A stretch of DNA of 64,000 nt from Candidatus Methanoperedens sp. (GTDB lineage Archaea > Halobacteriota > Methanosarcinia > Methanosarcinales > Methanoperedenaceae). The stretch covers positions 7,521 through 71,520 of the forward strand of contig JAQUNZ010000002.1 in assembly GCA_028717345.1 (NCBI GenBank), written 5' to 3'. Both the position numbers and the translations under genes were made by a program. Under the pieces are notes generated by a model. That model made no database searches. It was not told where the DNA came from and saw nothing but the letters and a program-made list of their open reading frames with translations. Shown piece after piece: positions 1 through 64,000 of this stretch; within the stretch, counting starts at the first letter, position 1; the number at the start of each line of letters is the position of its first letter.

Positions 1-272
1 ATCCCGGATTTGCTAAAATAGCGGAAGAAGAAGGGTTTCCGAAGGTGGCGGAATCGTTTACCGAGGTAGGTGAGGTAGAGCAGTTCCATGAGAGGCGATA
101 CAGGGCTTTGTTAAAGAACGTGAAAGAAGGCTCTGTGTTCAAAAAGAAAACCAGCATAAAATGGCACTGCAGGAACTGCGGCTATATCCATGAAGGAACA
201 GAAGCGCCAAAAACATGCCCTGCGTGCCAGCACGCGCAATCCTATTTCGAGGCGCTTGCAGAGAACTGGTAG
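1..272 (+). CDS. Rubrerythrin, C-terminal part (5' end lies outside the window)
   Basis: The frame is open from the window edge. The translation ends ...[10 protein letters not shown]...[37 protein letters not shown], which is a ferritin-like helix followed by a CxxC...CxxC rubredoxin-like domain typical of rubrerythrin. Confidence 0.85.
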
Positions 273-273
273 C

Positions 274-690
274 ATGGGTTTTGACTGTGACATCAAAATA
301 TGCAGATCTCTGTGCTGCAGGAACTGCGCGGTTGTGACAGAGGATGAGGCAATTGCGCTCATAGGAAAGGTCAAAAAAGAATATGGGCTTGACCTTGAAT
401 TGAAGAAGTATTTCAGGAAGGCGCAGGGTGAGCATGGGCACTACTTTGCGGTAAAAATGATAAAAGGGCAATGCATCTTTCTTGATAAGGAAAAAAGATG
501 CCGCATATACAGGTGCCGCCCGAAACTTTGTGAGCTTTATCCTGTGGTCGATATAGATGTGGTCGATGCTCGCTGCCCGGATGTCATGAAAAACAGGTTC
601 TCACAGGATATGCTGGAAACTCTAAAGAAGCGCTACGCTATTGAGGTCGATGAGAGGATAAGAAAAGAACAGATATTCTGTTTTGTATGA
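274..690 (+). CDS. YkgJ/UPF0153-type Cys-cluster (putative Fe-S/Zn) protein
   Basis: An ATG lies two nt after the rubrerythrin stop. The protein is Cys-rich (CRSLCCRNC ... CIFLDKEKRCRIYRCRPKLCELYP), resembling the CxxCxxCC family. I trimmed the 190..273 extension in the ORF track because it overlaps the upstream gene. Confidence 0.6.
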   Translation: MGFDCDIKICRSLCCRNCAVVTEDEAIALIGKVKKEYGLDLELKKYFRKAQGEHGHYFAVKMIKGQCIFLDKEKRCRIYRCRPKLCELYPVVDIDVVDARCPDVMKNRFSQDMLETLKKRYAIEVDERIRKEQIFCFV

Positions 691-733
691 ACAAATCATA
701 ATCCTTTTTAACTTCCACATCCAATCAAATTCC

Positions 734-1690
734 ATGATCCTTGGCATTGACATCGGCGGCGCGAACACCAGGATAGCATCCTCTGATGGAAAGCTTGTTG
801 AGCTTCATTACCTGCCCCTGTGGAAAAACTCCCGTCTTCCTGAAGCGCTTCTTGATATCTCGGCGCGCCTTGTACCTGAAAAAGTGGGAGTGGTGATAAC
901 AGGGGAGCTTGCAGATTGTTTTCCAGATAAGGAGGCGGGGCTGTCTTACATCATCGATGCTGTGAACAATGCATTCGGTGAGGTATGGTTCCTCGACAGC
1001 AGTGGCGCGTTCACAAAAGAGAAAAAACGCAGCATTGCGGCGGCGAACTGGATGGCATCCGCGCTCATTGTGGGAAGGGACTTCGGGGACTGTATATTCG
1101 TAGATACAGGTTCGACCACAACAGATATCATCCCGATAAAGAAAGGAAAGCCTCTTGCCGCCGTAACGGATTTTGAACGCCTGCGAAGGAGCGAGCTTGT
1201 CTATTCGGGCGCGCTTCGCACCAACATCGCGGTTCTCCTCGATAATGTTGATGTTAGCGGCGCAAGTTCTCGCACCTCATCCGAACTTTTTGCCATAACC
1301 GCGGATGCATACCTTGTTCTAGGAAAGATATCACAGGGTGATTACACCTGCGATACGCCAGACGGGGCTGGAAAAACAGTACTTGAGGCAAGGCGGCGGC
1401 TTGCGCGTGTGGTGTGCGCTGACCTGACTGAGATAAAAGAGGAGGATATCGTTTCGATAGCGCACCAGGTAATGGAAAAGCAGGTAATGGATATTGCGGA
1501 CGCGATAAATGAAGTTGCGAAGAGCCATGAACTGAAAAAGATAGTTGCGTGCGGTCTGGGGGAGTTCCTGGTCAAAGAGGCGGTGGATGAGCATGGATTT
1601 GACATTATCCTGATGTCAGAAAGATATGGAAAAGAACTCTCAAAGGTATTTCCTGCTTATGCAGTTGCGCGGCTGGTAGGGGAGATGTAA
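734..1690 (+). CDS. Hydantoinase/oxoprolinase-like ASKHA protein (H4MPT-linked C1 transfer pathway protein type)
   Basis: It begins MILGIDIGGANTRIAS (an ASKHA phosphate-1 motif) and contains FVDTGSTTTDIIP. The ~320-aa length fits the archaeal and methylotroph H4MPT-associated family. The start was chosen at the conserved MILGID. Confidence 0.6.
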   Translation: MILGIDIGGANTRIASSDGKLVELHYLPLWKNSRLPEALLDISARLVPEKVGVVITGELADCFPDKEAGLSYIIDAVNNAFGEVWFLDSSGAFTKEKKRSIAAANWMASALIVGRDFGDCIFVDTGSTTTDIIPIKKGKPLAAVTDFERLRRSELVYSGALRTNIAVLLDNVDVSGASSRTSSELFAITADAYLVLGKISQGDYTCDTPDGAGKTVLEARRRLARVVCADLTEIKEEDIVSIAHQVMEKQVMDIADAINEVAKSHELKKIVACGLGEFLVKEAVDEHGFDIILMSERYGKELSKVFPAYAVARLVGEM

Positions 1691-1955
1691 TTATAAAACT
1701 GCTAAGCTATCACAAAAAGTCTATATATTATAAAACTAAAAGTGAGAGTGACCTTTGTAGTAAAGATACCACCACTCCCCAACCCACCTATTTTTCTCTC
1801 TTTGCTGCAAAGGTCTTACCGTCTCTATATATAAATTACTTTTCCCGAACTTTACCCAAACGCATAAAGCAAATTTGAAACTATTAACAATCTTTTATCT
1901 CGTCTCCAATACCTTAATTACTCCCCCTTACCATTACACTTTGAGAGTGAACATA

Positions 1956-3005
1956 ATGACCGACATGAAAACCCTGTTAGAACGATTATCCAATGCCCAC
2001 GGCGTTTCAGGTTACGAAGGGAACGTCAGGCAGATGATTGAGGAAGAAGTAAAACCATACGTTGACGAGATCAAAACTGACCGGATGGGAAATCTGATCG
2101 CTACAAAGAATGGCGGCTCGCCCACGGTCATGCTCGCGGCGCATATGGATGAGATCGGTCTCATGGTAAAATACGTGGACGATAAAGGCTTTGCGCGGTT
2201 CACGAAAACCGGCGGATGGTTCGACCAGACGCTGCTTAACCAGAGGATGGTACTGCATACTGAGAACGGGCAGATTTACGGAGTCCTTGGCTCAAAGCCT
2301 CCTCATGCCATGAAAGAGGAGGACAAGAACAAGGTAATAAAAGCAGATGATATGTTCATTGATTTTGGCGCAGCGAGCAAGGAAGATGCAGATAAGATAG
2401 GTGTGAAAGCCGGAACGCCTGTCACTTCTGACATCGATTTCAAGCCGCTTGGCAATGACAGGGTTACAGGGAAAGCCTTTGATAACCGCGCCGGATGCGT
2501 GATGCTCATAGAAGCGATTCGGCAGATGAAAGATGTAAAAGCCACAGTACATGCTGTATTCACGGTACAGGAAGAGGTCGGGTTAAAGGGCGCAAAGACA
2601 AGTGCTTTCAGGCTGAACCCCGATGTTGCGCTGGCTACCGATGTCACAATAACTGGCGACCATCCGGGGATAGATAAGAAGGATTCTGCCATCGAAATGG
2701 GAAAAGGACCATCCGTAACTGTGAGCGACGCAGACGGCAGGGGTATCATCGTCCCGGAACCTGTATTGAACTGGCTCAAGGAGGCAGCCGGAGCCAATAA
2801 CATCCCATACCAGCTTGAAGTGGGAAGCGGCGGCACAACCGATGCATCTGCGATACATCTCACGAAAGAAGGTATTCCCACAGGCGTTATCAGCATGCCT
2901 ACCCGCTATATCCATACGCCAGTATCAGTGCTGTGCATGTCAGACCTTGAGAAGAGCGCAGAGTTGATCGCAAGGGCGGTGGAGATAGTGGACAGGTTTT
3001 TCTAA
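1956..3005 (+). CDS. M42 family metallopeptidase (TET/FrvX-type aminopeptidase)
   Basis: Motifs LSNAHGVSGYEG, AAHMDEIGLMV, GKAFDNRAG, VQEEVGLKGA and RYIHTP are characteristic of M42 peptidases. The start was moved to MTDMK. Confidence 0.85.
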   Translation: MTDMKTLLERLSNAHGVSGYEGNVRQMIEEEVKPYVDEIKTDRMGNLIATKNGGSPTVMLAAHMDEIGLMVKYVDDKGFARFTKTGGWFDQTLLNQRMVLHTENGQIYGVLGSKPPHAMKEEDKNKVIKADDMFIDFGAASKEDADKIGVKAGTPVTSDIDFKPLGNDRVTGKAFDNRAGCVMLIEAIRQMKDVKATVHAVFTVQEEVGLKGAKTSAFRLNPDVALATDVTITGDHPGIDKKDSAIEMGKGPSVTVSDADGRGIIVPEPVLNWLKEAAGANNIPYQLEVGSGGTTDASAIHLTKEGIPTGVISMPTRYIHTPVSVLCMSDLEKSAELIARAVEIVDRFF

Positions 3006-3075
3006 CAGCAGTAATGCTTACGTTCCTGAATAATAAAATATTTTAAATCCTGAACCCACATTCATGAATATGGGT

Positions 3076-3504
3076 TCAGAAATCATCCCTAAAACGATGA
3101 CAGATGGATAGAATATCTATCCTCGTTATACCTTCCACGTTATCAAAGTGCCCATCATCAGTAACGATATCCTGTATATCGTGCTTCACCATGGTCACAT
3201 AATGTATTGCATCGCCCATCTTCCAGCCCTTATTCACCATTGGCAGAGCTTCCAGGAAAATCTCAGGTTCAAAGGGCAGCAAAGCCACACCATGCTGGTT
3301 TATGTCTTTCAATATTCCTGCGATCTTCTGTTCTGAGAGCTTTTTCCCTTTGAGGAAGGCATATATCTCTATCATCGTATGGACAGAGGTTGAAGCGGCT
3401 TCTTTTCCCGCGGCAACGGATTCAAGGTACTTTTTTGCCGTTTCACCCAATCGATTATCGCCAATAAGGTTCGCGATGAATATATGGGCATCTACGTATC
3501 TCAT
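3076..3504 (-). CDS. vapC: PIN-domain toxin (VapC-like)
   Basis: 142 aa. The acidic PIN residues are visible (YVDAHIF, MIEIY, GDAIHY, TDDGHFD). The gene overlaps the upstream antitoxin gene by 4 nt. Confidence 0.8.
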   Translation of the reverse strand: MRYVDAHIFIANLIGDNRLGETAKKYLESVAAGKEAASTSVHTMIEIYAFLKGKKLSEQKIAGILKDINQHGVALLPFEPEIFLEALPMVNKGWKMGDAIHYVTMVKHDIQDIVTDDGHFDNVEGITRIDILSICHRFRDDF

Positions 3505-3737
3505 TCTTCTCCCATAGCTCTGTATCCTTCCTCTATGCCCTCATCTATCGTCCCTTTATGCCTGATTATGCCATGAACCCTTCTTACCGATGCGGCGCTC
3601 CCGCGGTGGGGATAAATCACAGCCCTGCCCTTCTCGATAACGAATTCCACGGTCTCGCCTATCTTTATCCCAAGGGCCCTGCGCACGTCTTTCGGGATAA
3701 CTACGAGATATTTCTCATGGACTTTTACTTCGGTCAT
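3501..3737 (-). CDS. vapB: AbrB/SpoVT-type antitoxin (VapB-like)
   Basis: 78 aa. It contains KYLVVIPKDVRRALGIKIGETVEF, a swapped-hairpin AbrB/MazE-type motif. It is translationally coupled to the PIN gene. Confidence 0.75.
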   Translation of the reverse strand: MTEVKVHEKYLVVIPKDVRRALGIKIGETVEFVIEKGRAVIYPHRGSAASVRRVHGIIRHKGTIDEGIEEGYRAMGEE

Positions 3738-4057
3738 GGTTATACGTATAACGTTATACGATAAATAATTAATCTTGAGACTGAAAACGGATTTTTGCTC
3801 CGGAAGACCTGATCTGATAAGAAGTATGAATGCTTTAGGAGGAAGCGGGGTGGCTGAAGACGGTGGGTGTTGCGTGCCTCCATTAGAACGTCTTTAGCCA
3901 GAATAACAATCGTGGAAGTAAATTTGGGCACGGATTTCTCAAATGCTCTGGCAGATAATATTCAGTTGATGCGGTGGTTCTTTTTGTAATCCTTTTTCAG
4001 TGATATCTGATTAAATTACATAAATCTGCTAATACAATTTATCAAACGAAACTATTT

Positions 4058-4084
4058 TATAGTAATTTGTAGTAAAGTACTATA
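4058..4084. promoter_or_regulatory. Inverted repeat TATAGTA-N13-TACTATA about 30 nt upstream of the small RHH gene (candidate operator or TATA region)
   Basis: The 7-bp arms (4058-4064 and 4078-4084) are perfect when read directly. The context is AT-rich, so a chance match is possible. Confidence 0.25.
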
Positions 4085-4115
4085 AAGTATTTATAATGCC
4101 TCAAAATGGTATAAA

Positions 4116-4283
4116 ATGCCCCAAGTTACTATAAAATTAGACGAAACAGAAGAAAAGATTGTAAACGTTTTAAAGACTTTGAAAGGCTATAAGAGCAAAG
4201 AGAAGGCAATTAAGAATATAATAAACGAGTATGGTAATCGAATAGAAATTAAAGAAATAATAGAGAAAATGAAGGGGAAATAA
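4116..4283 (+). CDS. 55-aa ribbon-helix-helix-like protein (DUF2683-like pattern); candidate controller or antitoxin-type regulator of the downstream R-M genes
   Basis: The ORF is below the track cutoff and I translated it by hand: MPQVTIKLDETEEKIVNVLKTLKGYKSKEKAIKNIINEYGNRIEIKEIIEKMKGK. The pattern is a beta-strand followed by two helices. It ends 14 nt upstream of the methyltransferase start and has the same AT-rich composition. Confidence 0.5.
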   Translation: MPQVTIKLDETEEKIVNVLKTLKGYKSKEKAIKNIINEYGNRIEIKEIIEKMKGK

Positions 4284-4297
4284 ATCGGTGAAAAAAG

Positions 4298-7150
4298 ATG
4301 GATGTATTAAAAGAACTTAATTTCCAGCCATCAGATTTCTTACCAAAAAACAATATTCTAGAATACGCTTCAAATTTAGGCTCTTTATATTTCATCAAAA
4401 TGGAGAGGGATGCCAAGCTAGATGAACAGTTTTATGATATACATAGAGATATCTGGAATGAAAATAGATCTGAAATTTTCATTGCAATAATTGATGAAAA
4501 TGAGATAATTATTTGTGATTCAAAAATTCGCCCAGAGCGAGAGAATCCGATAGATAACGTTAAATTGACATCATTCGATTACGGTGAAAATACAGTAGAA
4601 GCGAAGAAATATATAGAGATTCTAAAAAGAGAAAACATAGATAACGGTTCTTTCTGGGAAGAAATATCAAAATTTATACGAGAAAGAAAAAAGAAAAGAT
4701 CCCCTATTGATGATGACCTGTTAAAGAATTTAATAAAAATAAGAAAAACATTACAGGAAATCTTTAAAGATGATATAAATGATATCCCTCAGAAATTAAT
4801 TGACAGATGCCTTTTTATTCGATTTATTGAAGATCGATTGGGATTTAATAAGTTAAAACGAACTCTCAAAGAACAAAATGTTGATCAATTATTAAATCTA
4901 TTTAAATATTACAATGGAGCATTAAATGGAGACTTATTCGAAGATGACGGCATACTTGTTATTAATCCTATTGTATTGAAACAACTTGAATGGGTCTTCG
5001 GGGAATATTATGTTTATTCTAATAGGCAACAGACACTCATACCTTATAAATTTGATAAAATTCCGATATTGCTTATTAGCCATATCTATCAAAAATTCCT
5101 TAAGAAAGACAAAATAGATAAAGAAGGCATCGTATTTACTCCTGAAAACATTGTTGATTTTATTGTTGAGGATGTTTTCGAGTATGAAAATGTGCGTAAT
5201 AAAGCTCGAAATGGGAAAATAAAGATTTTAGATAGCGCATGTGGTTCAGGCATTTTTTTAGTCAAGTCTTTTGAAAAATTATTAACTGAAAGAGAACAAA
5301 ACAAGAGACCATTAGATCTTAAAGAGAAGGGTGAATTACTCAAAGAATGTATTTATGGAATAGATTTAGATCCAAATGCTTTACGGGTAGCTGCTTTTAG
5401 TTTATATCTAAAAATATTTGAGAATTTGGATCCAAAAATCATAAAAGAAGAAGTATTTAATCGATATGAAAATGGTCTTGAACATTTTATGTTCCCTGGA
5501 TTAAGAGGAAAAAATCTAATAAATGCTAATTCAATTTTTGATGATGTATTCAGCGAAAAATTTGACTTAATTTTGGGCAATCCACCGTGGGGCTTCAAAT
5601 TTGAAAATGCTGACAAACAAAAAATTGACGCTAAGTGGGGAGATAGCGTTTCACAATACCAAAGTTCACAGTGCTTTTTGCATCAAACCCAAGTTTGGAT
5701 GAAGGAAGATACTATCGTTGGTATGGTGGTAAATATTTCAAATTTCACTAATTTCAGGGCTCGGGAATTTAGAGCCAAATTACTGACAACTTATTCTATT
5801 TTAGAATTCATAACTTTGACAAAAATTAAGGAAATTACTTTTGAAGAGAGCGATGAACCCGCATGCGTCTTAATTTTTACCGTGAAAAAGCCAGAATCAT
5901 ATGTGAAATTTTTAATTCCAGAATTAACGCAATTTTCAAAATTAACAGGAATAATAACAATCAGGGATAACGATATAATCGAACTCCAACAGGAAAAGTT
6001 AAAAGATGATATTTATTGGCATATTTGTTTATTAGGATTAAATAAATATTTGAATCTAATAAAAAAAATTGAGCAAAATGCTTTGCCCCTAGAAAAATAT
6101 TGCATAATAAAAGAAGGTTCTCACCTTTATTCGACAATCAAAAATGTGAATATAGAGGACGCAAAAAGAAAATATGAAAGTAAAGAAAAGCTTGGGTCAG
6201 ATTATTACCCAAGAGTCCGTTCAATTAAAACTGTTCAACCGTTTTTGTTTAAATTAGTGGATCTTGTGTTCATAAAACATGGCCCGCATCTGCATAGGCC
6301 TAAAAGTATCAAATTGTTTCAAGGGGATAAATTAATAATAACTAGAAGTTGGCCTTTAAAAGTAGCTCTTGTTGGGGAAACAATAATCTTTGATAATAAT
6401 TTTGATATTCTTAAGTTAAGGGAGAAGGTATCTAAAAGTTATTTGTATGTATTTGAGGGCATATTGAACTCTAAGTTAGGTTTTTTTTACTTGGATTCAT
6501 TATATCGACAGCGTCCAGAAGGAAATTTCTCTAAAGTAAACATAGGCTCACTTAATAAATTTCTTATACCTAATCTTGAAGAAAAAGGAAATTTAATAGA
6601 AGATATCGTCAAAAATATTGAAAACATAAGAAATGGAAAGAATATTGAAAATAATAGAGCACAGATCGATAATTTGGTTTTTGATTTATATGAACTTGAT
6701 TATTATGAAAAAATGCAAGTATTAGACTATTATAAACTTCAAACTATAGGTAGGAAAAGTTTAGTTTTAACAGAAGAAGATTTTGATGAGTATATAGACG
6801 AGTTCAAAGATTCTTTTAGTTTTCTGATTAAAGAAGGGCACACGCTAAACGCAGAATGTTACACGTCTGATTTTTTGGGGGCTTTAATTAAATTTAATTT
6901 CTCTACCGAAGAAAAGAAGACGCAATATAATCTTTCTAAAAGTTTAAAAAAGCTTATAGGCATCATTCATAAGGATAAATTAAATAAGATTGATTATAAA
7001 TCTGTGCTTGAAGAAAATAAATTAAGGTTTTATAATAAAAATAGCCTTATTATTTATAAAAGCAATCATTTAAGGGATTGGACAAGAACCGAAGCTATAA
7101 ATGATGTTAAAAAAGAAATTGAAATGATTTATGGCAACCTATCCGACTGA
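4298..7150 (+). CDS. Type IIG-like (Eco57I/MmeI-class architecture) N6-adenine DNA methyltransferase with a long C-terminal specificity region
   Basis: 950 aa. Features seen: a helical-domain motif RCLFIRFIEDRLG, FTPENIVDFIV, motif I ILDSACGSGIFL, IYGIDLDPNALRVAAFSL and motif IV LILGNPPWG. About 500 aa follow the catalytic domain. The N-terminus has a possible D66-x7-D74-S-K76 nuclease-like pattern (IFIAIIDENEIIICDSK). Confidence 0.8.
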   Translation: MDVLKELNFQPSDFLPKNNILEYASNLGSLYFIKMERDAKLDEQFYDIHRDIWNENRSEIFIAIIDENEIIICDSKIRPERENPIDNVKLTSFDYGENTVEAKKYIEILKRENIDNGSFWEEISKFIRERKKKRSPIDDDLLKNLIKIRKTLQEIFKDDINDIPQKLIDRCLFIRFIEDRLGFNKLKRTLKEQNVDQLLNLFKYYNGALNGDLFEDDGILVINPIVLKQLEWVFGEYYVYSNRQQTLIPYKFDKIPILLISHIYQKFLKKDKIDKEGIVFTPENIVDFIVEDVFEYENVRNKARNGKIKILDSACGSGIFLVKSFEKLLTEREQNKRPLDLKEKGELLKECIYGIDLDPNALRVAAFSLYLKIFENLDPKIIKEEVFNRYENGLEHFMFPGLRGKNLINANSIFDDVFSEKFDLILGNPPWGFKFENADKQKIDAKWGDSVSQYQSSQCFLHQTQVWMKEDTIVGMVVNISNFTNFRAREFRAKLLTTYSILEFITLTKIKEITFEESDEPACVLIFTVKKPESYVKFLIPELTQFSKLTGIITIRDNDIIELQQEKLKDDIYWHICLLGLNKYLNLIKKIEQNALPLEKYCIIKEGSHLYSTIKNVNIEDAKRKYESKEKLGSDYYPRVRSIKTVQPFLFKLVDLVFIKHGPHLHRPKSIKLFQGDKLIITRSWPLKVALVGETIIFDNNFDILKLREKVSKSYLYVFEGILNSKLGFFYLDSLYRQRPEGNFSKVNIGSLNKFLIPNLEEKGNLIEDIVKNIENIRNGKNIENNRAQIDNLVFDLYELDYYEKMQVLDYYKLQTIGRKSLVLTEEDFDEYIDEFKDSFSFLIKEGHTLNAECYTSDFLGALIKFNFSTEEKKTQYNLSKSLKKLIGIIHKDKLNKIDYKSVLEENKLRFYNKNSLIIYKSNHLRDWTRTEAINDVKKEIEMIYGNLSD

Positions 7151-7161
7151 GGCATATCGAT

Positions 7162-7761
7162 ATGGTTAATCTTGAATATTTTTCAAATTTTAATGTTGAC
7201 AATAAACCAGAATTCATAAAAAGATTTATCTTCAATCCATTGTTCGAGGCATATAATCACTTAAAGTTGATAGAAGTAATTAAAAACAGTGATGAAGTTA
7301 AAATCAATAGGGAGATGTATAAATACATCCGAGATTTTTCATCCATTTCAAAAGAAGTCCAAAAACATATAATTTCTGTAAATTATAAACCAAAAGAGGT
7401 GGTGGGCGATGAAGAACACGAGCCGGATTTACAATTTGCTCTACCTAACTGTTTTAACATTTTTTTTGAAGCAAAAAGAATGTACAGACCTGATTCGTAT
7501 TCCAAATATTGTGGAGAAAGTGGCTTGGGTCGGTTTTTATCAGGTTATTATTCTTCCAAAGACATCGATGGTGGTATGATAGCCTATGTTCAAATAGGCA
7601 ATATATTAGAAGCCCAAGAGAAAATAATTGGAATGGTTCAGAAAATAGATTTCATAAGTCTAAACAGAAATATCGGGATTAATTCTACGTTCTTATCTGT
7701 TCATAAAAGATTATCAAACAATAATATAAAAATCTATCATATATTCTTTGATTTAACTTAA
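7162..7761 (+). CDS. Small PD-(D/E)xK-motif protein; candidate restriction endonuclease or effector partner
   Basis: 199 aa, starting 11 nt after the methyltransferase. The motif is ...EHEPDLQFALPNCFNIFFEAKRM..., i.e. P88-D89 ... E103-A-K105. I recognise no other family. Confidence 0.5.
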   Translation: MVNLEYFSNFNVDNKPEFIKRFIFNPLFEAYNHLKLIEVIKNSDEVKINREMYKYIRDFSSISKEVQKHIISVNYKPKEVVGDEEHEPDLQFALPNCFNIFFEAKRMYRPDSYSKYCGESGLGRFLSGYYSSKDIDGGMIAYVQIGNILEAQEKIIGMVQKIDFISLNRNIGINSTFLSVHKRLSNNNIKIYHIFFDLT

Positions 7762-7904
7762 TATTAAGTATTTGAATCTTTTTAGAGCGCCGAGTTGATA
7801 ACCAGGGCCGCGGATTATAGTAGATAGGTTTTTCTAATGGTACCCCTATTTAAGAGGCTTACCGGTGATACAAATGAACAGAAGGAATCGTTTTATTTGA
7901 CCGC

Positions 7905-9383
7905 ATGAAAATACTTGACACGACTTTGAGAGACGGCGAACAGACACCCGGTGTCTCGCTGACCACTGAAAGCAAACTTTTGATAGCAAAGAAAATTGAC
8001 AGCCTCGGAGTGGATATAATCGAAGCGGGCTCTGCAATCACATCAGAGGGTGAGCGCGTCTCGATCAAGAAAATAGCGAATGAAGGGTTGAATGCAGAGA
8101 TATGTTCCTACTGCCGCATTAAGAAAGAAGACATAGATGCAGCTCTTGGCTGTGATGTTGATTCTATCCACCTTGTAGTACCTGTCTCAGACCTGCACAT
8201 CAGGGAAAAACTGAAAAAAGACCGTGAGACAGTGCGGCAGATGGCGGTTGAGATGACAGAATACGCGAAATCACACGGATTGATCGTGGAACTGAGCGGA
8301 GAGGACGCCTCGCGTGCCGAGCTTGATTACCTGAAAACGGTCTATAATGCAGGGATAGATGCAGGCGCTGACAGGCTATGCTTCTGCGATACAGTAGGGA
8401 TACTGACTCCAGAGAGGTCTTACGATATTTTCAGCGATCTTTCGCAGCTTCGAGCACCCATAAGCGTGCACTGCCACAACGATTTCGGGATGGCAACAGC
8501 CAATACCGTAGCAGCGCTTCGGGCTGGCGCGCAGCAGGCGCATGTCACCATAAATGGCATCGGAGAGCGTGCAGGGAACACATCGCTTGAGGAAGTCGTG
8601 ATGGTCTTATATTCATTATACAAAATCAAGACAAATATCGACCTGAAAGGGCTGTACACCACATCGCGCCTGGTAAGCAGGCTAAGCGGCATACCGGTCG
8701 CACCGAACAAAGCCATAGTTGGCGGCAACGCTTTCACTCATGAGGCAGGCATTCACGTTCACGGGCTCCTTGCAAACACATCAACATATGAGCCCATCAC
8801 GCCTGAACTTGTGGGACGGGAGCGGCGTATCGTATTGGGTAAACACGCAGGCAGGAGTTCTGTGGTTCTTGCGCTGAAAGAATTTGGGATATCTGCTACT
8901 GAAAAGCAGATCGATGACATAGTGGGCAGGATGAAAGAACTGGGCGATAAAGGCAAACGTGTCACTGATGCAGACCTGCAGACGATCGCTGAAACCGTGC
9001 TTGGTATTTACCAGGAAGCAAAGGTGAAGCTTGAGGAACTCACAGTAGTTGCAGGCAATACCGTGATGCCAACCGCGTCTATCAGGCTCAGGGTCAATGG
9101 GAATCACGTTGTAGAGGCAGGCGTAGGTACTGGACCTGTTGATGCAGCCATCAACGCGCTGAATAAAGCCGTCGCAGGCGTGGCAGACATCCACCTTGAT
9201 GAATATCACGTTGATGCGATAACAGGAGGCACTGACGCTCTCGTGGAAGTATGGGTGAAGCTTAGCAAAGGTGGAAAGACCATTACTGCGCGCGGCGCAC
9301 GGACAGATATCATTATGGCTTCAGTCGAGGCTGTACTTGAGGGCATAAACAGGCTGATACAGCAGGAACAGAAGAAAAGTTAG
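7905..9383 (+). CDS. 2-isopropylmalate synthase / (R)-citramalate synthase family (LeuA/CimA)
   Basis: Motifs [30 protein letters not shown] and HEAGIHVHG are present, with a C-terminal LeuA-dimer-type regulatory region. The 492-aa length is typical of archaeal CimA. It lies upstream of ilvBN. Confidence 0.9.
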
Positions 9384-9426
9384 GAAATATTTATAAAACA
9401 TTAATCTGTGTTAATGGTGAACTAAA

Positions 9427-11106
9427 ATGACAAAGCCAAAAATGTCGGGCTCAAAAGCCATTATTGAATCACTCCGCATGGAGAACGTCGAAGTCATATT
9501 CGGATATCCAGGCGGACAGGTATTGCCCCTGTATGATGAATTGTACGATGCAGATATAAGGCACATACTTGTAAGACATGAACAGGCAGCTGCGCATGCC
9601 GCAGACGGTTATGCAAGAGCCACTGGAAAAGTGGGTGTATGCCTTGCCACCTCAGGTCCAGGCGCCACAAACCTCGTTACGGGAATTGCCACCGCCTATA
9701 TGGATTCCGTACCGATGATCGCCATAACAGGTCAGGTACCCCGACCACTTATAGGCAATGATGCATTCCAGGAGGCAAATATCACTGGAATAACCCTCCC
9801 TATAACCAAACATAACTACCTTGTGCAGGACACAAAAGATATCCCCAGGATATTCAAGGAAGCCTTCTATATAGCAGGGACAGGAAGACCTGGACCGGTG
9901 CTTATTGATGTTCCCAAGGATACCCAGATCGAGACTATAGAATTCGAATATCCGCAGGAAGTAAAACTGCGCGGATATAAGCCTACGTACACTGGTAATG
10001 AACAGCAGGTCAAAAAGGCTGCATCTCTCATACTCAAGTCTGAAAAGCCCATATTCTACGTTGGAGGAGGCATAATTTTCTCAAATGCCGCGGAGGAACT
10101 TCGCGAACTTGCCGAATGCATTATGGCGCCTGTCACGACCACACTCATGGGAATGAGCGCCTTCCCAACTGCTCACCCTCTATCTGTTGGTATGCTGGGC
10201 ATGCACGGGACCAGATACGCCAATTATGCAGTCCAGGAATCTGATCTAATTATTGCAGTTGGTGTTCGGTTTGATGACCGGGTTACCGGAAAGATTTCGG
10301 CTTTTGCCCCCAATGCGAAGATCATCCATATTGATATTGATCCAGCAGAGATCGGAAAGAACGTCCGTGTGGACGTTCCGATAGTAGGGGACGCTAAGAA
10401 CATACTCAAATCACTCCTAAAGTTCGTTAAACAGGAACAGACGAAAACCGAAGCGTGGAATAAGAAGATAGATGCGTGGAAAAAAGAATTCCCGCTAACT
10501 TATAAGAAGGACAATTTCCTCAGACCCCAGTTCGTTATCGAGCAGATAAGCGAGGTTTGTCCTGATGCCATAATAGTCACAGAAGTCGGGCAGAACCAGA
10601 TGTGGGCAGCACAGTTCTTCAACTACAAGAATCCGCGCACCTTCATATCAAGCGGAGGTCTTGGCACAATGGGATACGGATTCCCTGCCGCAATGGGCGT
10701 CAAGGTAGGAAAACCAGAATCCACTGTCATAGATATCGCAGGAGATGGCTCTTTCCAGATGAACTCGCAGGAACTGGCTACGGTCGTCCAGGAGGACATT
10801 CCGGTCATCGTAGCGATATTGAACAACGGGTTCCTGGGAATGGTCAGGCAGTGGCAGGAATTGTTCTTCAACAGGCGCTTTTCTTCGACGTGTATTGAGG
10901 GAAGCGTGGATTTCGTGAAGCTTGCTGAAGCATACGGCGCCCTGGGATTAAGAGCTAAGAAGAAGGGCGATGTGAAAGATGTTATCAAGGAAGCTGTGAA
11001 ATCAGGGCGACCTACAGTTATTGATTTTGTTGTTGAGAGGGAGGAAAATGTCTCTCCTATGGTGCCTGCAGGCGCAGCGATTAATGAAATACTGGATCTG
11101 GAGTGA
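9427..11106 (+). CDS. ilvB: Acetolactate synthase large (catalytic) subunit
   Basis: A ThDP enzyme: [40 protein letters not shown] and GDGSFQMN. Confidence 0.92.
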
Positions 11107-11111
11107 GATAA

Positions 11112-11612
11112 ATGAAACATACAGTTGCAGTTCTTGTTGAAAATAAACCGGGCGTCCTGACCAGGGTTGCAGGTCTTTTCTCAAGGCGCGGATTCAACAT
11201 TGAAAGCCTTGCAGTGGGCGTTACTGAGAACGCGGACACATCCCGCATGACCATTGTCGTAAGCGGTGACGACAATGTGCTTGAACAGGTAATGAAGCAG
11301 CTCAACAAGCTCATCGATGTCATTAGGGTTAGCGACATCCCTCAAGAGGATTCAGTGAACAGGGAGCTTGCTCTGATCAAGGTCGGCGTGGATTCCAACA
11401 CGCGCGCTGAAGTGATGCAAATAGTTGACATCTTCAGGGCAAAGATAGTGGACGTGGGTGTGAAATCGCTAATAGTCGAGGTCACAGGCGACGAGAGCAA
11501 GATAAATGCGATAGAGCAGCTGCTTCGCCAGTTCGGGGTAAAGGAGATGGTGAGGACCGGGAAGGTGGCTATGAACAGAGGGGCGAAGGTAGTGCAGAGC
11601 GAGAAGAAATAA
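11112..11612 (+). CDS. ilvN: Acetolactate synthase small (regulatory) subunit
   Basis: ACT domain: [34 protein letters not shown]. It starts 5 nt after ilvB. Confidence 0.92.
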
Positions 11613-11637
11613 GAGATATCTTGACCCTGTGGGATAA

Positions 11638-11645
11638 TTTTTTTT
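11638..11645 (+). terminator. Oligo-T tract (T8) downstream of ilvN
   Basis: An archaeal-style poly-T terminator candidate sits in the 44-nt gap between the convergent ilvN and tgt genes. Confidence 0.35.
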
Positions 11646-11656
11646 CTCGACTCTTT

Positions 11657-12775
<1,119 letters not shown>

Positions 12776-13780
12776 CTATCTGAAAACAAGCATAGCATCG
12801 CCGAAGCTGTAAAACCTGTATGAATTCGATATGGCTTCCGAATATGCGGTCATAAGCCTTTCCCTTCCAGCAAATGCGCTTACTAACATAAGAAGAGTGG
12901 ATTTGGGCAGATGGAAGTTTGTGATCAATGCATCGATCCTTGATCTGAATATGTAAGGCGGATATATGAAAAGCCGACTGAGATCTTCCTTTGCTGTGAT
13001 CCTCCCGTCCACGCATGAACTTTCAAGCGCTTTTGCAGTTGTTGTACCTGCTGCTATGAGTTTTCCTTCCGTACTGTTGATAATATCTGCGTTTTTCTGG
13101 CTGACAGAGACATACTCAGGTTCCATAATATGCTCTTCTATGTTCTCGGCTTTTACCGGGGTGAACGTGCCAGGGCTTACATGAAGCGTGACATACGCCA
13201 CATTGACACCTTTTTTCTTTATCCTGTCAAGCAATTCGCCTGTAAAATGAAGACCCGCTGTGGGTGCCGCGATCGAGCCGTTCTCCCTTGCATACACGGT
13301 CTGATAGCGCCCCCTGTCCTCCAGTTTTTGCTTTATATAGGGTGGCAGCGGAGCTTCGCCTACTTTTTCGAGGATGTCGTTCAGGTTCCCGTTGCAGTTG
13401 AACTCCACCATGTACCTGGCGCCTGTGTTCTCCTTTTTTACTTCAAGAACCGTAGCTTTAAGTTCCCCGAAATAAATTTGTGTTCCTTCACGGATGTTCT
13501 TACCCTGTATGAGGCACTCGTATCCTGCGTCCGTTTTCGAGACCACGAGCGCTTCCACATGCCCGCCCGTGCTTTTTTTTCCCCGAAGTTTTGCAGGGAT
13601 AACACGGGAATCGTTAAGAACGAGGGTATCACCTTTTTCAAGATAATCAGTAATGTCCCTGAAATACCTGTGCTTTATGTCCCTTCCGACCACCATTAGC
13701 CTTGATGCATCCCTGGGTTCTATGGGGGACTGGGCGATCAGTTCTTTCGGGAGATGGTAATCAAAATCACATAGTTTCAT
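12776..13780 (-). CDS. queA: S-adenosylmethionine:tRNA ribosyltransferase-isomerase
   Basis: Motifs MKLCDFDYHLPKELIAQSP..PRDASRLMV, APTAGLHFT and TLHVSPGTF. It lies immediately upstream of tgt on the same strand. Confidence 0.88.
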   Translation of the reverse strand: MKLCDFDYHLPKELIAQSPIEPRDASRLMVVGRDIKHRYFRDITDYLEKGDTLVLNDSRVIPAKLRGKKSTGGHVEALVVSKTDAGYECLIQGKNIREGTQIYFGELKATVLEVKKENTGARYMVEFNCNGNLNDILEKVGEAPLPPYIKQKLEDRGRYQTVYARENGSIAAPTAGLHFTGELLDRIKKKGVNVAYVTLHVSPGTFTPVKAENIEEHIMEPEYVSVSQKNADIINSTEGKLIAAGTTTAKALESSCVDGRITAKEDLSRLFIYPPYIFRSRIDALITNFHLPKSTLLMLVSAFAGRERLMTAYSEAISNSYRFYSFGDAMLVFR

Positions 13781-13901
13781 CTGGTGCTTAGTTTACATGC
13801 AGGGTTAAGTAATTTTTCTATGAGGAAATCCCTGTGATATTAAATGAATTTAAATATTTCAGGTGATAATATAACCTAAGTTCAAAGGAGGCAGAAATGG
13901 T

Positions 13902-14000
13902 ATGAAAAGAGTTAAAACCTTATTGCTGGCGGCAATGGTTTTGACCGCGGTAACGGCAGTTGCGGTTGTTGGAGCTGAGCCCTGTTTTTTTCTTTTGTAA
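13902..14000 (+). CDS. Hypothetical 32-aa signal-peptide-like ORF
   Basis: Hand translation: MKRVKTLLLAAMVLTAVTAVAVVGAEPCFFLL. A GGAGG lies about 10 nt upstream. There is no homology evidence. Confidence 0.25.
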   Translation: MKRVKTLLLAAMVLTAVTAVAVVGAEPCFFLL

Positions 14001-14066
14001 TTCATAAACTAAATATCGTTTTTCATATTGCGATACTATTTTATCAAAAATGACGTTATTAGCCAC

Positions 14067-14672
14067 ATGGATATACTGAGAAAAATCTCAAAGAAAGTCC
14101 CTGTGGCATTAATATTCACCCTGTTCATCGGATTCCTGTTGATACTTCTGTCACCTGAAGACAAAGAACTGGGCGCGATTTTGAAATTGATTTACCTTCA
14201 TGGCGCCCTGATAACAGCAGGTCTCTCTCTGTTCACAGCAGCTGGTTTGGTAAGCCTGATATCGCTTTTCAGGGGCAGGATGAAATTCAAAATGCTATTT
14301 GCCATCGAAAAAACCGCGGTAATCTTCTGGGTCGCTGCTACCATCATCGGAGACCTGACCTCGGTGCTTGCATGGGGAGGCATCAATCCGGGCGAGCCCA
14401 GGTTCGCTGCTACGATCATTGTCTCCCTGATATCAGTGGGTGTTTATTTTATTTCCACTTCGATCGATGATCGTAAAATAATATCCCTTCTTGGCATCGG
14501 GCTGGCTGTGTCGGTGTGGGTTATAATGGGAAGCGCAGGGAAGATACTGCATCCTGATAATCCATTCAGCGCTTCTGAACAGTCTATAAAAACTTTTTTC
14601 TTTTTGATCTCGCTGGTCTTTCTTGCAGCCTCAGTCCTGACGGTTCGCTGGATTAAAAAGATGGAGACGTGA
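14067..14672 (+). CDS. Polytopic membrane protein, function unknown
   Basis: Multiple hydrophobic segments. The start was moved to the first ATG (MDILRK); the track start at 14028 is a TTG. Confidence 0.5.
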   Translation: MDILRKISKKVPVALIFTLFIGFLLILLSPEDKELGAILKLIYLHGALITAGLSLFTAAGLVSLISLFRGRMKFKMLFAIEKTAVIFWVAATIIGDLTSVLAWGGINPGEPRFAATIIVSLISVGVYFISTSIDDRKIISLLGIGLAVSVWVIMGSAGKILHPDNPFSASEQSIKTFFFLISLVFLAASVLTVRWIKKMET

Positions 14673-14673
14673 T

Positions 14674-15099
14674 GTGGAACTCACAAAAGTAATTATCGTG
14701 GCTTTGATATCCCTATCGCCAGTAGGGGAGGAACTGATAGCCATTCCCGCAGGCGTAGCCTTAGGACTGCCTGTTTTTCTTGCAGCGGCAGTTGCGGCTG
14801 TCGCCAACTTTCTGCCCGTCCCTGCTCTGTTTTTCATCTTTGACCAGGGGAACAAATACCCGAAGCTTCGGGACTGGCTCATGAGGCGCAGGAACGAGAG
14901 GGTACAGAGGTGGATGGATAAGTACGGCATTTTCGGGTTGTTCATCCTTACACCATGGACAGGGGTATATGCTGCCACTGTGACCTGCGAACTGCTGGGG
15001 ATGAAGAGGGCGAGGATTTGTGCTACTATAGCAGCAAGCCTTGCATTCTACGCTTTGATCGTTGGAGTCGTGCTCACTACTGGAACAAACATTATCTGA
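14674..15099 (+). CDS. Small membrane protein (COG2426 / small multidrug export-like)
   Basis: 141 aa with a GTG start. SPVGEELIAIPAGVALGLP ... LTPWTGVYAATV resembles the Sm_multidrug_ex family, but the assignment is weak. Confidence 0.45.
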   Translation: MELTKVIIVALISLSPVGEELIAIPAGVALGLPVFLAAAVAAVANFLPVPALFFIFDQGNKYPKLRDWLMRRRNERVQRWMDKYGIFGLFILTPWTGVYAATVTCELLGMKRARICATIAASLAFYALIVGVVLTTGTNII

Positions 15100-15104
15100 A
15101 CTTA

Positions 15105-16067
15105 TTAGCTGGATTTTTGTTCAGGATCACTGCTCACCACCTGCTCAGGTGAAGGTACCCTCACTTCTGAACTTACTACCTGATCCCTCCAGGTTGCAGT
15201 TACAACCACTTTATATTTGTCTCCAACCTTGCCTTTTACAACTACAGGGGACAGTATGTATTTTTCATCCGACGGCTCGCCCTGGGAGAGTTCAATAACT
15301 ACGATTGGAGCAAATATATGGGTATCGATGCTGGTTCTTGTTCCGGTCACAGGATCGAAAATCTCTTTGTTTATTCGCCAATCCACCATGGGTCCAGATG
15401 AATAATATGAATAATCAATGGGATACAAAGAGTATTCCCTTCTAAATGTTGAAACTGTAGTATTCGATAGTTCATTTATTACTGAGATATTAACCACAAC
15501 ACCATGTGCAGGACCTTTTCCTGTGATCAGTAAATTACCATGAACAGTGTGTATCTCATTAGTTCCATTAATCCCTTTATGGTTCTGAAGATCCAGTGAT
15601 ATTTTTGGCTCCGGGATATTGATATCGATTGATCTGGAATCAATGAATTTTCCGTATTGATATATTTCCACCTCGATTTTTTGTGGTCCTGGCACCTCAT
15701 ATCCCATCATGTAAACTATCCAGTTGCTGCCGGGTTTTAATGTTACTTCTTTCTGAGATGTGTCTATAGCATCTGATTCATTTTGTGAGGAATAATTCAA
15801 ATTCCCATATGCTACAACCCGGACTCCTTTCAAACTCACTCCTTTGGAGTCCACGAATGAATTTTTCACGTTTATCGTTACATTTACATCTTTTGGTGCA
15901 TTATTTTGCAGAGTTACATTGAATGTCCCAAGCTGTCCTATGACGAGTCCCGTCTGTGCATTTATTCCTGCAATGCTGACATCTGACGGGGTAAAATACC
16001 AGACTAACACAGCAGCAGATAGTAAAACAACCGTTGCAATTGCCCATATTAAAATCTTATTTTTCAT
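15105..16067 (-). CDS. Secreted or membrane-anchored protein, unknown (beta-rich, CARDB-like feel)
   Basis: It has an N-terminal TM or signal segment (ILIWAIATVVLLSAAVLVWY). It overlaps the upstream wHTH gene by 11 nt, so the two look like an operon. Confidence 0.55.
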   Translation of the reverse strand: MKNKILIWAIATVVLLSAAVLVWYFTPSDVSIAGINAQTGLVIGQLGTFNVTLQNNAPKDVNVTINVKNSFVDSKGVSLKGVRVVAYGNLNYSSQNESDAIDTSQKEVTLKPGSNWIVYMMGYEVPGPQKIEVEIYQYGKFIDSRSIDINIPEPKISLDLQNHKGINGTNEIHTVHGNLLITGKGPAHGVVVNISVINELSNTTVSTFRREYSLYPIDYSYYSSGPMVDWRINKEIFDPVTGTRTSIDTHIFAPIVVIELSQGEPSDEKYILSPVVVKGKVGDKYKVVVTATWRDQVVSSEVRVPSPEQVVSSDPEQKSS

Positions 16068-16659
16068 TCATCTCACCTCTTATTTTGTCAGCCAGAGCAA
16101 CCTTATTTGTCAAACCATACTGCTTTTTAACTACCAGCTTTCTCTTTTCAAGGTCGGTTACCATCCTTGAGACCTTTGCTTTTGAGAAATTCAATGATAG
16201 CACAAGTTCATTCTGAAGGATTTCGCCGCCGTGGTCTGCAATTTCCCTGACCAGTTTCTTCTCATCCCCTTCCAGGGCAGTCAATACAGCCTCTATCAAT
16301 AGTGAGTTGTCAATAACATGCTCCGAAAGATCAACTTCATTTGTGTGGATTTCCGGGATTTTCACCTGCATGTTTTCAACTGTCAGGTTATTGATATCGT
16401 CCCTTCCTGCGGCAAATAACCATGAGAGGATATACGATAGCATAATCCCCCCAACTGCCGAAAAAAACACCAGAACGTACGCATCATTCTTCGTATAAGC
16501 ATAGGGAAGTTCAAGTATCTTGAAAGTCCCGTCGTTTATCTGGATAATGGACGGCTTCGTGGCAAGCAGCATGCTTGTGACAATAATGCATGCCACGACC
16601 AGCGCCGCGCCAGCAAGAACCATTGTGACTGTTCTTCTTGATTTCATCAAAATCCTCAC
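16057..16659 (-). CDS. Membrane-anchored winged-helix (MarR-like) protein (COG2512-type)
   Basis: Two N-terminal TM segments are followed by LEGDEKKLVREIADHGGEILQNELVLSLNFSKAKVSRMVTDLEKRKLVVKK, a wHTH. Confidence 0.6.
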   Translation of the reverse strand: MRILMKSRRTVTMVLAGAALVVACIIVTSMLLATKPSIIQINDGTFKILELPYAYTKNDAYVLVFFSAVGGIMLSYILSWLFAAGRDDINNLTVENMQVKIPEIHTNEVDLSEHVIDNSLLIEAVLTALEGDEKKLVREIADHGGEILQNELVLSLNFSKAKVSRMVTDLEKRKLVVKKQYGLTNKVALADKIRGEMNEK

Positions 16660-16859
16660 GTATCTTTTGGTTGCCTGAACTGTTTAATTTATCTATGCGC
16701 TCATTTAGCGCATGAGTTATCCAACGGTTGAAACAACTGATACATCTTGCGCAGGACAAACCCTGAAACGGTTGCAATAAACTGAAACCACCCGTCTATG
16801 CATCCTGATGCAAAAGCAAAAATAGGAACAAACCCATATCAAACCCCGGAGACACCCGA

Positions 16860-19463
16860 ATGGACAAAATGACGCCAGCGATGCGCCAGTACTACGAGGC
16901 AAAGGAAAAGCATAAGGACGCCCTCATCTTTTTCAGAATGGGTGACTTTTACGAGTCATTTGGCGACGACGCAAAGGTGATCGCAAAGGAACTTGAAATC
17001 ACGCTCACCTCGCGCGGCAGGGATAAAGATGGCGAGGACATGCCGCTGGCAGGGATACCGTACCATGCTGTTGATTCATACCTCCCCAAGCTCATCAAAA
17101 AAGGCTACAAGGTGGCGATATGCGAGCAGCTTGAAGACCCGAAGAACGCTAAAGGCATTGTAAAGCGCGGCGTGGTCAGGGTCATCACGCCAGGAACTGT
17201 TATTGATCCATCCCTTATTTCTGACCAGTCGAACAACTATCTCATGTCCATCTCAGGTGAGGGACTTGAGTTTGGCATATCGTTCCTTGATGTGAGCACC
17301 GGCGAGTTCCTGACCACCCAGTTCACAGATAACGGGAATTATGACAGGATAATAAGCGAGGCTTCGCGGATGCGCCCTGCTGAATGCATTCTTCCGCCGA
17401 CGCTTTTTGATAATAAGAAACTTGTTGACCGTTTGAAAGACCTCAGCATCGTCCTCAACAAATTCGATGCTGATGCCTTTGATAAAAAAACCGCGCGCGA
17501 AAATCTCACACAACATTTTGGTGTGATGACGCTTGAGGGTATGGGATGCGAAGCGCTCCCGCTTGCCATCTCCTCTTCCGGCGCCACCCTTCTGTATGCC
17601 AAGACCACCCAGATGAGAGACCTGGCTCATATCCAGTCTGTCAGGACTTACTTTGAGAACGAATTCATGGTGCTGGATTCCATCACGCTTCGAAACCTTG
17701 AGATAATACAGGGAGTGCGTGGGGATAATTCATCCCTGCTGAGCATACTTGACAGCACAAGAACGCCAATGGGCGGACGGCTCCTGCAAAAGATGCTCCT
17801 TAAGCCCCTGATCTTTTCAGCCGGAATAAATGAAAGGCTTGATTCTGTAGGTGAGCTTGTGAAAAAGACGCTGCTTCGTTTTGACATACGATCGCAGCTC
17901 TCAAATGTGCGGGATATCGAGCGGCTGGTCGGAAGGATCGTCTATGGGAACTCAAATGCCCGCGACCTTGTGGCTCTTAAGGTATCAATTGCCGCGCTTC
18001 CTGATATTTCAAGATCCATCAAAGAAAGCGACATCAAATCACCGCTACTGCTGAACATTTTGCACAGGTTCGGGGACTTTGGCGATATTGTCACCCTGCT
18101 CACGCGCGCTATCGTGGACGATCCGCCGTTGAGCGTCCGGGAAGGCGGTATGATAAAAGAGGGTTATAACGAAAAACTGGATGAGTTAAAGAAAATGTCA
18201 CTGCACGGCAAGGACTGGATCGCAGAAATGCAGCAGAAGGAGCGCGAACGCACAGGAATTAAATCGCTTAAGGTGGGTTATAATTCTGTATTCGGATACT
18301 ACATTGAAGTCACGAAAGCCAATCTTGCACAGGTGCCTCCCGACTATATACGGAAGCAGACAACAGCCAGTGGAGAGCGATTCTACACGCCAGAACTTAA
18401 GGAAAAAGAGGTGATGATACTCTCGGCTGATGAAAAAAGGACGGCTCTTGAGTACGAGCTCTTAATTGAGATAAACTCGCAGATCGCATTGCATGCAAAG
18501 GAATTACAGGCAACAGCCGCAGCCCTGGGGGAACTGGATGTCATCGCGAACCTTGCTGATGTGGCTGTGAATAACAGGTATATCAGGCCAGAAGTGAACG
18601 AAGGATGCAGTATCATCATACGCGACGGCAGGCACCCTGTGGTGGAAAGAACGCTTTCAGGTTTTGTCCCCAACGATACGCATATGGACTGCCAGGAGAA
18701 CCAGTTCCTTTTAATAACCGGTCCTAACATGGCAGGAAAATCCACATACATGAGGCAGAATGCTCTCATCGTGATAATGGCGCAGATCGGCAGTTTTGTG
18801 CCCGCTTCTTATGCATCAGTGGGTATCGTTGACAGGATATTCACACGCGTGGGCGCCTTTGACGACCTTGCCAGCGGGCAGAGTACATTTATGATAGAGA
18901 TGGTGGAACTTGCCAATATACTGAACAATGCTACCCAGAAGAGCCTGATACTTCTTGACGAAATAGGAAGGGGAACAAGCACCTACGACGGCTTCAGTAT
19001 CGCAAAGGCTGTGGTCGAGTTCATCCACAACAAAGACCGCGTGGGTGTGCGCTCTCTTTTTGCCACGCATTACCATCAGCTCACTGCGGTGGAAGGGATA
19101 CTGAAGAGGGTAAAGAATTATCACATAGCGGTAAAAGAAGAAGGCAGTGACCTTGTGTTCCTGCGAAAGATAATCCCTGGCGCAACCGACAGGAGCTACG
19201 GCATCCATGTTGCGCGGCTTGCGGGTGTGCCTCTGAAGGTGACGCAGAGAGCTAAGGAGATACTGAAGGAAATGGAGAACGGGAGCACGATCACAAGAGG
19301 AAAGGACAGCGCAAGATACACGCAACTTATGCTTTTCGGCGCTGAGGAAAAAAAGGACTCACCTGTAGCCGAAGAATTGAAGAACCTGAACGTGGACGCA
19401 ATGACGCCGCTTGAGGCGCTGAATGCGCTGGCGTCGCTGAGGAAAAAGGCGGGGGGGACGTAA
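16860..19463 (+). CDS. mutS: DNA mismatch repair protein MutS
   Basis: Motifs MTPAMRQYYEAKEKH..FFRMGDFYE, the Walker A GPNMAGKSTYMRQ, and LLDEIGRGTSTYDG. Confidence 0.95.
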   Translation: MDKMTPAMRQYYEAKEKHKDALIFFRMGDFYESFGDDAKVIAKELEITLTSRGRDKDGEDMPLAGIPYHAVDSYLPKLIKKGYKVAICEQLEDPKNAKGIVKRGVVRVITPGTVIDPSLISDQSNNYLMSISGEGLEFGISFLDVSTGEFLTTQFTDNGNYDRIISEASRMRPAECILPPTLFDNKKLVDRLKDLSIVLNKFDADAFDKKTARENLTQHFGVMTLEGMGCEALPLAISSSGATLLYAKTTQMRDLAHIQSVRTYFENEFMVLDSITLRNLEIIQGVRGDNSSLLSILDSTRTPMGGRLLQKMLLKPLIFSAGINERLDSVGELVKKTLLRFDIRSQLSNVRDIERLVGRIVYGNSNARDLVALKVSIAALPDISRSIKESDIKSPLLLNILHRFGDFGDIVTLLTRAIVDDPPLSVREGGMIKEGYNEKLDELKKMSLHGKDWIAEMQQKERERTGIKSLKVGYNSVFGYYIEVTKANLAQVPPDYIRKQTTASGERFYTPELKEKEVMILSADEKRTALEYELLIEINSQIALHAKELQATAAALGELDVIANLADVAVNNRYIRPEVNEGCSIIIRDGRHPVVERTLSGFVPNDTHMDCQENQFLLITGPNMAGKSTYMRQNALIVIMAQIGSFVPASYASVGIVDRIFTRVGAFDDLASGQSTFMIEMVELANILNNATQKSLILLDEIGRGTSTYDGFSIAKAVVEFIHNKDRVGVRSLFATHYHQLTAVEGILKRVKNYHIAVKEEGSDLVFLRKIIPGATDRSYGIHVARLAGVPLKVTQRAKEILKEMENGSTITRGKDSARYTQLMLFGAEEKKDSPVAEELKNLNVDAMTPLEALNALASLRKKAGGT

Positions 19464-19468
19464 AGCAT

Positions 19469-19823
19469 TCAAATCAGCTTTACATTCCCCTTCCATTTCA
19501 GTATCTCATGCAGCTTTCCATCCGTTGTCAACAGGGGCACTTTCTCCCTCTCCGAAGCAGCTACGAAAAGTGAATCATAGATTGTGATCTTCTCAGAAAC
19601 AGCGATCCTGAAAGCATCATCAAGCAGATCTTTTGAAGCGATAACATCACATGCCCCGGCAATGAAATCAGAACTGCTATTCAATGCTTCAAGCATGAGT
19701 TTCACAGGCTCTTTAAAAAAAGCAACCCTCTTCCAGGCGACATTTGCCACCTCAACAAATGAAAAATATCGCTGCAATGACGCCAGAATCAAGTATTACC
19801 TTATTGTATTCTCGCTCTGGCAT
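19469..19823 (-). pseudogene. vapC: vapC (PIN) split by a 1-nt frameshift
   Basis: The N-terminal piece MPEREYNKVILDSGVIAAIFF (ATG at 19823) is in a different frame from the 107-aa ORF 19469..19792 (...FVEVANVAWKR...IYDSLFVA...LLTTDGKL). The frames switch at a homopolymer (A5 on the + strand, 19762-19766). Confidence 0.65.
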
Positions 19824-19989
19824 CCCTATCCTCTCGTATCAGCCCGGCAGCGCTCTTACATGATCTCATATCCCGTCTCAACCCTTTTGCCTTGGAAAGC
19901 AATCGTTCTTTACTTTTATTCTTCACAAACTCTTCCAGCATGTGCCTTATCTCCTGCTGCCAGTTTATCTCTCCCATTTCCTCCATCAT
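19801..19989 (-). CDS. Small antitoxin-like protein upstream of the split PIN gene
   Basis: 62 aa, ending ...AAGLIREDRDARARIQ. It overlaps the PIN N-terminal fragment by 23 nt, as in TA operons. Confidence 0.5.
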   Translation of the reverse strand: MMEEMGEINWQQEIRHMLEEFVKNKSKERLLSKAKGLRRDMRSCKSAAGLIREDRDARARIQ

Positions 19990-20088
19990 CTTTCTCAGTT
20001 CAGCCGGTATCCTGATGCTATATAAACATTGTTTTCAATCCTTGCCACTCGAAACAGTAAATAACTATCACAGCATATAACCAAAAAC

Positions 20089-21807
20089 ATGTCCAGTATC
20101 CACATCCTAGACGAAGCCACAGTGAATAAGATTGCAGCAGGCGAAGTTATTGAGCGCCCTGCCTCAGTGGCAAAGGAACTCATCGAGAATAGCATAGACG
20201 CAGGCGCGACAGACATAAAAATAGAGGTACAAAGAGGTGGAAAGAAGCTCATCCGCGTCACAGACAACGGGTGCGGGATGGACAGGGAAGACGCCGCGCT
20301 GTCTTTTGTAAAGCATTCCACAAGCAAGATACACAGGATCGAGGATATCGAGAACGTATTGACCATGGGATTCAGGGGAGAAGCGCTCTCCTCCATTTGC
20401 GCAGTGGCAAAAGTTGAGCTTGTCACGAAATCCAGGGAAGGTCTTGCAGGAACGAAGGTAGTCCTCCATGGGGGCAAATTGATTGGCATAAGCGATACAG
20501 GCGCGCCTGATGGAACTTCCATCACTGTAGAGGATCTTTTTTTCAACACTCCTGCACGGAAAAAATACATGAGATCAGACAGTACTGAGCTTGCGCATAT
20601 CGTGGACATAGTGACAAAGAACGCTCTTGGCAACAATAATGTCAGTTTTACCATGCTGCATAACGAAAATACGCTCATCCGTTCTCCAGCCTCCATGCTT
20701 CTGGAAACGATAATTCACATCTACGGGCAGGAAGTTGCAAGAGAAATGCTTCAGGTTAATTTCAGCTCGCGTTTTGCCACTATTACGGGAGTCATCTCAA
20801 AACCCGCGATCAGCAGGGGCACGATGGACGCCCAGTCATTTTATATCAACAGCAGGAACGTTACTTCAAGAGCACTTAGCTTTGCCCTTAGAAAAGGATA
20901 CGGCACGCTCCTGCCGCAGAAACGCTTTCCAATCGCAGTGTTAAAAATATCTGTGGATACGGCAGAAGTGGACGTGAATGTGCATCCCACCAAGAGCCAG
21001 GTGCGTCTTAGCCATGAATGGGAAATAGCGCAAGCTCTAACTATGGCTGTGAACGATGCGCTCGCAAATAAGGAGCTTGCGCCACAGGTAAAAACCACCC
21101 AATCGCTTCTGTATGAGAAGATCGAAAGCCCAACCATTATCAAGGAAGAAGGATCGCGATTCAGGACGCCTGTTAAGGATACCCAGAAGCGGCTTCGGCG
21201 CACAGAACCGGGTATCGGGGAGATTGTCAATGCAGAAAAGCCGCATGTAAAGATTCTGGGACAGGTGGATGCACTGTATGTCGTTGCAGAAACAAAAGAC
21301 GGGCTGATGATAATAGACCAGCATGCAGCCCATGAACGCATTCTCTTTGAACAGGTGCGTGATTCAAAGCGCACGGATTCGCAGGAACTTATCATTCCCA
21401 TCAACCTTGACCTTGATCCAAAGGAGAAGGTGCTGATGAAAGAATGCAAACCCTATCTTGAGGAGTTCGGCTTTCAGATATCTGAATTCGGACCAGATTC
21501 ATTCGCAATAGCCGCAATTCCCCGCGTGCTGGGAAATCTTGAAGATCCGGGGCTTGTGCATGATATTATCATTGACATACTTTCAGAAGGCAAGATAAGG
21601 GACGAGACAGGGATATTTGATCGCGTGACAAAAAGTATCGCATGCAGGGGAGCGATAAAAGCTGGAGCGGACTGCACCAGCGAACAGATGGAGCGCCTCA
21701 TAGAGCAGCTTTTCATGACCGGGAACCCTTATACATGTCCTCATGGAAGACCCACGATGGTGTCTTTTAACAGGGAAGCGCTGGATAAGCTGTTCAAGAG
21801 AAGTTAA
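20089..21807 (+). CDS. mutL: DNA mismatch repair protein MutL
   Basis: GHKL ATPase motifs: IHILDEATVNKIAAGEVIERPASVAKELIENSIDAGAT and DNGCGM. C-terminal motifs: DQHAAHERILFE and CPHGRP. Confidence 0.95.
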   Translation: MSSIHILDEATVNKIAAGEVIERPASVAKELIENSIDAGATDIKIEVQRGGKKLIRVTDNGCGMDREDAALSFVKHSTSKIHRIEDIENVLTMGFRGEALSSICAVAKVELVTKSREGLAGTKVVLHGGKLIGISDTGAPDGTSITVEDLFFNTPARKKYMRSDSTELAHIVDIVTKNALGNNNVSFTMLHNENTLIRSPASMLLETIIHIYGQEVAREMLQVNFSSRFATITGVISKPAISRGTMDAQSFYINSRNVTSRALSFALRKGYGTLLPQKRFPIAVLKISVDTAEVDVNVHPTKSQVRLSHEWEIAQALTMAVNDALANKELAPQVKTTQSLLYEKIESPTIIKEEGSRFRTPVKDTQKRLRRTEPGIGEIVNAEKPHVKILGQVDALYVVAETKDGLMIIDQHAAHERILFEQVRDSKRTDSQELIIPINLDLDPKEKVLMKECKPYLEEFGFQISEFGPDSFAIAAIPRVLGNLEDPGLVHDIIIDILSEGKIRDETGIFDRVTKSIACRGAIKAGADCTSEQMERLIEQLFMTGNPYTCPHGRPTMVSFNREALDKLFKRS

Positions 21808-22682
21808 GCATTTGATATGTACGCATAGGAAGCCTCTGTTATCAGGATATCAGCCCCGTATTCGGTTATTGTTTTTCCTCTCTTCATTTCTATTTCATTT
21901 ATGTAGGTTTTCAATATATTATTTGCCTGTTCTTTCTTGCCAGCTTTGAGATTCTCACCTGCAAGAACGAGTATATTCGTCAGGTTTTGCGCAGTCGAAA
22001 ACTCGGTTATCCATCCATTCCGTATCGTTCTCTGGTTAAGAGCTATAAGGCTGTTCATGTTTGAAATAACAGTAAAATTAACGGTTGATACCTTAATATT
22101 CCCTGCATTATCCTGGGCAGCAGCCCTGAAAACATATGCTCCGGGACTCAGGCTTAACATGTCAAAATCCTGTGAAGTAGTAACAGGCGCGCCATTTATT
22201 CTTGCGGCAATGGAGAATATACCTGATAGTGCATCACTGCCTGAAAAATCAAGCGTGATGATATCAGAGTGCAAATATACCCGCGGTTCAGGACTTATAA
22301 TTGATATTTCAGGCGCAGTAAGATCAAGTTTCACCTGGGAAGTTCTTATAAGTTCTGGATTACCATCATTGTCTATGCTGGAATACTCGATGTTATGAAC
22401 CCCCTCTGTATCCAGTCTTATCTCAACCTCATCACTGTATGATACAAATGGTCTGGAACCATCTATTGTATAAGAAATCGCTGCAATTCCTGAATGTGCA
22501 TCATATGCTTTAATTCTCGCGATCAATTCATGATCGTGCCAGCCGTAGTTAGATTCCATATACACTTCTGCGGACGCTGCCGTGACATTTATTATCAGAA
22601 CAAAAAGTAATAATATTATAGCCTTTTTTTCAGTATTTATGCAAAACATATTTAATCCTGCATTTTTTCGGTACCTGATCAC
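21804..22682 (-). CDS. Secreted Ig-like-repeat protein, unknown function
   Basis: It has an N-terminal hydrophobic signal (AIILLLFVLIINVTAASA) and repeats of the form YTIDGS...HNIEYSSIDNDGN. The true start may be the internal MFCIN. Its stop overlaps the mutL stop. Confidence 0.55.
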   Translation of the reverse strand: MIRYRKNAGLNMFCINTEKKAIILLLFVLIINVTAASAEVYMESNYGWHDHELIARIKAYDAHSGIAAISYTIDGSRPFVSYSDEVEIRLDTEGVHNIEYSSIDNDGNPELIRTSQVKLDLTAPEISIISPEPRVYLHSDIITLDFSGSDALSGIFSIAARINGAPVTTSQDFDMLSLSPGAYVFRAAAQDNAGNIKVSTVNFTVISNMNSLIALNQRTIRNGWITEFSTAQNLTNILVLAGENLKAGKKEQANNILKTYINEIEMKRGKTITEYGADILITEASYAYISNA

Positions 22683-22848
22683 TAATTACAGCTATCCTTA
22701 TACAGAACAGCCTCTATTCCCCGTTTTTCATAGCGCACCCGTTTTTCCTATCCATTAATGGACGCTATCATGAACATGAGTTCACAATGAAAGATAATAG
22801 ATAATTCGGTATGCTTAATAATAAAAAGATACTGTAAATCTTGTTTTT

Positions 22849-23868
22849 ATGATAGATCCTGTCAACAAATTCAAGATACCTGACGAATGGATTAAAAAGG
22901 CAAACATGCCTCTTGAAATCCTGAAATCGCGCATCAACAGTGGGCGCTATGTCCTCCTTTCAGACGGTTCTCTTCTAAGGCGCGGCTTTACGACAGGGAC
23001 GACTGCAGCGGCGGCAGCAAAGGCATCCGTCATTTCTCTAAGAAAAAAGAACATTTCTGAGGTCTATGTTCCCACTCCATCCGGCATTCGCGTTCTTCTT
23101 CAGGTCAAGGCGAACAGCGGGAAAGCTTCTGCCATCAAAGATCCGGGAGACCATGCATCAGATGCCACAGGAGGCATGGAGATTGTAGCAGAAGCAAGAG
23201 AATGTGACAGGATTATTATCAAAGCAGGCAGAGGTATAGGTTCCAAAAAAGGTCTCCCCGCAATAAATTCATCCCCCATGCGCCAGATTGAAGATGCTGT
23301 AAAAGAGGCGATCGGGGAAACAGGACTTAAAGGCGCATGTGTTGAAATATCAGTTCCAAAAGGAGTGGAGATCGCAAAAAAGACGCTGAATGCGCAGGTG
23401 GGAATATCAGGCGGGATATCTATTCTTGGCACGACTGGTTTCGTTGAACCATGGAATGAGCATCTGGGGGAAATGAAAGAAGAACTCATCAGGCAGGCAG
23501 ACAGGATCGTTCTTACCACAGGACGTCTCGGAGTGAGGTTCTCGCACATGCTTTTTCCAGGCTACAATATCATACTTATCGGAAGTGATATATCCCGTGG
23601 TCTTTCTGCGGCAAAAGAAAAGGCGGACGTCATAATATCAGGACTTCCGGGTTTGATTCTCAAATGGTCTTACCCTGATATACTAAAAGATAGCGGTTAC
23701 CTCACAGTTCAGGAAATGATCGATGAATCTCCTGATAATACCCTTATTGACAGGGGTCTTGAGAAGGCTGTGAAGCTATCGGGCAAAAGAGTGGTGCTTT
23801 TTAACAGGAACGGAACAATACTTCGCGACAGCGCGTCCGGGGGAAAAAAAAGAGGAGATTTCTTATGA
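22849..23868 (+). CDS. cbiD: Cobalt-precorrin-5B (C1)-methyltransferase
   Basis: Motifs RRGFTTGTTAAAAAKA, GISILGTTGFVEPW. Confidence 0.88.
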   Translation: MIDPVNKFKIPDEWIKKANMPLEILKSRINSGRYVLLSDGSLLRRGFTTGTTAAAAAKASVISLRKKNISEVYVPTPSGIRVLLQVKANSGKASAIKDPGDHASDATGGMEIVAEARECDRIIIKAGRGIGSKKGLPAINSSPMRQIEDAVKEAIGETGLKGACVEISVPKGVEIAKKTLNAQVGISGGISILGTTGFVEPWNEHLGEMKEELIRQADRIVLTTGRLGVRFSHMLFPGYNIILIGSDISRGLSAAKEKADVIISGLPGLILKWSYPDILKDSGYLTVQEMIDESPDNTLIDRGLEKAVKLSGKRVVLFNRNGTILRDSASGGKKRGDFL

Positions 23869-24449
23869 AAATAGTAGGCGTGGGAGCAGGACCCAATCTC
23901 TTGACCACGGAAGCGGCGTCAGCCATTAAGAGCGCAAGAATAATATTTGGCTCAAGAAGAGCGATAGAACTGGCAGGTGATTATATAAAATGCGAAGTTC
24001 ACGAAATTGAGGATTACACGCTGAATTCCCTGCCCCAGGACGCAGTCGTGCTCTCAACTGGCGATCCCATGCTTTCAGGGCTTGGGAAATTCGCAAAAAC
24101 AGGAGATGTTGTCATCCCCGGGATATCCTCACTGCAACTGGCGTGCTCACGCATACGTCTGGATGTTGAGGGGGTAGCGGTCATAACAGCCCATTCAAGA
24201 AATGTAGAGGCAGTAAAAAGCAGGTTAATAAAAGAGCTGGAAAATGGAAAAAACGTGTTTCTCCTTCCCGACGCCTCATTCGGGGTGGATGAAATTGCTG
24301 CCATGCTGAAACAACGTGGTATTTCAAGACGGATATGGGTATTTGAGAAGCTTGCCTATCCTGATGAACGTATCTCTGAAGGCACGACAGAGCGACCACC
24401 TGTTGCGAAAACCGGGCTTTACTGCATTATGATCGAAGGCGAGCCTTAA
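23865..24449 (+). CDS. cbiE: Cobalt-precorrin-7 (C5)-methyltransferase (CbiE-type)
   Basis: A tetrapyrrole methylase N-terminus: MKIVGVGAGPNLLT.EA..AI, GDPMLSG. It overlaps cbiD by 4 nt. Confidence 0.8.
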   Translation: MKIVGVGAGPNLLTTEAASAIKSARIIFGSRRAIELAGDYIKCEVHEIEDYTLNSLPQDAVVLSTGDPMLSGLGKFAKTGDVVIPGISSLQLACSRIRLDVEGVAVITAHSRNVEAVKSRLIKELENGKNVFLLPDASFGVDEIAAMLKQRGISRRIWVFEKLAYPDERISEGTTERPPVAKTGLYCIMIEGEP

Positions 24450-25009
24450 CCTTTCTCTTCCCTGGGTATCACAATTTTTTTGATATCATGCCATGTAAAA
24501 AAAACAGGAGATGAACCGTCCTGCGGTTCAAAAAAAACACCAATTGAATCAGCATGCCTGAGAATGCCATCATTTACCTTTCCAGAGATAGTATGTAATT
24601 GTACTTTTTTGTCAACGAACACGCCGAGATATACACTTGTTGGTTTCTCCTGTGGGGCAGTAATTTGTTTTTTACCTTCTTTATATGACGGAAGATCAAG
24701 ATCAGGCAGTACCTGTATCAGCTTTGAAAACCTGCTAAAAAGTTCAGAGGATTCATCAATGATAAGAACTTCAGAATAAAGTGTGAGAGCTTTTATTATT
24801 CCCTGGGAAAAACCATGATCCTGTATGATAGGGGCAAGGGAGCAAAACTCATAATTCTTGGCAGATGGGCGGGATAACACTTTTTCTACTGAAGCTGGAT
24901 TGATCTCTTTAGGCTTCCCGTCAAATTCGATACCCGCCCGGTTCATTTCAAGCAGTGTAGACCTGAGTTTCAAGATATCTGTTGCTCTTACTATTGCGAT
25001 GGATTTCAT
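24446..25009 (-). CDS. Hypothetical cytoplasmic protein (187 aa)
   Basis: I recognise no motif. It starts 3 nt downstream of small two-TM gene 'a' on the same strand, so the two are probably co-transcribed. Confidence 0.5.
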   Translation of the reverse strand: MKSIAIVRATDILKLRSTLLEMNRAGIEFDGKPKEINPASVEKVLSRPSAKNYEFCSLAPIIQDHGFSQGIIKALTLYSEVLIIDESSELFSRFSKLIQVLPDLDLPSYKEGKKQITAPQEKPTSVYLGVFVDKKVQLHTISGKVNDGILRHADSIGVFFEPQDGSSPVFFTWHDIKKIVIPREEKG

Positions 25010-25012
25010 TTA

Positions 25013-25273
25013 TTATCTGAACTGCGGTTCGAGAGTAATATATTTTTTTGAAACGGAAATTATGAGAAAATCCTTTCCTGAAGACAACACAGCTTCCATC
25101 TCCCTTAGAAGCATTTGGGTGCCATGCAGGGACATATATACAATAACCGCCAACGGTGGAATGAACAATAATCCAAGTATCAGGATTATTACAGTCCATG
25201 AGATCGAAACATATAATAAAATAATCATACTTAAAAAGACAGCCACATTCAATTTCATAGTTCTATTCATCAT
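25013..25273 (-). CDS. Small two-TM protein, family member 'a'
   Basis: Start trimmed to MMNRTMKL. It carries GLLFIPPLAVIVYM, homologous to GWLF(F/L)IPA.F.VYM in the ORFs at 26940, 27609 and 32808. Confidence 0.55.
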   Translation of the reverse strand: MMNRTMKLNVAVFLSMIILLYVSISWTVIILILGLLFIPPLAVIVYMSLHGTQMLLREMEAVLSSGKDFLIISVSKKYITLEPQFR

Positions 25274-25478
25274 TACAGGTCGCCCCACAAGTCCTATACC
25301 GCAAGGACTATATAAAATGTATCTTTTTCGCAAAATGATTATTTTAAAGGTATGCGTTGGCAAAACAAACAACAAACTATATATGGTGGTAAAGTTGATG
25401 GATATTGTAGGATAAAAAACCACTCAAATCTTTAAAAATGGGGAAAACGGGATAGGTTTAACTTCAGGTTTAAAAGAA

Positions 25479-26918
25479 ATGATCGTTACAAAGCATATTT
25501 CCCTTGATAAGGACTGCGTTGAAAAGATGAGACCTTATGTCGAACGGCATCAGGGCAATTTCAGCGCGGCGATGAGGGAAATAATAGATAAGGCAGGAAA
25601 ATCCGGGCTGCCATTTAACTCCTCTGCAATAGATAATTCTCTTTTTAAATGGATGCTCACTGAGGTATGCACCTTCATACCGGATAACGTGCTGAACGAA
25701 ATGATTGATCCTGTGCTGATAAATTCAGTGAGAAAGCTCGAAGGGTTCGTTAATTTCAGATTCCAGGACCTTGGATGGAATACAGATATTTCATTAAAAT
25801 GTGATAATGATTCATTCCCTTCCGATATTTTGATGGAAATAAAGGGTGATAACCAGAAAGTAAAGTTCATCGCCTGCATCATGTCCCAGTATCTTGTCAA
25901 GAACTCGCTTGAACGTTCCCCGCTTGAGATTAATTCTGTCGTAAATTTTAATGAGGGAATAAAGATCGAACTATCCCGATCTAATAAGAATGAAGCGCTC
26001 AACAGCCTTAACACATTTTTCGGAGGGATGGATGAAATATTTAAGATCATAAAAGGCTATCCAACCTTCTGGAAAGCTATAATTTCCAGACATCATTTAA
26101 GCAATTACAACATGGTCACTGTCCACAGGAATTACTTTGAAGAACTTCTGGCGAACAACATACCGCTCGGGGAAATAACAATAGAGAACCTGGCAAAAAA
26201 ACCCATCCAGGAAATTCCATTGGTGCAGATGCTTCCTCTAATAAAAGAGGTATATGAGACCGCAAGGGTCGTAGACCGGGTGGAGATCGATAAAGACAAT
26301 GTTATTTTGTTCCATAATTATAGAAACAAGGATGCAATAGAAAAACTAAAAAAGATCCTTGTTACGTTGTTGGAGATTAACGGTCATTTATATGATGCAA
26401 AATCCACAGCCAATATGATCGTGCTGACGCACAGGCCAGATGTGGGATTGAAGATCAATGAGGTCGTGGATAATCTGAAAACAAGCAACAATAGAGTGGA
26501 TCAGGAATTATTAATGTTCATGGCTTTCCTGAAAGGGCTAAAGAACATCCCCGACATCCCCCTGTCCCTTACCTCCCTGGGTAGAAGAATGGGCAAAACC
26601 CTGATGCAGGAATACGAAAAGGAGAATGTCATCAGGAAATGGGACCTTGCAAGCTTCAAAAAGGCATTTGAGATGATCAATTCCAAACTCCGCACTGAAA
26701 GCGAATGGAAACTTGACGGGAATATTCTGCTCTATACGGTGAAGAGATGCAATATCGCCAATGAAGGAAATAAACTTGATACATGCGTCTGCCATACTTC
26801 AAGGGAAACCTTCAAAGGCGCGTTGAATCATGCGTTCGGAAATACAGCAAAATTAGAGATCAAGAAATTAATATCACATGGTGACGAATTTTGCCAGGTC
26901 GTAATAAAGCTTCCATGA
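25479..26918 (+). CDS. RHH-like / V4R-like tri-Cys protein, paralog P1 (479 aa)
   Basis: N-terminus: MIVTKHISLDKDCVEKMRPYVERHQGNFSAAMREIIDKAGK. Centre: NYNMVTVHRNYFE. C-terminus: ...RCNIANEGNKLDTCVCHTSRETFKGA..HGDEFCQVVIKLP. Confidence 0.8.
   Translation: MIVTKHISLDKDCVEKMRPYVERHQGNFSAAMREIIDKAGKSGLPFNSSAIDNSLFKWMLTEVCTFIPDNVLNEMIDPVLINSVRKLEGFVNFRFQDLGWNTDISLKCDNDSFPSDILMEIKGDNQKVKFIACIMSQYLVKNSLERSPLEINSVVNFNEGIKIELSRSNKNEALNSLNTFFGGMDEIFKIIKGYPTFWKAIISRHHLSNYNMVTVHRNYFEELLANNIPLGEITIENLAKKPIQEIPLVQMLPLIKEVYETARVVDRVEIDKDNVILFHNYRNKDAIEKLKKILVTLLEINGHLYDAKSTANMIVLTHRPDVGLKINEVVDNLKTSNNRVDQELLMFMAFLKGLKNIPDIPLSLTSLGRRMGKTLMQEYEKENVIRKWDLASFKKAFEMINSKLRTESEWKLDGNILLYTVKRCNIANEGNKLDTCVCHTSRETFKGALNHAFGNTAKLEIKKLISHGDEFCQVVIKLP
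26112..26131 (+). repeat. Invariant 20-mer ATGGTCACTGTCCACAGGAA (copy 1 of 4)
   Basis: The identical string occurs in all four paralogs at the MVTVHRN codons. Confidence 0.9.
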
Positions 26919-26939
26919 GAGCAAAAAAAGGAAAGGGAC

Positions 26940-27245
26940 CTACCTGGGTTGTATCCCTCTCCCGAGTTCTTCGTACATCATTTCTTTTTCTTTCTTCAAT
27001 TCTGCTTCCCTGCGTGCCAGAACTCTCATAGCTTCGGTAGGTTTGATACCCACGGTAATCCTGTGTTTCCGTTCCTTCATGTATTCAAGGAAACTCCATG
27101 TCATATATACTACGAATGCAGCCGGTATGAAGAACAGCCACCCTGCGGTAAAGGTGATGAAAGTTTCTGCGGGATAAAAATACGCCGCCATCATAAAACC
27201 CATTGCCGCAGTTATTGCCACAATATATTTTAACCGGGTGTCCAT
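26940..27245 (-). CDS. Small two-TM protein, family member 'b' (101 aa)
   Basis: ...GWLFFIPAAFVVYMTWSFLEYMKERKHRITVGIKPTEAMRVLARREAELKKEKEMMYEEL. It is collinear with member 'd'. Confidence 0.7.
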   Translation of the reverse strand: MDTRLKYIVAITAAMGFMMAAYFYPAETFITFTAGWLFFIPAAFVVYMTWSFLEYMKERKHRITVGIKPTEAMRVLARREAELKKEKEMMYEELGRGIQPR

Positions 27246-27276
27246 ATTATATCACCTCTTCAATCTAATCTATCTG

Positions 27277-27287
27277 ATGACAATGTC
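27277..27287 (-). promoter_or_regulatory. Conserved leader box GACATTGTCAT upstream of small-TM gene 'b'
   Basis: It is part of a ~55-nt upstream block that aligns with the blocks upstream of 'c' and 'd'. On the + strand it reads TGACAATGTCA, itself a palindrome. Confidence 0.35.
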
Positions 27288-27569
27288 AAAAGTGTATTTG
27301 GTAAGGCAAAGGTCAGGAACCAGCATTAAACGCCACAGAGGCTGAATTATGGCGTATGAATCCACTAATACAGATATATAAAAATGTATCAGGATTTGGG
27401 TACCATAATAACATTCTATTTGGTTTTTAAAAACCATGGATCAGGTAATCATGGAATAATAAGTAGAAACCGTACATTTTTTTTTTATTTTGTCTCACAC
27501 ATTCCACAATACAGTTCATCGTGACGAGAAGAGGCAACTCAGTCACAGGATGTTCTCAAACACTTCTAT

Positions 27570-27580
27570 AACATTGTCAT
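27570..27580 (+). promoter_or_regulatory. Conserved leader box AACATTGTCAT upstream of small-TM gene 'c'
   Basis: It sits in the same position relative to the GGTGATA..ATG Shine-Dalgarno/start as in 'b' and 'd'. Confidence 0.35.
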
Positions 27581-27608
27581 TTGATATGTTAGTTCAAGGT
27601 GATATTAT

Positions 27609-27791
27609 ATGGAAAACCGGACAATAGAAACTCAGATAAAATATCTGGGAGTTGTAGCTGCTGCCCTTGTTTTTCTGGCAGCTGCGTATAGCCTGCCGAC
27701 TGAAACCTTCTTTGGCATCTTTGCTGCAGGATTATTCCTGATCCCGGCAGCATTCTTTGTATACGTCGTCCAGAAGGTTGCGAAAACATAA
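27609..27791 (+). CDS. Small two-TM protein, family member 'c' (60 aa, lacks the charged C-terminal tail)
   Basis: ...AAGLFLIPAAFFVYVVQKVAKT. It has the two TM segments only. Confidence 0.6.
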   Translation: MENRTIETQIKYLGVVAAALVFLAAAYSLPTETFFGIFAAGLFLIPAAFFVYVVQKVAKT

Positions 27792-27858
27792 GAGCGGTGG
27801 ATACCGATGGATCGTCAGGGAGATAAAAAACAACATGAAATATGCGGGGTTGATCTCA

Positions 27859-29301
27859 ATGAGTATTACAAGACACATCTCTCTTGACGATGACCATATT
27901 GAAAAAATGAAACAATATATCGATAAACATAATGGTAACTTCGGCGCTGCGCTAAGAGAGATGATAAACCTGGCAGGAAAGTACAGCCATCGTTCGAATT
28001 CATCTGCCATAGATATATCGTTACTAAACTGGATGCTCTCGGAGATAGATGGCATACTTATTCCTGATGACATACTGGACGAAACGATAAACTCCATGCT
28101 GATCAATTCTATGGGAGAACTGGAGGAATACCTGAAACACAGGTTCTCTGAACTCGAATGGGGTACGGATCTTGTTCTGAAATATGACCGGGATTCGTTC
28201 CCTTCTGATGTATTGGTCGAAATAAAAGGTCCATCTCAAAGAATAAGGTTCGTGGCTTGTATGGTCTGCCAGTACCTGGTGAAAAACTCACTTATCCAGT
28301 CGCCACTTGAGATAAAGAAGGTAACAGGATCTGCTGAGTGCATAAAGGTCGAGCTTTTAAGATCAAATAAAAAGGATGCGAAAAAGAGCCTGTGTACTTT
28401 TTTCGGAGAGCGGGATGAAGTAATGAAAACCATAAAGAGCCGCCCTGCTTTCTGGAAGGCTTTGATCGACAGGCATTTGCTCAGCAACTACAATATGGTC
28501 ACTGTCCACAGGAACTATTTTGAAGATATACTTTCAGACAGGGTACCCCTGGGGGAGATAATGATAGAGAATCTGGCTAAAAAGCCGGTACGGGATATAC
28601 CATTACCAGAGATGCTCTCCCTGATAAAAGAGGTTTACGAAACATCAAGGATCGCAGACAGGGTGGAAATAGACAAAGATACCATAGCATTGTTCCACAA
28701 TTTCAGGACAAAAGAGGCAATTGAAAAGCTGAAAAATAGCCTTATCCTGCTTCTGGAGTCCAGCGGTCATTTATACGATGCGGCAACTATCGCCAATATG
28801 ATAGTGCTCAGGCACAGACCTGATGTGGGTACGAAAATAAACGAGATCGTGGCAAATCTTAAGACGAGTAAAAGCACGGTTGACCAGGAGTTGCTGGTGT
28901 TCATGGCATATCTAAAGGGAATAAAGGATATCCCGGATATTCCCATGACCCTGACCTCACTTGGCAGGAGGACAGGCATTTACCTTATGCAGGAATACGA
29001 ACGTGAGAACAGCATCAAGAACTGGGACCTGGATACCTTCAGTAAAGCTCTTGCGATGATCGATTCCAGGCTTCACAGGGAGAGCGAATGGAAACTCGAC
29101 GGAAATAATCTTCTGTATACTGTCAGGAAGTGCAATCTTGCTTCGGATGGAAATTCGTTTGATACTTATGTGTGCCGTACTGCAAGGGAGACGTTCAAAG
29201 GCGCATTGTATTATACTCTTGGGAACAGGGCAGAATTGAACATTAATAAATTGATAACCCGTGGTGATAATTTTTGTGAGGTGATGATACGAATACCATA
29301 G
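27859..29301 (+). CDS. RHH-like / V4R-like tri-Cys protein, paralog P2 (480 aa)
   Basis: The start was trimmed to MSITRHISLDDDHIEKMKQYIDKHNGNFGAALREMINLAGK so that it aligns with P1 and P4. The C-terminus is ...KCNLASDGNSFDTYVCRTARETFKGA..RGDNFCEVMIRIP. Confidence 0.8.
   Translation: MSITRHISLDDDHIEKMKQYIDKHNGNFGAALREMINLAGKYSHRSNSSAIDISLLNWMLSEIDGILIPDDILDETINSMLINSMGELEEYLKHRFSELEWGTDLVLKYDRDSFPSDVLVEIKGPSQRIRFVACMVCQYLVKNSLIQSPLEIKKVTGSAECIKVELLRSNKKDAKKSLCTFFGERDEVMKTIKSRPAFWKALIDRHLLSNYNMVTVHRNYFEDILSDRVPLGEIMIENLAKKPVRDIPLPEMLSLIKEVYETSRIADRVEIDKDTIALFHNFRTKEAIEKLKNSLILLLESSGHLYDAATIANMIVLRHRPDVGTKINEIVANLKTSKSTVDQELLVFMAYLKGIKDIPDIPMTLTSLGRRTGIYLMQEYERENSIKNWDLDTFSKALAMIDSRLHRESEWKLDGNNLLYTVRKCNLASDGNSFDTYVCRTARETFKGALYYTLGNRAELNINKLITRGDNFCEVMIRIP
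28495..28514 (+). repeat. Invariant 20-mer ATGGTCACTGTCCACAGGAA (copy 2 of 4)
   Basis: Read directly from the sequence. Confidence 0.9.
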
Positions 29302-29306
29302 AAGAA

Positions 29307-30203
29307 ATGTATTTGAGAGCAGGGAGCATAAAAATAATTGCATTGCTTTTCCTTGCCGGAATGTTCTTGACCGGGGATGCATTAGCGCAGGACAGGGTGG
29401 TGGATGCATCATGTTTTCACTGTCACACAAGACAGGTAACCCAGTTTGAAAAAAGTGTACACTTTAATAATAATATTTCGTGTACTGACTGTCATGGCGG
29501 AGACATAAGGATCAACGGCAGCGTAGTATCTATAGACGTCATGTCTAAGGATTTTGCAGGCTCGCCTTCGCGGGTTAACCTTACGACTTTCTGTTCCAAA
29601 TGCCATGAGCAGGTGACAAGGAAGTACGAAAAAAGCATACACTGGAAAAAAGTTCAAGAGGGAAGACCTCAAGCTGCATCGTGCATCGATTGCCACGGGA
29701 CCCATAATATCCTGTCTTCTAAAAACCAGGCTTCTCCAACACATCTTGAAAATATACCTTTGATGTGCGGAGGCTGCCACGAAAACCAGACAAAAATGCA
29801 AGCCTGGTACTATGGAATAAAGACCGACAGGTTTGACACCTACAAGAAATCGTATCATTACAAGTCTTACCTGGGTGGCGGAAAAGTACTTGCAACATGC
29901 TCTGACTGCCATGAGAATCATGATACGAAACCCGAAGCTGATCCTGAGTCTGCAATAAATCCGGCGAACCTGCCCACAACCTGTGGGAAAACAAATTGTC
30001 ATCCAGGCGCTAATAATGTCTATGTTTATGGCGGCAAGATCCATGAAGAGCAGTCAGTTAACCTGTTCTTCATCGATGTAAAAACGCTTGTAACATATTT
30101 CTATATAATAATGATATTGTTTGAACTGGCATTTACATTCGGGCTTATTTTCCTGGGCATTACTTCAGGACTCGATATAAAAGGGAGGAAAAATCATGAC
30201 TGA
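29307..30203 (+). CDS. Multiheme cytochrome c (6 CxxCH plus one possible CX4CH), with signal peptide and C-terminal TM anchor
   Basis: Heme motifs: CFHCH, CTDCH, CSKCH, CIDCH, CGGCH, CSDCH, plus CGKTNCH. The N-terminal signal is IIALLFLAGMFLTGDALA and the C-terminal helix is YFYIIMILFELAFTFGLIFLGI. It starts 5 nt after the P2 stop. Confidence 0.85.
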   Translation: MYLRAGSIKIIALLFLAGMFLTGDALAQDRVVDASCFHCHTRQVTQFEKSVHFNNNISCTDCHGGDIRINGSVVSIDVMSKDFAGSPSRVNLTTFCSKCHEQVTRKYEKSIHWKKVQEGRPQAASCIDCHGTHNILSSKNQASPTHLENIPLMCGGCHENQTKMQAWYYGIKTDRFDTYKKSYHYKSYLGGGKVLATCSDCHENHDTKPEADPESAINPANLPTTCGKTNCHPGANNVYVYGGKIHEEQSVNLFFIDVKTLVTYFYIIMILFELAFTFGLIFLGITSGLDIKGRKNHD

Positions 30204-31008
30204 ATTAAAATTCAGACGGTTCACGCTCAACCAGCGGATACAGCATATCATTTTCTTTACGACCTTTATATTGCTCGCATACACGGGTTTCCCATTGAAG
30301 TTCCCTGATGAGTTGTGGGCGAAATGGATGATAGCTTCGGTAGGAGGTTTTGATAACAGAACACTAATACATCACTTTTCGGGTCTCTTGATGATCGGTG
30401 TATCAGTATATCATGTTGTCTTCCATCTTATTGAGAAGCCTCGTTTTGATGTTTTGTTCAATTTACAGGATATTTCAGACTTCAAGCAGCAGATGCGTTA
30501 TTACCTGAGGCTGACAGATCAGCATCCCAAATTCGGAAGATATACATGGAAGCAGAAGTTCGAATATTTCGGAGCCGGGTTTGGAGCTGTAGTAATGGGT
30601 TTCACCGGATTATTGATGTGGAAGCCATTCGAAGCTATGCAATATTTTCCGATAGGTGTGGTGCAGATAGCTAACCTGTTCCACACATGGGAGGCGGTCC
30701 TTGCTTCTCTTGCAGTGTTCATAGGGCATTTCTATGATGAACACTTCGGGAAATTCCCGAATATATCCTGGATAACGGGAAACATATCAGCGCAAGAGAT
30801 GCGCCATGAGCATACCTTAGAATATGAAGCGGCGATGAAGGATCAGGAACCTGAAGAAGTAACAGAAACAAGCCATGGGAATAACACTGGACCTGTTACA
30901 ATGTTAGCAAAGTTAGTGTTCACAGTGATCTTCCTAGCTATTACCGTCTGGATGCTGTGGATCTCGTATAATGTACTGGTTGATGCAGTAACCACATATA
31001 TATTCTGA
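30196..31008 (+). CDS. Membrane b-type cytochrome (FdnI/HydC/PhsC-like, PF01292-type)
   Basis: RFTLNQRIQHIIFFTTFILLAYTG ... HHFSGLLMIGVSVYHVVFH ... with conserved His in the TM helices. It overlaps the cytochrome c gene by 8 nt. Confidence 0.75.
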   Translation: MTELKFRRFTLNQRIQHIIFFTTFILLAYTGFPLKFPDELWAKWMIASVGGFDNRTLIHHFSGLLMIGVSVYHVVFHLIEKPRFDVLFNLQDISDFKQQMRYYLRLTDQHPKFGRYTWKQKFEYFGAGFGAVVMGFTGLLMWKPFEAMQYFPIGVVQIANLFHTWEAVLASLAVFIGHFYDEHFGKFPNISWITGNISAQEMRHEHTLEYEAAMKDQEPEEVTETSHGNNTGPVTMLAKLVFTVIFLAITVWMLWISYNVLVDAVTTYIF

Positions 31009-31015
31009 TCCAGAC

Positions 31016-31024
31016 TTTTTTTTT
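31016..31024 (+). terminator. Oligo-T tract (T9, then ATTTT) after the cytochrome c / cytochrome b pair
   Basis: It starts 8 nt after the stop codon and looks like an archaeal poly-T terminator. Confidence 0.4.
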
Positions 31025-31223
31025 ATTTTCAGAAATATCCATCGATGGCAATCTCAAGTTCATTGTTCCGGTTTTCTGCCATCACAATAATATTATGTCA
31101 TAAATGCTGGCATACGGAAACAATTGATATCAAATACATTTTTAGTATTGTCATTGCATAAACAAACATAAGAGTGGTCATGAATATTACATTGAATAAA
31201 GTTGGTAAAAGCGGGTGGTTAAA

Positions 31224-32666
31224 TTGCCGGTATTAAGGCACATATCACTGGATGATGAGTATGTAGATAAAATGAAACCCTATCTGGAAAAAAATAGCGG
31301 TAATCTATGCGATTCTTTCAAGGAGATATTAGGACAGGCTGGAAAGTACAATTTGGGCATGAATTCATCTGCTATTGATACAGTTTTACTTAATTGGTTG
31401 CTTAAAGAAGTTGAGGATACCCTCATCCCTGATAAGGTACTTGATAAAATACTTGATCCAGGGCTTATGACCTCGATGACAAAATTTGAAAAGTTCGTAA
31501 GGCAGAGGATAGAAGAGCTTGAGTGGGATATTGGCATGGTCTTCAAATATGATAATGTAACTTTTCCATCAGAGATATTGATCGAAATGAGGGGCGCTCC
31601 TCAAAAAACAAAATTCCTGGGAAGTATATTGTCACAGTATCTTGTTAAGAACTCACTGGAATATGCGCCACTTGAGATAAAATTCGTTGTCAATATTAAT
31701 TCCTGTATGAAAATCGGATTATTCAGGTCAGATAAAAAGGATTCCCAGAAGAGTCTCAATACCTTTTTTGGAAATTTAAATGAAATAATGAACGTTATCA
31801 GGAGCCATCCTGATTTCTGGAAAGACATTATCCACAGGCACGTGGCAAGCAATTACAATATGGTCACTGTCCACAGGAATTATCTTGAAGATATTTTTAC
31901 AGATAAGATACCTCACGGGGAAATAATGATAGAGACAATGGCAAAAAAACCGGTGCAGGATATCCCATTAAAAGAGCTGCTTCCTCTCATAAAAGAGGTA
32001 TATGAGGCTGCAAGGGTTGTGGACAGAGTGAACATCGAGAACGAAACGATAATCGTTTCCCATTATTTTAGAAATAAGAATGCTGTTGAAAGATTAAAAA
32101 ATGGCCTTGTCATGCTCCTTGAATCCAATGGTCATCTATTTGATGCAAAAACAACTACCAATATGATCGTGCTCAGCCACAGACCAGATGTCGGTATGAA
32201 AATGAATGAAATTGTTGACAATCTAAGATCAAGCAATAGCATGCTGGATCAGGAATTAATGATGTTCATGGCTTTTCTTGAAGGGCTTCGTGAAATCCCT
32301 GACATCCCCCTTTCCCTCACAACTCTTGGAAGAAGGATCGGCAGGTCGCTGTTAAAGGAGTACGAAAAAGAGAATAATATTAAGGACTGGAACCTGGAAG
32401 CCTTCAAGAAGGCGATGGAAACCATCGACTCAAAGCTCCACAGGGTGAGCGAATGGAAACTGGAAAACAGAAATCTAATATATACTATCAGGGAATGCAG
32501 CATTTCAGAAACCGGGAATACCTTTGACCGTTATATCTGCCATACTATCAGGGAGGCTTTCAAAGGAGTATTGAGCCAGGCATTCGGGAATAAGGCAGAA
32601 CTGAAGATAAACAATCTGCTGTCGCGTGGAGATAGTTTTTGTGAAGTGTCTATAAGGATACCGTGA
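31224..32666 (+). CDS. RHH-like / V4R-like tri-Cys protein, paralog P3 (480 aa if TTG 31224 is the start; the alternative is GTG 31215)
   Basis: (M)PVLRHISLDDEYVDKMKPYLEKNSGNLCDSFKEILGQAGK ... ECSISETGNTFDRYICHTIREAFKGV..RGDSFCEVSIRIP. A TTG start gives the same length and N-terminal register as P2 and P4. Confidence 0.75.
   Translation: MPVLRHISLDDEYVDKMKPYLEKNSGNLCDSFKEILGQAGKYNLGMNSSAIDTVLLNWLLKEVEDTLIPDKVLDKILDPGLMTSMTKFEKFVRQRIEELEWDIGMVFKYDNVTFPSEILIEMRGAPQKTKFLGSILSQYLVKNSLEYAPLEIKFVVNINSCMKIGLFRSDKKDSQKSLNTFFGNLNEIMNVIRSHPDFWKDIIHRHVASNYNMVTVHRNYLEDIFTDKIPHGEIMIETMAKKPVQDIPLKELLPLIKEVYEAARVVDRVNIENETIIVSHYFRNKNAVERLKNGLVMLLESNGHLFDAKTTTNMIVLSHRPDVGMKMNEIVDNLRSSNSMLDQELMMFMAFLEGLREIPDIPLSLTTLGRRIGRSLLKEYEKENNIKDWNLEAFKKAMETIDSKLHRVSEWKLENRNLIYTIRECSISETGNTFDRYICHTIREAFKGVLSQAFGNKAELKINNLLSRGDSFCEVSIRIP
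31859..31878 (+). repeat. Invariant 20-mer ATGGTCACTGTCCACAGGAA (copy 3 of 4)
   Basis: Read directly from the sequence. Confidence 0.9.
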
Positions 32667-32770
32667 GCCTGCCAATAATTTTCATGCCAAGTATTGTCAT
32701 AAAAACGATTTTTTTGTCATTTCATGCCATTTCCTGACTTTGATGCTAATTTCTTGACAAATATTGTTTT

Positions 32771-32781
32771 GACATTGGCAT
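32771..32781 (+). promoter_or_regulatory. Conserved leader box GACATTGGCAT upstream of small-TM gene 'd'
   Basis: It aligns with the boxes upstream of 'b' and 'c'. The region 32680-32775 also holds 2x TTCATGCCA, 2x TTGTCAT and 2x TTGACA. Confidence 0.35.
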
Positions 32782-32807
32782 TAGATAATCAAGAATGGTG
32801 ATAGTAT

Positions 32808-33098
32808 ATGAAAAATTGGGTTAAGTATGTCGCAACAATTGTAGTCGGCGCCACTGTGATGGGAGCAGCCTATCTCCTGCCCATGGGAACCTTTCAGGCT
32901 TTCGTGATAGGGTGGTTGTTCCTCATTCCAGCGACCTTTGCCGTATACATGCTGTTCTCACTGAAAGAATACATGCAGGACAGGAAGAACAGGATCGTAG
33001 TATCGGTAAAACCTACGGAAGCCATGAAAGCGCTGGCACGCAGGGAAGCGGCGCTGATGAAAGAAAAAGAGCTCCTGTATGAAGAGCTCCAGAAATAA
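32808..33098 (+). CDS. Small two-TM protein, family member 'd' (96 aa)
   Basis: ...GWLFLIPATFAVYMLFSLKEYMQDRKNRIVVSVKPTEAMKALARREAALMKEKELLYEELQK. It ends 20 nt upstream of P4, and a GGAGG lies between them. Confidence 0.7.
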   Translation: MKNWVKYVATIVVGATVMGAAYLLPMGTFQAFVIGWLFLIPATFAVYMLFSLKEYMQDRKNRIVVSVKPTEAMKALARREAALMKEKELLYEELQK

Positions 33099-33118
33099 AA
33101 GGGATAGGAGGGAATAAT

Positions 33119-34561
33119 ATGATCGTTACAAGACACATCTCTCTTGACAACGACTGCATCGATAAGATGCAGCCGTATGTCGAAAAAAACAATGGCAATT
33201 TCAGCGCTGCTGTAAGAGAGATAATTGACAGGGCAGGAAAATACAGTTCCCTCCAGAATTCCTCTTCTATTGACAGTTCCTTATTCAAATGGATGCTGGC
33301 AGAAATAGACGGCAGACTTATCCCGAACAATGTTCTGGATGAAATAATAGATCCTGCGCAGATAGATTCATTAAGGGGGCTTGAAAAGCAACTGCTTCAA
33401 AGGTTCAGTGAACTTGAATGGAACATTGACCTTGCAATAAAATCTGACAGTGATTCATCTCCATATGACGTACTGATAGAAATAAAAGGTGCTCCTCACA
33501 AAATAAAATTCGTTGCATGCATTCTCAGCCAGTATCTGGTGATAAACTCCCCGGAGCAGGCATCACTTGGGATACGGTCGATCAGCAATTTCAGCGATTG
33601 TCTGAAAATCGAGCTTGTAAGAATGAATAAAAAGGACGCACGGGACAGCCTGAATAATTTCTTTGGAGTGATGGATGAAATAATACAGGCAATAAGGAAC
33701 CGTCCTTCTTTCTGGAAGACCGTTATAGATGGACATTTGTTGAGCAATTACAGCATGGTCACTGTCCACAGGAATTATTTTGAAGACCTGCTTGCAGGAA
33801 AAATACCAATGGGTGAGATAACCATCGAAACGCTGGCAAAAAAACCCATCCAGGAAATACCCTTAAAAGAGATGCTTCCACTGATAAAAGAAGTTTATGA
33901 AACATCAAGGGTCGTGGACAGGGTTGAGATCGACAGGGAGACAGTAATTCTGTTCCATAATTACAGGAACATAGAAGTGATAGACAAATTAAAAAAGAGC
34001 CTTATTGCGCTTCTTGAAGCCAACGGTCATTTATATGACGCAAAGTCCACAGCCAACATGATCGTCCTGACTCACAGACCTGACGTTGGCATAAAAATAA
34101 ATGAGATCGTCAGCAACCTGAAGATCAGCAACAGCAGAGTTGACCAGGAATTGTTGATGTTCATGGCTTTTCTGAAAGGCTTAAAGAACATACCTGACAT
34201 TCCTATGTCTCTAACATTCCTGGGCAGAAGGATGGGTAAGTCGCTGATGCAGGAATATGAAAGGGAGAATAGTATCACGAAATGGAGCCTGGAGACATTC
34301 CAGAGCGCTTTTGGCGCCATAGATTCCAGGCTGCACAGGGAAAGTGAGTGGAAAACTGACAAGAACAATCTCGTGTACCTTGTCAGGAAATGCAATATTG
34401 TGGCTGATGGGAACACAGTCGATAAATATGTGTGCCAGACCATACGGGAAACTTTCAAAGGGGCTATCAGTCACGCTTTCGGCGCGCAGGCGCAGCTGGA
34501 GGTCAGGAATTTGTTAACTCACGGTGACAATTGTTGTGAGGTGTTAATACGAATACCATGA
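33119..34561 (+). CDS. RHH-like / V4R-like tri-Cys protein, paralog P4 (480 aa)
   Basis: MIVTRHISLDNDCIDKMQPYVEKNNGNFSAAVREIIDRAGK ... KCNIVADGNTVDKYVCQTIRETFKGA..HGDNCCEVLIRIP. Confidence 0.8.
   Translation: MIVTRHISLDNDCIDKMQPYVEKNNGNFSAAVREIIDRAGKYSSLQNSSSIDSSLFKWMLAEIDGRLIPNNVLDEIIDPAQIDSLRGLEKQLLQRFSELEWNIDLAIKSDSDSSPYDVLIEIKGAPHKIKFVACILSQYLVINSPEQASLGIRSISNFSDCLKIELVRMNKKDARDSLNNFFGVMDEIIQAIRNRPSFWKTVIDGHLLSNYSMVTVHRNYFEDLLAGKIPMGEITIETLAKKPIQEIPLKEMLPLIKEVYETSRVVDRVEIDRETVILFHNYRNIEVIDKLKKSLIALLEANGHLYDAKSTANMIVLTHRPDVGIKINEIVSNLKISNSRVDQELLMFMAFLKGLKNIPDIPMSLTFLGRRMGKSLMQEYERENSITKWSLETFQSAFGAIDSRLHRESEWKTDKNNLVYLVRKCNIVADGNTVDKYVCQTIRETFKGAISHAFGAQAQLEVRNLLTHGDNCCEVLIRIP
33755..33774 (+). 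repeat. Invariant 20-mer ATGGTCACTGTCCACAGGAA (copy 4 of 4)
   Basis: Read directly from the sequence. Confidence 0.9.
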
Positions 34562-34633
34562 GAGCGGAACGGTTCGAAAATCAAAAAACGATGGACAGGA
34601 TAGGGAAAAATTCAGTAAAATGCGGAGGAAATT

Positions 34634-35458
34634 ATGGAAACGTTCGTTGAATACATGACATATGTAAAAGGGATCGGATATTTGCTTGTAGTGGCATTTC
34701 TGTTTGCATTCATTGCTTTCTGGATGCTTGTACATACGAAAAATAAGGATTTCGTAAAAAGCGTTCCGGTGATCGTGGTAGTATGGCTGGTGTTCGGAGG
34801 TGCCTCAGCAGTAATTTCAAACGGTAATTCGAATGGAAATAATGTAACGGCTGATACCCATGCAGAACCTGTTGTCACAGCGCCGGCATTTCCTGAGTAT
34901 TACAGCAATGGAAGCCCTGCCACCATAACCGCACACCGCGCGGAAAAATGGATGGGTGTGAACAGCTCTGAATATAGTTCAATAAGTTACGGTTCAGCGA
35001 CGGATTTCCATGCTGTTATGAGTAAAAAAGTAGCATGTACGGACTGTCACCATAACAGCGGTGATGAGATACATGCATGCAAGGATTGTCATGGCACTCC
35101 ATTTAATCCAGATGATATGGCAAAACCCGGGCTCAAGGCTGCTGTTCATGAAAGGTGCCAGGGCTGTCATACTGAAATATTCGGAGGTCCTGATGGCTGC
35201 AAGCTATGCCATACCCAGGGGTCTCCTGGTGCAGTGGCAGTGCCGGCTCCAGAAAGACCCCATACACTGACATGGGATCAGTGCCTGCGCTGCCACCCGG
35301 ATGGGATACCAGGCGGACAGAGTATAAAGATAGTCTATCACGACTTCTGCATCAAGTGCCATACAAAAGGCATTGCCGGAGCTGATAAGCTGCCATCCGA
35401 CCATGCCGGTCGTACGGGAGATACATGCAAGGGCTGCCATAAGCCAGCAGGAGGATAA
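34634..35458 (+). CDS. Heptaheme c3-type (class III-like) cytochrome c with N-terminal membrane anchor
   Basis: Heme motifs: CTDCH, CKDCH, CQGCH, CKLCH, CLRCH, CIKCH, CKGCH. There are two N-terminal hydrophobic segments. Confidence 0.85.
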   Translation: METFVEYMTYVKGIGYLLVVAFLFAFIAFWMLVHTKNKDFVKSVPVIVVVWLVFGGASAVISNGNSNGNNVTADTHAEPVVTAPAFPEYYSNGSPATITAHRAEKWMGVNSSEYSSISYGSATDFHAVMSKKVACTDCHHNSGDEIHACKDCHGTPFNPDDMAKPGLKAAVHERCQGCHTEIFGGPDGCKLCHTQGSPGAVAVPAPERPHTLTWDQCLRCHPDGIPGGQSIKIVYHDFCIKCHTKGIAGADKLPSDHAGRTGDTCKGCHKPAGG

Positions 35459-35461
35459 AAC

Positions 35462-36364
35462 ATGAAAATGAGCAGACGAGATTTTGTAAAGATCGGTGGA
35501 TCTGTTGTGGCATTGAGCCTGATGGGTAATACTGCGGCAGCAGGAACCCACAGTTTCACAGGCTACCCTGACCGCTACGGCATGCTTTCCGACCTTACAA
35601 GGTGCATTGGATGCCGCAGATGTGAGGCTGCGTGCAACAAGGCGAATAATCTTGGCACCCCAAAGACCTCTTTTGAGGATACATCTGTGTTCGAGGAAAA
35701 AAGAAGACCCTATGTTGCGGACGTTGGATCTTACACTGCGGTCAACCGCTTCGAGGTAGATGGAAAAACCGTTTACCGCAAAGTTCAGTGCATGCACTGC
35801 GAGGAGCCAGCCTGCGTTTCAGCCTGCCTTGTCGGGGCGCTGCAGAAGAGCCCGGAAGGACCTGTAACATGGAACGAAAAGGTGTGCATCGGATGCAGAT
35901 ACTGCATTACAGCCTGCCCGTTCTATGTACCGGCGTTCGAGTATTCAAGCGCATTTGACCCAAAGATACAGAAATGCTTCATGTGCCACCAGAGAATCAC
36001 AAATGGCACAGTTCCAGCATGCGCTGAAGCCTGTCCTGTTGAAGCGATTACATTCGGCAAGAGGGACAAACTTCTGAAGCTTGCCTGGTCAAGGATATGG
36101 GGCGAACCTGACAAGTATATAGACCATGTTTATGGCGAGCGTGAAGCTGGAGGCACAGGATGGCTGTACGTATCAGGAGTCCCGTTCTCAAAACTTGATT
36201 TCCAGATGGATATAGGAACAACAGCATATCCTGAATTGACAAAAGACTTTCTCTCCATAGTCAATCTCACCCTGGTCTCCTGGCCAGCGGTATTTGGAGG
36301 GATATATCTCATGAACCATAAGGATAAAAAAACTCATACTGAGGAAAAGGAGGTAAAGAAATGA
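35462..36364 (+). CDS. NrfC/HybA/DmsB-like 4x[4Fe-4S] subunit with Tat signal and C-terminal TM helix
   Basis: The Tat motif is MKMSRRDFVKIGG. The clusters are CIGCRRCEAAC, CMHCEEPACVSAC, CIGCRYCITACP and CFMCHQR...CAEACP. Confidence 0.85.
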   Translation: MKMSRRDFVKIGGSVVALSLMGNTAAAGTHSFTGYPDRYGMLSDLTRCIGCRRCEAACNKANNLGTPKTSFEDTSVFEEKRRPYVADVGSYTAVNRFEVDGKTVYRKVQCMHCEEPACVSACLVGALQKSPEGPVTWNEKVCIGCRYCITACPFYVPAFEYSSAFDPKIQKCFMCHQRITNGTVPACAEACPVEAITFGKRDKLLKLAWSRIWGEPDKYIDHVYGEREAGGTGWLYVSGVPFSKLDFQMDIGTTAYPELTKDFLSIVNLTLVSWPAVFGGIYLMNHKDKKTHTEEKEVKK

Positions 36365-37605
36365 CTGATATAATAGAAACTGAAGATCTGAGGAAAACAG
36401 AGACAGTTGAATACTGGATAAATGAACTGTTCTTTAACAGGCTCAGCATAAAAGATTATGTGAAATCGCTGATAAATCCTTTCAATATTGTTGCAGGGAT
36501 CATTGTCCTTGTCGGGCTGGCATTTATTTTCATGCGATTTGCCTTTGGTCTTGAAGCGATAACCGATTCCTCGAATACGCAGGCATGGGGACTCCTTCTT
36601 GGCGTGGGGCTGTTCACAGGCGTTCCATTCTCAGCTTCCGGGTTCGTGATGGGAACAGCTGTGTACATCTTCGGATTGAAAAAATACCAGCCTGTGGTAA
36701 CGAATGCGATCCTCCTGGGATTCCTAGGCTACCTGTTCGCAGTTGTATTCCTGATGACAGATCTGGGCAGACCCTGGCGCATCTATTATCCGATGATCCT
36801 GTCGTTCGGTCCTGCTTCAGTCATGTTCCTTGTAGCATGGCATGTGGCTCTGTATCTCTCGGTGCAGGCGCTGGAATTCTCGTCATCTGCATTTGAGTGG
36901 CTGGGAATAAGGTCGCTTCGAAAACTTGTTGTCGGCGCGACGCTGGGACTAACGATCGCAGGCATCATGCTCTCCACGCTTCATCAGTCAGCCCTGGGTG
37001 CTATGTTCCTTCTTGCTCCTGGAAAAGTGCACCCTCTCTGGTGGAGTTCGTACATGCCCTGGCTTTTCTTTGTGTCAGCCCTTGCTGCCGGGCTTGTGTA
37101 TGTGATACTTGTTAGCAAACTGACCCAGATGTTCATGAGGAACAGGGCTGATGAGCGATACCTTGCAAGCCTTGATGAGATCACTCTTGGCATCGGGAAA
37201 GCCTGCGCCCTGATACTGTTCACGTATGTGGGCTTGAGGCTTACAAGTATCACTTATGAAAATGCCTGGGGTTATTTACAGGGAGCATACGGTATGTGGT
37301 TCCTTGTTGAGTTCCTGCTGTTCGCTCTGGCTCCGCTCATGTTCTTCTACGGGGTGCAGAAAAAGAACGTCGGGATTGTGCAGGTCTCAGCTCTGGTGAC
37401 CATGATCGCAATAATCCTGAACAGGCTCAACACTGTATACATAACCTTCAACTGGCAGTTCCCCCACAGAGAACTCTTCTACTGGAAAGAGGTCATTGTG
37501 GTGATAGCTGTTCTTACAATTGAGGTTCTTGTATATCGCTGGATAGTGAACAGGATGCCAGTGCTGAGACAGCATCCTGATTTCATAGGTGAAGAGCACG
37601 GATGA
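36361..37605 (+). CDS. NrfD/PsrC-family polytopic quinone-interacting membrane subunit
   Basis: 414 aa with about 10 hydrophobic helices. It overlaps the FeS subunit by 4 nt, the classic NrfC-NrfD arrangement. Confidence 0.75.
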   Translation: MTDIIETEDLRKTETVEYWINELFFNRLSIKDYVKSLINPFNIVAGIIVLVGLAFIFMRFAFGLEAITDSSNTQAWGLLLGVGLFTGVPFSASGFVMGTAVYIFGLKKYQPVVTNAILLGFLGYLFAVVFLMTDLGRPWRIYYPMILSFGPASVMFLVAWHVALYLSVQALEFSSSAFEWLGIRSLRKLVVGATLGLTIAGIMLSTLHQSALGAMFLLAPGKVHPLWWSSYMPWLFFVSALAAGLVYVILVSKLTQMFMRNRADERYLASLDEITLGIGKACALILFTYVGLRLTSITYENAWGYLQGAYGMWFLVEFLLFALAPLMFFYGVQKKNVGIVQVSALVTMIAIILNRLNTVYITFNWQFPHRELFYWKEVIVVIAVLTIEVLVYRWIVNRMPVLRQHPDFIGEEHG

Positions 37606-37626
37606 AGTGGATTGGATAGGGTTTGG

Positions 37627-37660
37627 TCAGGGCAATGGTGTATTGCCCTGATCTTTTTTT
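37627..37660. terminator. Perfect 10-bp hairpin (TCAGGGCAAT-ggtgt-ATTGCCCTGA) followed by TC + T7, between the convergent nrfD-like and mptD genes
   Basis: Read directly from the sequence. The T-tract overlaps the mptD stop codon. Confidence 0.55.
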
Positions 37661-38015
37661 ACATCTCTTCTATCTTCTTTATGCTCATGAGGGGATAATC
37701 CTGAATCTCATCGTAAGCAAGTTCGGCATACGCTATTATATTCTTATATAGTATCTGCAGGCTCACATGCAGCATCCTTCCTTCAAGTTCACAGTATTTG
37801 AACTTTGGATTCTGCTTTTTTTCGACCATCTCGCGGTCTATGGAAACGCTCACGCTCCTTATATGCGGCTGCAGAGCTATGCTGTCTTCAATTATTCTTT
37901 CCAGCCCATCAATTGTATCTGAACTTATGGGGGTTCCCACGAACTGGTGGTACAGCGCTCCGAGCTTGATGCCTGCCTCGAAAACAGCTATGTCCCTTTC
38001 ATTGATATCTGTCAT
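37659..38015 (-). CDS. mptD: Archaeal dihydroneopterin aldolase (MptD family, methanopterin biosynthesis)
   Basis: 118 aa. FEAGIKLGALYHQFVGTPIS matches the conserved core of the archaeal DHNA family (PF04038-type). Confidence 0.7.
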   Translation of the reverse strand: MTDINERDIAVFEAGIKLGALYHQFVGTPISSDTIDGLERIIEDSIALQPHIRSVSVSIDREMVEKKQNPKFKYCELEGRMLHVSLQILYKNIIAYAELAYDEIQDYPLMSIKKIEEM

Positions 38016-38673
38016 AAAACCTCCTCCCGAGCGGACTCAGGAAATAAGCAAAAACGAATACAAGTAATATTAATGATGCTATTTTGACCATGCCCGGGTA
38101 GCCAAGATAAAATACCACGATGTCAAGGACAAGCAGAACACCCATTGGAGCAAGTATTACTGTTTTCTTCAGTTTCGGGTAACTTACAGAGCTTACCATC
38201 AGGAAGGACACGACGACAAGGAGTAGAATAAAAACATACCCGGCATACGGCACAATATCCCTCACAAGCAGAAATAATGCCACAATAAAACCTGCCGAGG
38301 TTATTGGTATTCCTTCAAATCCGTCTTTCTTCCCCGCAACGTTGAAACGAGCCAGCCGCAGTATCCCGCACACCAAAAAAAATCCCGCTGATGCCCATGC
38401 CAGTGCTCCGAGGTCATTAAGAAATATAAAAGCTGCAACAGCAGGCGCCACTCCAAACGATATGGCGTCAGCAAGCGAATCAAGGTTTGCTCCCAGTACC
38501 CCGCAACCTGAGTACCTCGCCACTGCACCATCAGCAGCATCAGCTATTACAGCCGCAAGAATAAGCACAAGTGCGGCGTCGTGCTGCCCGTTCCCGGTCA
38601 GGATTATAGAACCGAAACCCAGTAGCGCGCATAAAAGCGTGATAACATCTGCGGGTTTTATGAGTTTGATCAT
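37999..38673 (-). CDS. pssA: CDP-alcohol phosphatidyltransferase: archaetidylserine (phosphatidylserine) synthase
   Basis: The motif is DAADGAVARYSGCGVLGANLDSLADAISFGVAPA (D-G-x2-A-R...G-x3-D-x3-D). An alternative upstream start at 38718 would overlap psd by 32 nt. Confidence 0.8.
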   Translation of the reverse strand: MIKLIKPADVITLLCALLGFGSIILTGNGQHDAALVLILAAVIADAADGAVARYSGCGVLGANLDSLADAISFGVAPAVAAFIFLNDLGALAWASAGFFLVCGILRLARFNVAGKKDGFEGIPITSAGFIVALFLLVRDIVPYAGYVFILLLVVVSFLMVSSVSYPKLKKTVILAPMGVLLVLDIVVFYLGYPGMVKIASLILLVFVFAYFLSPLGRRFYDRYQ

Positions 38674-38686
38674 ATTGTCCCCATGC

Positions 38687-39364
38687 TTATCCCCGTATTT
38701 TTTCTTTTTTCCTGGCAATTATGCTCTCTCCGGCTTTTACCTTATCCCCCACATTCACGGTATATGTATAAACTTCCGGGATTATGACATCCACACGCGA
38801 ACCGAAGCGGATCATGCCGATGCGCTCACCCCTTTTTACCTGGCTTCCTTCACTGATGTATGAAACGATGCGCCTGATAAGTACACCAGCTATTTGCGTC
38901 AGTTCGATACTTCCATAATCCGTCTTTATTTTAACATGGTTGCGCTCATTTACATCTGAATCCTTATTTGATGCCGGGATGTAGCCTCCGGGTTTATAAT
39001 CTATCTCCATTACAGTACCCGACAGGGGAGCACGGTTCACATGCACGTTATGGACGTTCATGAAAATACCTATTGTCCTGTCATTTTTTGAAATCACCCT
39101 GCCGTCTGCCGGCGATACCGCATCGTCCTCGTCCCCGGCTGGCTTTCGTTCAGGGTCCCGGAAAAATACCAGTAAAAACAGAGTTAGCAATAATGCGATA
39201 ACAAAAATACCCCGTATCAAGACCTGTATGAACCCGCTTGGAATTCTTGAAATAAATGAAAAATATCCTGTAACAGCAGTGAACAGTATCGCTGTGCCTA
39301 TCCAGGACAATGATCCCTTAGCCAGCATTTCTGAAGATACCCCTGAACAGGTTAATAATCCCAT
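38687..39364 (-). CDS. psd: Archaetidylserine / phosphatidylserine decarboxylase-like proenzyme
   Basis: The C-terminus is GERIGMIRFGSRVDVI (a G-S self-cleavage site context) and there is an N-terminal TM. The start is uncertain, because 39364 overlaps the archaeosortase gene by 47 nt. Confidence 0.75.
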   Translation of the reverse strand: MGLLTCSGVSSEMLAKGSLSWIGTAILFTAVTGYFSFISRIPSGFIQVLIRGIFVIALLLTLFLLVFFRDPERKPAGDEDDAVSPADGRVISKNDRTIGIFMNVHNVHVNRAPLSGTVMEIDYKPGGYIPASNKDSDVNERNHVKIKTDYGSIELTQIAGVLIRRIVSYISEGSQVKRGERIGMIRFGSRVDVIIPEVYTYTVNVGDKVKAGESIIARKKEKIRG

Positions 39365-40133
39365 CTATCATATCTATGATCTCCGGAAGTATTTTCATAA
39401 CAGCGTAGGCTATCGCAAAAAGCGCGATAAGAGAGCCTGCTTTTGCTATTATGGTATGGGCGACATAAAAGCTCATTTCAGGATCGCCGAACCACCCCAT
39501 CCCGTAGGCATCGATCACGAAGACATTCCGTATAAGGTTCAGGACGTATATTACAGGCACGGAGACGATGAACGCCTTGGCTATTCTTTTAAAAGGAGCA
39601 TTTGCACTTGCGATAATCCCTGTGAACAGCGCTATGCTCTCGATCGCCGTGCACGCCAGGATGATCTCAACCCTGTACCCGTTGACAGATAAGAGATTCG
39701 TTTCAAGCCTTATTATATCAACACCTAAAAGCGAACCCAGCCAGAATGTCTGGTCGGTTACAGTTGTGATAAGCCAATGGTTCAGTGGTGTTATCTCTGA
39801 AAAAGCAAAGTACGAGATGCCGCCAATGGCTGATGCGGTCGTAGCCATGAAAATGGATCTTATGACGCTTATGCCGTTAATGTCTTTCATAATGCGCCCG
39901 TCCTTTTTTACAAGCAAAAACCCCAATAAAAGGCAGCCAATAGCCGCGAGAACGGTCAAAAGCACGTTGACATAATCGCCAACGTCTAAATAGTGCTGCC
40001 ACTGCAGCGCCCAATGCACAGAAAAAAATGCCCAGCCTGCTCCGGCTATAGTGAATTTTAGCCTTTTCTCTGTAGGAATGAGCGAAGCTGCGATGAGCAA
40101 TCCCAGCGCAAGCCAGAGAATTTTTTCTATCAT
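39318..40133 (-). CDS. artA: Archaeosortase (ArtA-like exosortase/archaeosortase family)
   Basis: A polytopic protein with candidate catalytic residues in the typical context: EIILACTAIESIALF (Cys), VLNLIRNVFVI (Arg) and YVAHTIIAKAG (His). It is syntenic with pssA and psd. Confidence 0.65.
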   Translation of the reverse strand: MIEKILWLALGLLIAASLIPTEKRLKFTIAGAGWAFFSVHWALQWQHYLDVGDYVNVLLTVLAAIGCLLLGFLLVKKDGRIMKDINGISVIRSIFMATTASAIGGISYFAFSEITPLNHWLITTVTDQTFWLGSLLGVDIIRLETNLLSVNGYRVEIILACTAIESIALFTGIIASANAPFKRIAKAFIVSVPVIYVLNLIRNVFVIDAYGMGWFGDPEMSFYVAHTIIAKAGSLIALFAIAYAVMKILPEIIDMIDGIINLFRGIFRNAG

Positions 40134-40221
40134 AATGTAGCTCTAATAGTTCACATTAGATTATATAGTTTTTATCCAAAAAGTCTTTTATTCTCTGCGA
40201 CACATCTTAGTTGATGAAACT

Positions 40222-41700
40222 ATGAATATTTTAAGGCGAGGGCGGCTGTCTGCTGAGCCAGACGAGGACATTAAACTGTTTACTTCATCCATGGAGGCTG
40301 ACAGAAGACTATTTGAGGCTGATATCGAAGTGGACAGGGCACATGTTGTAATGTTGAGGGAACAGGATATCATCAATTCAAGCGACTGCGCTGCGATACT
40401 ATCAGGACTTGAAAAAATTAAAGCCGAAGGAATTTCCGCTCTTGACACTTCATACGAGGACGTACACATCGCACTTGAGGCACGGCTCATAGAAATTGTG
40501 GGCGAGGATACGGGGGGCAGGATGCACTCTGCGCGCTCAAGGAACGATGAGGTTGCAACGTGTATACGCCTTGCGCTTCGTACTGAACTCACGGCTCTTA
40601 TGGAAGAGGTGCATGACCTCGTTGCTGCGCTGTCAGGCACTGCATCAAAACATCATGAGACCGTCATGCCCGGATACACCCATACCCAGCATGCCCAGCC
40701 CACCACGCTTGCCCATCATTTTCTTGCGCACGCAAGTGCGCTGCTTCGCGATATTGAACGGGTAAATGGCGCTTACGGGCGCACGAACCTGAATCCGCTC
40801 GGGGCAGCCGCATTCGCTTCCACAGGATTTCCAGTAGACAGGAAGAGGACGACTGAACTCCTGGGCTTTGACGGCACGCTCGGCAATTCCATGGATGCGG
40901 TTAGCACGCGCGATTTCATGATAGAGAGCATGAGCGGCTTTTCGAACTTAATGACCTCACTTTCCCGAATGGCCGAAGAGCTGATACTCTGGAGCACATC
41001 TGAATTTGATCTTATCGAACTTGATGACAGTTATTCATCCACGTCATCCATAATGCCGCAGAAGAAAAATCCTGATATAGCAGAACTCATGCGGGCAAAA
41101 ACAGGTACTGTGAACGGCGCCCTTGTGTCAGTGCTGACAATATGCAAAGCTCTTCCCTACAGCTACAACCGCGATCTGCAGGAAGCTACGCCGCATCTAT
41201 GGCGCGCCGCCGATGCAGTCCGTTCTTCCGTGCGCATGGCGCGTGGAATGGTCAGTACCATGAAGGTGAAAAAAGAGAACATGAAGCTGTCATCTGAAAA
41301 AGGATTCATGACAGCCACAGAACTTGCAGATACCATCGTGCGAAAGACCGGTATCCCCTTCAGGACAGCTCATCATATTGTAGGAGCAGTCGCGCGGTCG
41401 GGAAAAACACCATCACTTCCTGACCTGGATGCTATTTCCCTGGATCTCATCCATGAAAAACTGAGCGCCAGGGGTCTTTCTGAAAAAGACATTAAAGAGG
41501 CTCTTGACCCTGCTGCCAATATTAGCAAGCGAGCAGTTACAGGAGGTCCTGCCCCGAAAGAGACAAAGCGCCAGTTGGCTGCTATACGAAAGAAGCTTGG
41601 GAGTGTAGCGGGCGAGATCAGGAGGATACGCAAAAAGGTGAAGGCTGCATCTGGAAAACTTGAAAGGGACTGTAAACATGTTTTACAGGAGCAGGCGTAA
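40222..41700 (+). CDS. argH: Argininosuccinate lyase
   Basis: Fumarase/lyase class II motifs: GRMHSARSRNDEVATC, PGYTHTQHAQPTT and SSIMPQKKNPD. Confidence 0.93.
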   Translation: MNILRRGRLSAEPDEDIKLFTSSMEADRRLFEADIEVDRAHVVMLREQDIINSSDCAAILSGLEKIKAEGISALDTSYEDVHIALEARLIEIVGEDTGGRMHSARSRNDEVATCIRLALRTELTALMEEVHDLVAALSGTASKHHETVMPGYTHTQHAQPTTLAHHFLAHASALLRDIERVNGAYGRTNLNPLGAAAFASTGFPVDRKRTTELLGFDGTLGNSMDAVSTRDFMIESMSGFSNLMTSLSRMAEELILWSTSEFDLIELDDSYSSTSSIMPQKKNPDIAELMRAKTGTVNGALVSVLTICKALPYSYNRDLQEATPHLWRAADAVRSSVRMARGMVSTMKVKKENMKLSSEKGFMTATELADTIVRKTGIPFRTAHHIVGAVARSGKTPSLPDLDAISLDLIHEKLSARGLSEKDIKEALDPAANISKRAVTGGPAPKETKRQLAAIRKKLGSVAGEIRRIRKKVKAASGKLERDCKHVLQEQA

Positions 41701-41992
41701 TGACATCTGAAATTCAGCATCGAAACTTTCATCTTTTTCCCGGGGGTTCCATTCGAAAGCTTGATGCAAGGATCGGGATGCTTTCTGAGTCGCCGCGGGA
41801 TAAGCAGGAGAAAGAGAGGCTTGGAAAGCTGATGCGGGGTGACGGTGAATTATGCGAAGTTTGAGGGGCTGGTGAGGGAGTACGAATAAGTGTCATCATT
41901 GCTGACACAAAAATTATCTGAAACTACTGATATATTATTAATGATTGAAATATATAAGAATATGACAAAAATAAACTCAAGAGGAGATTTAA

Positions 41993-43732
41993 ATGAGCAA
42001 CAAAGAATTATTTATCACGACGTATCTGGACAGGATCGCTGAAAAATTCAATATCAGTACGGATAAGGCATTTGAAATATTCTCAATGGGAGCTATTCTG
42101 GATAAGACATTTGATGAAATTTTTGCAGATGTATTAATTAAAGGCTCTGCTGATGGTGGAATAGATGGAATTTCTTTTGATGAACAGGATGGATTCTATG
42201 TTATGGAAGTATTCCAGTGTAAGAATTCAAAAGGACTTAAACAAAACCAGTTAGAGAAATTAAAACATGATTTTGAAGAAGTTTTTTTAAAAGGAAGGAG
42301 GGACAAACCCAATACGGAAGGGTTGATGCCCAAACTGGACGAATATATTTCAATTACAAAGAAAGGATATCGTATAGAACATCATCTAAATTTTATTTTT
42401 AATGGTGATATATTAGATGTTAAAAATGCTGCTAATAATGACTTGTTCAAATTATACAATGATCCAGTAAATAGATTTTTAATTTTTGATTCAAATGAAC
42501 TTGATAAACGAATTGAAACTTTAATTAAAAGTGAAAGGAAAAGAAAAGATGTCAAATTCACCTTTAATGCAGAAAAATCAAATATATCACCAAAAGAACC
42601 ACAAGCCCTTATATCATTTTCGATATTGAATGTTAAAGCAGTCAATTTTAGAATGAAGGCCATTGAATTATGCAAACTGGTTGATATGGAAATCAAAACA
42701 AATGGCACCGAAGACAAGCTTTTTTCAGAAAACATTAGAGGTTTTTTAGGATATAATAAGACCAATCGCAAAATCAAAGATACTCTAAATAATCCAGATG
42801 AATCAATTTATTTCCCTTTTTTAAATAATGGTATAACAATTTTGTGCGATGAAATGCAAATCCCTTCAAATCCTCAGGCGAGTCAATACATCATACCAGT
42901 TTCAAACCCTGTTATTGTCAATGGTCTCCAAACTACAAAAGTAATATATGATGTTTATACGACAGAAAAAGCAAAATTAGATGGGGTTGACATTACCGTT
43001 CGCCTATATGAAGCAAAAAATCCTGACCTTATTAATAAAATCACTGAAGCGACAAATACTCAGACTTCGATAAATTTCAAGGATAAAATTAGTAATAAAG
43101 ACTTCCAAAAATATGTAAAAATGCTCTTTGAAAACAAAGGTGTTGCATATATATCAAAAAGAGGGGAAATTTTCACCAATCAATTGAGCAAAGAAATGCA
43201 TGAGTCAGTAACCAGTGAAAAAGTAATTAAGTTCTGGTATGCAACATATTACGAAAACCCTGAAATAGCCAAAAACTCAATATCCAAAGTACTGGAAGAA
43301 GTATTTGATGCGACAAACCAGGAAAATCCTCTGACAAAACTTTTTGATGGGGATAGAAATTCATCTGTCTATCTGCAATTATTTAACAGTTATTTAATCA
43401 TGAAATTTGTTACAGATAAGAAAACAAGTCGAATACAAATTGATGATTTTTTAGAGCACAGTGATGAGATATTAAGTTATGGAATATATAAATATATTGT
43501 GGTAAATCAATTAGATTTTTCACAAGAAAATATCGAACAGGGTTATGATTATGCTGTTGCTATTATTAAGAAAAATGTTGATGAAGAAAAAAGAAAGAGA
43601 GAGGAAAAATTGGAAACATATTCCCATAGTAGTTATTTCAAGAGTGCACAATGCCGAATAGATTACAATACAGATGCAAATATCTCTGAAACATATGATC
43701 TTATTGATAAATTACTTGTTAAAACAAACTGA
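41993..43732 (+). CDS. AIPR-family abortive-infection-type protein
   Basis: 579 aa in an AT-rich islet. The N-terminus KAFEIFSMGAILD...IKGSADGGIDGISFDE...VFQCKNSK is typical of AIPR (PF10592-type) proteins. Confidence 0.65.
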   Translation: MSNKELFITTYLDRIAEKFNISTDKAFEIFSMGAILDKTFDEIFADVLIKGSADGGIDGISFDEQDGFYVMEVFQCKNSKGLKQNQLEKLKHDFEEVFLKGRRDKPNTEGLMPKLDEYISITKKGYRIEHHLNFIFNGDILDVKNAANNDLFKLYNDPVNRFLIFDSNELDKRIETLIKSERKRKDVKFTFNAEKSNISPKEPQALISFSILNVKAVNFRMKAIELCKLVDMEIKTNGTEDKLFSENIRGFLGYNKTNRKIKDTLNNPDESIYFPFLNNGITILCDEMQIPSNPQASQYIIPVSNPVIVNGLQTTKVIYDVYTTEKAKLDGVDITVRLYEAKNPDLINKITEATNTQTSINFKDKISNKDFQKYVKMLFENKGVAYISKRGEIFTNQLSKEMHESVTSEKVIKFWYATYYENPEIAKNSISKVLEEVFDATNQENPLTKLFDGDRNSSVYLQLFNSYLIMKFVTDKKTSRIQIDDFLEHSDEILSYGIYKYIVVNQLDFSQENIEQGYDYAVAIIKKNVDEEKRKREEKLETYSHSSYFKSAQCRIDYNTDANISETYDLIDKLLVKTN

Positions 43733-43856
43733 AATTGGAAATGTCAAAAAGGAAACAATCGTAAAGCAGTTCATCTCCTATTCAATGGGCTGTATTTTCG
43801 GCAGGTATTCTACTGATAAAGAAATAATGAGGTTAATATCAGGATGCAGTAAGTAA
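43733..43856 (+). pseudogene. Orphan C-terminal fragment resembling a type IIG / PglX-class methyltransferase
   Basis: ...KETIVKQFISYSMGCIFGRYSTDKE... resembles the conserved (I/L)SY.VGC(M/I)FGRYS segment of Eco57I/PglX-type enzymes. No upstream methyltransferase body is present. Confidence 0.35.
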
Positions 43857-43884
43857 GGAAAATAAAACAGCAGGAAGCCATGGA

Positions 43885-44130
43885 ATGAATACAAATACCA
43901 ATAACAATTGGCAAGGTCCGTTGGGTGATGAACGGGCAGAGTATGGAAAAAAAGTGCTTGAAGGCTCTGTGCCAGGCTTTCCACGAAAAAATCCGTACAT
44001 TTTCGACTTCCTCGGTTTAACCGATTCCGATGTTCTGCATGAATCGAAGCCCGAAAAAAACCATTATCATCAACCTCCAATCATTCCTTCTTGAACTTGG
44101 GAAGGGCTTACCCGAAGACCAATGGAATGG
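43885..44130 (+). pseudogene. Truncated, frameshifted fragment of a DUF1016/YhcG-type PD-ExK nuclease gene
   Basis: ...RKNPYIFDFLGLTDSDVLHES... is followed in the next frame by ..SFLLNLGRAY.. (compare the family pattern DPY.LDFLGL...E.dLE....FLLELG.GF). An A7 run lies between the two pieces, and the nuclease core is missing. Confidence 0.35.
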
Positions 44131-44132
44131 TC

Positions 44133-44585
44133 TTAACTTATCTTCTTCACAAGCGGTATCTCGTCGCAGTCAGGGAACTTGGGGCACTTGATGCACATGC
44201 TCCATATCTTGTGGGGCAGCGTGCTCTTTTTTACCCTGGCAAAACCGTGCTTCTCAAAGAACTCCGGGACATATGTCAGCGTGATGAGCTTGTTCAATCC
44301 AAGAGTCCTGGCTTCCTCCTCGCATGCTTTAAGTATCCGGGAACCTATCCCCTTTCTTACCAGTTCAGGCTCAACCGCAAGTGAAAGTATCTCTCCATAG
44401 TCTTCCCATGTTATATGGAGCGCGCCGCAGCCCACCATTTTATCATCCTGAATGATAACAAAAAAATCCCTCAGGTTCTCGTACAGTTCACTCAGCGACC
44501 TGGGAAGCATCGCGCGCTTATCAGCATAACTGTTTATGAGCTTCCACATCTTTTCGACGTCTTTGATGGTGGCTTTTCTTAACAA
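44133..44585 (-). CDS. GNAT family N-acetyltransferase
   Basis: 150 aa. LAVEPELVRKGIGSRILKACEEEAR is the acetyl-CoA-binding Q/RxxGxG/A motif. Confidence 0.8.
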   Translation of the reverse strand: MLRKATIKDVEKMWKLINSYADKRAMLPRSLSELYENLRDFFVIIQDDKMVGCGALHITWEDYGEILSLAVEPELVRKGIGSRILKACEEEARTLGLNKLITLTYVPEFFEKHGFARVKKSTLPHKIWSMCIKCPKFPDCDEIPLVKKIS

Positions 44586-44618
44586 TTAATTTTCCTCGTT
44601 TATCTGCGGTTCCGTATT

Positions 44619-45956
44619 TTATTTTCGTTTTTTCAATTTTTCTGCAAGGGAGTCCACCTGTTCTACCGCTGTGCCTATATATTTTTCCGGGTCCATTATC
44701 CCTGTGATTTCATCCTCGCTCAAATATTCTGACACTGTTTCGTTGCCAAGCAGCGTGTCCTTCATGTGCCTTCCTGTCTCGCGCGCAGACATGGCAGACT
44801 GCCGCACGATCTCATGCGCCTCCTGCCTTCCCACGCCTTTCTTTGTAAGCTCTATCATGACAGCCTCTCCCATGTTCAGACCGTTGAGCAGTTCCAGGTT
44901 TTTCCTGATATTTTCAGGGTAGAAGCGCAGGTTCTGGATGATGGATGTTGTAAGCCTTATCACATGGTCAGTGAGAACGCAGGATTCAGGGAACACAACC
45001 CGCTCGCATGATGAATTGGTTAGGTCGCGTTCATCCCACAGAGTATTGTTGAGAAGCTCTGGTTCAACCATCGCGCGGACTATCCTGGAAAGTCCGCATA
45101 CCTGCTCTGATTTTATCGGGTTGCGCTTGTGAGGCATCGTGGACGAGCCCACCTGCTTCTTGCCAAAGCTCTCTTCGACCTCAGCTATCTCGCTTCTTGC
45201 AAGGCTTCTTATCTCCACGCATATCTTATCAAGTGTGGTGACCGTGTTGGCCATCCACATCACGAACTCGGCATGCCTGTCCCTCTGGATTATCTGGTTC
45301 GAGACATCGGCAGGTTCGATACACAGTTCTTCCATAGTCCTCTTCTGTATCTCGATGCCCTTTTTTCCGAAGGCTGCCTGCGTGCCAACCGCGCCGCTCA
45401 TCTTTCCTGCCGTGGCGCGCGGTGTGAGCTGGTCAAGGCGCTCCATGTGCCTGTCTATCTCGGAAGCCCATATCGCAAAGCGCAGACCGTATGTTGTGGG
45501 GACTCCTATCTGTCCGTGGGTGCGCCCTGCGCAAACCGTGTTCTTGTGCAACAGAGCCGTATCTATAACTATTCCGCGTAATTTTGCAGTTTCTTTCCTT
45601 AATATCTGGATCGCATCTTTTATCTGAAGGGCTGTGGCAGTATCCAGGATATCGTTCGAGGTGGCGCCAAAATGCACCCATTTTCCTGCATCTTTCGATT
45701 GTTCAGAAAGTGCAATCACCACTGCCATCACGTCGTGATGTATCTCGTCCTCTATCTTCTTTACCCTCTCAAGTTTTACCTTGACTGCGCCGCGGGCTAT
45801 TTTCTCGTCAACTCCTTCCGGGATGTACCCTGCTATGACCTCGGCTTTTGCCAGGGCAGTTTCAACTGCCAGCATTTTAGTAAGGCGCGTCTCTTCGCTC
45901 CAGACAGATTTCATTTCAGGATGTCCGTAGCGGTATTCAATAGGATGGATTGCCAT
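44619..45956 (-). CDS. purB: Adenylosuccinate lyase
   Basis: Motifs HFGATSNDILDTA, GRTHGQIGVPTT and SSTMPHKRNP. Confidence 0.93.
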   Translation of the reverse strand: MAIHPIEYRYGHPEMKSVWSEETRLTKMLAVETALAKAEVIAGYIPEGVDEKIARGAVKVKLERVKKIEDEIHHDVMAVVIALSEQSKDAGKWVHFGATSNDILDTATALQIKDAIQILRKETAKLRGIVIDTALLHKNTVCAGRTHGQIGVPTTYGLRFAIWASEIDRHMERLDQLTPRATAGKMSGAVGTQAAFGKKGIEIQKRTMEELCIEPADVSNQIIQRDRHAEFVMWMANTVTTLDKICVEIRSLARSEIAEVEESFGKKQVGSSTMPHKRNPIKSEQVCGLSRIVRAMVEPELLNNTLWDERDLTNSSCERVVFPESCVLTDHVIRLTTSIIQNLRFYPENIRKNLELLNGLNMGEAVMIELTKKGVGRQEAHEIVRQSAMSARETGRHMKDTLLGNETVSEYLSEDEITGIMDPEKYIGTAVEQVDSLAEKLKKRK

Positions 45957-46071
45957 GTGGATACTTATTAGCGGTCTGGTTTAAAGAAACTATCGATATT
46001 TGGCAGGGGATATCGGAGATTCATAGTAATACTTAAACCTTAAAAAGTAGGCTTATAGCTTAGATTCTTAG

Positions 46072-46752
46072 ATGGTGCAAAAAAAAGAATATATCCAGAA
46101 GATGTTCGCAGGGATTTCACACAGATATGATTTTCTAAATTCCCTTCTGAGTTTAAGGCGGGACAAATACTGGCGCAGGTTCGCAGCAGAAAAACTGCCA
46201 TCAGGGCGCATCCTTGACGTGTGTTCAGGGACAGGGGACGTGGCGATAGAGGTTTCAAAACGCAGCGATGCAATAGCCTCTGATTTTTGTGCGGAAATGT
46301 TGAAGCTGTGCGCTCTGAAGATAGCAAAAAGCAACATAAAAAATATATATTGCATCCAGAACGATGCAGAGAACCTGTCTTTTAAAGATAATAGTTTTGA
46401 CGGCGCTATCGTTGCATTTGGCATCAGGAACGTGGCAGATATTAAAAAAGCCCTGTCTGAGATGCACAGGGTGGTCAGGAATGGAGGCAGGATCGTTGTG
46501 CTTGAATTCTCGCAGCCCAGGAACCGCTTTTTCAGGTCGATGTATTATATTTATTTTCAGAAACTCTTGCCTGTTGTCGGCAGTTTAGTTTCCAAAAAAA
46601 CAGGTCCTTACAGTTATTTACCATCATCTGTAATGGCATTTCCGAAACGAGAGGAGTTCACTGGATTAATGAAGGCATCTGGCATGATGGATATACGATA
46701 TTATGACCTGACCTTTGGTATCGTCACTGTTTATGTTGGGAGTAATCTGTAA
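46072..46752 (+). CDS. ubiE: UbiE/MenG-type (demethyl)menaquinone / quinone C-methyltransferase
   Basis: Motifs MFAGISHRYDFLNSLLSLRRDKYWRR, the SAM motif ILDVCSGTGDV, and AFGIRNV. Confidence 0.75.
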   Translation: MVQKKEYIQKMFAGISHRYDFLNSLLSLRRDKYWRRFAAEKLPSGRILDVCSGTGDVAIEVSKRSDAIASDFCAEMLKLCALKIAKSNIKNIYCIQNDAENLSFKDNSFDGAIVAFGIRNVADIKKALSEMHRVVRNGGRIVVLEFSQPRNRFFRSMYYIYFQKLLPVVGSLVSKKTGPYSYLPSSVMAFPKREEFTGLMKASGMMDIRYYDLTFGIVTVYVGSNL

Positions 46753-46808
46753 AATTAGTATGCCAATCACTAAACTATTAAGTAGATTCAGATAAATAAA
46801 GGCTTTAA

Positions 46809-47732
46809 ATGAACAAAGAGGATGTATGTATATTAATTCCCACTCTCAATGAGGGTAAAACGATAGGTGGGATAGTTAGTGAATTCAGGTCAATGGGTTT
46901 TTCCAACATTCTCGTCATTGACGGACACAGTAAGGATGATACAGTAAAGAATGCCGAAAAAGCAGGCGCAAAGGTCGTACTGCAAAGCGGAAAGGGAAAG
47001 GGGCAGGCTGTTAACCAGGCGTTCCAGATAATTAATAACAAATATGTGGTCATGATAGACGGGGACGGAACGTATCTTCCTGAAGAGGTCTATAAGCTCC
47101 TTGAACCTGTCACATCAGGGCTGGCAGACCATGTTATCGGGGGAAGGACAGCTAATTTCCAGAAAGGAGCTTTCACAAGGCTGAACCTTTTCGGGAACTA
47201 TATATTAAATAAGATATTCGGGTTCGCATACGGCGTCTGGCTTGAAGACATACTTTCCGGCTACAGGGCATTCAGCTATGATGCGATAAAACAGATAGAG
47301 CTTAACAGGACGGGTTTTGAGGTCGAAACAGAGATAACAGTGGAATGCGTTAAAAAGAATTTGAAGATCGTTGAAGTACCCATAACATATCTTTCAAGGG
47401 TGAGCGGCGCAGAGACAAAGTTAAAACCGATCAGGGACGGTTTCAGGATAGGTTCTACCATATTTCTGCTTGCCCGTATGCACAACCCTCTTTTTTATTT
47501 CGGCGTGATGGGGGTTCTTCTTACAATTAGCGGTCTGGCTATTGGCATTTATGTGGTGGATGAGTGGTTCAAAAACATAGACCATATCCCTCTGACAATA
47601 CTTGCCACCCTGCTCATAGTCACAGGGATACAGGTGTTCATTCTGATGGTCGTGAGCGACCTGATGGTCTCTATGCACAGGGAAAACATGCATATGATGA
47701 GCAAGATCCTGAAAGAAAAGGAGAAAAAATGA
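46809..47732 (+). CDS. Family 2 glycosyltransferase (dolichyl-phosphate sugar synthase-like), with two C-terminal TM helices
   Basis: VCILIPTLNEGKTIGGIV... DGHSKDDT... MIDGDGTY is a GT-A fold with a DxD motif. Confidence 0.8.
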   Translation: MNKEDVCILIPTLNEGKTIGGIVSEFRSMGFSNILVIDGHSKDDTVKNAEKAGAKVVLQSGKGKGQAVNQAFQIINNKYVVMIDGDGTYLPEEVYKLLEPVTSGLADHVIGGRTANFQKGAFTRLNLFGNYILNKIFGFAYGVWLEDILSGYRAFSYDAIKQIELNRTGFEVETEITVECVKKNLKIVEVPITYLSRVSGAETKLKPIRDGFRIGSTIFLLARMHNPLFYFGVMGVLLTISGLAIGIYVVDEWFKNIDHIPLTILATLLIVTGIQVFILMVVSDLMVSMHRENMHMMSKILKEKEKK

Positions 47733-48385
47733 AGATTGCAATACTTGGCGGAACTGGCAGCATTGGAGAGGGTTTTGCGCTGCGATGGGCTGGAGAACAT
47801 GAGATTACAGTATGCTCGCGAGAGGCTGATAAGGCGGTAAAAGCCGCAGATGAATACAAGGATATGCTCCTGGATAAGGGACTGTCCTGCAGCGCCATCG
47901 GGGGATGCACGAACGACATGGGGATCAGGGATTCTGACGTTGTTGTGCTTTCAGTGCCATACAATGGTGTGATATCGCTTTTGAAAAGCCTTATCCCTCA
48001 TTTCAATGACCAGATCGTCATATCGCTTGTCGTTCCCATGAAAAAGAACGAATGGTTTGAATATACCCCACCCAAACAGGGCAGTGCTGCCCTTGAAATA
48101 AAGGATATTCTTCCAAAGACCGTAAAAGTGGTCTCTGCATATCATAACATCTCTGCAAAGAAACTGGCAAACCTTGAATTGAGGCTTGATTATGATGTTG
48201 TGGTTTGTGGGGATGATGAAAAAGCAAAGAGAACAGTGATGAAACTGACTGAAGAGATCAAAACCCTTCATCCTCTGGATGGGGGCGGTCTTTCATCTTC
48301 ATATATGATCGAGTCTCTGACACCATTTTTAATTAATCTTGCAATTAGAAATGGATTCTCGGATCTTGGCGTAAAGTTCGTATGA
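47729..48385 (+). CDS. npdG: NADPH-dependent F420 reductase
   Basis: MKIAILGGTGSIGEGFALRWA is a Rossmann motif. The ~218-aa length fits, and the start overlaps the GT2 stop (ATGA). The 47564 start in the track is a spurious extension. Confidence 0.7.
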   Translation: MKIAILGGTGSIGEGFALRWAGEHEITVCSREADKAVKAADEYKDMLLDKGLSCSAIGGCTNDMGIRDSDVVVLSVPYNGVISLLKSLIPHFNDQIVISLVVPMKKNEWFEYTPPKQGSAALEIKDILPKTVKVVSAYHNISAKKLANLELRLDYDVVVCGDDEKAKRTVMKLTEEIKTLHPLDGGGLSSSYMIESLTPFLINLAIRNGFSDLGVKFV

Positions 48386-48987
48386 TAAAAATCTATAATG
48401 AACTACTCAACCAATTCGGTCATAAGAACTGGTGGCCCGCCGACACTCCATTTGAAGTAGTCGTTGGCGCTGTTCTCACCCAGCAGACAAAGTGGGAGAA
48501 CGTTGAGAAAGCGATAAGGAACCTGAAAGATAACGGGCTTATGGCTGCAAAGCCACTTGCAGGAGCAGACCTTTCTAACCTTGAAGGTCTTGTGAGATGC
48601 ACGGGGTTCTACAGGCAGAAAGCAAAGAGGTTGAAGGATATTTCGACATTTTTCTATGAAAATCCTGATATCTTTGAGAAACCGGCAGAAGATATTCGGG
48701 AGATGCTTCTTGATTTGAACGGTGTCGGGGAGGAGACGGCTGACAGCATCGTGCTGTATGCGGCAGATAAACCAAAGTTCGTGATAGATGCATATACGAA
48801 GAGGATATGTGCGTGCATGGGTATTGAGGGCGATTATGGGGAACTGCAATCGCTTTTCGAGAGTTCTATACCGCAGGATGTTCCTCTTTACAAGGAGTTC
48901 CATGCGCTTATAGTGGAGTACGGAAAACAATTCTGCGGGAAAAAAAGATGCAGTGAATGCGTATTGGTTGAAAATGACAAAATGTAA
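48382..48987 (+). CDS. Endonuclease III-related HhH-GPD protein (COG2231-type)
   Basis: Motifs NWWPADTPFEVVVGAVLTQQTKWENV and the HhH LLDLNGVGEETADSIVLYA. Confidence 0.7.
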   Translation: MIKIYNELLNQFGHKNWWPADTPFEVVVGAVLTQQTKWENVEKAIRNLKDNGLMAAKPLAGADLSNLEGLVRCTGFYRQKAKRLKDISTFFYENPDIFEKPAEDIREMLLDLNGVGEETADSIVLYAADKPKFVIDAYTKRICACMGIEGDYGELQSLFESSIPQDVPLYKEFHALIVEYGKQFCGKKRCSECVLVENDKM

Positions 48988-49984
48988 CAATATCCTCATC
49001 CGCGACATCCCCCTGTTCGGCTGCATCGCCTTTGGAATAATCGACCGCGGAACAAACGTCCTTCAGGTGCGTCCGATAAGCGAGTGCCCGCTGTCGTGCG
49101 TCTTTTGTTCTACTGATGCAGGTCCCCGGACAAAGCAGAGAATATCTGAATACATGGTTGACCTGCCGCAATTGCTTGCAGCATTCGATTGGGCTGCCTC
49201 TTACAAGGAAACTAATGATATCGAGGCGCACATCGATACAGTCGGAGAGCCTGCCATGTATCCGCAGCTTGTTGAACTGGCAGAGGGACTTTCAAAGAAC
49301 AGGCATGTAAAAACAGTTTCGATGCAGACCAACGGCATGCTGCTCTCCCCGAAACTGATCGATAAGCTGGAATCTGCTGGGCTCTCACGCATCAATATGT
49401 CCATAGAATCACTTGAGCCCGGACTTGCAAAAAGTATAGCAGGCACGGATGTTTACAACCTTGCGCGGGTGCTTGGGAACGCTGAGCATATTGCCAGGAA
49501 CACTGACCTCGATCTTCTTATCGCGCCCGTATGGCTGCCAGGAATAAACGATAAAGAGATACCCAGGTTGATCGAGTTCGCCCTTCGCATCGGTGCAGGG
49601 AAACGATTTCCTGCTCTTGGGATACAGAAATTCCTGCCTCACAAGAACGGAAGGAAACAGGGAATAAAGCCGATGGGCTGGGATGAGTTTTATTCGCGGC
49701 TACATGAGTGGGAAGATGTTTACAGCACAAAGCTTGTACTAATACCCGAAGATTTCGGCAGTTTTGAATGTAAAGCCATTCCCCGCGTGTTCAAACGATA
49801 TGAGAACGTGAAAGTGAAGGTGGTTGGACCTGGCTGGATGAAAGGGGAAAAACTGGCAGTGGCGCGGGACAGGGTCGTCACAATCGTTGATGCTGACAGG
49901 GTTCGTTCCGGGACTGAAGTGAATGCCAGGATGGAGAGGGTGGTGGATGGGATTTACATAGCGAAAACTATATATCATAGGTAA
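48974..49984 (+). CDS. Radical SAM protein (COG2100-type, uncharacterised)
   Basis: CPLSCVFCS is the CxxxCxxC cluster motif, and GEPAMYP is a SAM-binding motif. The start could instead be 48953. Confidence 0.7.
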   Translation: MTKCNNILIRDIPLFGCIAFGIIDRGTNVLQVRPISECPLSCVFCSTDAGPRTKQRISEYMVDLPQLLAAFDWAASYKETNDIEAHIDTVGEPAMYPQLVELAEGLSKNRHVKTVSMQTNGMLLSPKLIDKLESAGLSRINMSIESLEPGLAKSIAGTDVYNLARVLGNAEHIARNTDLDLLIAPVWLPGINDKEIPRLIEFALRIGAGKRFPALGIQKFLPHKNGRKQGIKPMGWDEFYSRLHEWEDVYSTKLVLIPEDFGSFECKAIPRVFKRYENVKVKVVGPGWMKGEKLAVARDRVVTIVDADRVRSGTEVNARMERVVDGIYIAKTIYHR

Positions 49985-49998
49985 ACGGTAGCTTATAG

Positions 49999-50071
49999 TC
50001 GGCTCGCTCCCTGTTTGAATTACCTCTCAGGTTGGGCCTGTTTAAATAATTTAAAAAGGGTGTCGAGCCGA
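49999..50071. promoter_or_regulatory. 8-bp inverted repeat TCGGCTCG ... CGAGCCGA bracketing an AT-rich TATA-like tract upstream of glnA
   Basis: The arms are at 49999-50006 and 50064-50071, and TTTAAATAATTTAAAAA is at 50041-50057. A role as an operator is speculative. Confidence 0.25.
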
Positions 50072-50136
50072 AACATCACAGAGAATGATTTATTAGCACA
50101 AATATCAATTTAAGTAAAACAGTGAGAGAATAAGAT

Positions 50137-51468
50137 ATGATTAAAACAAACGAAGATGTATTAAGATCAATAGAAGAAAACCAGGTACGATTTTTAAGAC
50201 TTCAATTCGTTGACATTGGAGGGATGGTCAAGAACGTTGGCATCCCTGTATCACAGGCAGAAAAAGCCCTGAAATCAGGTATTGCTTTTGACGGCTCCTC
50301 AATTGAAGGATTTGTCAGGATAGAAGAATCCGACATGATACTGAAACCCGACATAAATACATACCAGATCCTTCCATGGGACGTGAGCGGCGGAAAGGTC
50401 GCAAGGTTGATATGCGATGTCTATAAGCCAAACGGAAAGCCGTTCGAAGGCGACCCGCGGTATGTCCTGAAGAGAGCAATTCAGGAAGCCGCCAAACGCG
50501 GCTATGTAATGAACAACGGACCTGAGCTTGAATTCTTTTTCTTCAAGAGAACAAATGGAGATGTTATCACCCCGCCAGTACCACACGATGTCGGCGGATA
50601 CTTTGATTTCCCACCTGTGGACCAGGCTGAAGAAACACGACAGAATATAGTTGTAGCGCTTGAGAAAATGGGTTTCAACATTGAAGCATCCCATCATGAA
50701 GTTTCAATTGGACAGCACGAGATCGATTTCAAATATGCGGATGCATTAAAGACAGCGGACAACGTCATCACATTCAAATTCGTTACAAAGACGATCGCAC
50801 AACAAAACGACCTGCATGCATCTTTTATGCCAAAACCGATCTTTGGCATCAATGGATCAGGCATGCACACAAATATTTCACTATTCAAAGGGAACAAGAA
50901 CGCCTTCTATGATGAGTCAAAAGATCTGGAAGTCAGCGACACGCTCAGACACTTCGTCGGCGGCTTGAAGAAACATGTAAAATCATTCACTGCTGTCACA
51001 AACCCGATAGTGAACTCATACAAGAGAATAGTTCCAGGGTATGAAGCTCCGGTATATATCGCATGGTCCGGCGCGAACAGGTCATCAATGATCCGCATTC
51101 CCGCAGCAAGAGGAATGAGCACTCGCATTGAACTGCGCAGCCCTGACCCTTCATGCAACCCATACCTGTCCTTTGCTGTAATACTGATGGCAGGTCTTGA
51201 TGGTGTTGATAACGAGATAGATCCGGGTGAACCTACCACTCTTAACCTGTTCCACCTCGATGAAGAAGAAAGAAAGGCGCATGGAATAGAATCACTCCCC
51301 GGAAGCCTGAAAGAAGCTCTGGATAACCTTGAGACTGACAGCATCATACGGGATGCGCTGGGTGAACATGTATATGCAGACTTCATGAGGCTTGGAAGGG
51401 CTGAATGGGATGCATACAGGATAAGCGTGCATGACTGGGAAATAAACCGCTACCTGAACATAATCTGA
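50137..51468 (+). CDS. glnA: Glutamine synthetase type I
   Basis: Motifs FDGSSIEGF, NNGPELEFF and GSGMHTN. At 443 aa it is the archaeal GSI-alpha size. Confidence 0.93.
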   Translation: MIKTNEDVLRSIEENQVRFLRLQFVDIGGMVKNVGIPVSQAEKALKSGIAFDGSSIEGFVRIEESDMILKPDINTYQILPWDVSGGKVARLICDVYKPNGKPFEGDPRYVLKRAIQEAAKRGYVMNNGPELEFFFFKRTNGDVITPPVPHDVGGYFDFPPVDQAEETRQNIVVALEKMGFNIEASHHEVSIGQHEIDFKYADALKTADNVITFKFVTKTIAQQNDLHASFMPKPIFGINGSGMHTNISLFKGNKNAFYDESKDLEVSDTLRHFVGGLKKHVKSFTAVTNPIVNSYKRIVPGYEAPVYIAWSGANRSSMIRIPAARGMSTRIELRSPDPSCNPYLSFAVILMAGLDGVDNEIDPGEPTTLNLFHLDEEERKAHGIESLPGSLKEALDNLETDSIIRDALGEHVYADFMRLGRAEWDAYRISVHDWEINRYLNII

Positions 51469-51479
51469 AAAAAGGCTAA

Positions 51480-52472
51480 ATGACAACAACGACTATCGAT
51501 TCAATGGTGCAGAGAAAACTCATAGAGATACTCAGGATACTCTATGAGAACCACGAACCGATAGGCGCGCGTCTCATTGCTGACAGGATGAACGATCGCG
51601 GATACCCCATAGGAGAAAGGGGTGTCCGCTACCACCTGCGGATACTGGATGAGCGCGGTCTGACAAGCAGGCAGGGTTATGACGGACGCGTTATTACCGA
51701 GCGCGGGATCAGCGAACTCAATAATGCACTTGTTGGCGACAGGCTTGGTTTTATTATCAATAAGATAGAGAAACTCATATACGAAACTACGTTTGACCTG
51801 AAAACCGGGCAGGGGAGGGTAATAACAAATACCTCAATAATAGATAAGAATGATTTTGACAGGACAATGGAGATACTTGGTGAGGTAGTCAATAATGGTT
51901 TTTCCATCAGCCCGTACATCAAAATAATTGATGAGGGCACGGTAAGTTCTGATATCAAGATACAGCCTGGCAAAGTCGGTATCGCAACGATGTGCAGCAT
52001 AACAATTGACGGGATACTGATGAAAAGCGGGATCCCGGTGAATACAAGATACGGCGGGATACTGGAAGTGAAAGGCAGAAAGCCAGTGGGCTTTGAGGAA
52101 CTAATCGTTTATACAGGAACTACTATAGACCCTATGAAGATATTCATATCGCGGAAGATGACGCGGGTGCTTGATGCAGTGAACACTGGAAATGGTGTGC
52201 TCCTTTCCAACATGAGGGAGATACCAGAGTCGTCGTTAGTTGGAGCGGAAAATGTGCTTGAGTCTATTATGGATCTAGGAATCGGGGGCATAGCAGAGAT
52301 AGGAAAACCGGGGAAGCCTGTGCTTAATGCATCTGTGGACGCTGGCAGGGTTGGTGTTGTAGCGTACGCAGGAGTAAACGGAATGGCTGCGGTTGAAGAA
52401 ACGGGTATTAATGTGGACACTCATCCTATATCGACAATTTTGGATTTCAGTGAATTGAAGAAACTGGAATAA
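51480..52472 (+). CDS. nrpR: Nitrogen regulatory repressor NrpR (wHTH + NrpR/DUF128 domain)
   Basis: An N-terminal wHTH (KLIEILRILYENHEPIGARLIADRM..RGYPIGERGVRYHLRILDERGL) is followed by a DUF128-like region. It lies directly after glnA. Confidence 0.75.
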   Translation: MTTTTIDSMVQRKLIEILRILYENHEPIGARLIADRMNDRGYPIGERGVRYHLRILDERGLTSRQGYDGRVITERGISELNNALVGDRLGFIINKIEKLIYETTFDLKTGQGRVITNTSIIDKNDFDRTMEILGEVVNNGFSISPYIKIIDEGTVSSDIKIQPGKVGIATMCSITIDGILMKSGIPVNTRYGGILEVKGRKPVGFEELIVYTGTTIDPMKIFISRKMTRVLDAVNTGNGVLLSNMREIPESSLVGAENVLESIMDLGIGGIAEIGKPGKPVLNASVDAGRVGVVAYAGVNGMAAVEETGINVDTHPISTILDFSELKKLE

Positions 52473-52474
52473 GT

Positions 52475-53221
52475 TTAAATAAGCCCGTATAAGAGCTTGC
52501 TTCCCACAAGCAGAATTACTAACGCGAACAATATTTCTATTGACCTTGGAGAGGTTCTTTTGAAAATCAGTCTTGAACCTGCCTGTGCTCCTGCAAATGC
52601 AGCAAGCCCGGCGAATAGCAAGACATTCATATCAATATTCTGCCCCCCCTGACTCATATGGCTCAGGAAGCCTGAAAGAGAAATGAACGTGACGATAAAT
52701 GCTGATGTCCCGACAGCTTTTTTTGTCTCAAGACCGAATAATAGAAGCAGAGGCATGATGAATGTGCCGCCCCCAATGCCTACAAGTGATGATACCGCGC
52801 TGATGAAAAAGCCGGCAATAGCTCCTGCGAGAATTCTTTTATCCGGGCTAATGATGGACGTGCTCTTGATCTGAAAGAAAAGTATCCTTAAGCCTGCAAA
52901 TATGATGATGACGGATAGCAAAAGGATCAATAGCTGCATGTCAATTATTCGGGCAAGTTTGGAGCCAACATAAGCTCCGGGTATTGACGTTAGAATGATC
53001 GGAAGGGCGATACTGATGTCAATTAATCGCAATCTTTGATATGTTATGGCAGATGAGGCCGTTGTTATCATGTTCAATAGCAGAGCCATGGGGATAGCGG
53101 CAAGAAGAGGCAGACCGCTCCAGTATAAAAATGGAGTATATATTATAGCTCCCCCAAGACCGAGCAGGGAGAAAAGGACAGCTATAAAGAATGCGATGGA
53201 AATTATATGCAGTAATTCCAT
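52475..53221 (-). CDS. TauE/SafE family sulfite/anion exporter-like membrane protein
   Basis: 248 aa with internally duplicated polytopic halves carrying G-rich helices (GLGGAIIYTP / GIGGGTFIMP). Confidence 0.7.
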   Translation of the reverse strand: MELLHIISIAFFIAVLFSLLGLGGAIIYTPFLYWSGLPLLAAIPMALLLNMITTASSAITYQRLRLIDISIALPIILTSIPGAYVGSKLARIIDMQLLILLLSVIIIFAGLRILFFQIKSTSIISPDKRILAGAIAGFFISAVSSLVGIGGGTFIMPLLLLFGLETKKAVGTSAFIVTFISLSGFLSHMSQGGQNIDMNVLLFAGLAAFAGAQAGSRLIFKRTSPRSIEILFALVILLVGSKLLYGLI

Positions 53222-53249
53222 TGTATCTCTTTTATTTGCTGCAAGTATT

Positions 53250-56200
53250 TCATTTTATTCTAACTATTCCCATCTTCATCTTAACATCCTCAACATCCCA
53301 GTCCTTGACAAGGTCTCCTTCTGCTTCAATGCCAGAACCAATGACCATGGACTTTGCACGCACTTCACCTGAAATGAAATCTTTTGATCCTGAGACAAGT
53401 TCCAGCACCCTTTCATCCTTTATCTCCACAACTGCGTTTATCTCCTCTTCCACAGCCAGGTCAAGCTCCTTTCGCATATCCTGAAGCCTGCGTATGACCT
53501 CGCGCGCATAACCTTCGCATTCTATCTCGCGTGTTAGTTCAGTGTCCACATAGACATCACCTGTTGAGAATCCTGCCTGGGCGATCTCCTGCGGTATTGA
53601 ATCCTTAAAAGTTACCATGTCAGCTGTAAGCGTCCATTCCTTCAGGTTAAAACTGCCATTTTCAGTGATAGCTTTCCGAATGGCTTTTCCATCTGCGTTC
53701 TTTAATTCAGCAAGCACCCTTCCAGCCTCTTTTTTAAAGGCAGGACCAAGTGTGGCATGAACCGGAAGCACTTCGACTCCGAGTTGCTCCCACGTCTCCC
53801 CTGGTGAAAGAAGAACTATCTCTTTTGCATTGGTCTGTTCCTTTAATACTTCTTCAAGGTTCCTGACCGCCGCAACGACATCTTCTTTCTTTGGCGCCAC
53901 CACTATCTTTTTAACAGGCCATCTGAGTTTTCTCTTTAATTTCTGCCTTGCGTTTGATGAGGCTTCAACTATCTCCCGGATTATGTTCATCTGCTTTTCA
54001 AGTTCTGTATCGATGAAATCCTCTCTTGGAACTGCCCGGTTGCACATATGAACGCTTTGCGGCGCTTCAGGGTCAACGTTTCTAACAAGGTTCTGGTACA
54101 TCTCCTCAGAGATATGGGGAGCAAAAGGCGCTATGAGCTTTGTCAGGGTGACCAACACCTCATAGAGGGTATAATACGCAGCCAGCTTGTCAGGGTCGTT
54201 TGATTCGCGCCACGTCCGTGGTCGGATGAGCTGTATATACCATCTCGAGAGGTCTTCGAGTATGAACTCGGATATGGGTCGGGTGGCTTTGTGGAGGTTG
54301 TATTCCAGCATGGCAGCGTCTACCTGTTTTATGAGCGATTGAATGCGCGACAGGAGCCACCTGTCCTCAAGGCGCAACGCAGCGGGTGTCCCGTTTATCT
54401 CAAGCGGATTGAACTTATCAAGCACCATGTACGGAAGCGGGAACCGGTAAACGTTCCAGAGGATATTCAGCATCCTGTGTACGTTCCCGACCTCATCCCA
54501 GCTGAATTTAAGGTCGTCCCAGGGCGCGTTCTGGGAAAGTACATACAACCTGAGCGATTCAGCGCCAAATTTTGCTATTACTTCCTCAGGCGAGACCACA
54601 TTACCCAGGCTCTTTGACATCTTCTTTCCTTCAGTATCAAGCGTGAAACCGTGCATCAGAACGCTCTTATACGGCGCCTTCCCGAAGGCTATCATGCTTG
54701 CGCCCAGCTGCGAATAGAACCAGCCGCGCGTCTGGTCGTGACCTTCGGTAATAAAATCCGCAGGCCACCAGTCCTTTAAGGCTTTTTCATCATGCGGGAA
54801 GTTCAGTGTCGCCCATGATGCCACAGCCGAGTCAAACCACACGTCAAAGACATCAGGGACGCGGCTCATCTGCCCACCGCATTTGCATTTGATGTGGATA
54901 TTATCTACATTGGGTCTGTGCAGGTCTGGAAGTTTTGATACACCAGAGCGCTTCTCCAGTTCGTGCCGTGTTCCCATAACTTCTGTCTCTCCGCATGACC
55001 CGCATACCCATACAGGGATCGGGATCCCCCAGTACCTCTGGCGCGATATGCACCAGTCGCGCGATCCTGTGACCCAGTCGGCAAAGCGCGCAGATCCTGC
55101 CCATTCCGGATACCATTTCACCTTTTCTATCTCAGAAAGCATCTGTTCCTTGATGTCAGTAACGCGCAGGAACCACTGCTCTGTGGCAAGATATATTATG
55201 GATGTCTTGCACCTCCAGCAGTGACCATACCTGTGTGATATCTTGCCGCTTGCAAGCAGCAGTCCGTTCTCAGTGAGGTCGTCAAGCACTACTTTATTAG
55301 CCTCCCTGACATGCATTCCCTTGTAATCTCCTGCTTCTTCCGTATATCTGCCATCAGGACCGACCGGGCAGAAGATAGGTAGTTTGTTCTTCATCCCGAG
55401 TTCAAAGTCGTCAATACCATGACCGGGCGCGATGTGAACGCACCCAGTGTTCTCTGCTGTGACGAAATCTGCAAGATAAACGTTATGGTGAAACTCTTTT
55501 TGAAGAGGCACTTTTTCACCAAGAGGAGCCTCATATTCGATACGCAAATCCTCACCGAGCATGATTTCAAGGACCTCGTGATCTTTGTATCTGCCCTGTT
55601 TGAGCACATTCTTCATGAGCTGCTCTGCCATTATCAGTATCTCTTCTTTCCCGTCCTTCTTTACCCTGACTTTTACATACTCAAAGGATGGATGCACGGC
55701 GACCGCGATATTGGCAGGGATAGTCCACGGCGTGGTCGTCCAGATCACGATATATGTATTTTCTTCGCCTTTTACAGGGAATTTTATATATACGGAAGGG
55801 TCAGTTTCGTCTGCATATTCCACTTCAGAATCAGCAATTGCCGTCTCGCACCTTGGACACCAGTTCACTACGCGAAGACCTTTTTCCAGAAGCTTTTTTT
55901 CATGCGCCTGTTTCAGCGTCCACCATGCAGCCTCGATGTATTCATCTCGCAGCGTCATGTAAGGTTCTTTCCAGTTGAGCCATATTCCAAGGTTCCTGAA
56001 CTGGACTGTCATTTCATCCCTGTGAGAGAGTGCGAATTCCTTGCATTTTGCCACAAAGTTTCCTACTCCGTATGTTTCGATATCCTTTTTCGACTTGAAA
56101 CCCAGCACTTCTTCCACTTTTACCTCGATGGGGAGACCGTGCATATCCCATCCGGCGCGTTCGAGTATGTGATACCCGCTCATGGAGCGGTAGCGCAGTA

Positions 56201-56399
56201 CGGAATCCTTGATTATTTTATTCCAGGCAGTCCCAAGATGTATCCTGCCTGTTGTGTATGGAGGACCGTCCACAAAAAAGAACTTTTTTCCATTCTTCCT
56301 GAGTTCTCTGACACGTGAATAAGCATCTATTTCATCCCAGAATTTTTGGATATTCTGCTCTACTACTTTTGCATCATACTGCGAAGCCTCTTTTAACAT
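53250..56399 (-). CDS. ileS: Isoleucine--tRNA ligase (archaeal/eukaryal long type)
   Basis: [16 protein letters not shown] is the HIGH motif and KMSKSLGN is KMSKS. The editing domain and Zn Cys motifs are present. The start was trimmed to MLKEASQYD. Confidence 0.93.
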
Positions 56400-56540
56400 A
56401 TAAATGATCTCCAGAGAATCGAGGGTAGTAATGCGATAAAGCAATTAAAACTTATGGTTTGGAAATAATCAAAAAATATCAGGACTATATACAGAAAAAA
56501 AATAAAATATGGGTTCCGGAATTACCGGAACGATCGGTTT

Positions 56541-57734
56541 TTAAATTACTTTGAAATACCAGAGCAAGCCAAGTACTATCAGGATTATTAAAATGATCCA
56601 GATATACATGCTGCTGCTCTTTTCCTCTTCTTTTGGCGGCTCGACCTTGACCACAGGTTTGGGCTTTGGCGGCTCAACCCTTGGTCTTACAATGGGTTCA
56701 GGGGCTGGCGCTTCAACGACGCGCTGCTCTTCAGCACGCTTTTCTGCTATACGCTGCATCTCCTCGCCTGACAGGAACGGACTCTCAACACCGGTCAGTA
56801 CTGCCATTACTCGTACCATGCCGGTCAGGTTGTTATCGACCTTTGCGCCCCAGATAATTCTCTTTGTGTTGGGGACTTTATCCATGATCAATTCGCCAGC
56901 GACCGCGACTTCCTCAAGCGTCAGGTCCTCTCCACCAACAATGTGGACGAGCACGCCGTAACTTGCAGAAATGTCCCTGACATCAAGCAGCGGAGTGCTT
57001 AAAGCCTGTGCGACAGCTTTTTCTACCCTGTCCTGACCGTCACTTTCTCCTATGCCGATGGACGATACTCCGCCGCGTTCCATGACAGCACGAAGGTCAG
57101 CATAGTCAAGGTTGACAAGGCTTGGCTGTGTTATTGTGTCTGTGAGGTTCTTGACAAAAGCTCCAACAAGCGCATTTGCCACGTTAAGAGCCTCTTTTAA
57201 TGGAAGATTCCCTGCTACCTCTCTTAATTTTGAGTTATCGATTATAACTACTGAGTCGCATGTCTGGGCAAGCAGGTTTATGGCTTCTCTTGATTTTTCC
57301 CTTCTTGACATTTCGATCGTGAACGGAATGGTTACGCATCCGATTGTGAGCGCACCCATCTCTCGCGTGATCTCAGCTACGACCGGCATGGCGCCAGTAC
57401 CGGTTCCTCCACCAAGTCCTGCTACCAGGAATACAAGGTTCGCTCCTTCAAGCTCTTCCTTTAGTTCATTTACGTTCTCACGGGTTGCCTGTGATCCCAT
57501 TTCAGGGTATCCGCCGCATCCATGCCCGTGACATAATTTTTCTCCAAGCAGGATCAACTTATCAGCTTTCTGAACATAAAGATGATTAACATCAGTGTTT
57601 GCAGCAATGATCCTTCCGCCTGACATTCCTTTTTCTGCGATCCAAGTCGTTATATTACAACCAGCGCCACCAAGCCCGACTACAGCGACAGATGGTTTTG
57701 CTGTTTTTGCAAATTCTTTTAAGTCTGTTACCAT
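56541..57734 (-). CDS. ftsZ: Divergent FtsZ/tubulin-family GTPase with Pro/Lys-rich linker and C-terminal transmembrane helix
   Basis: GLGGAGCN, the tubulin signature GLGGGTGTG, NTD. The C-terminus is ...APAPEPIVRPRVEPPKPKPVVKVEPPKEEEKSSSMYIWIILIILIVLGLLWYFKVI. Confidence 0.8.
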   Translation of the reverse strand: MVTDLKEFAKTAKPSVAVVGLGGAGCNITTWIAEKGMSGGRIIAANTDVNHLYVQKADKLILLGEKLCHGHGCGGYPEMGSQATRENVNELKEELEGANLVFLVAGLGGGTGTGAMPVVAEITREMGALTIGCVTIPFTIEMSRREKSREAINLLAQTCDSVVIIDNSKLREVAGNLPLKEALNVANALVGAFVKNLTDTITQPSLVNLDYADLRAVMERGGVSSIGIGESDGQDRVEKAVAQALSTPLLDVRDISASYGVLVHIVGGEDLTLEEVAVAGELIMDKVPNTKRIIWGAKVDNNLTGMVRVMAVLTGVESPFLSGEEMQRIAEKRAEEQRVVEAPAPEPIVRPRVEPPKPKPVVKVEPPKEEEKSSSMYIWIILIILIVLGLLWYFKVI

Positions 57735-57810
57735 TTTAAATCTCCTTCAAAACTATAATTATCTATTTTAATAGCGTTTTACCTATATAAGTGTTTTCGA
57801 GTGCAATAAC

Positions 57811-59130
57811 TTACATTCCAAATTTTCTCATCATTTTTTGTATGTTAAATTTGCCTCCCTTCATACCTTTTATGGTTTTTTGCATCATTTTATGGTATTT
57901 CAGAAGCTCGCGGACCTCATCATATTTAGTGCCTGAACCGCGTGCTATCCGCGTAATTCTTGAGCTGTTAATGTGTTTCGGGTCTTCCAGTTCCCTCTCG
58001 TTCATGGAATCCATGATGAATTTGTACTTTTTCAGCTTTTCCTGGGTTACACTGTACATATCATCAGAGACGTTCACCCCCAGTTTACCCATAGGCAGCA
58101 TCTGCATTACCTGTTTCAGGGGTCCCATCTTGTTCATGGCTTCCATCTGCTTGTACATATCCTTTAGAGTGAACTTGCCGCTAAGCATCGCCTCCACGTC
58201 AAGATCTTCGCCGCTGAGTGTTTCTTCTGCTTTCTCAAGGAGAGATTTGATATCGCCCATACCAAGCAGCCGGGAGATGAACCTGTCAGCTTCGAATTTT
58301 TCAAGGTCGTCAGGGGTTTCACCAGTCCCGATAAAAGCGATCGCTGTGTCTGTATCCGAAACAGCGGAAAGCGCGCCTCCGCCTTTTGCTGTCCCGTCAA
58401 GTTTGGTAATTACAACGCCTGTTATCCCGATCGAGGCGTTAAAAGCCTTTGCCTGCTCGCTTGCAAGCTGACCCATCGCGGCGTCAAGTACGAGCAGCTT
58501 TTGCTGTGGATGGGCGATTTTGTGTATGTCTTCCATCTCTTTGATGAGGTCTTTCTCAAGGGCATGCCTGCCTGCAGTATCTATAATCTTCACATCGAAT
58601 TTCTCTATTGCTTTGAGCCCGCGTTGTACGATGGCAGAGGCGTCTTTTACGTCTTTTTCACCATAGAAGAAGATCCCGATCCTGTCGCAGTGTGTCTTAA
58701 GCTGCTCGTATGCTCCGTGCCTGAACGTATCTGCGCAGATGACTGCGGCTTTGAGACCTTTTCTCTGGAAATACCGTGCCAGTTTTGCTGTTGTAGTGGT
58801 CTTACCGCTGCCCTGGAGACCAACCATCATGATCGTCTGGGAGACCAGATTCACGTTCGCAGATTTTCCGAGGATATTTATCAGTTCCTGGTAAACGATA
58901 CGAATTACATGTTCCCTGGAGTTCATGCCTTTGGGAGGTTCTTCCTTTAGTGAACGTTGTTTTATCTTCTGGGATAAGGTCATCACCAGTTTGACGTTCA
59001 CATCAGCCTGCAGGAGTGCGCGCTGGATGTCTTTAACTACATCATCTACTATCCGCTCATCAATCCTTCCTGCACCAACGAGCTTCTTGAGTGCATCCTG
59101 AAGCGAACTGCCCAGTTTATCAAGTACCAT
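57811..59130 (-). CDS. srp54: Signal recognition particle protein SRP54 (archaeal type)
   Basis: The N-domain is [17 protein letters not shown]. The G-domain has [15 protein letters not shown] and TKLDG. The M-domain is Met-rich. Confidence 0.93.
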
Positions 59131-59228
59131 AGAGTCTTCCTGTTTTGTAATTAATGCTTCTGCTGTTAATTAAAGTTTATGGAAATCTTTTTAATCCAGA
59201 CCAACTTAAGAGCCATCGAGATGAACCC

Positions 59229-60074
59229 ATGACGTTTAAGATATTAAATAATCATGAACTTGTCCCGACGATATATCTTATGAACATAGCCGCGCCGAGC
59301 ATTGCCAGGAAGGCGCAGCCTGGACAGTTCGTCATACTGAGGATAGATGAGAAAGGGGAGAGGATACCGCTCACAATAGCGGATTTTGACAGGAAAAACG
59401 GTTCTATCACGATGATATTCCAGGCAGTGGGCAGGACCACAATGCACCTTTCTTCCATGAAAGCTGGCGAAGAAATCCTTGATTTTATAGGTCCTCTGGG
59501 AAATCCGGCGCATATCGAAAAAGTGGGGACTGTAATACTTGTAGGCGGTGGTGTGGGTGTAGCTCCGGTCTTTCCGCAGACCCGTGCTTTCAAGGAAGCA
59601 GGTAATAAAGTCATATCTATAATTGGAGCGCGCAGTGCAAACCTCCTTCTCTGGGAAGACAGGATGCGAAAGGTAAGCGATGAACTGTTCATCACCACGG
59701 ATGACGGGACAAAAGGACACCATGGCTTTGTGACAGATATCGTAAAGAAGATCCTGGAAAGCGGGACAAAAGTTGACCGGGTTGTTGCTATCGGTCCCCC
59801 TGTTATGATGCGCGCTGTGGCGGGCGTCACGAAACCATTTAACGTCAAAACTATCGTCAGTTTGAATTCTATCATGGTAGATGGAACAGGCATGTGCGGC
59901 GCATGCCGCGTGCTTGTGGGAAACGAGACAAAGTTCGCTTGCGTGGACGGACCTGAATTCGATGCTCATCTTGTAGATTTTACTCTTCTTATGAACAGGC
60001 TTGCAATTTATCAGCCAGAGGAGAAGATAGCACTTGAAAAGTATAAATGCGAGAGGGAGGGATGCAAATGTTAG
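59229..60074 (+). CDS. FAD/NAD(P)- and [2Fe-2S]-binding oxidoreductase subunit (NfnA/SudB-like)
   Basis: Motifs PGQFVILR, GERIPLTIADFD, GGGVGVAPV and the C-terminal CGACRV...CVDGPEF. It is paired with a GltD-like subunit. Confidence 0.75.
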   Translation: MTFKILNNHELVPTIYLMNIAAPSIARKAQPGQFVILRIDEKGERIPLTIADFDRKNGSITMIFQAVGRTTMHLSSMKAGEEILDFIGPLGNPAHIEKVGTVILVGGGVGVAPVFPQTRAFKEAGNKVISIIGARSANLLLWEDRMRKVSDELFITTDDGTKGHHGFVTDIVKKILESGTKVDRVVAIGPPVMMRAVAGVTKPFNVKTIVSLNSIMVDGTGMCGACRVLVGNETKFACVDGPEFDAHLVDFTLLMNRLAIYQPEEKIALEKYKCEREGCKC

Positions 60075-61441
60075 AGCGCCAGAAGATGCCTGTGCAGGAC
60101 CCGAAGATACGTGCCGCTAATTTTGATGAAGTGGCTCTTGGTTTTACCGAAAAGCAGGCAATTGAAGAGGCAAAGCGCTGTATCCAGTGCAAGAAACCAT
60201 CATGTATGAAAGGCTGCCCTGTCGAAGTCAAGATACCCGCTTTTCTCAAGTATGTGGCAGAGGGAGATTTTGACAGCGCGATAAAAGAGATAAAGACCGA
60301 TAACGCCCTCCCCGCTGTATGCGGGCGCGTTTGTCCGCAGGAGACCCAGTGCGAAGAGGTTTGCGTTTTGAGCAAGAAAGGAGCATCGGTCTCCATAGGC
60401 AGACTTGAGCGCTTCGTGAGCGATCATGAACGCAGGAAAGGTGTAAAATTCCCTGAAAAACCCGAGCCGACCGGAAAGAAGATAGCTGTTGCAGGCTCAG
60501 GACCAGCCGGGCTCACTGCTGCTGCCGACCTTGCAAAAAGGGGTCATTCTGTTACGATATTTGAAGCGCTTCACGAAGCCGGAGGCGTGCTGATCTACGG
60601 CATCCCGGAATTCAGGCTTCCAAAGGAAATAGTCCGCGCAGAAGTAGAATATGTTAAGAAACTGGGCGTAACAGTTCTTCTTGACCATGTTATAGGTAAA
60701 ATTGAAAATGTTGACGAACTGCTTTCCGAGTTCGATGCCGTGTTCCTGGGGACAGGCGCAGGTCTGCCAGTGTTCATGAACATAGATGGCGAGAACCTGA
60801 ATGGTGTCTATTCAGCCAATGAATTTTTAACGCGTGTGAACCTTATGAAATCATACAAATTCCCGGATTATGCTACGCCGATCAAGAAGGGAAAGAACGT
60901 GGTTGTGGTGGGTGGGGGCAACGTGGCGATGGACTCAGCAAGATGTGCGCTGCGCCTTGGTGCAGGACAGGTAACCATCGTTTACAGGCGAGGTGAAGAG
61001 GAGATGCCTGCACGTGCCGAGGAAATAGAGCATGCAAAGGAGGAAGGCATCATTTTCAGGCTGCTAACGAATCCTGTGAGAATAATCGGGGACGGTAAAA
61101 ACTGGGTGACGCACGTGGAGTGCATCAACATGCACCTTTGCGAACCTGATGCGTCAGGCAGGTGCAAACCAGCGCCTACGTCAGGTACGGAACATAAGAT
61201 AGAGGCAGATGTGGTAATCATCGCTATAGGAACGTCGCCCAATCCGCTTGTTCCGCGCACAACCAGAGGTCTTGAGATCACAAAACATGGGACGATAGTG
61301 GCAAAAGAGAACGGCGAGACCACGAAGATTGGCGTATATGCGGGCGGTGATGCCATCACGGGCTCTGCGACCGTGATAAGCGCAATGGGCGCGGGAAAAA
61401 AGGCGGCACGGGCAATGGATGAATATGTAAGGGGAAGATAA
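60062..61441 (+). CDS. Glutamate synthase small-chain homolog (NfnB/SudA-like NADPH-dependent FeS flavoprotein)
   Basis: Motifs EAKRCIQCKKPSCMKGCP, CGRVCPQETQCEEVC, VAGSGPAGLTAA and YAGGD. The start is ambiguous (60047, 60062 or 60068); a GGAGG lies just upstream. Confidence 0.8.
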   Translation: MQMLERQKMPVQDPKIRAANFDEVALGFTEKQAIEEAKRCIQCKKPSCMKGCPVEVKIPAFLKYVAEGDFDSAIKEIKTDNALPAVCGRVCPQETQCEEVCVLSKKGASVSIGRLERFVSDHERRKGVKFPEKPEPTGKKIAVAGSGPAGLTAAADLAKRGHSVTIFEALHEAGGVLIYGIPEFRLPKEIVRAEVEYVKKLGVTVLLDHVIGKIENVDELLSEFDAVFLGTGAGLPVFMNIDGENLNGVYSANEFLTRVNLMKSYKFPDYATPIKKGKNVVVVGGGNVAMDSARCALRLGAGQVTIVYRRGEEEMPARAEEIEHAKEEGIIFRLLTNPVRIIGDGKNWVTHVECINMHLCEPDASGRCKPAPTSGTEHKIEADVVIIAIGTSPNPLVPRTTRGLEITKHGTIVAKENGETTKIGVYAGGDAITGSATVISAMGAGKKAARAMDEYVRGR

Positions 61442-61471
61442 TATCACTGAATATTTCTGCAGTCTTTAAAC

Positions 61472-62608
61472 TCAAAGAATCCCAAAAATACCTTTCTTCT
61501 TTCCCTTTTCCCCGCTTATCTGGGCAAACTCCTTCAAAAGCTGCTTCTGCCGATCGGTCAGACTGGTCGGCACTTCCACCTTTACCTTCACGAGTTCATC
61601 GCCCTTTCCTGACATATGAAGGCTGGGAAAGCCCTTGCCCCTGAGCCTGAACACCTGACCGTTCTGCGTCCCGGAAGGTATCTTCATGGACGCTTTCCCA
61701 TCAAGAGTGGGCACAAGTATCTCATCCCCCAGAGCTGCCTGCGTAAAACTGATAGTAGCTTCCATCACAACATCATTTTCATGGCGGGTGAATATCTTGT
61801 GAGGTTTGACATAAATTTCCACATACAGGTCGCCTGACGGTCTGCCTTTTTCTCCAGCTTCGCCTTCGCCAGGCACTCGCAGCCTGGAGCCTGAATCCAC
61901 TCCAGCCGGTATCTTGACTTCCAGTTTTCGTTTCTTCTGCACAGTGCCTGAACCATGGCATGTCGTGCACGGGGAATCAATAACATTCCCTGCGCCGTGG
62001 CATGTTCCGCAGGTCGAGGTCGTCATGAACCTGCCAAAAGGGGTATTCTGCGTCCTGTTCACCTGCCCGCTTCCGCGGCATACGGGGCAGGTTTTGGGGG
62101 ATGTTCCAGGTTTTGCACCGCTTCCTTTACATACATCACACGTTTCATTTCTGGGAAATTCAAGATCGACTTTCTTTCCTGATGCTGCTTCCTCGAACTC
62201 GATAGCAAGTTCATAGAGCATATCAGACCCGCGCCTTGGTCCTTCGTGTCTCCCCCCCCCTCCGCTAAAGAACGTGTCAAAAATACTTCCGCCTCTGCCA
62301 CCGCCGCCAAAACCGAAACCCCTTAAGATATCCTCAATGTCCGGAGCTGCGCCCCTGAAAATATCCTCCTGTGAATACCTCTGGTCTATGCCCGCGTGAC
62401 CAAACTGGTCATACTGCTGGCGCTTGGTCTGGTCTTCCAGGACTGCATAGGCTTCAGATATTTCCTTGAATTTCTCCTCAGCGTCAGGGGCTTTGTTCCT
62501 GTCAGGATGATACTGCATAGCAAGCTTGCGGTAAGCTGATTTGATCTCATCGGCAGATGATTTCTTATCAACACCAAGTATCTCGTAATAGTCGCGTTTA
62601 GTAGCCAT
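61472..62608 (-). CDS. dnaJ: Chaperone DnaJ
   Basis: The J domain is DYYEILGV...YHPD. A G/F-rich region and four CxxCxGxG Zn-finger repeats follow. Confidence 0.95.
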
Positions 62609-62680
62609 GAATTGCGGTTATAATGATCTTACAGGCAAAAAAAGTATGTTTCAGTGAGGAGAAGGGTTTACCTTCTCCGA

Positions 62681-64000
62681 TCACTTCTTATCTTCATCCA
62701 CTACCTTGTATTCTGCATCTGTTACTTTCTCGTCCTTCTTTTCTTCGGTCTGTTCCTGCTGTCCCGAAGGTTCACCCTGCTGACCCTGTTGCTGCTGTTG
62801 AGCCTGCTGCTGGTAAAGGATCGTGCTTATGGCATGCATCTCTTTTGTGAGGTCTTCTATTGCTGATTTGATCCTGCCTATATCCTCGCTCTTGAGCGCA
62901 TCCTTTGTCACTTCAATAGCCTTTTCGACTTTCTGTTTCTGGTCGCCTGAGACCTTATCTCCAAGTTCTTTGAGCGTCTTTTCGGTCGAGTATATCAGAG
63001 TATCAGCCTGGTTCGTTACCTCGACTTTCTCCTTGCGCTGCCTGTCCTCTTCTGCAAATTTCTCGGCGTCCTTGATCTTGCGGTCGATCTCATCAGATGC
63101 CATCTTAAGCGGCGCAGTTATCGTCATCTTCTGCTCTTTTCCTGTTCCCAGGTCTTTTGCAGTAACATGAAGTATGCCGTTGGCATCGATATCAAAAGTA
63201 ACTTCGATCTGCGGGATCCCGCGCGGTGCGGCTGGAATACCTACAAGGTTGAACCTTCCCAGTGTTACGTTGTCGTATGCCATAGCCCTCTCGCCCTGGA
63301 GCACATGTATCTCCACAGTTGTCTGGCTGTCTGCAGCGGTTGAGAATATCTGGCTTTTTCGTGTAGGAACCGTGGTATTCCTCTCAATGAGCTTTGTCAT
63401 GACATGACCCAGCGTCTCGATACCCAGCGTTAGCGGAGTAACATCAAGCAGCAGGATATCCTTCACTTCACCTGAAAGCACGCCAGCCTGGATCGCAGCG
63501 CCCATAGCCACGCATTCCATGGGATCAACCCCACCTTCTGCTTTCTTCCCAGCATAATCCTCGACAAATTTCTGGATTATGGGCATCCTGGTAGGTCCAC
63601 CAACCAGAATGACCTTCTTAATGTCATTCTTTGTTAATTTTGCATCAGATAATGCCTGTTCCATCGGAGCGCGGCATCGGTCGATCACGGGTCTGATCAC
63701 TTCTTCCAGTTTGGTCCTTGTAAGCGTCATGGTGAGGTGTTTGGGACCACCAGCATCCGCCGTGATGAATGGCTGGTTTATCTCAGTGGTAAGCGTGGTG
63801 GAAAGCTCGATCTTGGCTTTCTCTGCAGCATCGCGAAGCCTCTGGTTCGCCACCCTGTCTTTTCGAAGATCTATCCCGTGCTCTTTTTTGAACTCCTCTG
63901 CAATATAGTCCACGAGCCTGTTATCCATATCAGTGCCGCCAAGCTGCGTGTCGCCTGCTGTGGATTTGACTTCAAAGACACCGCCGCCCATTTCCATAAT
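62681..64000 (-). CDS. dnaK: Chaperone DnaK (C-terminal ~440 aa; the N-terminus lies beyond the window edge)
   Basis: Motifs [18 protein letters not shown] and the substrate-binding domain TPLTLGIET. The frame is open to position 64000. Confidence 0.95.

Follow-up and report, generated by a model that had tools for sequence, protein, structure and literature searches.

The presence of four copies of a protein of about 480 amino acids within 9 kb of a Candidatus Methanoperedens sp. contig, interleaved with two cytochrome operons, raises the question of what these proteins do and how they relate to the operons beside them. The window analyzed here is the whole 64,000-nucleotide stretch of DNA containing the locus, and its features are listed in Table 1, where F1 to F4 denote the family members and s1 to s3 the small membrane proteins. 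The two cytochrome operons of this methane oxidiser are thought to have an electron export role.

Table 1. Features of the F1-F4 locus, with positions given in the 64-kb window
Feature	Position	Strand	Description	Basis
Tandem AAAATGGGG-AAAACG element	25435..25449	+	30-44 nt upstream of paralog 1
Paralog 1 (F1)	25479..26918	+	479 aa; RHH-like N terminus, AF_0136_C-type centre, Cys3 V4R/MetOD1-like C terminus	ORF, alignment, structure model
s1	26940..27245	-	Small membrane protein, 101 aa; two hydrophobic segments read as TM helices, conserved charged tail	ORF
Promoter box CAAATACACTTTTGACATTGTCAT	27277..27300	-	Heads s1; holds TGACA-T-TGTCA palindrome
Promoter box	27557..27580	+	Heads s3-F2-cytochrome-cyt b unit
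s3	27609..27791	+	60 aa, membrane part only; paralog of s1 and s2	phmmer
Paralog 2 (F2)	27859..29301	+	480 aa	ORF, alignment
Multiheme cytochrome c	29307-30203	+	6 CXXCH + 1 CX4CH	Heme-motif count
Cytochrome b561-type membrane protein	30196-31008	+		Pfam
Promoter box	31131..31154	+	Heads paralog 3; three more TGNCA sites upstream at -147, -128, -116
Paralog 3 (F3)	31224..32666	+	480 aa if the start is TTG 31224	ORF, alignment
TGNCA array	32670..32781	+	Eight sites; spacings 15, 10, 20, 10, 30, 15, 6 nt; ends in fourth promoter box
Fourth promoter box	32758-32781	+	End of TGNCA array, upstream of s2
s2	32808..33098	+	Small membrane protein, 96 aa; 20 nt upstream of paralog 4	ORF
Paralog 4 (F4)	33119..34561	+	480 aa	ORF, alignment
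Seven-heme cytochrome c	34634-35458	+		Heme-motif count, Pfam
NrfC-like 4Fe-4S protein	35462-36364	+	TAT signal	Pfam
NrfD-like membrane subunit	36361-37605	+		Pfam
Terminator-like hairpin	37625..37653	+	13-bp stem then T-run; closes seven-heme cytochrome/NrfC/NrfD unit

Four positional orthogroups around two cytochrome operons

The ORF list and the alignment agree with the first-pass annotation on four collinear reading frames of 479-480 amino acids, which align end to end with only one single-residue gap. The identity of about two-thirds that had been estimated by eye was slightly overstated, pairwise values being 56-66% with a mean column identity of 77%. All four paralogs have the N-terminal motif x-x-x-(K/R)-H-I-S-L-D...G-N and the three invariant cysteines described there, the cysteines occupying alignment columns 425, 439, and 473 (C424/C438/C472 in paralog 1). 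The harmonised start codons are plausible, not proven, with paralog 3 read from TTG 31224 having an alternative GTG at 31215 and paralog 2 read from ATG 27859 an alternative in-frame ATG at 27835. A six-frame profile search of the 64-kb window returns exactly these four family copies. Their DNA identity of merely ~64-77% indicates that the duplications are old.

The copies had been interpreted as a four-fold local amplification; instead they form an ancient, conserved layout of four positional orthogroups. With F standing for a family member and s for a small membrane protein, the genes in Methanoperedenaceae run F-s-F-[heme cytochrome + cyt b]-F-s-F-[heme cytochrome + NrfC + NrfD]. Positional orthology holds for 65 of 68 copies, and in the F4 slot, across 78 fetched loci plus the window, the nearest relative is the same-slot copy of another locus in 32/32 copies. 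The four slot-specific orthogroups have been kept separate since before the sampled Methanoperedenaceae diverged, which suggests non-redundant inputs or mixed oligomers.

The surroundings of each slot are likewise conserved, with F1 placed after cbiD, a methylase, and DUF356, F2 immediately upstream of the cytochrome and cyt b pair, and F3 following cyt b. The F2 stop codon precedes the start codon of the cytochrome gene by 5 nt, and a gap of 72 nt separates F4 from the second cytochrome operon that follows it, with the order s-F-cytochrome-NrfC-NrfD kept in >30 loci. The gene for s1 adjoins family genes in most loci and its product matches no known family; s3, which the earlier annotation did not mention, has orthologs of 55-60 amino acids in other loci. 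Pfam matches in the unit 29307..31008 are NapC/NirT, Cytochrome_C7, and Ni_hydr_CYTB, and in Methanoperedens an operon of this cytochrome and cyt b type is reported to be a menaquinone:cytochrome c oxidoreductase cluster with high expression (PMC7082337).

Beyond this layout the family is a small one found in archaea only, with 1.84 billion representatives yielding 114 clusters at 50% identity and no Methanoregula protein among those retrieved. The N terminus and centre also occur as a stand-alone form of 348 amino acids and fused to a receiver domain (27/28 clusters retrieved with such a fusion), and in the fused relatives the receiver takes the place of the Cys-containing domain. The operon of one subfamily also encodes KaiB/KaiC and GAF-PAS histidine kinases. 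The proposal that the proteins are dedicated to the flanking cytochrome operons holds in this clade but fails outside it; P0021, a close homolog with 73% identity, has no cytochrome genes within 10 kb, other subfamilies likewise have none nearby, and there are lineages and loci that contain the family but have fetched flanks free of cytochrome genes.

Domain architecture of the family

A ribbon-helix-helix (RHH) N terminus had been read from the sequence, and the signals for it are consistent but weak. Pfam RHH_1 is the commonest family among N-terminal segments (5/23, best E 0.0015), and the family profile aligns end to end over about residues 2-39 with the RHH of NikR (PDB code 1q5v), which among PDB sequences aligns best with this region, at an E value of 0.13, below significance. 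Against Pfam, no RHH model is significant for the window proteins, all RHH matches being under threshold. The structure model places helices at residues 11-23 and 28-42 as expected for an RHH; modeled as a monomer, the N terminus has no strand and residues 1-6 are disordered. The R/K-H/N-I-S-L strand motif is conserved in the family, and G26, N27, and S29 vary little or not at all.

The centre of ~290 residues reads as two alpha-beta-beta-alpha-beta-beta-alpha modules. It had been described as matching nothing nameable and is now covered by PF27313 (AF_0136_C), a Pfam family that takes its name from an Archaeoglobus fulgidus protein, is uncharacterised, and carries no attached function. The precomputed PF27313 tag is present on all family members including the 348-residue form and the receiver fusions, and on P0001, a database protein 99% identical to paralog 1. 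A Foldseek search with the C terminus removed gives no structural relative of the centre in the PDB. The PF27313 region is possibly equivalent to MetOD5, a domain of ~300 amino acids without a Pfam entry or attached function, which occurs alone or as MetOD5-REC (Galperin et al. 2018, PMC5847659), architectures matching those of the family.

The V4R-like assignment of the C terminus stands at the level of fold and superfamily but not for Pfam V4R itself, the window proteins having no Pfam match to V4R or MetOD1 even at E<=1. The best Foldseek matches of the model are Bet3, H-NOX, PoxR, and MopR (E 1e-4 to 5e-3, TM 0.37-0.50), and all vanish once residues 341-479 are deleted, placing the Bet3/H-NOX/V4R fold, closest to MetOD1, in the C-terminal ~140 amino acids. 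The pTM of the model is only 0.44-0.47 and the relative placement of the domains is not defined by it. The full-length relative P0137 matches MetOD1 (E 0.0037), and the family profile finds, besides an ArsR-HTH fusion, stand-alone relatives that score above the MetOD1 cut-off and also touch V4R and ATC_hydrolase. The three cysteines are invariant in every subfamily and in the relatives so found. Their spacing in the family is unlike that of classical V4R; judged by spacing relative to P0214, the classical middle cysteine appears to be missing in the family and an upstream strand cysteine conserved instead. Tetrapyrrole sensing, suggested earlier, finds no specific support; the C-terminal domain has no invariant histidine.

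Shared promoter elements

The promoter box is matched four times and no more in the 64 kb, where chance would give 0.02 matches. Each match heads a unit of this cluster, and the box is found again in 19 other loci, with the equivalent of the box at 27557..27580 identified in locus L004. It includes a TTG(T/G)CAT site that directly follows a TATA-like element. The s genes are preceded by TGNCA palindromes in helical phase, the array at 32670..32781 being the sole strict WTGNCAW cluster in 64 kb. In 59 orthologous and paralogous promoters WTGNCAW sites number 3.7 per 160 nt compared with 0.59 in shuffles (~6-fold), a conservation that is not independent evidence because the compared promoters share descent; an intra-operon control gives similar k-mer "enrichment" from common ancestry alone. 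The spacings are nearly all 10-11, 20-21, 30-31 (few 32), and 40-41 nt, multiples of ~10.5 nt. Cooperative DNA binding by RHH proteins such as Arc, Mnt, and CopG typically involves short palindromes spaced by one helical turn. The tandem AAAATGGGG-AAAACG element has a single exact match in the window and lies ahead of position-1-type genes at no fewer than 12 other loci, among them those of the P0021 orthologs, which are without cytochrome genes nearby.

Proposed function and related systems

On balance we lean toward F1-F4 being one-component transcription factors, from an archaeal family so far uncharacterised, that sense redox state or metals, regulate their own expression, and control these operons, with DNA binding, signal, and cofactor all predicted. 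The sensory DNA-binding role of the first-pass annotation is thereby retained as the best reading, supported by the receiver-domain swaps, shared promoter boxes, and phased palindromes, but without its tetrapyrrole signal or a cytochrome dedication beyond the clade. The N-terminal ~45 residues would pair in a dimer as an RHH and read short palindromes, the centre would serve as a scaffold or oligomerisation body aligning dimers along one DNA face, and the C-terminal ~140 residues may act as a V4R/MetOD1-like sensor of redox or metal status, with the three cysteines forming a metal or Fe-S centre or redox-active thiols and so reporting that status, as the V4R cysteines do in MsvR. Putative targets are the promoter box and the phased TGNCA arrays. 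Binding there would let the proteins regulate their own genes along with the small membrane protein transcribed with them and the two operons of menaquinol:cytochrome c oxidoreductase type.

The signal could differ from this if the cysteine site were merely structural zinc and a small organic ligand (quinone, aromatic, or hydrocarbon-like) were bound in the V4R-like pocket. MopR binds zinc via Cys and Glu residues, the phenol-sensor domains of PoxR and MopR are among the fold matches, and the JGI name for the family is "predicted hydrocarbon binding protein"; the three-Cys cluster is common to V4R and MetOD1 (PMC5847659). However, the PoxR and MopR matches are weak (TM 0.37-0.39), MsvR as the closest archaeal precedent switches by redox through its V4R cysteines, and the location by respiratory cytochrome operons favors a redox or electron-acceptor signal; we regard such a ligand sensor as unlikely.

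There are two further explanations. F2 and F4 appear to share transcripts with structural genes, an arrangement equally suited to cytoplasmic accessory factors (assembly, cofactor delivery, or peripheral subunits) docked via s onto the two membrane cytochrome complexes and co-expressed with them, and the short intergenic distances, the conserved s-F-cytochrome order, a centre without a known fold relative, and a Cys3 domain that could hold a cofactor are all compatible with this. The RHH-like N-terminal motif argues against it, as do the signalling logic of a module paired with receiver domains or placed in histidine-kinase operons, the separation of F1, F3, and the P0021 orthologs from cytochrome genes as distinct units or at a distance, and the family members in cytochrome-less loci, so we regard an accessory role as distinctly unlikely. 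We consider it very unlikely that the box is an ordinary, strong shared core promoter or that box and arrays are another regulator's sites, with F1-F4 binding elsewhere (e.g. only AAAAYGGG repeats) or regulating unrelated genes. The second, distinct conserved motif upstream of position-1-type genes is in its favor, as are ribbon residues nearly identical in all four paralogs despite two upstream motif types, whereas the restriction of the box to unit heads of this cluster, its company with family genes across species, and the RHH-typical phasing oppose it. As the operons share distinctive promoter sites, a direct test of their regulation is now possible.

The redox- or metal-sensing regulators favored here resemble MsvR, a methanogen-specific V4R-domain regulator (Methanothermobacter, Methanosarcina), in which a DNA-binding domain is joined to a V4R domain with three cysteines and binding to repeated boxes in its own promoter is redox-dependent (PMC3729527). 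MsvR differs in its length (~250 amino acids), in having a helix-turn-helix instead of an RHH, in the absence of the ~290-residue central region, and in cysteine spacing (C206/C232/C240); apart from P0234, an ArsR-HTH and V4R-like fusion that the family profile retrieves (E 9e-4), no sequence similarity to the family was detected. MetOD1 (PF18546) and V4R (PF02830), of the V4R/H-NOX/Bet3 fold class, share with the family the fold of the C-terminal ~140 residues, and both have three conserved cysteines. NikR is shorter (133 amino acids), has an ACT-like nickel-binding sensor, and is without the central region; its N-terminal RHH, C-terminal metal sensor, and gene adjoining the operon it controls follow the same logic as proposed here.

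Paralogs, Family and Architectures

The four open reading frames recognized in the first-pass annotation are present in the window (see the table), and their products are collinear end to end over 479-480 residues with one single-residue gap and, as had also been seen, three Cys residues invariant in all four. Pairwise protein identity is 56-66%, close to but slightly lower than the two-thirds estimated by eye, and nucleotide identity among the copies is only ∼64-77%, so the duplications are old. The harmonized starts are plausible, with ATG at 27859 for paralog 2 and TTG at 31224 preceded by a GGTGG motif for paralog 3, but in-frame alternatives exist at 27835 and 31215, respectively. A six-frame profile search of the 64-kb window for a fifth copy finds none.

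Coordinates of features discussed in the text
Feature	Position	Strand	Remark
Paralog 1	25479-26918	+	ORF check
Paralog 2	27859-29301	+	ORF check
Paralog 3	31224-32666	+	ORF check
Paralog 4	33119-34561	+	ORF check
s, copy with conserved tail	26940-27245	-	constant neighbor of family genes
s, copy with conserved tail	32808-33098	+	constant neighbor of family genes
s3, 60-aa membrane-only paralog of s	27609-27791	+	previously unlisted ORF
Tandem AAAATGGGG-AAAACG element (AAAAYGGG type)	25435-25449		upstream of paralog 1
Strict WTGNCAW cluster	32684-32781		sole one in the window
CbiD, tetrapyrrole methylase, DUF356-like (- strand) genes	22849-25009		directly upstream of paralog 1
Low-GC island	4298-7150		∼30% GC versus ∼46% elsewhere
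Low-GC island	41993-43732		∼30% GC versus ∼46% elsewhere

The closest proteins, up to 99% identical, are from Candidatus Methanoperedens (ANME-2d) assemblies. The family is small, since a profile search run exhaustively over 1.84 billion representatives recovers just 114 clusters. The full-length form (480-510 aa) is almost exclusive to Methanoperedenaceae, with outliers of 37-38% identity in Ca. Argoarchaeum and an ANME-2 archaeon. A short form of ∼325-390 aa without the C-terminal domain has representatives in, among others, Methanoperedens, Methanosarcina sp. MTP4, ANME-2 and Syntrophoarchaeum, and a receiver-fused form is present in Methanosarcinales, Theionarchaea and Methanofastidiosia. 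The family N terminus and center are joined to the receiver domain in 27 of the 28 clusters retrieved with such a fusion, and the C-terminal sensor domain is exchanged modularly for a receiver domain among relatives. The only named Methanosarcina cluster from the exhaustive search is a 374-aa short form with a hypothetical annotation, and the profile matches include no Methanoregula protein. The precomputed tag PF27313 (AF_0136_C) is found on P0001, a database protein 99% identical to paralog 1, and on every listed homolog in all three architectures; Pfam and NCBIfam scans of the window proteins are empty because the Pfam set scanned does not include the PF27313 model. The presence of the tag on the short form places the domain inside residues 1-340.

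Domain Organization

The N terminus, which had been read as a ribbon-helix-helix (RHH), fits the layout of that fold, in which a strand is followed by helix A, a G-x-(S/T/N) turn and helix B in the space of ∼45 residues. All subfamilies keep the R/K-H/N-I-S-L segment followed by a helix, G26-N27-x-S29 and another helix, with Asn-27 invariant and Gly-26 and Ser-29 nearly so among 55 diverse members. In the P0142-type clade, named for a database homolog, the ribbon motif is R-K-N-I-S-L. Both monomer structure models place helices at residues 11-23 and 28-42 and leave residues 1-6 disordered, which fits an RHH monomer because the RHH strand forms only in the dimer. The full-length window proteins have no match to RHH_1 (PF01402) or any other RHH family of Pfam at E ≤ 1, nor to an HTH family at the same threshold, but RHH_1 is the commonest Pfam family among the 46-aa N-terminal segments (5/23 members, best E 0.0015), and the family profile aligns with the whole RHH of NikR over 37 residues at a nonsignificant E of 0.13. 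An RHH assignment is therefore likely but unproven, no single result being significant alone.

The central region (residues 84-181 and 248-335) reads as two alpha-beta-beta-alpha-beta-beta-alpha modules in the predicted secondary structure of paralog 1. A search with the truncated model found no convincing structural relative of the center, with matches confined to designed proteins and I-DmoI at poor TM. The two modules (84-335) have the topology of the lobe pair in the LAGLIDADG enzyme I-DmoI; at TM ∼0.22 and rmsd ∼26 Å the likeness is one of topology only and does not support kinship. An internal triplication is rejected, as the model displays a "helices + beta-beta-alpha-beta-beta" pattern three times yet hhalign among the segments gives <1% probability, and a derivation of the center from degenerate V4R repeats finds neither a Bet3/V4R match in the truncated model nor a sequence repeat.

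The full-length model (pLDDT 75.5, pTM 0.44) has its best natural Foldseek matches in TRAPP Bet3, H-NOX and the PoxR/MopR phenol-sensor domains, with modest scores (E 1e-4 to 5e-3, target TM 0.37-0.50). In a control model of residues 1-340 alone, with 341-479 removed, the Bet3, PoxR and MopR matches are all gone and that to H-NOX drops to E ≥ 0.05 with an rmsd of ∼15 Å, so the fold signal belongs to the C-terminal ∼140 residues. These are predicted, at modest scores, to adopt an alpha/beta fold of the Bet3/H-NOX/V4R class. The V4R-like C terminus proposed from sequence is thus upheld at the level of fold and of relatives, but the four window proteins have no gathering-score match to V4R (PF02830) or MetOD1 (PF18546), even at E ≤ 1, and whole-protein and C-terminal-domain profile searches against PDB sequences return nothing significant. 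The family profile reaches the small stand-alone proteins P0214 and P0229, which clear the MetOD1 cut-off and also touch V4R and ATC_hydrolase (P0214, MetOD1 26.9 bits versus a cut-off of 23.8 and V4R 20.1 versus 31; P0229, MetOD1 27.7 bits), and also P0234, an ArsR-HTH fusion; the full-length relative P0137 scores 17.8 bits for MetOD1, below the cut-off (E 0.0037).

MetOD1 has been described as V4R/HNOB-like with three conserved Cys (Galperin et al., PMC5847659). The three invariant Cys of the window proteins, spaced by 14 and 34 residues, align with Cys of P0214, P0229, P0234 and P0137 and are invariant there too. Compared with P0214, the domain seems to have lost the classical middle Cys in favor of an upstream strand Cys. 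A search bridging P0214 to solved V4R structures by sequence gave no matches, which leaves spacing as the basis for mapping the Cys onto MopR/MsvR. The only invariant residues of the domain are a Gly, a Trp and the three Cys, with no invariant His in the alignment of family and relatives, and H-NOX-type heme ligation is therefore not supported. Membership of the H-NOX heme sensors is rejected accordingly, there being no conserved proximal His or heme-contact motif and a sequence match of E ∼0.9 against PDB sequences.

Gene Order and cis-Elements

Two to four family copies (F) lie on one strand in 41 of the 78 fetched loci, with the recurring order F-s-F-[7-heme-motif cytochrome + cyt b]-F-s-F-[7-heme-motif cytochrome + NrfC + NrfD]. 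For 65 of the 68 copies with a clear slot in this order, the closest relative from a different locus sits in the same slot, and identity is 74% within slots versus 61% between them, from which the copies form four ancient positional orthogroups; the four-fold local amplification suggested at first reading does not hold. Slot-specific residues passed the filter at just 2 positions, which says nothing of where the paralogs diverged. A 1591-bp contig labeled "Flavobacteriales bacterium" (L072, CAJPFH010000088.1) carries a Methanoperedens-type F-s-F segment with the promoter box. The project behind this contig also yielded a Methanosarcinales MAG, and the contig is probably mis-binned.

The s protein is ∼100 aa with two hydrophobic segments reading as transmembrane helices and a conserved charged tail, RK(H/N)RIxV(S/T)VKPTEAMKALARREAELKREKE. 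No known family was matched, and profile searches against PDB and Pfam found nothing to support an RHH-like tail. The s3 gene immediately precedes paralog 2 and comes with a promoter box and a GGTGAT ribosome-binding site of its own, and orthologs of 55-60 aa are present in other Methanoperedens loci.

The box CAAAYA-N11-TTGKCAT occurs exactly four times in 64 kb versus 0.02 expected, and since the pattern is derived from the four sites themselves the informative part is the absence of other matches, none being added in the window with one mismatch allowed. Each box heads one cluster unit (s1; s3-F2-cytochrome-cyt b; F3; s2-F4-cytochrome-NrfC-NrfD), and 19 other loci carry the box at equivalent positions. 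The promoters compared are related by descent, and k-mer enrichment across orthologs is confounded by shared ancestry; an intra-operon control upstream of NrfD was equally "enriched" through conserved coding sequence. Counts and spacing within promoters were therefore used. Upstream of s genes, WTGNCAW sites number 3.7 per 160 nt in 59 non-identical promoters versus 0.59 (maximum 0.85) in dinucleotide-shuffled controls, with nearly all pairwise spacings at 10-11, 20-21, 30-31 (a few 32) and 40-41 nt. Cooperative RHH binding by Arc, Mnt and CopG yields short palindromes phased by one helical turn.

In at least 12 species the tandem AAAAYGGG element precedes position-1-type genes, some of them at loci without cytochrome genes nearby. 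It is distinct from the TGNCA box and may represent a second operator type. The P0142-type subfamily (L074, L076-L078) has a conserved inverted repeat, ACATTCATAACAGG...TGTTATTACGAATGT, ∼60-110 nt upstream of the family gene, which may be an operator of different specificity.

Elsewhere, the CbiD, methylase and DUF356-like neighborhood is kept upstream of paralog 1 in many species, a possible tie to corrinoid synthesis. One subfamily lies among Hdr- and Frh-like genes, another among housekeeping genes and another in a KaiB/KaiC and GAF-PAS kinase operon. At L079 6001-13479, a 29%-identical member overlaps a GAF-PAS histidine kinase gene by 4 nt; next come genes for a KaiC-like ATPase, two KaiB proteins, a PAS kinase and a REC-PAS protein, and the whole set may be a signaling operon. 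Genes for an Eco57I/MmeI-type restriction-modification methylase and for an AIPR abortive-infection protein lie in the two low-GC islands of the window, which are probably acquired defense islands.

Proposed Regulatory Role and Relation to Known Sensors

Methane oxidation in Methanoperedens is coupled to nitrate, iron, manganese or electrodes, and the coupling is thought to run via complexes like those of this locus, in which multiheme cytochromes are paired with cytochrome b or with NrfCD. The operon types match highly expressed menaquinone:cytochrome c oxidoreductase clusters reported in Methanoperedens, whose species differ in which complexes they express (PMC7082337). No paper on regulators or control of these operons was found in the searchable literature. 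On balance we favor the paralogs being one-component, probably autoregulated, redox- or metal-sensing transcription factors that control the two respiratory cytochrome operons in this clade. We infer DNA binding by the N terminus, and at these particular sites, as well as the nature of the signal, of any cofactor and the role of s.

The same Cys triad would serve as a structural zinc site if the proteins were ligand-binding sensors, which is unlikely; phenol-sensor domains are among the modest fold matches, and the comparison with MsvR points to redox or metal sensing. Less likely still, the proteins would be accessory to the cytochrome complexes and have no regulatory part. A multiheme cytochrome gene lies within 2 kb of 67 of the 136 family copies, but none is near the orthologs of P0021, a close homolog, or the divergent clades within the fetched loci, and the dedication to cytochrome operons initially proposed applies to part of the family. 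That the box and arrays belong to another factor is the least probable of these alternatives; within the 64 kb the box is confined to the unit heads of this cluster, and the helical phasing is of the kind seen with RHH proteins.

Extending the transcription factor reading, the four slot-specific paralogs and the s proteins could conceivably constitute a membrane-coupled decision circuit that chooses between alternative menaquinol:cytochrome c oxidoreductases per electron acceptor, an improbable proposal. In such a circuit the input, either electron flux or the redox state of the quinone pool, would enter through the Cys3 domains; s proteins would keep specific paralogs tethered or let them go; and mixed RHH oligomers on phased TGNCA arrays would pick which oxidoreductase is made. 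If true, anaerobic methanotrophs would have their first described regulatory switch for extracellular electron transfer, with AF_0136_C as a DNA-binding scaffold without known structural relative. For experiment, the locus supplies four candidate regulators, a conserved small membrane partner and defined candidate operator sites, together with a first functional hypothesis for PF27313, a module that also partners receiver domains in response regulators of Theionarchaea and Methanofastidiosia.

Among known systems, OrpR is a loose analogy only and is rejected as a parallel, its Cys triad being located in a PAS domain, and the likeness to MetOD5 of Mboo_1609 and Metfor_1899 (Galperin et al. 2018) is in size and architecture only. 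By analogy with MsvR, the Cys3 V4R/MetOD1-like domain may act as a redox or metal sensor. The MsvR triad is spaced by 26 and 8 residues (PMC3729527), in contrast to 14 and 34 here. Membership of the MsvR family (ArsR-type HTH and V4R) is rejected as the window proteins have no HTH match, and whereas MsvR comprises ∼250 aa, the window proteins extend to 480 aa with an RHH-like N terminus and a ∼290-aa center.

Follow-up and report, generated by a model that had tools for sequence, protein, structure and literature searches.

A regulator-like gene family placed directly upstream of quinol:cytochrome c modules in Candidatus Methanoperedens

Methanoperedens oxidise methane with nitrate, Fe(III), Mn(IV) or electrodes, and encode several alternative quinol:cytochrome c oxidoreductases. 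In Geobacter sulfurreducens, CbcL is an inner-membrane quinol oxidase for low-potential acceptors and consists of a single polypeptide with a nine-haem c domain. In Methanoperedenaceae, clusters comprised of a b-type cytochrome and a six-haem multihaem cytochrome c (MHC) have been proposed to act as menaquinone:cytochrome c oxidoreductases (Leu et al., 2020; PMC7327174; PMC7082337). Such clusters were reported to be highly expressed when methane oxidation was coupled to Mn(IV) or Fe(III) (PMC7327174; PMC7082337), and this operon was reported as the top-expressed oxidoreductase cluster of Methanoperedens reducing Mn and Fe (PMC7082337). The analogy between bacterial CbcL-type systems and the ANME cytochrome b plus MHC clusters has already been made (PMC9012536). 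No regulators of Methanoperedens quinol:cytochrome c modules were found in the literature searched. Among archaeal regulators, MsvR of methanogens is a one-component protein with an HTH and a V4R domain; its three conserved Cys residues make DNA binding redox-sensitive, and it regulates its own promoter and controls oxidative-stress genes (PMC3729527).

The window analysed here is a stretch of 64,000 nucleotides from a contig of Candidatus Methanoperedens, and all positions are given within it. At 27.6-31.0 kb it contains a four-gene unit encoding a small membrane protein (S2), a cytoplasmic protein (P2), an MHC and a cytochrome b. Paralogs of P2, further S genes and a second quinol:cytochrome c module adjoin the unit:

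25479..26918, + strand: P1, paralog of the stand-alone type
26940..27245, - strand: S1, long-form small membrane protein, 101 aa
27246..27608, no strand: divergent S1/S2 intergenic region, likely promoter of the S2-P2-MHC-cytochrome b unit
27609..27791, + strand: S2, small two-helix membrane protein, short form, 60 aa
27859..29301, + strand: P2, 480 aa, cytoplasmic, PF27313 (AF_0136_C)
29275..29292, + strand: TGTGAGGTGATGATACGA element inside the P2 3' end, conserved at the nucleotide level
29307..30203, + strand: MHC, 298 aa, signal peptide and C-terminal TM helix
30196..31008, + strand: FdnI/HydC-type dihaem cytochrome b, 270 aa, extra C-terminal helix
31016..31024, + strand: T9 tract, probable archaeal intrinsic terminator of the unit
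31215..32666, + strand: P3, paralog of the "after cytochrome b" type
32684..32781, no strand: array of seven TTGNCA(T/A)/TGNCA sites, candidate operator upstream of S3
32808..33098, + strand: S3, long-form small membrane protein, 96 aa
33119..34561, + strand: P4, paralog of the type dedicated to the NrfD-type module
34634..37605, + strand: second quinol:cytochrome c module, with a c3-like cytochrome, an HmcB-like FeS protein and an HmcC/NrfD-like subunit

Neither the upstream P gene, the S genes nor any regulator is mentioned in the accounts of the published clusters (PMC7327174; PMC7082337). The sequence-only reading had placed P2 5 nt ahead of the cytochrome c gene, and this spacing held (TAG at 29299-29301, AAGAA at 29302-29306, ATG at 29307). 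The 8-nt overlap between the cytochrome genes (c stop at 30201-30203, b ATG at 30196) and the T9 tract at 31016-31024 were likewise located as described there. Oligo-T tracts are known to terminate transcription in archaea. The TTTTTTTTTATTTT string of the T9 tract was also present at 27477. The P2 start was set at the ATG at 27859 (MSITRHISLDD...), in agreement with the paralogs and with a 100% identical NCBI protein (P0001, 480 aa, 100% coverage) from a Ca. Methanoperedens MAG; the longest ORF, from a TTG at 27757, would overlap S2. The second module was comprised of a c3-like cytochrome with seven CxxCH sites and an HmcD-like N-terminal helix (34634-35458), a TAT-exported HmcB-like FeS protein (35462-36364) and an HmcC/NrfD-like membrane subunit (36361-37605), and was followed by a hairpin and T7 terminator.

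The MHC contained the six CxxCH sites (CFHCH, CTDCH, CSKCH, CIDCH, CGGCH, and CSDCH), the single CX4CH site (CGKTNCH), and the two hydrophobic segments (signal peptide, residues 3-28; C-terminal TM helix, 253-289) that had been read from the sequence. All seven haem motifs were 100% conserved in 21 orthologues, in which H52, H112, H133, H184, H205, H246, M79, M164, and M269 were also invariant, and the protein matched Pfam Cytochrom_NNT and Cytochrome_C7. It is probably a membrane-anchored, heptahaem c-type cytochrome. The FdnI/HydC-like character claimed for cytochrome b was upheld by PF01292 (1.4e-18, 67.7 bits against a cutoff of 30.1). Alignment with E. coli FdnI (1KQF chain C, E=3.5e-7) indicated a homologous fold and matched a cytochrome b His to each of four FdnI His in helices 1, 2 and 4, which we take to be the haem-b ligands (His18/57/155/169); the cytochrome b residues so aligned (H17, H59/H60, H163, and H178) were invariant in 13 orthologues. 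Cytochrome b differs from FdnI in having no FdnGH, a multihaem c partner and an extra fifth helix, and in scoring below the NCBIfam FdnI cutoffs. The formate dehydrogenase gamma equivalog TIGR01583 was rejected (1.3e-18, 67.8 bits, below the cutoff of 115.85), as was a formate dehydrogenase context, the neighbours being the multihaem cytochrome and P genes without a molybdopterin subunit. Cytochrome b is a putative menaquinol-oxidising subunit.

Together, MHC and cytochrome b fit the published Methanoperedenaceae definition of a b-type cytochrome adjoining an approximately six-haem MHC, with the same organism group, two genes and proposed role, and they are this already known menaquinol:cytochrome c oxidoreductase. 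Six haems were counted in the published clusters, whereas the seventh, CX4CH motif is invariant in the 21 orthologues of the MHC described here. Compared by architecture, the pair resembles CbcL in combining an FdnI/HydC-type dihaem b domain with an outward-facing multihaem c domain, and differs from it in having two genes, c before b, seven haem motifs and a separate C-terminal anchor on the c subunit. A natural single-polypeptide fusion of the two proteins (507 aa) was found only in a Methanoperedens relative (L108/L109). This fusion and the role proposed for the published cluster type (PMC7327174; PMC7082337) support the earlier description of a split CbcL-like module as a functional, quinol:cytochrome c analogue; the description does not extend to demonstrated homology, with the genes split and seven motifs against nine. 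Homology and the literature suggest that the FdnI-like dihaem cytochrome b would draw electrons from membrane menaquinol and pass them to the membrane-anchored, outward-facing MHC, probably with seven haems, and from there to further extracellular cytochromes.

P2 contained no hydrophobic segment, consistent with its earlier placement in the cytoplasm. All P homologues carried PF27313 (precomputed Pfam), which also matches short forms without the C-terminal domain and hence covers the N-terminal or middle region. No description of the P family was found in the literature searched. The P2 architecture comprised an RHH-like N-terminus (approximately residues 4-41), two alpha-beta-beta-alpha-beta-beta-alpha domains (approximately 85-182 and 249-335) and a V4R/H-NOX-like C-terminal domain (approximately 360-480). 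The paralogs had a mean column identity of 75% and were highly conserved over the full length; the middle domain was rich in invariant His, Glu and Asp. Three Cys residues (C425, C439, C473) did not vary across a 10-sequence alignment. At the N-terminus, RHH_1 scored 13-16 bits, below the threshold of 20.5, in 4 of 10 P-family sequences, all in register, and the model (AlphaFold, pLDDT 87.6) had helices at 11-23 and 28-41 after a conserved RK-x-IS-L strand, with a GN-x-S turn. No HTH was found in P with Pfam profiles. The best Foldseek matches in the PDB were Bet3/TRAPPC3 (E 1e-4, prob 1.00, TMt 0.52) and H-NOX, a fold class related to V4R. P-family C-termini matched V4R (3.7e-4) and MetOD1 (5.6e-4), and the relative P0223 exceeded the MetOD1 cutoff; P2 itself had no direct V4R match in Pfam. 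Based on these profile and fold matches across the family, the P C-terminus belongs to the V4R/H-NOX-like fold. P members are labelled "predicted hydrocarbon binding protein" by JGI.

In some P relatives the C-terminal domain was replaced by a receiver domain or was absent, and P-type C-terminal domains were also found fused to ArsR-type HTH domains. The receiver-domain swap, the ArsR-type fusions, the V4R/H-NOX-like fold and the sub-threshold but in-register RHH matches all argue for P as a sensor-regulator, with MsvR as a precedent; of the roles offered by the sequence-only reading (regulator, assembly factor or haem sensor), the domain evidence thus favours sensor-regulator over assembly factor. 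On the best reading, P2 is predicted to be a soluble, cytoplasmic one-component regulator in which the RHH-like N-terminal domain would bind DNA and the C-terminal domain would sense redox state or a small ligand. Against this reading, the RHH matches fall below Pfam thresholds, and among transcription factors P would be exceptional in both size and conservation. P, as known from sequence and model, resembles MsvR in being archaeal, in pairing a predicted DNA-binding domain with a V4R-type one and in its three conserved Cys residues. MsvR differs in its HTH instead of an RHH-like domain, in having no counterpart of the two middle domains, in not controlling respiratory modules and in Cys spacing (C206/C232/C240 vs C425/C439/C473 in P); with no HTH and with different architecture and Cys spacing, P was not assigned to the MsvR family. 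NikR has an N-terminal RHH followed by a sensor domain, and the P. horikoshii NikR RHH aligned in register with the P N-terminus at a non-significant E=0.68. NikR is one third the size of P, and its sensor domain is unrelated to that of P.

P could instead be a cytoplasmic accessory that does not bind DNA, acting in assembly, in haem or cofactor handling or as a peripheral subunit, and possibly docked to the membrane through S. The sub-threshold RHH evidence, the very high full-length conservation, the invariant His, Glu and Asp residues, the constant pairing with S and an H-NOX-like fold that could bind haem would suit such a role. The domain swap and fusions are typical of signalling modules, and P relatives in marine ANME-2, Methanosarcina and Methanofastidiosia occur in contexts without cytochromes; an accessory role is regarded as unlikely.

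The dedication of P paralogs to cytochrome modules, suggested earlier from the window, was borne out across loci. In P-anchored genome loci, P or P-S preceded 23 of 23 MHC-cytochrome b modules and, with the window counted, 34 of 34 c3-FeS-NrfD modules. Most cytochrome b-anchored metagenome loci, an unbiased sample, also kept P upstream. Direct placement of P 5' of MHC-cytochrome b recurred in over 20 species, with protein identity as low as 57%, and the P paralogs clustered in clades specific to genomic context. Methanoperedenaceae contain ancient P paralogs, each directly 5' of one cytochrome module and usually behind S, an arrangement that would provide one regulator per quinol:cytochrome c module. 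The pairing of a regulator with an exported respiratory complex had been called unusual; this was overstated, as operon-encoded regulators of their own operon are common (arsR, nikR).

One orthologous locus (L003, 73% identical) had the order P1-S1-S2-P2-S3-P4 without MHC-cytochrome b-P3, as would be expected had a cassette of these three genes been inserted into a pre-existing P array, making the adjacency meaningless. A meaningless adjacency was already disfavoured and is considered highly improbable: the P-MHC-cytochrome b order recurs in species and paralog clades well beyond this locus, P is also upstream in the cytochrome b-anchored loci, and the unrelated c3-FeS-NrfD module type shows the same arrangement in every case. 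In some loci P was reduced to a 60-aa remnant while MHC-cytochrome b remained intact; P is therefore dispensable, as expected of a regulator, which speaks against an accessory function. In one lineage a 174-aa fragment of the P middle domain, without RHH or V4R parts, was kept directly upstream of the MHC, which fits an accessory and counts against a regulator.

The S1/S2 intergenic region contained a TATA-like TATAA (27567-27571), an abutting TTGTCAT (27574-27580) and a GGTGAT Shine-Dalgarno (27598-27603). The last ~100 nt upstream of S were conserved in most S-P-MHC units across species, with the core ...AATA(T/A)TGTCA(T/A)TATATA. Upstream of S3, the TGNCA sites were approximately 10 bp apart, flanked a TATA-like AAATATT and formed the densest cluster in the window; the TG/CA columns of this array were invariant in eight species. 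TGNCA sites occurred at 21.7/kb upstream of S/P genes; the other intergenic regions (n = 228) had 3.3/kb and shuffled sequences 2.8/kb. Of the site pairs, 73% were at multiples of ~10.3 nt; orthologous intergenic regions are phylogenetically non-independent, and p-values overstate significance. P oligomers may bind these phased repeats, which flank or abut TATA boxes upstream of S/P genes, and so regulate their own expression. Phased repeats at S/P promoters call for a DNA-binding oligomer, a further point against P as an accessory. Upstream of S2 itself there were one to three TGNCA sites and no phased array, which counts against the regulator reading.

Gaps between P and MHC genes ranged from -28 to +110 nt, and in several loci the two genes overlapped by 4 nt. 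No promoter-like motif was found in these gaps, and TGTCA, the commonest TGNCA variant, was absent from 2.7 kb of P-to-cytochrome gaps. The short gaps without a promoter-like motif favour co-transcription, and P is probably transcribed with its cytochrome module, from a start upstream of S2 through P2 and the cytochrome genes to an end at the T9 tract. Within their final 30 nt, cytochrome-adjacent P genes contained a codon-independent element, TGTGAGGTG-N-T-N-ATACGA, whose synonymous sites were conserved only where a cytochrome gene followed P. GAG-GTG codons were present in 49 of 50 cytochrome-adjacent P genes and 18 of 44 others (p=2e-10), and ATA-CGA codons in 41 of 46 and 5 of 32, respectively (p=7e-11). 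P4 had the same element (TGTGAGGTGTTAATACGA, 34535-34552). No RNA structure was found at the P 3' element, which could be an internal promoter; for TGTGAGGTGATGATACGA an SD-like standby site or a processing signal is also possible.

The element leads to a second account, in which the cytochrome pair is transcribed separately from a start within the last ~30 nt of P2, with P, if active, acting in trans. The restriction of the element to cytochrome-preceding P genes and the absence of a well-placed Shine-Dalgarno at the MHC start in the window are in its favour, as is the reported top expression of the cytochrome b plus MHC operon (PMC7082337), a level not typical of a transcript that also encodes a regulator. 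Against it, in the window and in 4-nt-overlap loci, transcription directed by a TATA box at the element would begin 3' of the MHC start codon, and the window copy of the element (GATGATAC) fits a TATA box poorly. The P2-MHC gap has no oligo-T terminator, and a conserved promoter-like region lies upstream of S2. Separate transcription is the less probable account, with a modest chance of being correct.

The whole reading, a known module with a dedicated, auto-regulated one-component regulator P that is co-transcribed with it, is considered moderately likely. With the cytochrome module already known, its value is in the regulatory layer, as a lead on the control of electron export in methane-oxidising archaea. 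The locus supplies testable candidates, namely a regulator-like P per module, a phased TGNCA operator and a membrane partner S; in vitro work on P proteins and promoter fragments, or work in the genetically tractable relative Methanosarcina, would need no Methanoperedens pure culture.

The small membrane proteins S, a family with no Pfam match, are probable partners of P. A more speculative proposal, doubtful when all its steps are taken together, is that P and S form an undescribed archaeal regulatory system. The cytoplasmic beta-strand-plus-helix tail of S would pair with the RHH strand of P and sequester P at the membrane, the V4R/H-NOX-like domain of P would respond to how reduced the menaquinone pool is or to a haem signal, and freed P would oligomerise on helically phased TGNCA arrays, each oxidoreductase being switched on or off by its own P paralog. 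If true, this would answer the long-standing question of how Methanoperedens select nitrate, metal oxides or electrodes as electron acceptors. The cytoplasmic tail of S1 was conserved (NRIxVxIKPTEAMxxLARREAEL), and S2 had two hydrophobic segments without such a tail. In most loci, the short form of S was found upstream of the P-MHC unit.

Every element in the sequence-only description of the P2 region was present in the window sequence. P2 belongs to a set of four window paralogs (P1-P4) of a cytoplasmic PF27313 protein. At 100% identity it matched an NCBI protein of 480 aa that comes from a MAG of Candidatus Methanoperedens, and its start at 27859 was backed by the paralog alignment. The features of the region were as follows:

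26940-27245, minus strand: long-form S (small two-helix membrane protein)
27277-27289, 27574-27580 and 31096-31154: TGNCA or TTGNCA(T/A) repeats upstream of S/P genes
27609-27791: S2, the short form of S
27859-29301, plus strand: P2, with a TAG stop at 29299-29301
29275-29292: 3' element of P2, seen as synonymous-site conservation
29307-30203: multihaem cytochrome c (MHC), 298 aa, ATG at 29307 after a 5-nt AAGAA spacer
30196-31008: FdnI-type cytochrome b (CytB), 270-aa polytopic protein; its ATG is overlapped by 8 nt by the MHC stop (30201-30203)
31016-31024: T9 run, 3' of CytB
32684-32781: densest TGNCA cluster of the whole 64 kb, upstream of S3
32808-33098, plus strand: long-form S
34535-34552: 3' element of P4, seen as synonymous-site conservation
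34634-37605: second, NrfD-type module directly downstream, after P3-S3-P4 (c3-like cytochrome, HmcB-like FeS protein, HmcC/NrfD-like subunit)
37625-37660: GC-rich hairpin (GGTCAGGGCAAT...ATTGCCCTGATC) and T7, directly 3' of the NrfD-like gene, likely the terminator of the second module

CytB matched PF01292 (1.4e-18), identifying it as an FdnI/HydC-type cytochrome b. It aligned with Escherichia coli FdnI (PDB 1KQF_C, E=3.5e-7) with a His opposite each of four FdnI His, which we take to be haem ligands. Assignment of CytB as a formate dehydrogenase subunit (the FdnI equivalog) was rejected, as it scored below the NCBIfam cutoffs and a molybdoenzyme partner was absent. MHC had hydrophobic N- and C-terminal segments, six CxxCH sites and one CX4CH site (CGKTNCH). 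All seven sites were invariant among 21 orthologues, as were six further His and three Met, so that distal ligands suffice for seven haems, the number that MHC probably carries as judged from its sequence. On two metagenome contigs MHC and CytB were fused in-frame as one 507-aa protein (L108:4980-6503 and L109:5122-6645) containing six CxxCH, CEKSGCH and the b domain, with S and a shortened 378-aa P upstream; this fusion supports MHC and CytB acting as a unit. The gene pair itself is already known. In cultures reducing Mn(IV) and Fe(III), an operon of this kind is reported to be the most highly expressed (PMC7082337), and the CbcL-like comparison made from sequence has a published counterpart: PMC9012536 likens CbcL-type quinol oxidases of bacteria to the cytochrome b plus MHC clusters of ANME.

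Comparison of the window proteins with 56 genome loci, all from Methanoperedenaceae and all found through P, revealed a recurrent gene order: [S]-P-MHC-CytB-P-S-P-c3-FeS-NrfD. All 23 MHC-CytB modules in these P-found loci had P (20) or P-S (3) upstream, and P preceded 34 of 34 NrfD-type modules, the window counted. Gaps from P to MHC ranged from -28 to +110 nt and included several 4-nt overlaps. On a neighbour-joining tree the P paralog clades matched genomic context, indicating that the duplications are old and that every module has its own P. The earlier proposal that the paralogs are dedicated to these complexes thus gained support from both the module counts and the context-specific clades. 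Because the first loci were found through P, the test was repeated with cytochrome b-anchored metagenome loci, and P was again upstream in most informative contigs. That the adjacency of P and cytochrome genes is meaningless is accordingly very improbable.

Exceptions to the full arrangement were of several kinds. In one lineage (L071, L073, L078, L081, L090), which shares the MutL-CbiD-methylase-DUF356 left flank with the window, the P1-S1-S2-P2 block was deleted and MHC-CytB was intact; P was absent or at most a C-terminal remnant of ~60 aa. L073 and L090 carried a radical-SAM gene 3' of cytochrome b. At one orthologous locus (73% identical) MHC-CytB-P3 was entirely absent. In other lineages shortened P proteins were encoded directly upstream of MHC: a 174-175-aa variant restricted to the most conserved middle domain, residues ~190-325 (L095:4340-4864, L098 and L101:4486-5013), and a 313-aa P without the V4R-like domain (L103:4144-5085).

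P had no match in the Pfam copy scanned; a newer annotation, PF27313 (AF_0136_C), was present. When 1.84 billion representatives were searched exhaustively by profile, only 124 P-family clusters were recovered, and the P profile matched nothing meaningful among PDB sequences. Four architectures were found: full-length P of 480 aa; a shorter form of ~350 aa without the final ~110 residues; the ~350-aa form with a response-regulator receiver domain; and the C-terminal domain alone or joined to ArsR-type HTH domains. The N-terminal consensus was M-x-x-R-K-N-I-S-L-...-G-N-L-S-A-A-I-R. N-termini of four of 10 members gave in-register, sub-threshold matches to RHH_1, and the RHH domain of Pyrococcus horikoshii NikR likewise aligned with the P N-terminus in register. 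AlphaFold modelling of P was unusable with a 10-sequence alignment (pLDDT 55) and confident with 44 sequences (pLDDT 87.6). The top PDB fold matches of the model were Bet3/TRAPPC3 and H-NOX, presumably of the same fold class as V4R, and P-family C-termini also reached the V4R and MetOD1 profiles. An LAGLIDADG endonuclease-like reading of the middle domains was discarded as too weak (Foldseek TM about 0.2). C425, C439 and C473 did not vary across the 10 aligned sequences, which were window paralogs and close homologues. A precedent is the archaeal regulator MsvR, in which a DNA-binding domain is joined to a V4R domain with three conserved Cys that confer redox-sensitive DNA binding (PMC3729527). 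From these comparisons P resembles a one-component regulator whose input domain is exchangeable and whose RHH membership is putative. We consider it unlikely that P is instead an accessory or assembly factor without DNA binding.

The regions upstream of S and P genes contained a distinctive repeat. In an unbiased k-mer comparison of 61 intergenic regions upstream of S/P with 228 others from the same loci, TTG(G/T/A)CA(T/A) variants were enriched 15-80-fold (p down to 1e-46, the p-values being only upper bounds on significance since orthologous regions are not independent samples). TGNCA density was 21.7/kb in S/P regions, 3.3/kb in the background and 2.8/kb in shuffles, and 73% of site pairs were spaced at multiples of about 10.3 nt, i.e., helically phased. 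The whole-window count of TTGTCAT was not above chance (15 observed, 13.3 expected); the signal was confined to S/P promoter regions and was clear only against a proper intergenic background. Upstream of S3, an eight-species alignment had invariant TG/CA columns every 10 bp on either side of a TATA-like AAATATT. The conserved region upstream of S2-P2-MHC-CytB contained a TATA-like box, a single abutting TGTCA and then a GGTGAT Shine-Dalgarno. The TGTCA pentamer, the variant counted, was absent from the P-to-cytochrome gaps (2.7 kb total). This distribution places promoters and candidate operators before S/P rather than before the cytochrome genes, and the phased repeats, conserved across Methanoperedenaceae, are a candidate operator array.

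In a 78-sequence alignment long-form S proteins shared, besides their two TM helices, a cytoplasmic tail with the conserved sequence (K/R)NRIxVSxKPxEAMKALARREAEL. This strand-plus-helix is similar to the way an RHH domain begins, and the short-form S2 lacked it.

The last ~30 nt of P were conserved at the nucleotide level (TGTGAGGTG-N-T-N-ATACGA) only where a cytochrome gene follows; other P genes encoded the same residues with varied codons. Of the P genes adjacent to a cytochrome gene 49/50 used GAG-GTG codons, against 18/44 of the remaining P genes (p=2e-10); for ATA-CGA codons the counts were 41/46 and 5/32 (p=7e-11). Conservation of the intergenic spacer after P4 was weak. RNA structure at the element was rejected (consensus fold -5.5 kcal/mol, no covariation; single-sequence z-score 0.29). 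Candidate roles for the element are internal promoter, SD-like standby site and processing signal; it lowers confidence in strict co-transcription of P2 with the cytochrome genes. As a possible internal promoter it would favor separate transcription of the cytochrome genes from an internal start, which is compatible with P as a regulator; however, in the window clade a TATA-box reading misfits the position of the start codon, and we regard separate transcription as possible but doubtful.

Taken jointly, the reading we moderately favor is a respiratory complex with its own regulator in one transcript. MHC-CytB would act as a menaquinol:cytochrome c oxidoreductase, P2 would be its dedicated regulator, sensing redox or a ligand, and transcription would run from a promoter upstream of S2 through P2 and the cytochrome genes to the T9 tract. 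The literature searched neither proposed P-family proteins as candidate regulators nor described a one-paralog-per-module arrangement, an S partner or phased TGNCA arrays, and searches on Methanoperedens with V4R or 'hydrocarbon binding protein', and on AF_0136, returned nothing relevant. Through the P/S/TGNCA layer, electron-acceptor control in Methanoperedens becomes open to experiment.

P homologues in marine ANME-2, Methanosarcina and Methanofastidiosia occupied cytochrome-free contexts, so the cytochrome link is a Methanoperedenaceae innovation. A Methanosarcinaceae locus (L126:3189-7125, GCA_016841785.1) contained three tandem short PF27313 paralogs (343-376 aa) with no cytochromes nearby, so tandem expansion of the family is not exclusive to Methanoperedens; an identical protein of 374 aa is recorded for Methanosarcina sp. 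MTP4. In a marine ANME-2 cluster archaeon (L065:8001-9506) a solitary full-length 501-aa homologue adjoined carB, and the S-P4-c3-FeS-NrfD cluster of M. nitroreducens (L005) was also just downstream of carB, which hints that this is the ancestral position of the P family.

Elsewhere in the window were two low-GC islands. The first (4298-7761, GC 0.30), probably a horizontally gained defence gene, encoded an Eco57I/MmeI-like restriction-modification methylase of 950 aa, and also a 199-aa ORF that matched no family. The second (41993-43732, GC 0.31) encoded an AIPR (abortive-infection phage resistance) family protein.
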